Part shown: positions 1 through 35,077 of the stretch, one piece after another
How the letters are laid out: each line of letters begins with the position of its first letter
How positions within the stretch are numbered: position 1 is the first letter of the stretch
Assembly: GCA_003990765.1 (NCBI GenBank)
Contig: RBNJ01000261.1
Location: 1 to 35,077 of the forward strand
Direction: 5' to 3'
Length of the DNA: 35,077 bases
DNA from: Jimgerdemannia flammicorona
Lineage: Eukaryota
Notes under the pieces: generated by a model
The model's database searches: none
What the model was told of the DNA's origin: nothing
What the model saw: the letters and a program-made list of their open reading frames with translations, nothing else
Program-made: the position numbers and the translations under genes

Positions 1-3000
1 TCACTATTATTTTAATATTTTTTTGTGATTATTTAATTTATAATAAAGCTAAATATTTTTTAAAAAAAAATTCTATATATTTATTTAGATATTTTTTACT
101 CCTTTATATCATTTTAATATTTTTTTCAAAATGAAAAAACTCTCTACCAATATCTGAAACTATATCATTAGTAAGTTTAAGTTTAGTAAGAAAATTAATA
201 AGATTATACAATAAATAGAAGCTAGTACAGCAACTATCAAACATATGAAAAGAGAAGTATATTAATATTAAAAAACTTATAAAATAAAGCTATCTATATA
301 AGCTTTCTATTTATAATAAAATATGAGTTATTTGTTAGATAATAATTAGTAAGATAGATAATACTATCTAAGTTACAAAAATACTTCAAAACAATAGAGA
401 TAATAATGGGCAAAATGTGCATTAGTATTAGTCTTAAGATAGTTTGCTATATCTAATATTATAATATATCATATATTTCTAAACTATCAATAATCTACTA
501 CTAAATTTAATAGTACTGCTTATATAGTATAACTGGGACATTTTTTCTGACTTTTTGAATATCTATGTTAGATAGCAAATTACCAAAGATGATAGTATAA
601 TAATGGTAAGACTAGAAATAATAATGGTAAAATGTGTATTAATATTAGCCATAAGATGGTTTACTGAATCCTAAAAAAGATAGATCTAAAAGTAATTATA
701 AGATGATGATATTTGCTTCTAAGACTCAGTATATTTACTATTATTATCTCTGGTCTTACTGTTATTATCTTCAGTCTTACTATTATTATCTCAGCCATTT
801 TGAAGTATTTTTATAACTTAAATAATAGTATCTATCTTATTAGTTATTATTTTAAAATAGTATTATTAGTAAGTTAAAGTCTGGCAAAAAAAATAAATAA
901 AATTATATAATAAATAGGAGTTAATATAGTAACTATCAAATATATATGAAAGAAGAAGTATATATATCAATATTGAAAAACTTATAAAACAAGACCACTT
1001 GTATAAGCTTTCTATATGGAGAGTTTTTTTTATTTTTAAAAAAAAAATTAAAATAATATAGAGGGGCAGAGAATATCTAAATAATATCACATAGTATATA
1101 TAGAACTTAGTGAGTATATCAGATTTTGAAATTTATATAAAAGGAAAAAGAATATATAAAAAAGACTTTTTTTTTTTAATTAAACTAATTGAGGTTTATT
1201 TACTCTAAAATACTGAGTTATTTATACAGATTTGTATACTAATTTTGCTACTAAATATGAGGCTAAGTAATAAGTCATTTTATGTGAAATTCCAAGTAGA
1301 ATTTCATCTATATTTTAGATAGAATCTTATATAAAATTCTATCTAAAATTCATGAAAGTAATAATAGTTTCACTGATAATATTTTAGATATAATATCTAC
1401 AGTAAAGATAATTTCTATACTATAATAAATCTGGAAATTGAATTTAGATACTATGATCAAATATCTATTTCCTATTTCTATTTTATACTATATATCACAT
1501 CTTTTCTCTAAATAGGTTATTTTTAATACAAAAATATCCATTCAAATTTTTATATTATAATATTTATATATATATTCTCTCTATATAGATTTGTTATTAG
1601 TGTTAGAATGTTTTTTAATGTCTCATAATCTTTAAATAATTAATTCACAATATTATTAAAAGTTAGATAACAGTATCTTCTATTCTCTAAAGTAGTCTAT
1701 TTATATATTATCTAAAGTTATATAATAGTTTATATTCAAAAGTTAAATGATAGTATCTTCAATTCTCATTTATATATTATCTAAAGTCAGATAACAGTTC
1801 ATATATAATGTCTTTTAATTCTCTATAGTAGTCTATTTATATGTTAGATAGTACTCTTCAAATAATTAACTTAGGTAATAGTTTATATATTATTAAAATT
1901 AATTAATTCTTGTAATATTATTCTTTAAACTAATAAGTAATCCAGCTATTAACTTAATGATATAGTTCTTTGCAGAGCATCTATTGTTCAATATTAATAG
2001 TTTATAAAAATAAAGCTAACAACTAGAATAACTAATTAATAACAGATGATACAGATAAAATAATATTTTCAAAAGTTAGGTGAGTAGTCTATAAAGCAGT
2101 CTATTTGGTATAATAATTTGTTCAGCATTTTTTAATAATTAATTCTTATAATGTTGTCTCTCAAACTAAGAAGCAATCTGGCTATTAACTTAATAATATA
2201 ATCTTTTGCAAAATATCTATTATTCAATATTAATAATTTACAGAAATAAGGCTGATAACTAGAATAACTAATTAATAGCAGATAGTATAGAGATAAATAC
2301 TATATATGATAGTCTGTTGTCTTCAAAATTAGGTAGTAGCAGTTGTTCATTTTTTAGCTTAAAAGTGAGAATTTATCTTAAATTACCAGCCAATGAGTAC
2401 TAAGTTATCATATAGTAAATACAGAATTTAATAAGTATATTAGATTCTAAAATTTATATGAAGAGAGAAAGAGTATATAAAGAAGACTTTTTTTTTTTAA
2501 TTGAACTAACTGAGGTTTATTCCTAAGTTATTTATACAGATTTGTATACTAATTCTACTACTAAATATAAGGCTAAGTAGCAAGTCATTTTATGTGAAAT
2601 TTCAAGTAGAATTCTATCTATATCTTAAATAAAATCTCATATAAAATTCTATCTGAAATTTGTAAAAGTAACAATAGTTTTACTAATAATATTTTAGATA
2701 TAATATCTTCAGTAAAGATAATTTCTATACTATAATAAATCAGAAAATCAGATTCAGATACTATAATCAAATATTTATATATTTTCTATTTCTATTTTAT
2801 ACTATATATTATAATAAATATATAGAATTTTTTTTAAATATTTAGCTTTATTATAAAACAAATAATTATAAAAAATATATCAAAATAATAGTAAGAGACA
2901 AAAAGAGATCAATAATTAATTTAACTTTAAATAGTAATAACTATATAATTAATTAGCTAAATATAGACAAATTATATATTTTCTAAAAGCTATGATTGGT

Positions 3001-3780
3001 TTATTATCAATTAAAATATAAATTTAATAATATTTATATTTAAATAATATTAAATAAATATAGTAAAAAAATATATTATTAATTTCTTTTTATCTCTCAC
3101 TATATCTATAGTTACTTTTCTATTAATTTTAACCTCTCTCAGCTATCTATATTTCTAGTATTCTCAGTTATATCTTTCTACTTCTAATTTCTATCTATTA
3201 TCTAACTTATTTTCTGACCTATTATTCTTTAAAATCTGATAAAATCTAATAAAAGTAATATATATCAAATAATAGCTAAACTTATCTTAACTAAGTATAT
3301 TAAATAAGATAAAGTGAAAACTATTTAATATATTGATTTTTACAAAAAGATATATTTATAACTTAGCTATCTTCTGATAGTTTGAACAAAAGAAGTCTCT
3401 CTAGATCTTTTTAATTTTTTTTTAAAAAAAAAAAAATTATATAAATATCTTCTTTGTTCTTTTAAATAAAACTCAGAATATTTTCTTTTAAAAATCTTTT
3501 GAGAATATTTAAAGTATCTCTTTAAGCTACTTAGATCTATTAAAATTTCTAAATTGAGTTACTTTCTCTTAAAGAAACTAGAGCTATTATTAATTTTATA
3601 TTGTAATATATAAAAATATATATTATATTATATAATATTAATAAAATACTAAATATAAGTTCTTCAAATATTACAATAATCTCTCAAAGAATGATAGATT
3701 CATTTATATCAAATAAAGAAAGCAATTAATAAAGTCTTTCTAATCTCTGATCTTTATATATTGTGGTAGTTATTCTGTAT
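1..3780. repeat. Extremely AT-rich, mutationally decayed repeat mosaic
   Basis: Almost no CpG and no credible ORF. It contains internal direct repeats (~170-310 vs ~868-1015; ~1086-1495 vs ~2407-2810; ~1900-2060 vs ~2137-2298) and inverted repeats (~1-85 vs ~2812-2895; ~82-145 vs ~1016-1083; ~340-392 vs ~798-850). Copies differ mostly by C/T and G/A transitions. Confidence 0.85.
131..395 (+). mobile_element. Decayed Tc1/mariner transposase N-terminal (HTH) remnant
   Basis: Translating through stops gives MKKLSTNI*NYIISK...EASTATIK and then KLSIYNKI*VIC*IIISKIDNTI*VTKILQN. After reverting transitions this resembles the fungal Tc1 segment KLSxxDKxRxVRxITxGKADNAVQVTKxL. A partial second copy lies at ~868-1015. 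Confidence 0.55.
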
Positions 3781-4631
3781 AACTCAGAATGCTACTCAGT
3801 AATTTAAATATGCTTTCCTAAAGTTCTGTATGCCAAAGTTGGCTCCAAGTACTGTAAGTTGTTGCATTTTGGCTGAGGATGCCGTTTTGATTTTGTTGCA
3901 ATATGTCGGGGTTCGGGACTAAAGCATTTTCTGGACAGTGCACTTGTAGGTGGGATGACATATTCAGGTGACGTTAACTGGCCGTCGATCTGATGTATAT
4001 AATTATATAGATGGGAGGCAAATTGTGCCATCATTCCACAACGTTAAATTGGACATATCACTAGGCATGTGCCTTGGTTTCCTTGGAAACACAAGCTACC
4101 AATTGCATGCCTGATTGGGATACACAATGACAATCGGGATCGACCTGAAAAAGACGGACCTGGCGAGTCGTTGTCAAATGCATGCTTGATTTGAGAACAC
4201 CCATACGCCCACACACCCACACTCGCAAACATGTGAATATCCTTGTCAAAGGATACCAATAGTGACAACCCCAAAGATATCAGTGTCCGTGTCAGGGTTT
4301 CTGCCACTGATGATCCCCTGGCTCGACTCATTGAAAGTCATTCTTTCAACCTTCAAGATATTCAAGAGGGTCGATTCATCACCATCGATGTCTTCAATGA
4401 AAAACCCAAGTCTGCAGACCTTAGAAAATACAGGAAAAGGTTGTTCTGGGCTCTCTTTTCGCAAGACGAATCCAGTTCCGCTTGGTGCCTGCTGCAGGAT
4501 ATATTATTAATTTGCTCTAAGCGTTGGATCTTCCTCGAGCTCAACGGTGACCACGACCTAGACGTCATCCCCTGAGAGTATGTGTGGGGCAACAATGCAT
4601 ATCTGACCAGCCAATGCATGTTCGTATGCCT

Positions 4632-5560
4632 GCACAATTCAAAGGGGCCTCAGATATCGAGCAATCCGAAGGAGCCTCAGACATTGCACAATCTGAAGGT
4701 CCCTCAGATATCGCACAATCCGAAGGGGCACCAGGCATCACACAATCCGAAGGTCCCTCATACATCACATAATCCGAAGGTCCCTCATACATCACATAAT
4801 CCGAAGGTCTCTCAGACATTGCACAATCTGAAGGGGCCCTAGGCATTACACAATCCAATGGTCCCTCCGCTGAAGGGGTACTAAACATCACGTAATCCGA
4901 AGGGTCTGAGTCATCACACAGTCCGAAGGGGTCCCAGGTATCACGCAATCCAAAGATCCCTCAGCCATTGCACAATCCGAAGAGGTCCCAGACATCGCGC
5001 AATCCGAAGGTATCTGAGCCATCACATAGTCTGAAGGGGCCTCAGCCATCCTGCAATCTGAGGGCATCTGAGCCATCATACAGTCCGAAGGGACCTCAGT
5101 AGTGCTCCCAAATGAATCAAATTAATTTGAATCAAATTGAATTGGGGTTGATTCAAATAAAATCAAATTGATATTTCAATTCAAATTAATTTGAGTTTGA
5201 ATCAAATTAGAGGAGGTCTGATTCAATTTAATTCAATCAAATTGATATCTGATTTGATTTGAAATTTTTATCCCAAATTCAAAATATAATAACTCAATGA
5301 AAACACATCCAAATTTAATATTCTTTAGTTTGCTGGATTTGCTTTAATAAAGAGTATCTAACAAACTAAAATTCATTTAAATTTAGATATTTTTTGTTTG
5401 AGTTATTGATTCAAATCAAATTAGCCCTAAATTTGATTTGAATATTTGAATTGGGGTCAAATTTGATTCAATTCAATTCGTTCTAAGCACTAGACCTCAG
5501 TCATTGCACAATCCAAAGGGGTCTCAGCCACCACACAATCTAAAGGGACCTCAGCCATTG
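4632..5560 (+). repeat. 27-bp tandem repeat (~19 units) inside the CHAT coding region, split by a MITE
   Basis: The unit is approximately CACAATCCGAAGGGGCCTCAGACATCG and reads HNPKGPQ(T/I)(S/L) in the CHAT frame. About 17 units precede 5100 and about 2 follow 5500. Confidence 0.9.
5100..5492. mobile_element. Non-autonomous hAT-type DNA transposon (MITE), copy 1
   Basis: Termini are TAGTGCT...AGCACTA with longer imperfect TIRs and subterminal AATTGAAT/TCAAATT repeats. A perfect 8-bp TSD GACCTCAG lies at 5092-5099 and 5493-5500. Confidence 0.9.
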
Positions 5561-8029
5561 AAGCTTCTGCACATCTTCAATGTTGTTCCGGACCCCATTG
5601 TTCTGCTGAATGATGCAATTTCCGGATCTGCATCTGAACGATCAGTTTCAGACAATATGTGATAAGTATGAGAAAATCAATCGAACTGTATTTCTGTAGT
5701 GTGTGTTCTCTCCTACGGTCGAGCGAATGTATGAACTGCTTAGGGACAAGCTGGAGATGGCCACGGTGCTTCATTTCATGGGACATTGCAGCTCGCAGAA
5801 TGGTGGTGTGAAGGCACTCATCTTTGAAGATTATGACACAGAGTCTCACCTTTGCTGACACGTTGCGCCTTGACACGACCATGAATCTGCGGCTGGCTTT
5901 TCTGCCTGCGATACTCGCCATGTTGCCCGGGACCTGATCGAAAACGGCATTCCATACACCATCGGTTCACACTGTCCTCTGCCAGACAACCTCGTCCGCA
6001 AGTTCGAGTCCAAATTCTATCAGTGCCTTGCCAGTGGCTACACGATCGAGACGGCGATGTTGGAGGTGTGCGCCTTCATGAAAGACCCAAAAGACATCTG
6101 ACAACGCAACTACTTCCCCGGTGCCATGGTGCTTTGTCCACATTTCATAAAGAAGACGGCACATTCAAGTGCGAGGAAGGAAAGCCCATGATCGAAAAGC
6201 ATATACCCCCCCACAATCTCGGAGAGATCTCCTTCATGAGATTTTTTTGCGGGCGCAAGGGGGAACTTATCGAGATAGCCGGTGTTTTGAGATGTATGGC
6301 GAAGAGAGGGACACAGACCTGTCCCTTATACACCATTGAAGGCATTGCCGGTCAGGGCAAGACGGCGTTGGCTGAGAAGGCAGTCAGGTAGATGGCGCAT
6401 CTCTTCCCTAGTGGCATCTTCGCTTGGCGGTTCGATCCTTCACACGCAGTATCGGCCATGAAATATCTTCAACACCTGAATAAGGTCATATTCGACGAAG
6501 AATTTGGCTTGGAACAGACCATCACCAAGAAATTTGAGTCCCATTCGACGAGTTTGCTTATCCTCGATCAAGCCAATGTCTTGAAGGACACCGTAAAGTT
6601 GGTAGACTGGCTTGCTTCAGAAGATTATGTCAATACCAGAAATCGCAGTAAGAATTCTTGTCACATCAACCTCTAGAGTGGGACACACGATACATCTCAA
6701 TGGTTTGACTAATTCGGACATTGACAGCAGGGTCGAGTTGTTCATTGGAAAACTTGACGCTCAAGTAAGGCGGAGGATGACGAACGAGACAAATATCACA
6801 CAGTTGCTCCACGACCTCGTCAGGCTTGTAAACGGATATCCACTGTGTCTGGAATCTCTTGTCCATGCAGCTGGCTTACTACAACATCGCAATGCATCAC
6901 TTGAGGAGCATCTCAATGTAATACTAGTTATGGAAAGAGAAACCTTGGAACCCGTTTCTGGCCAACCATCGACATGCTTCCAACACAACAACGTCTGCTA
7001 CTCTATATGTATTCTCTCTTCACTGGACCAATCACAGAAGGGGTGCTCGCGTTCATATATAATTTTGTCGACTTCGTATATTCGTCATCGGAGAAGGTCA
7101 ATTATAGTGATGAGAACCTGCAGCAACTATGCGATAGCAAGTTATTGTTGAAAAAGGACGATGAATACAAGATTCACGTCGCTGTTAGGGAAGGTGTGAG
7201 ACAGTAATTTTGCACATATGCTGATACATTAGTAATTGGCATTGCCAAGGCATCTAATCATGGTGAATAATGCAACTGAAATATGGTCTTTTTTTTTCCT
7301 TTATACATCTTTTTTTTTATTTTTCACCACAGGAATTTCCTTGGTGCTTGAATGGCAACTCATAATGAAGTGAGGAGCAGTACTTATGACATACAATATT
7401 ACGACATTGTTGACATTCTTGGCACCAGTGGCTATAAACTCGAAAAGAGCAGCGTGCAGCAGCACGTATTATTTGGTGGATTGATAGTGTTCAGACGTAA
7501 AGTATCCGAAATTCTTCACGCTAACTTTCCTGAGTTCTGCATGGAACACATCATACTGCTTGTGACAGAAAGCAAATCGCTGTTCATTTCATGTTTGCAT
7601 CATACCGATGCTGAGCTCGCTGAACGGTCTACTACCAATGCCGAAAAGAATATGGGTCTGATGAAGAAAGCCATGGAGACGTTGCAATCTGGTCTAGAGA
7701 AGATGCACTTTAAAATTAGGACAGAATCTCCTCCCAGTAAGTTGTCATCTCATCTACTCCCTGAGTAGTGATTGCTAGAAACACTCCAAACTCACAATAT
7801 CATCGTCGAACTGCTTATTTCATTACACAAACTGATAGAAATTGTCCTCGGAAAAGAGCAGTTCTCAAATACTTTGTAAGGTGAGCGGAAATTTTGGTAT
7901 AATAATGTGAAAAGGGGAAACTAATAGGAATCACTCACTGACAAAAACGCTTTCCATTAACCAATACAAAGTGAGCAAGGAGAATCAACCAACAATTAAG
8001 GTTGATTTCGGCATGGAAAATTTGTTGGA

Positions 8030-9705
8030 CGCCAGCATGACCTTGGCCACGTTGAATCTCGAAGATATGTCGGGACTGTGTGAAGCATTGTGTGTGACTA
8101 TGCAATGGAACCAAGTTCACGATCTATGTGTGTCCACTCATATATCTTCTGTTCACAGCATTGGTCACGAGGGGCATGCATCCTAACCGAGACTCTGAAG
8201 CAAAACAAGGCTTTGACCATGTTGAGTCTTGGAAGTACATTGTAACTGTGTGAATAATTGTATATAGCTGCACAATAGAAACAAGCTCACAATCTGTGTG
8301 TATTCACTTAATAATCTTGCTCATGTTCAGGGAACAGGATCAGTGACGAGGGGGCATGTGTCCTAGCTAATTCTGTGAAGCAGAACACGACCTTGACCAC
8401 ACTGAATCTCTAAGATATGTCAAAACTGTGAATATTTGTGTACAGCTGTGCAATGGAACCAAGTTTACAATCTATGTGTGTTCGCTCATCTGTCTCCTGT
8501 TCATTTTCAGACAATAGCATCAGCATGCACCCTAGCAGAGCCTCTGAACCAAAATGTGACCTTGACCACATTGATTCTTCACAGTATGTCAGAGCTGTGT
8601 GAAGTATCATGCCTGGATGCATGTTGGAATCAAGCTCACAATAGGTAACAGTATCGGCCACGAGGAGGTACATATGTGCCCTAGCTGAGTTTCTGAAGCA
8701 CAACATGACCTTGACTATGTTGAATCCGGGATGTATGTCAGAACTGTGTGAATCATTGTATATAGCTGCACAATGTAATCATGCTCACGATCTGTGCATC
8801 TTTGCTCATCCATCCCCTGTTCACATTCAGGGAATAGGATCACCAACAAAGAGGTACACACCCTAGCCGAGTCTCTGAAGCAGAACATGACCTTGACTAA
8901 GTGGAATTTCAGAACTGTGTATTGAATTAAGCCCACGATCTGTGCGTGTTCACTCATTCACCATTTTCATGTTCAGGAAACAGGATCTGCGATGAGGAGA
9001 CATACACCTTAGTCGAGTCTCTGAAACAGAACATAACCTTGATCACTTTGAATTTCGAATGTACATATGTCGGAACTATGCAAGGCATTGTATGCAACTG
9101 TATAATAGAATCAAGCTCATGATCTGTGTGTATTTGCTCATCTATCTTCTGTTTATATTCAGGGAAGAGCATCGATGGCCAGCAGGTACACTCTCTAGCT
9201 GAATCCTGATGCAGAACACGACCTTGACCATGCTGAATCTCAGAGGTATGTCGGGACTGTGTGAAGCATTGTATGCGGTTGGATCTATGCGTGTTCGCCA
9301 TCTATCCATGTTGTGCATCTGTGCAATAGAATCGAGCTCACGATCTGTGCACATTTGCTCATCTATCTCTGTTCATGTTCAGTCAACAACATCGGCGACG
9401 AGGGGGCATAATTACATCCTAACGGAATCTCTGAAGCAGAACATGATCTTGACCGAGCTGCAGAACTGTGTGAAACATTGTATGCAGTGCAATGGAATCA
9501 AACTCGCAATCTATGTGTATTCGCTCATCCATCCCCTGTTCATTTTCAGGCAATAACATTGGCCATGATGGAAAACTGAGATTCTAAGGTATTTTTGAAC
9601 TGTGAGCTATTAGATGTAGCTGCAAGATGGAACCAAGTTCACAATCTGTACATATTCACTCATTCTCTTTTCATCTTCAGGTAGTATCAGTAAGATGATA
9701 GCTGA
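8030..9705 (+). repeat. Tandem exon-intron array of ~10 RI-type LRR units (~170-180 bp period)
   Basis: Recurring exons of about 84 nt encode variants of NxIGDEGAxxLAESLKQNTTLTTLNL (e.g. ~8331-8413). They are separated by mutually similar introns (GTATGTC...CTGTTCATxTTCAG), some with mutated donors. Confidence 0.85.
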
Positions 9706-10132
9706 CCTATATAATCAAAATATTGAAAGTAGATAGGTTTCTTATTTTCAAACTTAAATGTTATATTAGATAATTGATCAAACTTTATTAAAATATCTGA
9801 AGATATTTTGAGAAATATAAAATATATTTATACTTTTATAACTACTATAATATTAATTATATATCAGAATTATGTAAAATATTTATAATATAATTTTATT
9901 TATAACTTGAGTATACTTATCTCTCTTTAATTTTTAAAAAAATAGCTTTTATTATAAGAGATATATACTTTAACTAAGTCTTTAAAATAAATTATAATTT
10001 TAGCTAAAATAAATATCTATATATTAGAATTATAAAATATTTTATATAATTATATTTTTTATATATTTATTTTATAAATATAACTTTACTATTTTAATAT
10101 TATAATTAATTAAATAATTATATTATAAAAAC

Positions 10133-10454
10133 TAATACTCTCAAATAAATCAAATCAAATTAAATCAAATTGAATTAGAGTTTGAATTGAATTGAGGTCT
10201 GATTTAATTTAAATTTTTATCTCAACTTTAAAATATAATAACTTAATAAAAACACATCTAAATTTAATATTCTTTATTATACTATATTTACTATAATAAG
10301 ATATATATATCTAATAAGCTAATATTTATTAAATTTAGATATATTTTGGTCAAGTTATTGAATTTTGAAAAATTAGATTCAAATTGAATTAGATTAGTCC
10401 TTAATTCTCAAATTGAGACCAAATTTAATTAGATTCAATTCATTTTAAATACTA
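10133..10454. mobile_element. hAT-type MITE, copy 2
   Basis: Homologous to 5100-5492, with transition-mutated termini TAATACT...AATACTA. A perfect 8-bp TSD ATAAAAAC lies at 10125-10132 and 10455-10462. Confidence 0.85.
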
Positions 10455-11014
10455 ATAAAAACTTTTATTATATTATTATTATTTTTTAAAATTAATATAA
10501 TAGCTAAGATTAGAGTTTAAATTATATTATTTTACTTATTTTTATTATAATAATAATATTTTAACTAAAATCTTTAAAATTATCTTTAAAGTTAAAAAAA
10601 AAACAAAAACAAAAAAAAAAACTTTACTATTAAAATATATTATTGATTAATTAATTTCTTATTTTTTTTTTTCTTTTTTTTATTAATTTATTTTAAATTT
10701 TATAATACCATTATATTATTCACATTTCAACTTAATCTTTATTATAATAAATTTTAAACTATAATCATTTTTCAATATCACATTCATTCCCACCACCAAT
10801 ACCAACACAAAACATTCATTCCCACCACCCTACACGAGTGCAAATATCCCAGACTGCAAAACCCACAAGGGGTCTCCTAACTCGAGGATCATGTCCAAGA
10901 TGCTCTTAAGCCCGCCTCTGGCGAGTCAGGGTGGGACGTTGGAGGCCGGCCGGTGGTGACGGCGAAGCAATGGGACAGACGGCGGCGAAGTAATGGGACA
11001 GGCGGCGGGCGTGC

Positions 11015-12890
11015 TCATTTGCCAACGTTCTCCTGACTCGAGATCATCTCCGCAATGTTTTTTTGCAGCTGGTTCCACTCGTCATCTTTGGGGATCGCCA
11101 TCTAATGGATTAGGTAGAACCGATCACAGAATGATAAGTTCCTCATTTCCCGAATCCGCAGAATATCATCACAATAATACAGATTGACTCACCTCGCCGA
11201 TATCATAGACATAAACCTTGCCGTCGCTGGATCCGATCGCTGTCTTCTTACCCTCCTTGTCCCAGTTGATCTTGTTAAGCGCCTTGCCCTGGCCCACCGG
11301 GGTGCTGACAATTGGAATCTGGGAGATTGTTCGGGGTTGGGTGAGGGTGAATCGGGAAAGAATATTATGATATCGTAGCATGCAATCGCATTCAAAACTA
11401 CCCGCTTTCAATCATCACAAACCCAAGCCTCATATCACTTGCCCTAAACATACCTCAGTATCGGCGTTCAAATTCCACAAATCAAACTTGCCCCCTCCGT
11501 CAACGGCGCCGAAGAGGGCCGGGTGTGTGGGCGACCACTTGACGTCGTACACGTAGTCGTCCGCTTGCTCGAACGAGTAGAGCGGCGCGATGATCGTCGG
11601 TTGTGTCGACGGCTTGGCGATAGACTGCAGGTGGTGGGGATGGTGGGGGCGTGCGTTGATATTAGTCCAGAAAAAAAAAAAAAAAAAGTTCCAAACTTTC
11701 ACGATTCACCATTATCCGTTCAGGCCCACCGAACCTTAACTCACCCTCGCCCTCCACAACTTGACGGTCCAGTCGACCGAACAGGTGAGAAACAGGTCCG
11801 AGAAGTCGACTTGCCCCAAAAGAGGATGGAACTGCATGCCCGTGATCGTGCCGTAATGGCCCTTGTAGGTGTCGTACTGGTTGATGCCGGCCTTGCTGTT
11901 GGTACGTGACGGAGGGCAATAATGGAATTGGGTGAGATAACATCGAAACGCAATAACTGTCGCGTAAGAATCCTTGGTAATGTATACACCACCCTTTTTG
12001 CACCCAAAATTATCTCTAACACCACTCCTACAGCTCGCCGCTCCTCCAAAATTGGATCATCTAAACTATTCCCTGGAGAAAAAAAATTGTTATAAAAAAA
12101 GGCTCGTCTCACAAACTCACCTTCCAGCCCTGCCATACCGATTCGCTTGATACACACTCCCTTCCTCCGTCCCAACCCAAAATGTGGTGGTCTCATTATC
12201 CGGGAAATCGAGAGTCGTGATCGACACCTCCTCGATATTGTGATGGTGTAAGGGATGCGACAGCTCGAGTGAGTCCTGCGGCTGCGCCAACATGTCCAGT
12301 TGCCAACTGCATACGGTCCCGTCCGTGCTAGCGGAGATGAGGTTGTGTGCGTTCTGCGTGCCGACCATGGTGAGCGAGTACACCGGATGCGTATGCCCAC
12401 CCGCCGATAGGGGGGTCTTGAGCACGGGAAGAGCCTTCGCGCGCGTGTCCCACAGGACGATCTGGCCCGAGTAAGTGCCGCCAATGACATAGTTGCGGTG
12501 GAAGTCCGAGAACATAACTGCCAGGACGTCGGATTGCGAGTGGAAGACGAATTCGGGACGTTCGAGGAGGTGGAGATTCCAGATGCAGGCCACGCCGTCG
12601 GGTTCGTTGACCGCCATAGGGTTCTTGTTGTAGGAAGCGACGAGGAGTTCGGGGTCCTGTCGTACGTCGGGGAAAGGAGTATAAAGTAAGACCAATGATA
12701 CTAATTGATTGAGAAACTGGGGTTGTTCAAAGGATGTATACCTTGGGCGACCACCCGACGTCGGTAACAGACCTGTTCTTGGACCACTTCTCGTCCCAGA
12801 ACTCGCAAAGGAACTTGACACGCTTGCCGGAAGCGACGTCGCTATACAATTGTGCAATCGTGTAAAACGCGTGAGTTGAAATCCCCCACC

Positions 12891-12935
<45 letters not shown>

Positions 12936-14230
12936 GAGATGCCAATCCCTTCTACCCGCCTATCCGAAAACTTTCCTCGCATAATTAAACAAAATATCGC
13001 TCCCACGTCATTCAGGGCCAAAAACGAGCCAAATAAATAAAACTCACCCCTCGACATCGGCCCCGATGGTGTAATCCTTCATGAAGTCATACTTTTCGTT
13101 CAGGGCGCGCTCGACAATCTTGGATGAGTGGTCGACAAAATCCGCGAAATCGAACGAGGTGAGGATGGCGCGTTTCTCCTCCTCCGTGAGTTCTGTTGAA
13201 CGAGAAGAAAGTGAGAGTGAATATTACGGGCGTGGTAAAAACAACACGCACCATGGAAATCGGGGTGCCATCGAAGAAGAAAAGATACAACGCTTGCGAT
13301 CCTCCCACGATACAATCCCAAAGCCAAAAGTATACACACCTCTCTTCTCTTTCACTTTCTCCATCTCCTGCCTCTTCCTCTCCTCGTCCGCGGCCTGCTG
13401 TTTGGCCTTCTGCTCTTTTTCCACCTCGTCCATGATCTGCGCGCGAATTTCTTCCTCAGACCGTTGAGGCGCGTCGGTGCCGGAGTCAGTCGTCTGGGTG
13501 AGTTTTTCATATGTAACTTTATCCTGGGGAAGGAGTTGTTTGGGGAGGAAGTGAGGAAGATGAGCTGGTGGGGAAGTGCGGAGAAACGAGAGGAGCAGGT
13601 ACGAAGAGGTGGGTTGGAGGGAATAAAAGGGTTACCTCGGGAGGAATATCGGCGGGATCGGTTTCCGAGATGGTGAGTTTGGGAATGTAGCGCGCCGCGT
13701 CGGTCATTTGGGTCATACTGTTGCGGGTGGAACTGCCAAGTTCGGGAAGGCATGGATCAGTAATGAAGGGTATGACGCGCTTCGAACGATTTACAACCAC
13801 CCATTTACAAGCATCGTTGCTTCCGTCCAGCTCTCTACCGTACCTAACGGGCGTCTCCGGCGCCGACCCAGGAGGGTAGGAAGAAGGGAAGATGGAGGCG
13901 ACGGCCTCCGAGCCAGCATCCGAGCCGCGGTCGGAGGAGGGGCCACTTGGGGTGGTGGGACGCTCGCCGAGGGCGAGGGCGACGAGGTCATCGATGGCCT
14001 TGCGATCCTTGCCAGGGGCAACGGAGGAACTGGTGGTGGCGACGGGGAGCTGGGAGGGAAGGTGGTGTCTTTAGAGTGTTGAAAAGTAGAATGGAGGCAC
14101 AGCACTTTGGGCTTCAACTTACGGCGGAGGCGGCGGACCCAACCAGGGCGGACTTGCGCTCCTCCCTTGCGCGCCTGAGCTCTGCGAGCTTTTGACGCTT
14201 CTTTTCGAGCTCGTCTTTGCGGCGGTCCAT
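11015..14230 (-). CDS. Cytoplasmic dynein 1 intermediate chain (WD40), about 11 exons
   Basis: N-terminus [25 protein letters not shown] (ATG at 14230). Conserved segments include [69 protein letters not shown] and ALNKINWD. The last exon [19 protein letters not shown]...GK* ends at TGA 11015-11017. Introns are GT-AG. Confidence 0.95.
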
Positions 14231-14375
14231 TTATTTGGTAGGTTAGGTTCAAACAAGCACAAGGGAGAAGTGGGAAGGAGAGAGGGAGGGTTATCGGATG
14301 AATAAAAATCGGGTGCAGGACCTGGACCAGGGACTGCTCTGCTGCCCTTTGACTGTTGACCCTTAACCAAAAACC
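14231..14375. promoter_or_regulatory. Compact divergent (bidirectional) promoter region
   Basis: Only 145 bp separate the head-to-head start codons at 14230 (-) and 14376 (+). Confidence 0.6.
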
Positions 14376-16738
14376 ATGAAGGACAAGGACAAAGACCCAC
14401 CATATTTCCCAACACATCGTTACTCTTCCCGATTCTACTTTCAGCGCCGGGGCTCTCTGACCCATCTGCTTGTCGCCGGCCTCGTCCTTGTCTTCCTGTA
14501 CCTCTTTTTCTTGCGGAACGACCCTGCCCCCGTGACCCAAGCCCTTATTGCGTCCGAGCACATCAATGTCGTCGACGGCTCGTGGAACGAGCGCTCCAAC
14601 TGGCACCGCGACCAGAATGAAGAGATACGCTCCCGTCGCAGTGTCTACACTCCAGACTTGTTCAGGTCAGACGCGCTCAAGACTAATGGGCTCATACCCG
14701 TTACCGCCGTCTTGCTCAGCTGGAAGAGACCCGAGGGGCTGAAGAAGGTGGTCCAGTACCTCGTCAGGTACCCATTTATCAAAGAGATCCTCATCTGGAA
14801 TAACAACAAGAAGACCAGGCTGAACATTAGGGTAGGCATTGGCTTCGGGTTCTCGCTGCATTCGGTTTTTTTTTTCCGCATTATTGATTTCATCCACATC
14901 CTCCTTGTTCAGGATTTCGAGCTCAACGCGACGACCACCGCGCATGTCGAGATCACCGTCTTCAACTCGGACGAAAACCTGCACGACCTGGCCAAGTACA
15001 CAACCTGTGCCATAGCCCGCCACGACTACTGCTACTTCCAGGACGACGACTGGATCAACCTCTACCTCGACAGCGAGTACACCAACTTCCTGGGATTCCC
15101 GGACCTCATCCACTCCAACACTATGCCCATCATCCACCTCGAGCATCGGAGATGGCAGTTCACAAATCCAGGTTTGTTATGTGATTGTATGTGAAGTAGA
15201 GTTTGAATGGGATATTACCACAGTGAACAGTACCGTTGATCGCCCATTTCACCCCAAACTTCTCTCTCCCCGCTCCCCTCAGATATTAATCTGCACGCCG
15301 GCTTCACCTGGCTCGGCTGCGGCTCCTTCATCCCCCGCGTCAAGGTTCAGCGCTTCCTCGCGCAGCTTGGCTCGGCGGGCCTGGGCAAGGACCGCCTGCG
15401 CCTCGCCGACATGTACTTCTCCATTTGGACAAATCAATACCCTTACCAGCTCTCCAACCCACTCACCCCGCTCGATCAGAAGGAAGGCTGGAGCGACGAC
15501 GTCGATCAGTGGACGATTGTGTATCAAAATTTGGTTAGCATTATTTGGCAGTCGGAGGGACGGAGATGAGACGTGGTGTGGGAGATTAGGGATGGGATGG
15601 CAAAATGTGTCGCAGGGTCCATGATATTTGTTACTTAAACCTTGACACGCTACGTTTGTTTTTCCTGGCCGTCCTTCGCAGTATGACGCCAGCACGAAAT
15701 TATACAAGGCACTTGCGGCCAACTCCATCATCACCCGCAATGACTATTTCATCCGCGAGGAAGAAGAGCCGAGGCCTGAGTACCGCGACGCGCGGTATGT
15801 GTAAATGCTTTGCTTTCTCTCTCTGGTCATTCTGTTTGTGGCAGTGTGTCCGTCGGGCATGGTTTCTCGTATTTTACTCCATTTTCTCTGTTTGGTTATA
15901 TTACTATGTTTTATACTATTATACTAATTCGTTTATCATCACCCTTGTAGCGCCCCCTGCCTGAACGACCGGTGCCTCTTCCTGACCAATATCGACCCCT
16001 TCCCACACCCTTTGAGCGTCGTCTTTGACAACGTGAACATCACTCACATTAAGGACCAGGAGGCGCTCTTCAACGTGCTCAACTTTCCCTCGAACGACTT
16101 CTGGACCAAGCACGCGTACCACTACGCTGTCGATCAGAACGACAATACGTGCTGGAATTCGTATGATGGTGAGTTTGGATTTGTTGGTGTGCTGGGCAAG
16201 AAAGGGCGTTGGTGGACGTACATTTTATTTTTATGGCTTCTCCTCTTACTGTTGTGTCGATGCGTATAATCTAAATATATATTCCCCGCCTGTCCCTAGC
16301 CCCTCGTGTTGGAGACTACTTTGGCCTTCACATGGTCACCCCAATCATCTCCAAGCGCATGACCATTGTTTCCTCTCACGACATCAGCGGCCTCGAGAGC
16401 GCCTTTGCCATCTCCGTCTCTACCAACGGCAAGTCCTGGGTACGTCCTCCCTCCCCATATTTATCTGTTTATCCTCCATTCTCGTCCACGCATTTTTTTA
16501 ACCTCACTCATACATCTCATCCATCCCCATACAGATGGCATGCAAAAACCTCCCTCTCCCGTCCAATCCCACCTCGAACCTCGCTGCCGCTGCCGCCGCT
16601 GCCGACGGCCATCGCCTGACCATTGGCTTCGCGTGCCCCATCACCGAGCCCTTCCGCATGGTGCGCGCCGAGTTCCAACAAGATTTCGTAGAACCGTTCG
16701 AGGTATGCGCTATCGGGCTCGACGGATTCGCCGTGTGA
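14376..16738 (+). CDS. Putative type II membrane glycosyltransferase-like protein (GT-A fold, GT64/EXT-like), about 7 exons
   Basis: N-terminal TM helix LLVAGLVLVFLYLFFL, then VTAVLLSWKR...IKEILIWNN and a DxD-type motif CYFQDDDW. Approximate exons: 14376-14831, 14913-15171, 15283-15532, 15681-15795, 15951-16168, 16300-16439, 16535-16738. The gene is clear but the family call is tentative. Confidence 0.7.
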
Positions 16739-17689
16739 GCGGGAGGTGGCCTGGATGCGGTTGTGGATAGAGGGAGATCGAACGTGTAGGAGGGGGATTG
16801 TGATGATGTGAACGGTGGTTATTATAGTGGTCGCGATAATGTGGCGTCGGGAGGGTCATGTCGATGGGTAGAGCGGGGTGATGGCGGATACATAGATATT
16901 CTTAGTATGTGTATTTATGGGTTGATCGACAAGGAGATCGGTCCTCCCATGTAAATAGTTTATAAATCGATGGGCGCACTCTCACTGCCAAGGAAACCCG
17001 TCTTTGAGCATTCCGACGGGACATACCCGTTCCGTATATCCTAACCCAGTATAGAATGGAAAGTAGACACAAGTATATAGATACTCAGCCGTAAGTCAAA
17101 GTTGACACGATGTACAACATCAATAACCGTACACTTCGTTAACTTATCTATAGTCTAGCATGGCGTAGTTCATTCTTCAGCAACTTGTCTGAATAAACGA
17201 CAATTTGATATTTCTTTAAGTGAAAAAATCTATGGTGCTCCACGAGAGGTACAATAACTTGACGCGATTTTCCTGCTTATATTGATTCTGCCAAACCGAT
17301 CCGCCAGGATGTACCATTGCAATATTACTGCTTTCGACCGTATGCTCACGCGACGGATACCCCCCATCTCGTTCCGCCCTGCGTGCGCCATGGCCGTACT
17401 ACACTTCTATTCCTATCTCGCGACCGTCCAATCCCATCCTTGAACGATATCAGCGGCAATAATGGTGATATGGGCGTAACGCCTACAATTGAACCTATAT
17501 TCCTATCAAACGTCACATTTCTGATCAATCTTGTAAGAAAATACAAGCCCTGTAGAAGATCCTATTTCTAGGAACTCAGAGGGTAGGCCCCAACACCAGT
17601 ATGAACCGACTCTTATTGGGTTGGCAGTGAGATATGCAAGAAGATGTATGTATCATTATCATTTTTATCAATCTCAAACTAGAACCTAG

Positions 17690-18260
17690 ATAGCAAAAAA
17701 AAACCTTAGATCTATTCAGACTATAATAAATATAGTTATAGCTTCTGTATATCTTACTGATATACTTAGTATCAAAGATCTTATAAGTGAGCTACTAATA
17801 GAAGTAATACTATAATATAACTATATATATATTAGTTTTGAAGTAAATATATTACTATTTATATTTAATTCTCTTTTATATTCAGAACTCTAATATATAA
17901 TAATATTATATAATAGTTTTTATATAGTTATTTTATAAGCTTACTCTTTTCATAGATATAAAGTATAATATAATAAAGTTTATATTATTATACTTATTTT
18001 ACTTATAGTAATATAAATTTAAATTAAATTAATATATATTAATTTATAGTTATTTATAATATTTTTTTAATTTGGATATTTACTATAAATTATGTCATAT
18101 CTTATTTATTGATTAATTATTATTAAAGACTTTTTTGTACATCTATAATAGAGTAGAGTTATTTACTATCAAAAATTCTGATAATAATAATTTTTCTAAA
18201 AAGAGCCCACCATCATAGTATCTTAACTAAGATATTATATATGTATCTCTTATATTTTGC
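17690..18260. repeat. AT-rich decayed repeat island
   Basis: An abrupt shift to very AT-rich, CpG-free sequence like 1-3780. The element type is not recognisable. Confidence 0.55.
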
Positions 18261-18738
18261 TTATGTCTGTATATGTGGTCTTATTTTGAGCCAGATGTGA
18301 TTTTTGTAGAAATGTGGGGTAATATAGAGTGTAGATGAGGCCAGTATACTCTTTTCATGTATTTTATGTTCTTTTCTTACATTACCAAATGTACAGTCAT
18401 GTGCATTGTAATATATTAATAATACGAAAAGTGTAGTTTATTCGAAAATGTTCGAAAATGCGTCGACGGTTTTCTTTGAATTTGTCCGAGGGTATATAAC
18501 AAAAATCAGTGAACACCCACACATGCTATCCAAATTAATACTTGTCCATAATTACCTAGATCTGGCAACCAACGATAGAATCAGTTAGAACCGATATTGG
18601 CGTCCGTTATGAAACAGTTCAATGCTGAATAATTTTCTATCGAACATTTGTATATATTGACACTTATTTTTATTTAGAAAAGAACTATCATATAATGAAT
18701 AACATGAACTTCTGTACATTGCAATACATTTGATGGAC

Positions 18739-18753
18739 TAGATTCCTCCGACC

Positions 18754-18788
<35 letters not shown>

Positions 18789-18817
18789 TTTTTATTTTAG
18801 ATTCCTCCGACCACTTT
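18739..18817 (-). mobile_element. Very short poly(A)-tailed insertion with a 20-bp target-site duplication
   Basis: TAGATTCCTCCGACCACTTT occurs at 18739-18758 and 18798-18817, flanking a long T run plus ATATTTTTATTT. Confidence 0.75.
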
Positions 18818-19446
18818 GAAGCCAAGGTCAACCATCGTTAAGCATGAGTAAGGGAAGTACTTGCACACTTGGTAATTCATTCCATAGTTGCTGTCCCAGA
18901 AAGTCTCCGTCTGATTGACGCCCTTGACGGTGTTTATGAAGTCTGAAGAAGAGACGCCGTTGAGATCCGGTTAACGTAAAAGAACAGAGTCTGAGGACGT
19001 CCAATCAATCCGATTGCTCACCGTACTGCGCCCAGAACTCAGTGGCTACTGGCCGTCCCATCCCCCCTGAACTGTCGCTCCAGTTGTACACGTTGTCGCT
19101 TTCCCGGTTCAAAGATAGGCTCGGTCTTACGCTATCGTCGGAAAGTTTAATCCACACAGTGACGCTGTTGTAGGTGGTTGTGGTTCCTGAAGGCGGCGGG
19201 GGCGGCGTGATGCGCACGTCGCCGTGGATCCAGATGGCACTGGGGAAAGGAAAAACGACGCAAATTTAGAACGGTCAGAGGGAGTGCCTTTTTTTTTTTT
19301 TTTTTTTGGGCTCACCCGTATTTCTCATGTTCTGTTTCTGTGGCGACGTCCTGAAGATAGATCCTTTGATCCGTGTCAATAGGAATTGCTTGGACGAGGG
19401 TGGCGAGGACCGCGGCGGCGGCAGCGAGAGTGGAGGTTACCAACAT
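18797..19446 (-). CDS. Small secreted protein (164 aa) with a CBM21-like starch-binding C-terminal motif
   Basis: Exons 19446-19316, 19239-19022 and 18942-18797 join in frame (495 nt) across GT-AG introns. It has a signal-peptide-like N-terminus MLVTSTLAAAAAVLATLVQA. EFWAQY...FWDSNYGMNYQV resembles the CBM21 EFxxxY...(W/Y)DNNxxxNYQV motif. Confidence 0.7.
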
Positions 19447-19775
19447 GTTGAAAGAACAGAGGAATCGTTTGGCGTACGACAGTTTTATTGATAACCGGAT
19501 CTTAGTGTCCCATAAAGAGTAAAACGGAGAGGTCGGCGGATCCCCAACGATGTCATTTGATTTTCGACTCTAGGACAAACTTGTCTTGGCTTTTATTTTG
19601 TTTCATTTATTTTATTTAAATTTCGCAGACTGTTAAAAGAGAACTCCTCATTGGCAAGCAGTCGGCCAACTTGCTCCAAGTTTGCACCAACGGACGGAAC
19701 GCAAAAACAAAGTCTTTCTGTTCCTATTTCCCATTGGCTAGTTTTATCACGTGGGCGCGGGTTTTTGTATTCAGG

Positions 19776-19783
19776 TGACGTCA
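19776..19783. promoter_or_regulatory. CRE/ATF-like palindrome TGACGTCA upstream of RPS27
   Basis: Exact motif about 155 bp upstream of the ATG, with CACGTG nearby (19748-19753). The same palindrome precedes the next gene. Confidence 0.35.
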
Positions 19784-19937
19784 TCGTCACGTTAATTATG
19801 ATTATCATCTACCTTATGTATAAAAAAGGGATGACGTTTCCTGCGCTGCCAATCAATCGCGAGTCTAGGCCGCAAAATTAGTCCTCACCCATGGCCCTCG
19901 TGCATCCTTCCTTCCTTCAAGCCAACAGAACATCAAC

Positions 19938-21049
19938 ATGACTGTGAGTACGCATTCATGTATATCGGATTTCGGATGATGGTGAAGCGGGATGCACCAA
20001 CGTGTTTTGACAGCTTTGGACGATGGATGTGCGAGATTGCGGTGATGGATGGAGTTGTGACCGTGGTGGACGATGCCTGTCACCATGTCGAGGTGCATGT
20101 CTGGATTTCAACGCATGGTGGACCATGTCAACCAGCACGCCAACGAGCACCGACAGCCGACTTTATAGCACACATACGACGATATGAACGCGACGTAACC
20201 ATTTCGGCAAGGATAGATTTCCCAGCAATCAACATTCCTGCCCTTTCCTTCTTCCGTCCTTCCTGCCTCACCGTACCGCATTCGAGCTCGTCGCCCCGCT
20301 ATACCCAAACCATGGCAGATTGCACGCCATTTTTCATCAACCCCATCACAGCAGCAGCAGTTCACTTTTCCTTGGCGTTTTTTGTTCACTGGAATATCCT
20401 TCTCGGTAACACAGTCCAATTTCTGACCTCCAAATCTGTAATACCTGCCTTTCCTCCTAATAGTTGGCCGTCGATCTGTTGAACCCCTCTGCGGAACACG
20501 AAAAGCGCACCCACAAGCTTAAGAGGCTTGTGCAGTCGCCTAACTCCTACTTCATGGACGTCAAGTGCCCTGGTAAGTTTTTATTTGAATTGCTACGGCT
20601 ACGTTCAAGTCTGGCGAATTAATTGGGTGGGCACAGTGGTTTCAGTCGTAGTAGCGGTTGTTGCATTGGTGCATGCAGTAATATCATTATGGCTCGGGTT
20701 TGGAAAAGGGGTATATATTGAAAGTCGAGATGTTGGAGAAAATGAACAGCGATATTTCATTGTCGCAATCCTATTGGCGCTAATCTTTTCCTATCTCTTC
20801 GGTGATTTTCATAGGCTGCTTCAACATCACTACTGTGTTCAGCCATGCCCAGACTGTCGTGCTATGCGGTAGTTGCGCCACCGTCTTGTGCCAACCCACT
20901 GGTGGTCGTGCTCGCCTCACCGAGGGTAAGTTCTCATGGTGTTTCTTGGATGATGATTGAGGAAGTGGACCAGGTTCCTTTGCTGACATAGTCTATCTTT
21001 ATTTTCCCTTCTGCTCACAGGCTGCTCTTTCCGCCGGAAGATCGCGTAA
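19938..21049 (+). CDS. RPS27: 40S ribosomal protein S27 (eS27), 84 aa, 4 exons
   Basis: Exons 19938-19943, 20464-20572, 20815-20925 and 21021-21049 give [84 protein letters not shown]. Confidence 0.98.
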
Positions 21050-21245
21050 AAGCTTGCCTTTGTACATTTCTCGCTTACATGCACAAAAACAACCAAAAAA
21101 AAAGCACAGTACTCTCTCAACACAATAAATAGGAGTGTTGTAGTACGGCCCAACGTCCGCGGTCTGTGGATTGAGTTAGTTTTCTCTGCGCAATGTTGTA
21201 TGCTTGGGCGAAATCTTGAATAAAGCTCTTCACATGTGGAAGTTG

Positions 21246-21255
21246 GTGACGTCAC
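21246..21255. promoter_or_regulatory. CRE/ATF-like palindrome GTGACGTCAC upstream of the Tom20-SET gene
   Basis: Perfect 10-bp palindrome about 80 bp upstream of ATG 21333. Confidence 0.35.
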
Positions 21256-21332
21256 ACACACGTCTCGCGTGACGAGTGTTTTTCTCTGAAAAATTTCGAC
21301 CTTCGGAACCTATTCTCTCCGATAGACCAGAC

Positions 21333-23551
21333 ATGAAGACATCCACCGTAGCTCTCATTGCTGTCGGCGCTGTCGTTACGGTTGGTATCGGCTATGCAAT
21401 CTACTTCGACCAGAAGAGGAGAAACGATCCAGAATTCCGGAAGAGGCTAAGTACGGTCGCCCCCAAAACCCCGCCAGCAACCTTCGCGTTTGAAAACCAC
21501 CATGTCTGAGCTTCCCCTGTATCTCGGTGCCGCACCCTCATCCAGAGCGTGAACGCAAGCGCCTCCTCAAGGTCAAGAAGAGCGAAGAGGAAGCCTTCAA
21601 GAATAAGGCGGCTGAGTCCATTAGTCAAGCCCTCGACGAAATCGCCAACGAAACTTTCCCTGTTACCAACCAAGACAAAGAAAAACTCTTCGTCGAAGAG
21701 GTCGCAAAGGGCGAGGAACTGGCCGCGCGGGGTAGGTGGACATACTATCCTGGATTTTGGTTCTTCGCTTCTCGGCTTACGGTGCTTTTTTATTTGGAAT
21801 CTAATTAATGTCCCGTAATTGAGCGGTTCTCTTAACTTGTTACTCCGACACGATTATCTGAACGCTCAATTTCACCGATTTGCGCATGCATCCTTGGTAC
21901 AGGCGAAGAATTCTACAATGAAGCTGCCGTGAGCTTCTTCCGCGCACTCAAGGTGTATCCCTCCCCCGTCGAACTCGTCATGATCTATCAAAAGACCGTT
22001 CCGGAGCCCGTGTTCAACCTTGTCATGGCGATGATGAGCCTTGATGTGAGTTTGTTTGATTTTGCGGTTGGTCGCAATCATGCTATACATATTAGTATTG
22101 TGAGACAACGTGGAATGGAATTGCCTGTAGACACACGCATTTCAAATGAATCTATTCTGACATGGAATGGGGATACCCCCCCCCCTTTTTTTTTTTCGAA
22201 AAAAATAAAAATAAAATAAAATAAATACAGGTGAAACGCAAACAAGAACTTTATTACAAAGTTTACCCACCCGCCGAAATGAACGTCCGGATAGACGAGC
22301 TGCCCGAGGGGGTCACGGATGACGGCAAGCAGATTATCCGTCGGGGTTTGGTGGCCACACGTGATTTCGACGAGGGAGAAGTGATTTACACCGAGATTCC
22401 TGTTGTTTCGGCGCTTGAGCCCGCGTTGGAGGTTAGTGTGACACACGCCAGCATGTAAAAATGATCCGGGACATTCACGATGGCCGAGAAAACAGGGGTT
22501 TCGGCGCGCGGGGATATCGTTATGTTGGACATCGTTCGGAGGTTGGATTTGACTTAACCATTTATTCTCGGTTCACATACAGGGTCAAGACTTCTGCAAT
22601 TTCTGCCTGAAACAAATCCCAGCCTCTGAATCCACAGTCACTTGCTCCATAGGCTGTGAAAAGGTCGTCTACTGCTCCACCGACTGCGAAAAAAAGGCGG
22701 TCGCACAATATCATCAATACCTTTGTACATCCTCTCTATCTCTTAGCTCGAAGGAGCACGAGTTTGCGACTTACGCTACCAAAAACAACGTCAAGTATCC
22801 CGGCATGATTGCGCGGTTTCTGGCGACGATGGTGTATGAGGAGACCACCAAAGTCCCCACAGGTCGGGACGACGAATACAATACCTGGGATCATATCGAG
22901 CGGTTGAGGTTCCTCGAAGTAAACCCAGGTCCGACGGAGGCGTTAGAGATCAAGTTACTGAAAGAGCTGTTGGGACCCAAGGTGCCTGGCATTGATGAGT
23001 TTGTGACAGAAGAGAGGTATCTAACATTAAAGGGAAAGTTGCAATATAATGCATATGGAGTTGAGACGGTGGCAGAGGGCGAGAAAACAGTTCCGGTAAG
23101 ACGTTATTGAAATTCATCTTCATGATGGCGTGTATCGTTTAATTACTGAAGATGTCGCATAAATGTTACATTTTCATCTCACATTCACTGCCAATCCCAT
23201 TTATTCCAGAAATCCCCCGAACAACACCGTAACGCACGTTCCACCTCCCCGGCACACCCGCTCACCGGCGCTGCCCTCTATCGTGCCACCTCGTACCTAG
23301 CGCACTCGTGCGAGCCCAACACGGCGGTCTCGTTCCCGCGGCGCACACAGGAGCTCGCGCTAGTGGCGACCCGCCCCATCAAGCAGGGCGAGGAGCTGAC
23401 GACGAGCTACGTCCAAGTTGACTCCGACGGGGAGCCGGTGCGCGGTCATGTTGAGCGCAAGAAGGAGCTTGCAGACGCGTTCAGGTTCAAGTGCGCATGT
23501 AAAAGGTGTGAGAGGGAAGAGGCGGCGGCGGCGTCATCGGATAGAGATTGA
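21333..23551 (+). CDS. TOM20: Mitochondrial import receptor Tom20 (MAS20) fused to a split SET/MYND-like (SMYD-type) domain, 6 exons
   Basis: Tom20 motifs: GYAIYFDQKRRNDPEFRKRL, EEVAKGEEL and FFRALKVYPSPVELVMIYQKTVPEPVF. SET/MYND motifs follow: RGLVATRDFDEGEVI, CNFC...CSIGCEKVVYCSTDC...HQYLC, YLAHSCEPN, GEELTTSYV and FKCACKRC. Approximate exons: 21333-21450, 21547-21731, 21903-22045, 22231-22431, 22583-23095, 23210-23551. Confidence 0.92.
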
Positions 23552-24624
23552 GGGAGCCGGCTGGGTAGGGAGTAGGGTTTGTTGCCATGTCACATATACT
23601 TGACGGCTATTGTGTGGATTCGAAATGGGTGTTAACGGTGCGGGGTCAGGGAGCTGTGGTGCAATAGAGTATCATCTTTCACCTGTGCGAAATTCTTCTG
23701 TTTATCCATTTTGGATTTCTTTTCGTTTTTGGTATTTGTATCTTGATTCTGGTGCAGACTTTTTTAGACATATTCGAATACCTAGTCTCAACATAAGTAC
23801 TCGTATATATATACTCGTTGAAATTTTAAGTGTGCAAGCCACAACAAATTGATGACGTAAGCGCGGTGACGTAAGCATGATATTCTCCCTCCTCTTCTAC
23901 CATAAACCTTTCGAACGGCTCTTGAACTGTCACTACGACAGAGGTTCTCGCAAGATGATTTTCAACGTTGGTGTGATTACCCCGCCTGTATAAGGGACAG
24001 CGCCATAGATGTTTTCGTAGAAGAGATTTGATTAGAAATTTTGGTGAGGGAATAGAATTTTTCTCAGGTAACTGTTTCTGAGGGAAAATGACTCTGCCAA
24101 TAAATTATAAATGCTTTACAACTCATTCATTCTACATGTCGTCCGTTTGGAGATATCAAAGGACAAGTCTGGCCTTTTCGTTTTGCCTTTTACCCTATAC
24201 ATTTTGTAACGTCACAAAGGAGTCTTAAAAACACCTGTCCTATCTTTGAGGTTGTCGCATCAACGACGAGTGGATGCAAATCCCACCGGGACTGGAGAAG
24301 AGAAGCCTTAAAACAAGGAGCTAGGCACGGTGGAATGAGGGCTTTTTTTTTTTTTTTTTTTTTTTTTTTTGCAATGTGCCAAAACAGTTTACTATCACTT
24401 CCGTATTCTAATGATCCAGAGTCATCTACTTGACGTCCCCTTGCCCCCGAACCCCAAACCTAGTTCTCTACCTTCATGTTTCAAGCTAGAACCTCGGTGC
24501 CGCCGTCCCTGCGAGGCCAGATTATGGAGCGCCGTCCCGCAAAGAGTTTGTCCCCACAAAGAGATTCGGCAGCCGCCGTCCTCGGTTAGCTTGGATGCAG
24601 TGGGGGTTGCAATGGCAGAGCAGC

Positions 24625-25203
24625 CCACGCCACACCACCCACAATCTATCACCAAGCCGTCGACGCAACCGACGGCCATCGTGCCGCTCTACTCGTTCGA
24701 GCGGGCGGACGACTACGTGACGTCAAGTGGTCGTCCGCACACCGGCGCCGTCGACGGAGGGGGAAAGTTTGATTTGTGGAATTTGAACGCCGATACTGAG
24801 GTGTATGTTTAGGGCCATGTGATGGGACTAAGGTGGATGTGGGGAGTGAGGTATGGGTTTGTGGCGGATAGATATGAATGCAATTGCATGCTACATGCCA
24901 TAATATTCTTTCCGATTCACCCTCACCCAATCCCCAGATTCCAATCGTCAGCACCGGGCAAGGCACTCAACAAGATTAACTGGGACAAGGAGGGTAAGAC
25001 AACGATCCAACGACGGCAAGGTTTATGTCTATGATATCGGAGAGGTGAGTCAATCTGTATTATTATGATGATATTCTGGGAATGAGGAACTTATCATTCC
25101 GTGATCGGTTCTACCTAATCCATTAGATGGCGATCCCCAAAGCTGACGAGTGGAACCAGCAGCAAAAAAACATTGCGAAGGTGATCTCGAGTCGGGAAAT
25201 GAG
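24625..25203 (+). pseudogene. Duplicated, degenerate 3' end (last three exons with introns) of the dynein intermediate chain gene
   Basis: Reverse-complement match to ~11015-11655 including introns, and homology continues into the 3' UTR. It carries small frameshifting deletions, and the first acceptor CAG appears changed to CAA near 24643. Confidence 0.92.
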
Positions 25204-25764
25204 CACGTCGCCGCTTGTCCCAATACGTCGCCGCCTGTCCCATTGCTTCGCCACCGGCCGGCTCACCAGAGGCGGGCTTAAGTGCATCTTGGACATGACC
25301 CTCGAGCCAGGAAACCCCTTGTGGGTTTTGCAGTCCGGGATATTTGCACTCGTGTAGGATGGTGGGAATGAATGTTTTGTGTTGGTATTTTCATGTTGAG
25401 ATATGTGTATGTGTGGTGGGTGGTATTGTCTTTTTTTTTTTTTTCATAATGAGTAAATTAAATGTGATATTTAAAAATGATTATAGTTTAAAATTTATTA
25501 TAATAAAGATTAAGTTGAAATATGAAAGATATAATGATTTTTAATTTCTAAATTAATAGAAGAAGAAAATTAATTAAATTATTAATTTATAATATATTTT
25601 ATAATATATTAAAATAGTAAGTTGTTTGTTTGTTTGGTTACATATTTTAACCCTAAAGATAATTTTAATGATTTTAATTAAAATATTATTAATATTAAAA
25701 TAAATAATATAATATAATTTAAACTCTAATATAATAGTTATAATATATAAATAATCATTAAAAA

Positions 25765-26134
25765 TAGTGCTCTCAAATAAATTAAATTAATTTAAATTAA
25801 ACCAAATTAGAGTTGATTTAAATCAAATTGAATTAAGGATTTTTCAATTTGAATTGAATTGAGGTCTGACTCAATTTGATTTAAATCAAATTGAGGTTCA
25901 ATTCAATTCAAACTTAAGAGTCAAACTTTTGAAATATAATAACTTAACCAAAATATATCCAAATTTAATAATTTTTATTATACTAGATTCCCCTAGATAA
26001 GATGAATCTAATAAGCTATAATTTATCAAATTTAGATATGTTTTTATCAAGTTATTGAATTTTGAAAATTAAGCTTTGAATTGAAACTCAAATTGAATTA
26101 GATCTTAATTCAATTTAATTTATTCTGAGTACTA
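25765..26134. mobile_element. hAT-type MITE, copy 3
   Basis: Termini TAGTGCT...AGTACTA, homologous to copies 1 and 2. The 8-bp TSD is ATTAAAAA (25757-25764) / ATTAGAAA (26135-26142), differing by one transition. Confidence 0.85.
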
Positions 26135-26567
26135 ATTAGAAAAACTTAATAACTAAATCAAACTCTTAAAAATAATATATTTAAAATATATATTAATAAT
26201 CTAATCTTAGCTATGTATTATATTAACTTTAAAAATTAAAAAAAAAATTATAATAAAATTTTTATTTAGTTAATTATAATATATTATAATAGTAAAGTTA
26301 TATTTATATAATAAGTTTTAATCTTTTTATATAACTATATAAATATTTTATATAGTTCTGATATATATAATTAATATTATATATAATAGTTGTAAAAATG
26401 TATATATTTTATATTTTTCAAAATATCTTCAGATATTTTTTTCAAATTATATAAGAACAGTTCATATATCTTTATTAAATATTAATAAAGTTTGATCAAT
26501 TGTCTAATATAATATTTAAGATCAAAAATAAGAAATCTATCTACTTTCAATATTTTGGTTATATAGG

Positions 26568-28620
26568 TCAGCTATCATCTTGCTGATACTACCACCTGAA
26601 GATGAAAAGAGAATGAGTGAATATGTACAGATTGTGAACTTGGTTCCATCTTGTAGCTATATCAAATAGTTCACAGTTCAGAAATACCTTAGAATTCCAG
26701 CATGGTAAAGGTTGTGTTCTGCTTCCAAGACTCGGCTAGAGCGTGTTTTCCATTGTGGCTAATGTCATTGTCTGAAAATGAACAGGGGATAGATGAGCAA
26801 ACATGCACAGATCGTCATTGCGCAGCTACATACAATGTTTCACACAGTTCTGACATACTGAAGAGTTCCAGCTTGGTCAAGGTCGTGTTCTGCTTCAGGG
26901 ACTCCGCTAGGACGCATGCCCCCTCGTCGCCAATGTTGTTACTGAATATGAACAGGCCGGAAACGGGTTTCAAGGTTTCTCCTTCCATATGAGCCATCCA
27001 CTAGCATTGTATTGAGGTGTTCATGAACGAGTTCCTCAAGCGATGCATTGCGATGTTGTGGTAAGCCAACTGCATGGGCAAGGGATTCCAGACACAGCCC
27101 ATCCACGAGCCTGACGAGGTCGTGGAGCAACTGTGTGGTATTTGTCTTGTTCATCATCCTCCGCCTTACTTGAGCGTCAAGTTTTCCAATGAACAACTCG
27201 ACCCCATTGTCAATGTCTGAATCAGTCAAACCATTGAGATGTATCACGTTCTCCGCTGCATCCCACTCTAGAGGTTGATGTGACGTGGCAAGAATTCTCA
27301 CTGCGATTTCTGGTATCGATATAATCTTCTGAAGCCAGTCTACCAACTTTACGGCGTCCTCATCGCCTCTGACGTGTGCACGCTTCAAGACATCGGCTTG
27401 ATCGAGTATAAGCAAACTTGTCGGATAGGACTCGAATTTCTTGATGATAGCCCGTTCCAACGTGTGAAATTCACCGCCAAATTCTTCGCGGAATATAACT
27501 TGGCTCAGATATTGAAGATATTTAATGGCCGATATTGCGTGCGAAGGATCGAACTGCCAAACGAATATGCTACCGGGGAAGAGATGCGCCATCTGCCTGA
27601 CCGCCTTCTCAGCCAACGCCGTCTTGCCCTGACCGACAATGCCTTCAATGGTGCATATGAGATGAGACTGCATGCCACCATACGTCGCAGAATAGAGTAC
27701 AATTCGACAAGCTCCTTTTTGCGTCTACAAAAAGTGGAAGTTGCGGGGATTGCTTCGAGATTGTGGTGGGGCATATGTAATTCCACTCTGGGCAAACCCT
27801 CCTCACACTTGAATATGCCATAATCTACAAGACGAAGACGAGTAAAGAACCATGGTACCGGGGAGATAGTATTTTTGTCAGATGTCTTTGTGATCATAGA
27901 GAAACACACGCGCCCTCCACATCGCCATCTCCACCGTGAAACCACCGGCGAGGAACTTGTAGAAATTGGATTTGAACTTGCGGGCGAGGTCGCCCGGTAA
28001 CGAACAATACAAACCGATGGTGTGCGGAACACCCTGTTCGAACAGGATCCGGGCGACTTCGCGAGGATCGCAAGCAGACAGGAATGCAAGCCTGCACTAT
28101 TCTGGTTATTCCCAAGAGTTGTGGCAGGTTAACGAATTCCGGCTTACCGGTCTCGGTATGTTCAAAGACTAGTGCTCTCGCACCGTTCTTTGTGTCACAG
28201 TGTCCCATGAAATGAAGTGCCGTAGCTGACTGAGGGTTGTTCATGAGCAATGTGTCCATTCGGCCGACGGTGGGAACACGCGCTCCAATATTACTTTTTT
28301 GTTGTTGAGGTAGTGTTCGTTAATGAAGTTCTGGAATTGATCGCTCAAATGCAGATCTGGGAGGCTAGCATCAACGTCGTCTGGCGGGGAGATAGGGTCC
28401 GGTACGATGGCGACAATGCGCAGCGGAAGATTCGGCAGCTGGAGTCCCTTTGGTTTTTGAACTCTTGCGAACATGCATTGGTGAACCAGATATGCATTGT
28501 TTCCCCACGCATATTCCCAGGGGATGGCGTCGAGGTCATGGTCGCCGTTGAGTTCGAGCAAGACACAACCGGTAGGGTTAGGGGATATTATCTGCTGCAG
28601 TCGCTGCTATGACGTAGATT
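26568..28620 (-). pseudogene. NLR-like pseudogene CHAT + NB-ARC + LRR (copy B, internally deleted)
   Basis: Motifs: LDAIPWEY, HFMGHC (28197-28214), LAFLSAC (Cys codon 28070-28072), GIVGQGKT and LLILDQAD. It then joins directly at ~26955 to the LRR exon NNIGDEGACVLAESLKQNTTLTKLEL. Several frameshifts are present and the 5' limit is uncertain. Confidence 0.85.
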
Positions 28621-29087
28621 CTGTGTGCCCCCTCATTGTCGCACTTTGAATACTTTAACATTTGATATGAGGCTTCTGTTACGGGGGATGAATGTCCTGC
28701 TCCTCACAACACATATAGGTCGTTTGACTCAGACTGGCAGCTGTATGGCCATTCTGAGAAATATGTCGGTGTCTGAAAAAGTCTATCGCCTCTCAAGTCC
28801 CTAATATACGCGGATTCCTCTGATAACGTTTGAATGCAATAGTTCATATCTGCCTTTATTATCTCCCACACTATCTATTATTTATACAACTTTTCCTGAC
28901 TAATATTATGAAATATGCAATGGTCGCCGCGTAAGCCCATAAGGAATGTCAACTGAATACGTGCCTTACATTTTCGGTTTGTAACAGGCAAATTTTTAAT
29001 TTCTTTGGCAAACCTATTTTCTATTGTAATTATATACCAGAATTATATATATATAACTGATTTTACTAAATAGTATATAACTAGATC

Positions 29088-29342
29088 TTTTTTTTTTTTT
29101 TTTTTTTTAACAGACCCAAAGCTCTGTGGAATTTTATTAGAAGAGAACCTAGACTAAATAGGCCAAAAACCTCTCTCATCTCTACCCCAAGTACTACTCT
29201 CCTATTGTTCTTAGACTGTAGAGAGAATCAGCAGTCTCACTATCCCAGTTATATAAGAACAGTGTTTCATATTCTCATCTCAACAATATATAAACCAGAC
29301 TATGGAATTCACTAAAGTTAGATTATCAGTAGAAAACTAAGA
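29088..29342 (-). mobile_element. Probable 5'-truncated poly(A)-tailed retroelement fragment
   Basis: A T run at 29088-29108 is followed by about 235 bp of CpG-free sequence. It is flanked by the imperfect direct repeat AGTATATA..ACT(A/G)GATC (~29072-29087, ~29344-29362). Confidence 0.45.
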
Positions 29343-29362
29343 GAGTATATATATACTGGATC

Positions 29363-31940
29363 TTTTTTTTTTTTTTTTATAGTTACTTGGACTTTGCCAT
29401 TTATTACCAGTCTATACATAAAATTACATTATCTCCTCCCACTACCCAATCTCTATAGGGGAGCCCCCCCCCACCTCTTTATGCTTAAAAATCATCCTAT
29501 CCCCTATGATTCCAACTCTCCCCCCACTCTGTCCATAGATTCTCTTTACTAAATAATACTGCTAACCCTCCTGTAGTCTCCAACCAAGCCACCAGCTCAT
29601 CAGAATATCCTCCATCAATCCTTCCCATCACAACAGTCATACCCCCAGATCCAGATACTTCTCTTTCTCAAAAACAAACAATCAGTAACCTGCTAACCTC
29701 ACTCATATAGCCAGTACTCACTCTAAAGTAAGCCACTCCTTCCCAACCCCTCTCATCAATCTATCCTACAAATTCTCCTACCAACCTCTCACACTATCCC
29801 CCCTCCTCACAATACCCAGTTGTTTTCCAACTACTATCCAGAAGTTACTAAACACTTTGCACTCTCCTAGCCAATGTTCAGGTATCTGTACAAAACTCTC
29901 TTTCTGTCCAATATTGTAACACTCCTTACAGTCAAAGTTTTCTCCTTCTACTAAGTGGCCAGAGTGAAAGTTGAGCATAATATTCCTCTTTAATATATAC
30001 CATCAGATCACTCAATACTTCAATAGCAGCTACTGTCTAACCTCAGCACTCTAGGCCCAGACCCTATTCCAGTCCCACTCTTCTCTGATACCTACTGACT
30101 GCTATTTACTGGGTCATAGATCCTACCCCAATCCCCTCTGATACTCAACTCTATTACCAATATTGAAGTTACTGAGAGAGATACCCTCTAGTAATACTCA
30201 GTCTCATTTCCACATTGCTGAGCCCCAAGGTATTTCTCCTTCATCTCTCTATCAACAAATATCAATATGGTATACCCCATCTATGACTCTCTACTAGAAG
30301 TCCTTAAACTGTATATACTCATTGTTCTGAAGCCCAACTAAGAACAGAAGATCTCTTATAGAGTCTCTTGGTAAGAACCTTATCTTCCAGACCTTCTTCA
30401 TCAGGGGAACCCAGCTGTTACTCCTCAGCTCTATAGTTCTCTTTAGCCACTATACTCTCAGACAGTGCAATCTCTTCAGAAAGTTAACCAGCCCAAGTCT
30501 CCCTCTAGATACTAACAAAGATAAGATTTCCTAGCTAATCTGACTCCTTCTCTCAGTCCAGATCTACCCCTTGGCCAGTTTCAACAGCTGCTTCACCACT
30601 CAGGCTAGGAAGTTTAGATGATAAGCCAAATACTACAACTTCAGCAACCAGTAAGCATTCAAGATGGAAATACACCCTGCCAGAGATAAGTAATAGCCTT
30701 CCCAACTCTATAAGGCCTCCTCCCAGATAAAAACCCACTGCTCTCACTAGATTTTTGGTAAAACTGACCTATACACTGAGAGATAGATGCCCAAGTACCT
30801 TATTGCCTCCCTAGCAGAGACAATTGTTCTGATGACATCTCTCCCACCAGGCTATTACCCAGCACCATTGTTTCACACTTATGCCAATTAAGTTTAGTCC
30901 CAGAATGTACCTCATATCACTCTATAGTCTCCTTGAGTTTCTCAACATCAACTAAGCCTAGACCAACCACCATATCATCTGCAAAGGCACCCACTTTCCA
31001 CTCAATACTGAATATCAAAAGCTCTCCTATCTTTCACTGAATTCTATCCAATAAAGGCTCCAAGGAGAGTGCATACAGAATGGGGGACAGTGGGTCTCCC
31101 TGGAGAACACCTCTGTCTAGAGGGAAAGCCACCCCTTGATATACATTATACATAAGTGCTACTCTGCTCCCTTTCAGTAAGCTGATCATTACTACTTAGA
31201 ACTATTGAGAGATGCCAATCTGATCTAGTATCTTTGCCAACCAGACTCTCTGAATATAGTCATATGTCTTTTTCTGATCTAAGAAGACCAGGCACTCATC
31301 TAGTCCACAGGCTCTTGTCTCTTCAATAATACTGTACACCCAAGCTATATCATCCCAAATGAGCCAGCCCCCAATAAAGCCCTGCTACTCCTCCCCTAAG
31401 ACCTGTTGGGCTACCTTCTGCAGTCTTGCTACCACTACCTTAGTGACCAACTTCCTGTCTATGTCCAGTAGCATGATCAGCCTCCAGTTCTTCCAGTCCT
31501 CCCTCCTACTCTTGTTTTTATACAGCAGTATCACCAGCTCCAGATCCTGCTCACCTATCCATCTTCTGGACTATAGTACTAAGTTACAAAGTACTCTCAA
31601 CTCTCTCAGTATACTGGGGATATACACCATCTTCTTCCAGAAATCCCAGAGCAGGCCATTCTCCCCTAGAGTCATACTCAGTATAGTCATAGCAAGAATC
31701 TGGTAAATCTCCTCCTCCTGCACTGGTAACACCAGATCACTCAACTCTTCTGCCTATAGTAGATGCCACTCCTTCAAAGCCTGATCAATGGTGGCAGTAT
31801 CAGCTCCACCCTCCTCCTCACTCTACAAATCACTCCATCTCTTCTTCAATGATCTGAGAATGTCTTATATATTATATACTAATAGTCTCTCAGAATTGAG
31901 AACCCCCTCCCACCTCTGCTGAACCCTCCTTACCCTAAGA
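29363..31940 (-). mobile_element. Decayed non-LTR retrotransposon (LINE, L1/Tx1-like RT), 5'-truncated
   Basis: Poly(A) tail (T run 29363-29378). RT motifs on the minus strand: NWRLIMLLDIDRKLVTK (~31440-31492), GVLQGDPLSPILY (~31073-31111), AFADD (~30974-30988) and YLG (~30789-30797). Many stop codons. Confidence 0.9.
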
Positions 31941-31945
31941 GCTCT

Positions 31946-32309
31946 CATAAGAAACTTAGAGGGCCTCTCTCCTTCTTCCAGCCCCTGCCAATGAAAATGT
32001 AAGAGGGTTGCTTTTTAGAGTAACTGTTACATAGTTCAGGAAGGGTTTTCTGGAAGTTCTGGATATTCTGGAAGACTGTTTTCTTATGGTCAAGATCAAT
32101 TTTGTATGGAGTACATCCTCTACACTTATTGATTTCAAGATCAGGTTGACATCTCAACCAAAGTCCTTTTTCGGACTAGTTCTGGATATTCAGGATTTTC
32201 CATATTTCAGGAAGTTCAAGAAACTAAGACCAGCTTTTGAATCGGCATACTGCTGCAGACAATACCCAATTAGGAAATTTCGTGATAGAGTTAGGAGTGG
32301 GACCTAACA
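31946..32309 (+). mobile_element. Probable solo or partial LTR of a different retrotransposon
   Basis: A noncoding block between the LINE and the chromovirus LTR, with short internal repeats (TTCTGGAAG/TTCTGGATA) and ending ...CCTAACA. The 5' TG end and a TSD were not identified. Confidence 0.4.
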
Positions 32310-33906
32310 GGGAGTGAATTTACTTAAGAGTGGTTTGTGGGTTATTAAATAGGTTTATTCACTATTCATAATATTACTATACTAGGAGTATTTGTGTGAG
32401 GGGATATTGTGGGGAAGTATTCAGGAATGTTCTTGTGTGTTTGAGTCTGAGATTCTGAGGTCTGGGGGAGTAGATATTTATACTAGTGAGGGGCTATCTA
32501 GACTATACTAAATAGGGATGTAGCACTAAGTGCTTTATTGAGTTGGAATGCAGTCACATAGTATAAGTGTGATCTGACATGTCAAGAGATCATCTGACTA
32601 CTGAGTCAGTTCACAGTCATGTCGTATAAGGCTAATCTAACTATACTATGACTGCTAGGCTATTTATAGGTTTAGGCACTGTCTGGATAGTCCTCAATGA
32701 TATCACCATCAATTGCATCATCTCTGATGAAGTAGTCATCCAGGAAAAGTGGTTTGTAGATTACTTCTTCTTGTTCGCTGAGGTAATAATACATTGGAAC
32801 TTTGTCTCTATCTCATAGAATAGCATCATCTGTCTCATAGACTGGATAAGGTGTTGGTGGATGAAGAAGGGGTGCATCATCTTCACTTTCATCAGATTCG
32901 CTATCTGCATACCTTCTGTAGGTTACAGCACTATGAGTCGCAGGGTTATAGTAAGCTGGTGGCTGTGGTTCATATCGCTTATACTTGGGTAGTGGAGTGG
33001 TTGGTTCGATGTCAAGGGTTGTCTGGAGATACAGGTTATGTTCTCTGGTCTCTTCATTGTAGTTGAAGTAATTGGGGGTGAATGCAGGTTGGTATTCATG
33101 CCAGTGGTCATTGTCTTCTGCTTCATCTTTATTGAAGTGGATTATATTGTAGATGTCCTTCATGGCATATCCAACTTGGGGCATTTGTAGGATATGATCA
33201 TTGGGGTGTGGGAAGGTTCTGTCTGTGGTTTCAACATACTCGAGATACTTGTAGTTGAGTTCTTATATCATGTCATCGATTTGGCCATAGGATAGGGTAG
33301 CAATCATTTCGCTGATGATAACTCGGAGGCGGGGAATAATGGTACTATACTCATAAAAGAGTTCTCGATGTTTGCGAGCAATGAGCTTCTGGTGTTGAGA
33401 CATCTCAGTGATGTCTGTATTATGGTAGTGTTTGACCATGTCTTCTAGGAGGTAGCTGATCTGGTAGTAGCTTAAGATTTGTCTAATTCGGTGGGCCTCG
33501 CTAAGCATGTTCAGAGCATTCCAATGGGCTTCCACGAAGTAGAGGGGTGCTAGGCTATGGATATTCATGAGAGGCAGAGGGGGTGTGGCTCAGTTGACAA
33601 TGGCATTCCAAATATCAGCGCAGATGTGGGTATAGATCTTAGTGGTCATGTTTGTATGTTTGGAAGTTGTGGTTGTTATTTTGTTTTAGTTCTCTGATTT
33701 GACGTATTTTGGTGCTCGGTATATATGTATTTGATCCTGATTGGTAAGATTCTATTTATATAGATCTTGTGTTCTGTGACTTTGTATTGACTTAGCTTCA
33801 TGTACTGTGACTTTGGTTTGACTCAGCTTCGTGATCAAGCAGGTGATTTTCAGATTTGTTCAGAGGTCACATGTGATTTCAGTGGCTTGGAGGTTGTATG
33901 CTTACA
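32310..33906 (-). mobile_element. Long (>=1.6 kb) 3' LTR of a Ty3/gypsy chromovirus
   Basis: Begins TGTAAG immediately after a polypurine tract. It has TATAAATA boxes (~33752-33760, ~32661-32668, ~32475-32482) and AATAAA (~32353-32358) on the minus strand. The distal CA end is not seen. Confidence 0.7.
32672..33649 (-). pseudogene. Decayed ~325-codon ORF of unknown function inside the LTR
   Basis: A single frame runs from ATG 33649 to TAA 32672-32674 with no frameshift. It is broken only by TGA 33590-33592, TAA 33263-33265 and TGA 32813-32815. The track ORFs 33263-33568 and 32813-33184 are parts of it. Confidence 0.7.
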
Positions 33907-33920
33907 ACTCTCCCCTTCTT
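33907..33920 (-). other. Polypurine tract (plus-strand primer) of the LTR retrotransposon
   Basis: AAGAAGGGGAGAGT on the minus strand, directly before the LTR start TGTAAG. Confidence 0.75.
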
Positions 33921-34326
33921 AGCTTTCGACGTCCTCATCGGGGCCTTCTAATTTTGTTCTAGTGTTGTTATACTATTTGGGAGATCAAAATTCTGGTAAA
34001 ATCCATTTTTCTCAGAAAGTGGCATGCTTGTAGTACAGTTGCCTAATGCATTGGATTCACATATTAAAGGGTTGTGTATTCAATACCATGCACCGGAAGT
34101 GATTCTGACATCATTTACTGCTGGAGAATTTCCTCTAAGGAATCTTCTTAAATGTCTACACCTTGTTTCCCACCAGTGGTACAGGGAGAATAGGCTTGCT
34201 TTCAGTTTTGCTATTTTTCCAGAGGTTTGGTATTCTTGTCTTGTTTTACTGAGTTCTTGGTTTACGATAATTAATATTCAAGAGATATAATATATAGTAT
34301 ATATGGATAGGTGTGGGGTATTGGTT

Positions 34327-35077
34327 TTAGTTGTTCAAGGAATCATATTCCTGAACTAAGTCGGTAGCATTCTGGAGGTTAGTCTTGGGTTCCCAGGTTG
34401 CATTGTGGATTGGATAACCTTTCCATTTGACAAGGTACTCAGGGTGGCTCTTGTTGCCACATTTGTTGAGGATTTGTTCAACTTCGTACTCTTCTTAGTC
34501 ATTAATAATGACAGGTGCAGGTGGTTTGGTGGTCCAGTTTGGGAATAGCTCATCATCATTCTCATTGTATCACTTGAGACATTGAATATTAAAGACTGGG
34601 TGAATCTTAATGGTGTCTGATAGTGCCAATTTGTAAGAGGTTGGAGAAACTTGTGCAATGACTTTAAATGGTCCAATGAACTTACTGTTCAGCTTTGTAG
34701 ATAGTCTATGCTTGAGGTTGTCAACTCAGTATCCTCTAATGTCTAGTAGAATCTTTTCTCCAATATCAAAGATTTCTTCTCGGCGGTGTTAGTTAATATA
34801 CTATGACTGTTGTTCTTGGGCTCATGATAAATTCTCAATTGCGATCTGGTTTATATTATGCATTCAGAGTAAGAATTCTTCAACAGTTTCAACTATGGAG
34901 AGTTCTTCAATGGTTCAGATGAGTGTCAAAGGGGTGTTTGGGTTTTGTCTAGTATTGGCGAAGAATGGGGTCATTCCAAGAGAGGCTTGCTTGCTATTGT
35001 TATAGGCAAACTCAACTGCAGTGAGGTGTTCATGCCAGTCATCTTGTCTGTAGGAAACATAGTTTCTTAGCATTTGT
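34327..35077 (-). mobile_element. Ty3/gypsy pol 3' end: integrase + GPY/F motif + chromodomain (decayed; runs off the window)
   Basis: QMLRNYVSYRQDDWHEHLTAVEFAYNNSKQASLGMTPFF, KFIGPFKV and EYEVEQILNK...EYLVKWKGYPIHNATWEPKTNL, with internal stops. Confidence 0.93.

Follow-up and report, generated by a model that had tools for sequence, protein, structure and literature searches.

Two decayed paralogs of a fungal NLR-type receptor gene that probably combined a CHAT protease, an NB-ARC-type switch and an LRR sensor

Introduction

Did a CHAT protease, an NB-ARC-type nucleotide switch and a leucine-rich repeat (LRR) sensor once belong to a single fungal gene? This question is raised by a locus in a stretch of 35,077 nucleotides (the window, meaning the whole stretch that was analyzed), which a sequence-only reading had assigned to a CHAT-NB-ARC-LRR receptor family. 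The same reading held that NBD-LRR architectures are regarded as essentially absent from fungi, and the available parts of two reviews indeed state that they have not been found in fungi (PMC12881547, PMC9815663). We conclude that the locus probably consists of two paralogs, both decayed, derived from an NLR-type (STAND) receptor gene that ancestrally combined CHAT, an NB-ARC-type switch and an LRR sensor. That the three parts once stood in one gene is well supported, on the basis of gene structure only and short of proof.

Results

The two copies

Copy A (4231-9736, forward strand) opens with a CHAT domain, continues with a STAND P-loop NTPase that ends in a winged helix, and then has two short exons, an array of ten LRR exons and, last, a tail exon. 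All the CHAT, NB-ARC and LRR motifs reported earlier were located in it, in the reported order and on one strand. Its first exon (4231..7262), a pseudogene, spans the CHAT protease domain, the STAND (NB-ARC-type) NTPase and the winged-helix end. In a frame-aware alignment covering CHAT plus NTPase, 339 of 685 aligned residues (49%) are identical to those of the intact relative P0001 (residues 28-771). The start ATG is at 4231 and the second codon is already TGA (4234-4236), the first of six stops (the others end at 4575, 5699, 6101, 6391 and 7207); alignment to P0001 also places six frameshifts, at 5624, 5853, 5897, 6139, 6623 and 6952. Still readable are ELNGDHDLD (4537-4563), the CHAT His motif LHFMGHC (5769-5789) and the CHAT Cys motif SACDTR (5901-5918), the latter two presumably marking the sites of the catalytic His and Cys, as in CHAT/caspase-like proteases. 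The CHAT motifs named earlier are all present, but in copy A 'PWE' reads P-stop-E (the TGA ending at 4575) and the frameshift at 5897 breaks the Cys motif directly ahead of SACDTR. The NTPase retains FCGRKGEL (6245-6268), the P-loop GIAGQGKTA (6341-6367), Walker B LLILDQ (6554-6571), RILVTS (6651-6668), NGYPLCL (6831-6851) and YKIHVAV (7166-7186). The CHAT domain is interrupted by a 907-nt insertion (4633..5539, skipped in the alignment to P0001), made up of a 27/54-bp tandem repeat (4633-5099, TRF) and an AT-rich element (about 5100-5492) that recurs at 10182-10454 and 25765-26134; copy B, aligned to P0001, has no counterpart of this insertion.

In copy A, a putative phase-1 intron (7263..7370, donor CATG|GTGAAT) separates the NTPase exon from the sensor exons; it contains a T-rich tract, a CAG (7330-7332) and, as an alternative, an AG at 7369-7370. 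An acceptor at 7332 looks canonical but shifts the next exon, X1, by one base out of frame, and the alternative AG at 7370 was picked to fit the X1 frame. X1 (7371..7736, 366 nt, phase 1) is open, has AG before it and GTAAGT after it, and would encode a linker of about 122 residues; it sits inside a 138-codon stop-to-stop frame (7352-7768) and matched no Pfam family in a scan of the window's ORFs. Exon X2 (7779..7880, 102 nt, phase 1) ends in TAA just ahead of the donor GTGAGC, and the X1-X2 boundary is uncertain because the intron between them would be only 42 nt. The lengths of X1, X2 and the first LRR exon (E1) are each a multiple of 3. The LRR array (7972..9588) contains 10 units, each an exon of about 84 nt plus an intron of about 90-100 nt (exons at 7972-8064, 8159-8234, 8331-8414, 8511-8584, 8645-8732, 8831-8912, 8977-9060, 9163-9245, 9383-9462 and 9550-9588). 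Each exon corresponds to one 28-residue RI-type LRR with the consensus N-R-I-x-D-E-G-x-x-x-L-A-E-S-L-K-Q-N-T-T-L-T-x-L-N-L; we take a 28-residue repeat of the pattern N-x-I-G-D-E-G-A...L to be the RI-like class of animal NLRs. The earlier count of about 10 RI-type LRRs is borne out by these units, their consensus and the LRR_6 matches given below. All ten units can be aligned along their entire exon-plus-intron length, with self-BLAST E-values as low as 1.5e-74. Together with the P0001 alignment and the Pfam CHAT match described below, this similarity goes beyond chance. The array has decayed too: only 4 of the 10 exons still have a length divisible by 3, exon 8331-8414 holds a stop, and the splice donors after 8912 and 9462 are gone. 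A tail exon (9681..9736) encodes SISKMIADLYNQNIESR, followed by a stop, and both are also present in copy B.

Copy B (28606-26537, reverse strand) is an inverted partial duplicate of copy A. Its CHAT and NTPase part (26955..28606) lacks the first ~110 codons and ends after the lid domain; it aligns to P0001 from about residue 115 to 670 at ~52% identity (the raw figure of 301/574 takes in a spurious upstream piece). This part carries four frameshifts (28263, 28106, 27829 and 27677) and two stops (28097 and 27878), the longest intact frame being 261 aa (27724-26939). Its motifs are IPWEYAWG (28525-28502), LHFMGHC (28217-28197), LAFLSACD (28090-28067), the P-loop GIVGQGKTA (27643-27617), Walker B LLILDQ (27415-27398) and RILATS (27298-27281). 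Copy B lacks the end of the NTPase module, and a 2.4 kb deletion has left only two LRR exons, orthologous to exons 9 and 10 of copy A, in an LRR and tail region at 26537..26942 (LRR exons at 26942-26859 and, with a TAA inside, at 26771-26688; tail exon at about 26595-26537). The claim that the domain order recurs in copy B holds for the CHAT and NTPase motifs, but not for the missing NTPase end or the full LRR array, and the order is not independent evidence because copy B duplicates the same locus. The flank duplicated with it (24630..26536, reverse strand) matches the copy A flank 9737-11639 (70.6% match between copy A 9369-11639 and copy B 26955-24630) and in it the 3' exons of a dynein intermediate chain gene recur as a dead copy, with dynein-like frames at 24339-24812.

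Decay, past selection and host

Tail to tail with copy A stands an intact cytoplasmic dynein intermediate chain gene (11020..14150, reverse strand), which we used both as a control for assembly quality and as a taxonomic marker. Compared with P0076 (residues 1-640), 468 of 632 residues are identical, and the gene has 10 introns, no stops and no frameshifts. Because this adjoining gene is intact, the stops and frameshifts of copies A and B are not assembly errors. Both copies are pseudogenes, and neither is able to yield the protein today; that both are broken had been recognized earlier and is confirmed by six stops and six frameshifts in A and two stops and four frameshifts in B. The best 20 database matches of the dynein gene are all from Mucoromycota, so that by this marker the host is a Mucoromycota fungus, in line with the fungal host proposed earlier. 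Over 507 codons, the dN/dS between A and B is 0.41 (bootstrap range 0.32-0.52), with 125/97/163 differences at the three codon positions, and we therefore conclude that the gene was formerly under selection.

Domain identity

Profile searches support the proposed CHAT domain. Pfam CHAT matches the copy A fragment 5874-6101 (E 2.1e-5; score 24.5 bits, cut-off 24) and close relatives at E 1e-10 to 4e-19, and is present in 41 of 51 scanned relatives; a family profile also matches the solved CHAT protein 8tl0 (E 5.2e-8). For the NTPase, the fold comparison used an AF2 model of the relative P0005 (residues 410-775, block-mean pLDDT mostly 66-91). This NOD module finds its best structural matches in the wheat G10 resistosome (Z 20.1, 334 aligned), WRR4A (17.4), CED-4 (14.8), Apaf-1 (14.3) and ZAR1 (14.3), and no NACHT NLR is among the 50 matches listed. 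P0002 and P0003 score marginally over the Pfam NB-ARC cut-off, and more distant relatives have clear matches. The NB-ARC assignment thus stands on the P0005 fold and on Pfam in relatives, but not on the window's own NTPase ORF: this ORF has no Pfam NB-ARC match at E <= 0.01, its best Pfam matches being AAA_22 (9.3e-6) and, below cut-off, NACHT (0.0039), and in a model of this ORF AAA+/ORC proteins match as well as Apaf-1, which ranks only 19th. Overall, the modeled fold supports a STAND NTPase of the NB-ARC type. Pfam LRR_6 matches two of six single exons (8333-8410, E 0.0051; 26860-26940, E 0.0021), both below the Pfam cut-off, and gave no match for the other four.

One gene or two

The relatives that share 40-50% identity come from environmental assemblies and are CHAT-NTPase proteins. 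In eight of them (P0004, P0005, P0008, P0009, P0012, P0014, P0066 and P0067) the ORF ends within 0-3 residues of one point that looks like a phase-1 intron donor, and seven of the eight end in [G/S][K/E], as expected from read-through into x|GT[AG]AG. In P0001 and P0068, ankyrin repeats begin exactly where these eight stop. The search for relatives joining CHAT/NTPase to LRRs came out against the proposed family: LRRs were found in none of 51 relatives (Pfam scan; for some, among the best 25 families), in none of 16 in a second set with precomputed Pfam, and the Atlas look-alikes included no LRR cluster. The proposal of a CHAT-NB-ARC-LRR receptor thus holds for domains, decay and host, but no relative carries the LRRs and the joining is seen in gene structure only.

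We infer a single gene from several features of this structure. The CHAT-NTPase exon and the LRR array lie on the same strand; the NTPase frame and the open frame that follows are only ~85-108 nt apart, and this gap is T-rich with CAG, suggestive of an intron; X1 stays open in phase 1 over 122 codons and, like X2 and E1, keeps a length divisible by 3; and the point at which eight relatives stop and two turn to ankyrin would coincide with the putative donor. It is unlikely that there were instead two genes, a sensor-less CHAT-NTPase ending after '...KASNHGE' (7265) and an LRR-only (RNI-like) gene that extends from ATG 7352 across X1, X2 and the LRR exons. This ATG does stand directly behind a TGA and opens a frame of 138 codons, the eight relatives end at the same place, X1 has no similarity to relatives and none of the 51 and 16 relatives checked has a fused LRR. 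However, a 3' end and a promoter would need to fit into ~85 nt that resemble an intron end (T-rich tract plus CAG), whereas the other spacers in the window are AT-rich and kilobase-sized. Two genes would also leave aside the restriction of the relatives' final residues to [G/S][K/E], predicted by reading into a GT[AG]AG donor, and the start of the ankyrin sensor at exactly this residue in two relatives; moreover, a sensor arm is established as normal for STAND NTPases, according to the available part of a review.

The region has been rearranged (inverted duplication, 2.4 kb deletion, 907-nt insertion, AT-rich repeats) and the closest intact relatives have ankyrin repeats as sensor, so an LRR exon array, or a piece of some other gene, might have come to lie behind a CHAT-NTPase gene in which an LRR sensor was lost or had never existed. 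The join would then never have been functional, and the collinearity would have arisen incidentally as this repeat-rich region was rearranged. We consider this quite improbable: A and B have in common the final two LRR exons, tail exon and stop, which places the LRRs downstream before the duplication took place, the CHAT-NTPase part evolved at a dN/dS of 0.41 after it, and the putative donor and all sensor exons are alike in phase 1. Frameshifts are generally known as a common error of uncorrected long-read assemblies, but an undamaged gene in the living organism is hardly credible given the undamaged 640 residues and 10 introns of the dynein gene next door, the six substitution-type stops, the insertion and the broken LRR exons and donors of copy A, and the deletion in copy B.

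Discussion

Under the single-gene reading, the ancestral gene would have had a long first exon for a caspase-like CHAT protease at the N terminus, followed by an NB-ARC-type switch made up of a P-loop domain, a helical lid and a winged helix, and, past a phase-1 intron, a linker exon and at least 10 RI-type 28-residue LRRs as sensor, each on its own 84-nt phase-1/phase-1 exon in an array that may have expanded by tandem exon-plus-intron duplication. A segment reaching from within the receptor gene to within the dynein gene would then have been duplicated and inverted 13 kb away. Purifying selection may have acted for some time on the diverging copies before stops, frameshifts and the repeat insertion inactivated A, and a lost 5' end, the internal 2.4 kb deletion, stops and frameshifts inactivated B. 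Other NLRs and the CHAT-NLRs of fungi and bacteria suggest, by analogy, that ligand binding by the LRRs would release an ADP-locked switch, the receptor would oligomerize, and the clustered CHAT domains could cut their substrate, for instance a gasdermin-like pore former, leading to cell death or non-self rejection.

The fungal CHAT-NLRs of Podospora and other Ascomycota, and the CHAT proteases that cluster there with gasdermin genes, share with this locus, as far as the available parts of the reviews describe them (PMC12881547, PMC9815663), an N-terminal CHAT, a STAND switch and a C-terminal repeat sensor, and a common logic of sensing, oligomerization and proteolysis is presumed for both. 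Their described sensors are TPR, ankyrin or WD40, whereas this locus has RI-type LRRs; they are Ascomycete, whereas here the host is Mucoromycota and both copies are dead; and they stand beside gasdermin genes, whereas none was detected here among 37 ORFs of >=90 aa, as had been noted before for the window. Closer in sequence are the CHAT-NTPase-ankyrin proteins P0001 and P0068 (1270 and 1307 aa) and the group of P0003, P0005, P0066 and P0067, with 40-50% identity in CHAT/NTPase/winged-helix, shared motifs and the switch-sensor boundary at the same residue as copy A; the ankyrin sensor of P0001 and P0068 is encoded without an intron, whereas the copy A LRRs are on separate exons. Bacterial CHAT-NB-ARC-TPR proteins (distant matches P0021 to P0063) share CHAT and an NB-ARC/NACHT-like NTPase (28-37% NTPase identity) but are prokaryotic and have a TPR sensor and no introns, unlike this locus; the Atlas clusters with look-alikes are mostly from Cyanobacteriota and other bacteria. 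Plant NBS-LRR and animal NACHT-LRR NLRs (NOD/NLRC type) likewise place an LRR sensor after a nucleotide switch, and the switch fold (P0005 model) is nearest to the plant NLR, CED-4 and Apaf-1 group, but their effector is TIR, CC, CARD or PYD, whereas here it is a CHAT protease in a fungal lineage. We know of no protein in plants or animals that combines an NB-ARC-type switch with RI-type LRRs. If the parts described here did form one gene, the locus would hold an LRR sensor of the very type that the reviews, in their available parts, call missing in fungal NLRs (PMC12881547, PMC9815663).

Domain order in copies A and B

We found that the CHAT, nucleotide-switch, and leucine-rich-repeat (LRR) motifs of copy A, a gene relic at 4231-9736 (+), follow one another on a single strand, and that both the coordinates and the motif list of the sequence-only reading were correct. 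Starting from an ATG at 4231, copy A carries CHAT-type motifs in the order ELNGDHDLD, LHFMGHC, and SACDTR, and then the NTPase motifs FCGRKGEL, GIAGQGKTA, LLILDQ, RILVTS, NGYPLCL, and YKIHVAV, which are also conserved across the family alignment. Among these NTPase motifs are what we take to be the P-loop, Walker B, an RNBS-B-like motif, GxP, and an MHD-like histidine. CHAT and nucleotide switch lie on one common exon, followed by two putative exons, X1 (7371-7736) and X2 (7779-7880). The LRR array (approximately 7972-9588, +) consists of ten units, each an exon of about 84 nt plus an intron of about 60-137 nt. Every LRR exon encodes one 28-residue repeat (consensus N-R-I-x-D-E-G-x-x-x-L-A-E-S-L-K-Q-N-T-T-L-T-x-L-N-L), and the array ends in a tail exon (9681-9736, +) that reads SISKMIADLYNQNIESR and then a stop. 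By self-BLAST the repetition of the units is far above chance (E as low as 1.5e-74); TRF, run on the window, did not report them, and the units were aligned with hand-picked borders.

The same motifs are present, inverted, in copy B, a partial duplicate on the reverse strand (28606-26537). The recurrence of the domain order there had been noted before, and the motifs are indeed in place, but since copy B duplicates this very locus, the agreement in order does not count as separate support for the architecture. The earlier interpretation as a decayed CHAT-NB-ARC-LRR receptor stands in part: the domains and the decay are borne out, while the joining to the LRRs is read from gene structure. Overall, the locus holds two pseudogenes, and the receptor that they derive from was probably of CHAT-NB-ARC-LRR type and belonged to a Mucoromycota fungus.

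The CHAT domain and the nucleotide switch

The CHAT assignment agrees with profile searches. Pfam CHAT (PF12770) matched a fragment of the window at 5874-6101, marginally above the gathering score (24.5 bits against a cut-off of 24, E 2.1e-5), while close relatives matched clearly at 41.5-69.7 bits and 41 of the 51 relatives scanned contained the domain. A profile built from 13 relatives matched the solved CHAT protein 8tl0 (E 5.2e-8). Both copies contain the putative His/Cys dyad motifs LHFMGHC and (LAFL)SACD, which presumably hold the catalytic His and Cys; in copy A a frameshift at 5897 lies ahead of the Cys motif. A PDB sequence search with the Cys-motif fragment of copy B gave no CHAT match. 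The AF2 model of the relative P0005 has pLDDT <50 over its CHAT half and thus provides no structural evidence on CHAT.

For the switch, we analyzed the longest intact open frame, which lies in copy B (27724-26939, 261 aa) and holds the NTPase part without the winged helix. Its best Pfam match is AAA_22 (E 9.3e-6); NACHT (PF05729) scored 17.5 bits, below the cut-off of 26.7, NPHP3_N and nSTAND3 were also below cut-off, and NB-ARC (PF00931) had no Pfam match at E ≤ 0.01. A protein search with this open frame at first returned no match at E ≤ 0.001; an exhaustive search returned 63 relatives. In the relatives, NB-ARC scores (cut-off 23.5 bits) were 19.0 in P0001, 24.1 in P0002, 24.7 in P0003, 34.8 in P0019, and 47.4 in P0028. 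P0002 and P0003 barely exceed the cut-off, and more distant CHAT-TPR proteins pass it by a clear margin. NACHT scored below NB-ARC in most relatives, and above it in P0031, P0032, P0033, P0046, P0048, P0049, P0053, P0058, and P0062.

The P0005 model has pLDDT of about 66-91 over most of residues 410-775, and this modelled switch matched the plant NLR resistosomes 9h2l (Z 20.1, 334 aligned) and 9qlv (Z 17.4), as well as CED-4 (2a5y, Z 14.8), Apaf-1 (1z6t, Z 14.3), and ZAR1 (6j5t, Z 14.3). No NACHT NLR was among the 50 structure matches listed. The predicted fold of nucleotide-binding domain, helical lid, and winged helix comes from this model of the relative P0005. A model of the 261-aa open frame of copy B, compared with Foldseek, gave AAA+/ORC matches of a general kind, Apaf-1 ranking 19th, and was set aside as non-discriminating. 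The NB-ARC-type switch proposed earlier agrees with the motif set in the window, the fold match and the NB-ARC scores coming from relatives, and we conclude, giving most weight to those relatives, that the switch appears to be of NB-ARC type.

The LRR repeats

We compared six LRR exons with Pfam, each as a single exon rather than as part of a spliced array. Two of the six matched LRR_6 (PF13516), one with 18.4 bits (E 0.0021) and one with 17.2 bits (E 0.0051), both short of the cut-off of 23.4, and the other four single exons had no LRR_6 match. A profile of six exons weakly matched the LRR domains of tropomodulin/leiomodin (E 0.0015-0.0034). The 28-residue period and the consensus fit what we take to be the RI-like LRR class, and the ten units are probably the RI-type repeats described from the sequence. 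Across the ten units of copy A (7972-9680), introns are 74.0% alike versus 64.1% for exons in one hand-bordered alignment, and the conserved intron blocks include CTCACGATCTGTG and CTGTTCATNTTCAG. Exons less alike than introns may point either to sensor repeats that diversified or to splice signals held under constraint.

One gene or two

Gene structure makes it likely, in our judgment, that the CHAT-NTPase exon and the X1/LRR exons of copy A belong to one gene. Similarity to relatives stops at '...YKIHVAVREGVRQ', followed by '...IGIAKASNHGE-stop' (7262-7265), and eight relatives (P0004, P0005, P0008, P0009, P0012, P0014, P0066, and P0067) end 0-3 residues from that point. These eight represent different 50%-identity clusters, with ends known from the proteins, and seven of them terminate in [G/S][K/E], as translating into a donor x|GT[AG]AG would give. 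In P0001 and P0068, the ankyrin repeats begin at the same residue ('KASNG|QTLLH...'), which makes this point the switch-sensor boundary of the family. Judging by the protein ends, most family members would have a phase-1 intron at this boundary. In the window, a T-rich stretch of 70-108 nt comes next, with CAG (7330-7332) or AG (7369-7370) at its end. X1 follows with 122 codons open in phase 1 and a GTAAGT donor at its end. X2 (102 nt) and the first LRR exon (93 nt) are likewise multiples of 3 in length, and the LRR exons are phase 1 throughout. Copy A and copy B have the final LRR exons, tail, and stop in common, so the LRRs already lay downstream before the duplication.

Three features count against a single gene: an acceptor at 7332 shifts X1 out of frame by one base, the intron between X1 and X2 would span just 42 nt, and X2 ends in TAA. 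The LRR exons could instead be a separate gene starting at an ATG at 7352, and this alternative gains from the relatives: among the Pfam families listed, LRRs were seen in 0 of 51 and 0 of 16 relatives checked, and a Protein Atlas query with P0005 returned CHAT, TPR, NACHT, and GUN4 clusters, none with LRR. The one related locus from a search of metagenome contigs (1515 nt) ends short of the C-terminal boundary.

Duplication, decay, and past selection

Self-BLAST matched 4523-4646 of copy A to 28569-28446 of copy B, 5901-6963 to 28078-26955 (74%), and 9369-11639 to 26955-24630 (70.6%). Copy B is therefore an inverted duplicate of a segment reaching from inside the CHAT gene to inside the adjoining dynein gene, and dead dynein 3' exons lie in its flank (24339-24812). 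This inverted segmental duplication of about 7 kb (4523-11639; 28569-24630) flanks 13 kb of unique sequence with the dynein intermediate chain, Tom20, and SET/MYND genes. Copy B has no counterpart of copy A 6964-9368, which comprises the winged-helix end, the linker, and eight LRR exons, and the deletion leaves its NTPase abutting the end of an LRR intron. The CHAT domain of copy A is interrupted by a 907-nt insertion (4633-5539, +) made up of a 27/54-bp tandem repeat (about 17 copies), which has grown out of local CHAT coding sequence, and an AT-rich element of about 390 nt. Further copies of the latter, which may be a small mobile element, lie at 10182-10454 and 25765-26134, in both duplicated flanks.

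Lesions, called by frame-aware alignment to the intact relative P0001, confirm that both copies are broken. Copy A has stops at codon 2 (TGA, 4234-4236) and others ending at 4575, 5699, 6101, 6391, and 7207, together with frameshifts at 5624, 5853, 5897, 6139, 6623, and 6952. In its LRR part, only four of the ten exons are still a multiple of 3 in length, one contains a stop, and two donors are gone. Copy B has frameshifts at 28263, 28106, 27829, and 27677 and stops at 28097 and 27878, and it lacks the first ~110 codons. The adjoining dynein gene is flawless, which argues that these lesions are real and not assembly errors. RIP was considered as the cause of decay and rejected: substitutions between the copies are symmetric, the NTPase part counting 138 transitions versus 60 transversions. 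In the AT-rich blocks, RIP indices were not diagnostic.

Over 507 codons compared between the copies, we obtained pS 0.404, pN 0.206, and dN/dS 0.41 (bootstrap 2.5-97.5%: 0.32-0.52) by the Nei-Gojobori method. Because transitions prevail in this comparison, that method gives a ratio somewhat too low. Differences by codon position were 125/97/163. The dN/dS is nevertheless well below 1, which means that one copy at least, and probably both, remained functional for much of the period after duplication. Where the copies differ, the residue of P0001 is kept 70 times in copy B and 49 times in copy A. The locus is non-functional today.

Genomic neighborhood

The window alternates between spacers of about 20% GC and genes of 45-55% GC. 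A complete gene for a cytoplasmic dynein intermediate chain lies at approximately 14150-11020 (−); aligned to P0076, it covers all 640 residues (468/632 aligned positions identical) with 10 introns of 79-225 nt, no stops, and no frameshifts. The best 20 matches of its large exon are all from Mucoromycota at 80-85% identity (Phycomyces, Umbelopsis, Spinellus, Cunninghamella, Lichtheimia, Rhizopus, and others), followed by Basidiobolus and Basidiomycota at 75-80%. This places the host among the Mucoromycota, as a fungus that the database itself does not contain. Beside the 5' end of this gene, 14367-15194 (+) is a 275-codon open frame with no Pfam family; it lies within a 52-55% GC block (13-17 kb) in which numerous open frames overlap on either strand. 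A Tom20 (MAS20) exon followed by a zf-MYND + SET domain gene (21836-23551, +) adds an ordinary housekeeping context; the Tom20 exon matched the 185-residue Tom20 chain 9i7s at E 1.1e-8, versus E 0.1-0.4 for animal Tom20.

Strand asymmetry is strong in 29300-35077 and flips near 32000 (G 12.7% and C 29.8% in 29300-32000; C 15.2% and G 24.4% in 32000-35077). This region had no Pfam match on ORFs ≥90 aa and no tandem or inverted repeat, and Rfam had no match in the whole window. Consistent with the earlier remark that no gasdermin-like gene is visible, Pfam detected no gasdermin family among the 37 ORFs ≥90 aa in the window, a weak test given the introns that interrupt genes in this window and the divergence of fungal gasdermins.

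A possible LRR-bearing NLR family in Mucoromycota

Based on the families involved, the LRR arm would hold an ADP-bound NB-ARC switch closed until a ligand or a modified self-protein frees it. Nucleotide exchange would then lead to oligomerization, and the clustered CHAT domains would cut a target. Published work describes CHAT proteases and CHAT-NLRs encoded beside gasdermin genes in Ascomycota, with one TPR-bearing CHAT protease activating its gasdermin (PMC12881547, PMC9815663). Since CHAT-NLRs are known in fungi and bacteria, the effector and switch of copy A are ordinary, and its novelty is the LRR sensor. The claim that NBD-LRR architectures are essentially absent from fungi is so stated in the reviews (PMC12881547, PMC9815663): there, a 2025 review notes that no LRRs have been identified in fungal NLRs and that NBS-LRR is seemingly absent from fungi, and a 2022 paper that fungal NLRs have ANK, TPR, and WD40 repeats instead of LRRs (PMC12881547 / PMC9815663). 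A survey of 122 fungal proteomes that included LRR profiles mentions no NB-LRR in its accessible part, and counts just a single NLR in certain Mucoromycota species (PMC12258605). Our literature search for a CHAT-STAND-LRR protein or a fungal NBS-LRR found no report.

An NB-ARC-type switch is known from plant NLRs and Apaf-1, and RI-type LRRs from animal NLRs; together with a CHAT effector, this combination fits neither the plant nor the animal family. We tentatively propose, as a whole that we rate slightly below an even chance, that Mucoromycota have, or recently had, a true NBS-LRR-type family with a caspase-like CHAT effector, and that nucleotide switch plus LRR would thereby have been assembled independently a third time, beside plants and animals. 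In the same proposal, the family would have arisen through the shuffling of symmetric phase-1 exons, LRR or ankyrin arrays being placed at the same intron, and the environmental ORFs ending at G[K/E] would belong to intact members whose remainder lies beyond the conserved intron. The proposal comes with a searchable structure, namely a long CHAT-NOD exon, a phase-1 intron, and 84-nt LRR exons, which prokaryote-style ORF calling and Pfam on short exons would both overlook. If true, this family would be the first counter-example to the absence of NBS-LRRs from fungi, even as a relic that was under selection before its decay, and eukaryotes would have linked LRR sensors to nucleotide switches on more than two occasions.

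Follow-up and report, generated by a model that had tools for sequence, protein, structure and literature searches.

The locus analysed here carries a tandem array of short LRR exons separated by introns that resemble one another, and it raises the question of what kind of gene such an array belongs to and whether it serves, or once served, to vary what a receptor recognizes. A first-pass annotation of the window (the whole stretch of DNA analysed, 35,077 nt in length) had proposed a working sensor-diversification module, in which same-phase exon cassettes are skipped, shuffled or varied in number, thereby changing ligand recognition. According to the results presented below, the array is, with high probability, the sensor end of a dead NLR-type CHAT-NTPase-LRR gene, grown by cassette duplication and subsequently duplicated and decayed.

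Repeat units were delimited at the conserved TTCAG acceptors, and the pieces of copy A were aligned with two pieces of an inverted copy, yielding 12 units. Sequence reading and this alignment locate 10 units (A0-A9) in a tandem array in copy A, at window positions 7972-9680 of the plus strand, and 2 units (B1 and B2) in the inverted copy B, at 26941-26596 of the minus strand, together with a terminal exon-like piece; the initial estimate of about 10 units in copy A and 2-3 in copy B was thus accurate. Unit starts were placed at 7990/7972, 8158, 8331, 8511, 8647, 8831, 8977, 9163, 9383 and 9550 in copy A, and at 26941 and 26771 (minus strand) in copy B, and the units as found measure 131-220 nt. 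The two arrays, with what lies next to them, are composed as follows:

7972-8157, plus strand: unit A0, a 93-nt first LRR-like exon (7972-8064) and intron, with the donor mutated to AT.
8158-8330, plus strand: unit A1, a 77-nt exon (net loss of 7 nt, a frameshift) and a 96-nt intron.
8331-8510, plus strand: unit A2, an 84-nt exon whose last codon is an in-frame TAA, with the donor mutated to AT.
8511-8646, plus strand: unit A3, a 73-nt exon (net loss of 11 nt), with the intron cut to 63 nt and the acceptor lost.
8647-8830, plus strand: unit A4, an 86-nt exon (net gain of 2 nt, a frameshift), without an acceptor before the exon.
8831-8976, plus strand: unit A5, with the 3' end of the exon and the donor deleted.
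8977-9162, plus strand: unit A6, the sole lesion-free unit of copy A, with an 84-nt open exon, AG acceptor and GT donor.
9163-9382, plus strand: unit A7, an exon with a 1-nt deletion (frameshift) and an intron with an internal duplication of about 41 nt.
9383-9549, plus strand: unit A8, with changes of +4 and -10 nt, a stop in the naive reading and the donor deleted; counterpart of B1.
9550-9680, plus strand: unit A9, its exon down to 39 nt (net loss of 45 nt; 53 deleted, 8 inserted) and ending in TAA; counterpart of B2.
9681-9736, plus strand: terminal exon-like piece ending in TAG, 92-93% like its copy B equivalent.
26772-26941, minus strand: unit B1, an 83-nt exon, abutting NTPase-region coding sequence through a 2,406-bp deletion.
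26596-26771, minus strand: unit B2, an 84-nt exon whose last codon is a TAA in common with A9.
24630-26595, minus strand: the rest of the inverted duplication, comprising the terminal exon-like piece, an AT-rich spacer and a dynein fragment.

The majority consensus unit consists of an 84-nt exon and an intron of approximately 90-97 columns, which starts with GTATGT and ends in a pyrimidine-rich tract and TTCAG. At its 5' end the exon consensus has 2 nt that complete a split codon and at its 3' end 1 nt of the next, giving 28 codons, so that every border is, by homology, of phase 1. The consensus exon is therefore uniform in length, a multiple of three and of phase 1 on both sides, in line with the same-phase exons of the first-pass annotation, and in the ancestral gene the gain or loss of a unit would not shift the reading frame. 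An exon of exactly 84 nt is kept in 3 of the 12 units (A2, A6 and B2), the remainder measuring 39-86 nt. Identity among units averages 75% over the intron columns, which makes the introns no less conserved than the exons; the 12-unit alignment thus confirms the pairing of an LRR exon of about 84 nt (28 codons) with similar introns, and this homology of the introns supports the view that whole exon+intron units were duplicated. A profile built from three units (A1, A2 and A4) recovered the other 9, all at E ≤ 1.6e-13, and no further unit in the 35,077 bases; all 12 lie in the two colinear arrays, with no stray or reverse-strand units within the window. An independent repeat search detected a 62-nt intron segment in 8 copies with 63-82% identity. 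The array went unreported by Tandem Repeats Finder, even at a score of 30, its numerous indels being the likely reason.

As read from their sequence, the exons are LRRs of the ribonuclease-inhibitor (RI)/NOD type, with one repeat per exon. In a per-codon table of the 12 units, Asn2, Ile4, Leu12, Leu16, Asn19, Leu22 and Leu25 are near-invariant, and positions 5, 9-11, 13, 24 and 26-28 are variable. The 12 units and an alignment of 5 exon translations display a 28-residue period in which LxxLxLxxNxI is followed by a G..A..LA helix, the RI-type (Pfam LRR_6) pattern. Two of the four single exons tried match LRR_6 at E 0.002-0.005, with 17-18 bits against a gathering cut-off of 23.4, a sub-gathering score that is expected for 27 residues. 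The best match of a profile of the 5 exon translations is the LRR region of PDB 5irm/5irl (E 3e-5), which we take to be rabbit NOD2, the depositor's name being 'Uncharacterized protein', and the next is a GALA LRR protein (E 5e-5). The intron falls between repeat positions 7 and 8 (LxxLxLx/xN, the slash marking its place).

On the 5' side of the array, tblastn of four homologues (P0001, P0003, P0005 and P0006) covers 4210-7267 in copy A and 28621-26951 in copy B, and this coverage by close relatives gives the locus the order CHAT, STAND NTPase, LRRs. The following features were delimited:

4210-4677, plus strand: N-terminal part of the copy A CHAT (caspase-like) region, in frame +1 by tblastn, with stops at 4234 and 4573.
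4633-5100, plus strand: minisatellite of about 17 copies of 27 nt inside the copy A CHAT region, with no copy B counterpart.
5100-5600, plus strand: AT-rich insert in the copy A CHAT region, with GC down to 0.215.
5616-6134, plus strand: C-terminal part of the copy A CHAT, in frame +3, with HFMGHC and SAC motifs and stops at 5697, 5856, 5871 and 6099.
6140-7267, plus strand: copy A STAND P-loop NTPase (GQGKT) and helical region, in frames +2, +3 and +2, with stops at 6389 and 7205.
7268-7736, plus strand: copy A linker ORF, continuing frame +2 of the last NTPase segment and leaving one codon base ahead of GTAAGT.
7737-7971, plus strand: putative first intron, GTAAGT...AAAG, of phase 1, which would join the linker frame to the LRR frame.
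26951-28621, minus strand: copy B CHAT and STAND NTPase pseudogene, with 8 stops and frameshifted stretches.

None of the window's three CHAT-region fragments has a Pfam match of its own, so their assignment rests on the homologues: the fragments align to the N-terminal CHAT (PF12770) of P0001, P0003, P0005 and P0006, proteins in which this domain is matched at E 1e-13 to 4e-19. The GQGKT P-loop (Walker A) of the central STAND NTPase is present in both copies. The copy B NTPase gave weak Pfam matches to AAA_22 (E 9e-6) and NACHT (E 0.004), both below gathering, and NPHP3_N was also weak; among the homologues, the more distant P0019, P0025 and P0028 match NB-ARC at E 1e-8 to 8e-12. The C-terminal repeats are represented by the 10 LRR units located 3' of the NTPase on the same strand. 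Copy B is contiguous across the point occupied by the minisatellite in copy A, and the AT-rich insert of copy A resembles AT-rich DNA at 10203-10388 and 25904-26085. The DNA upstream of copy A is AT-rich and without long ORFs.

An exhaustive protein search using the better-preserved copy B NTPase as query retrieved 63 relatives, 6 of them at E ≤ 1e-30, and a word-indexed search of the copy B NTPase ORF against longer proteins gave no match at E ≤ 1e-5. CHAT was significant, and N-terminal to the NTPase, in 12 of the 15 homologues scanned with Pfam. The C-terminal repeats of the homologues are ankyrin (P0001) or TPR, and some proteins have no repeats; the closest full-length homologues, P0001 and P0184, are CHAT-NTPases with ankyrin repeats. 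The closest relatives derive from Logan or JGI contigs only, and the next are bacterial-type CHAT-NB-ARC-TPR proteins, one of which bears the name of the bacterium Oscillochloris. An LRR array was found in none of the 63 NTPase homologues (motif regex, at most 1 chance match per protein), and beyond 7267 the window has no match at E < 0.005 to any of 69 family proteins; the best match in that part, from P0057 (E 0.005, 25 bits), was taken as chance, given the 69 queries. A metagenome scan with the family alignment retrieved 35 loci, of which only L001 (52%) and L002 (37%) are close, both being short contigs without downstream sequence, and the unit profile, run over the 35 loci (583,566 nt in total), matched nowhere. 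The homologues without repeats (P0003, P0005, P0185 and P0186) measure about 750-810 aa; their gene calls may simply end at a first intron, in which case LRR exons could follow. Among the homologues searched, the CHAT-NTPase-LRR combination is seen at this locus only.

These comparisons bear on whether the NTPase region and the LRR array were ever parts of one gene. Two unrelated genes, a CHAT-NTPase and LRR-only (pseudo)genes, may have come to be adjacent by chance and been duplicated together, which would agree with the occurrence of ankyrin repeats, and of no LRRs, in the homologues just described, as well as with a linker (7268-7736) that has no homologue matches. However, the two parts lie on the same strand with no AT-rich intergenic spacer between them, GC being 0.33-0.44 across 7200-8000 vs 0.11-0.19 in intergenic DNA. 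In addition, the linker prolongs the open frame of the NTPase region as far as a donor of phase 1, which suits the phase-1 LRR exons, and from the AG at 7970-7971 a first LRR exon of 93 nt, phase 1 at both borders, would start in the right frame. In the homologue P0001, moreover, the repeats come directly after the corresponding region, and one survey, in its available part, calls it usual for fungal NLRs to exchange repeat types on a single NOD scaffold (PMC4986451). We therefore consider a chance neighbourhood unlikely. Strand, spacer, frame and the phase-1 donor and acceptor together suggest that the NTPase and the LRR array formed one putative transcription unit.

Both copies are pseudogenes, neither having an intact ORF. 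Copy A contains 8 in-frame stops, each agreed by at least 2 of the 4 query proteins, and is read through frames +1, +3, +2, +3 and +2, that is, with at least 4 frame changes; copy B likewise contains 8 stops along with its frameshifted stretches. In the copy A array, frameshifts, stops or lost splice sites disable 9 of the 10 units, the lesions including in-frame TAA codons in A2, A8 and A9, deleted donors in A5 and A8, and AT donors in A0 and A2. Since many of the lesions are small indels, typical of uncorrected long reads, assembly or sequencing errors might mimic a pseudogene in a gene that is really intact. Nevertheless, the neighbouring dynein intermediate chain, SET/MYND and TOM20 genes are free of such lesions, and the adjoining dynein intermediate chain gene reads cleanly (e.g., 85% identity over 177 aa; its GT...AG introns, of about 70-220 nt, are ordinary), which makes a sequencing artefact unlikely. 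Read errors also fit poorly with stops that arose by substitution, donors that lost their GT, losses of 11 to 53 nt, the 27-nt minisatellite and the 2.4-kb deletion, or with the approximately 19% substitution difference between the copies. An intact gene hidden by errors is accordingly the least credible of the explanations weighed here, and the locus is a pseudogene pair without present function.

Copies A and B are the arms of an inverted segmental duplication (A 4523-11639, B 28569-24630), which also carries a second copy of the 3' end of the dynein intermediate chain gene, at 24642-25198. In their coding part, 198 substitutions separate the two arms over about 1,046 aligned bases. RIP-like hypermutation was considered as a cause of decay and set aside, the substitution spectrum being ordinary (137 transitions, 61 transversions, with 32 transitions at CpG). 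Pairwise likeness among units is 58-81%, vs 85% for B1/A8 and 90% for B2/A9, indicating that the array is much older than the duplication and that the two arrays are colinear. The 2,406-bp deletion in copy B corresponds to A 6964-9369. On the left it breaks within coding sequence 3' of the NTPase domain, and on the right within an intron, 13 nt short of that intron's end; copy B has only 2 units because of this one deletion, and with end points in NTPase-side coding sequence and inside an intron the event was not cassette-precise.

Both copies share a TGA at an Arg codon that is conserved in 4 of 4 homologues (A 6099, B 27880), so the gene may already have been dead at duplication; the shared stop may be inherited, or may alternatively reflect a parallel CGA-to-TGA (CpG) change. 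Between copies, dN/dS was 0.70 in the CHAT N-terminal part (58 codons), 1.02 and 0.19 in the CHAT region segments (56 and 42 codons), 0.57 and 0.51 in the first and second NTPase segments (109 and 104 codons), and 0.93 after the NTPase (16 codons), values which suggest some constraint after the duplication. Death before duplication sits uneasily with A-vs-B dN/dS below 1.

The variation among units was also compared between exons and introns. Over all 12 units, mean column identity is 0.65 in exons vs 0.75 in introns (p = 0.004); over the 9 core units it is 0.69 vs 0.76 (p = 0.14), and without CpG-prone columns 0.74 vs 0.80 (p = 0.34). Between units, pN is 0.26 and pS 0.44 (pN/pS 0.60), with an intron divergence of 0.25. 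Measured against intron triplets, 4 of the 27 exon codons lie above the 95th percentile of conservation and 3 (repeat positions 28, 5 and 24) below the 5th, about 1.35 being expected in each case. We read these values as probable traces of past framework constraint in the LRR exons, and the fast-changing codons as at most a faint sign of faster change at some variable positions, a weak hint by which diversifying selection is not demonstrated. The higher conservation of introns than exons was likewise kept as no more than a weak hint of diversifying selection, as it is significant only with the divergent end units and is partly due to CpG-prone columns.

With these data, the proposal that the array works as a diversification module can be weighed. 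The symmetric 84-nt phase-1 exons and homologous introns would permit frame-neutral gain, loss and skipping, and both the 3 highly variable codons and the lower conservation of exons over the whole set of units point in the same direction, albeit the latter difference is not significant in the core units. The lesions largely refute this reading for the present locus: both copies are pseudogenes, with all but one of the copy A cassettes damaged and 8 stops plus frameshifts in the CHAT and NTPase parts of each copy. Neither does the change in copy number, from 10 to 2, qualify as a cassette event, given that it results from a single imprecise deletion that also took coding sequence after the NTPase domain. 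Shuffling finds no trace either: B1 and B2 are colinear with A8 and A9, hence there is no mosaicism between the copies, and no cassettes are scattered or reversed in the window. A module in working order is thus very unlikely here.

The favoured explanation, that of a dead receptor gene of an early-diverging, Mucoromycotina-like fungus, may be outlined as follows. A single long exon, uninterrupted by introns, would have encoded the N-terminal CHAT caspase-like protease, the STAND P-loop NTPase and the linker of the ancestral gene; about 10 RI/NOD-type LRRs would have come next, with a separate 84-nt phase-1/phase-1 exon for each. The array would have been enlarged as an exon+intron cassette of about 175 bp was duplicated in tandem, by slippage or unequal crossing-over. 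If other CHAT-bearing NLRs are a guide, the binding of a ligand to the LRRs may have led to NTPase-driven oligomerisation and, in turn, to activation of the protease. Later, a segment of at least 7 kb, which took in the gene together with the 3' end of the dynein gene beside it, would have been duplicated in inverted orientation, and both copies would have decayed afterwards, one of them losing 8 cassettes in the single 2.4-kb deletion. What the sequence shows is the units with their phase, the homology of the introns, the order of the domains and the lesions; a single transcription unit, a past function and the mode of expansion are deduced from them and from the sequence comparisons, and should be regarded as probable.

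Regarding the host lineage, the dynein fragment has 80-85% identity with Mucoromycotina, 75-79% with Mortierellomycotina and Glomeromycotina, and approximately 65-80% with Basidiomycota. A quick one-gene ML tree of dynein places it as sister to Mucorales plus Umbelopsidales (SH-aLRT 94), with phylum labels assigned from the listed names; the placement is tentative owing to a long branch and to only 26% of the columns being filled. No gasdermin-like neighbour was detected: none of the 10 ORFs of at least 70 aa at 28650-35077 matched any Pfam family at E ≤ 0.01, although fungal gasdermins may escape Pfam, and a tRNA scan found none.

One-repeat-per-exon designs are known from other receptor families. 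In the available part of the work of Hoss et al. (2019, PMC6642158), vertebrate NOD/NLRC genes are described as having one 28-aa RI-type LRR per exon, with the exon border at a fixed place in the beta-sheet and frame-neutral exon skipping possible. The array resembles NOD1, NOD2 and NLRC3, as far as that account goes, in its RI-type 28-residue repeat, in having one repeat per exon of uniform size, and in a border in or beside the beta-strand motif. Unlike the vertebrate genes, it belongs to a fungal host and a dead locus, its NTPase is NB-ARC-like or an unclassified STAND rather than a clear NACHT, the effector is CHAT instead of CARD or PYD, and its short introns, of about 90 nt, have stayed similar to one another.

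The brown-algal ROCO genes offer a second parallel. In the portions available of two reports (PMC3341825, PMC11378527), they are described with 72-nt LRR exons, stray and reverse-strand exons, pseudogenes and alternative splicing, their repeats being plant-type LRRs on phase 2 exons (PMC11378527); extra LRR exons occur in introns and on the non-coding strand, and there is support from ESTs or alternative splicing. Within what these portions cover, the likenesses to the window are one repeat per exon, constant length, symmetric phase and families rich in pseudogenes and 'inactivated exons'; the ROCO families are, as here, candidate immune receptors (PMC3341825, PMC11378527). In contrast to the ROCO GTPases, the exons of the window are of 84 nt, RI-type and phase 1, and are attached to a CHAT-NTPase, and its two arrays contain neither stray or reverse-strand exons nor a mosaic order.

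With respect to domain order, the gene resembles the CHAT-bearing NLRs of fungi and bacteria, which, in the accessible sections of two papers (PMC10197012, PMC12881547), combine CHAT, NB-ARC or NACHT, and TPR, ANK or WD40 repeats, some of them controlling gasdermins: an N-terminal CHAT is followed by a STAND NTPase and a C-terminal repeat sensor. It differs from them in repeat type, LRRs being reported as absent from fungal NLRs in those same sections (PMC10197012, PMC12881547). Surveys of fungal NLRs, in the parts available, list ANK, TPR, WD40 or HEAT repeats and no LRRs, with few or no NLRs in Mucorales-type fungi (PMC4986451, PMC12881547, PMC12258605), and our literature search found nothing on NACHT plus LRR in early-diverging fungi.

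The window thus holds a known kind of gene architecture in an unexpected host and domain combination, preserved as a relic. This relic indicates that the combination of a CHAT-STAND NTPase with NOD-type LRRs arose at least once among fungi, and that its sensor was built by duplication of an exon+intron cassette, the design of vertebrate NOD/NLRC genes and one analogous to that of the brown-algal ROCO genes. It is conceivable, if rather doubtful at present, that a Mucoromycotina-like lineage has, or recently had, true NOD-LRR receptors, with intact paralogues still varying their cassettes. If so, this lineage would possess, or would lately have possessed, receptors joining a CHAT effector to a NOD2/NLRC-type LRR sensor with vertebrate-like modular 84-nt exons, and such intact paralogues, should they exist, would provide a fungal test system for the diversification of recognition by exon-modular LRR arrays.

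In two of the ten LRR exon-intron cassettes of copy A, the (+) strand CHAT-NTPase-LRR pseudogene, namely A5 (at 8910) and A8 (at 9461), the end of the exon and its GTATGT donor have both been deleted, and the two deletions share an end point in the intron, immediately before CAGAACTGTG. Because both stop at the same intron position, recurrent slippage or a deletion hotspot is suggested. An Arg codon conserved in all four homologues is replaced by TGA in both copy A (6099) and copy B (27880), its inverted (-) strand counterpart; this shared TGA reflects either a nonsense mutation that the copies inherited or a CGA-to-TGA change that arose in parallel.

The CHAT (caspase-like) region of copy A also harbors a minisatellite at 4633-5100 (period 27 nt, approximately 17 copies, 66-77% matches), one frame of which gives a 9-residue repeat, and a single diverged copy lies at 5507-5600; the array is absent from copy B. 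Furthermore, a repeated AT-rich element is present within copy A, at 5254-5436, and in each of the two AT-rich spacers, at 10203-10388 and 25904-26085 (61-86% identity). GC content across the window is 45-55% in genes, and falls as low as 11-22% in intergenic blocks.

Adjoining copy B, the dynein intermediate chain gene is present as a duplicate fragment of its 3' end at 24642-25198 (compared with 11018-11906), and this fragment displays 39-48% protein identity to P0064 as opposed to 53-64% for the intact gene. Other neighboring genes, at 21836-23551, appear intact and are listed below together with the homopolymers.

12892-12933, A x42 homopolymer, in an apparent intron of the dynein gene
18756-18798, T x43 homopolymer
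within 21836-23551, TOM20/MAS20-like import receptor (E = 6e-12)
within 21836-23551, MYND-finger and SET-domain protein (E = 1e-5 and 6e-10)
24343-24370, T x28 homopolymer

The composition of 29000-35000 is strongly strand-asymmetric, with a GC skew of -0.48 to -0.34 across 29-32 kb that flips sign to +0.19 to +0.28 across 32-35 kb. Pfam gave no match for any of the 10 ORFs (70 aa or longer) scanned in this region, nor for a 149-aa ORF at 32813-33262. The region may constitute a hypermutated repeat with its two arms in inverted orientation.
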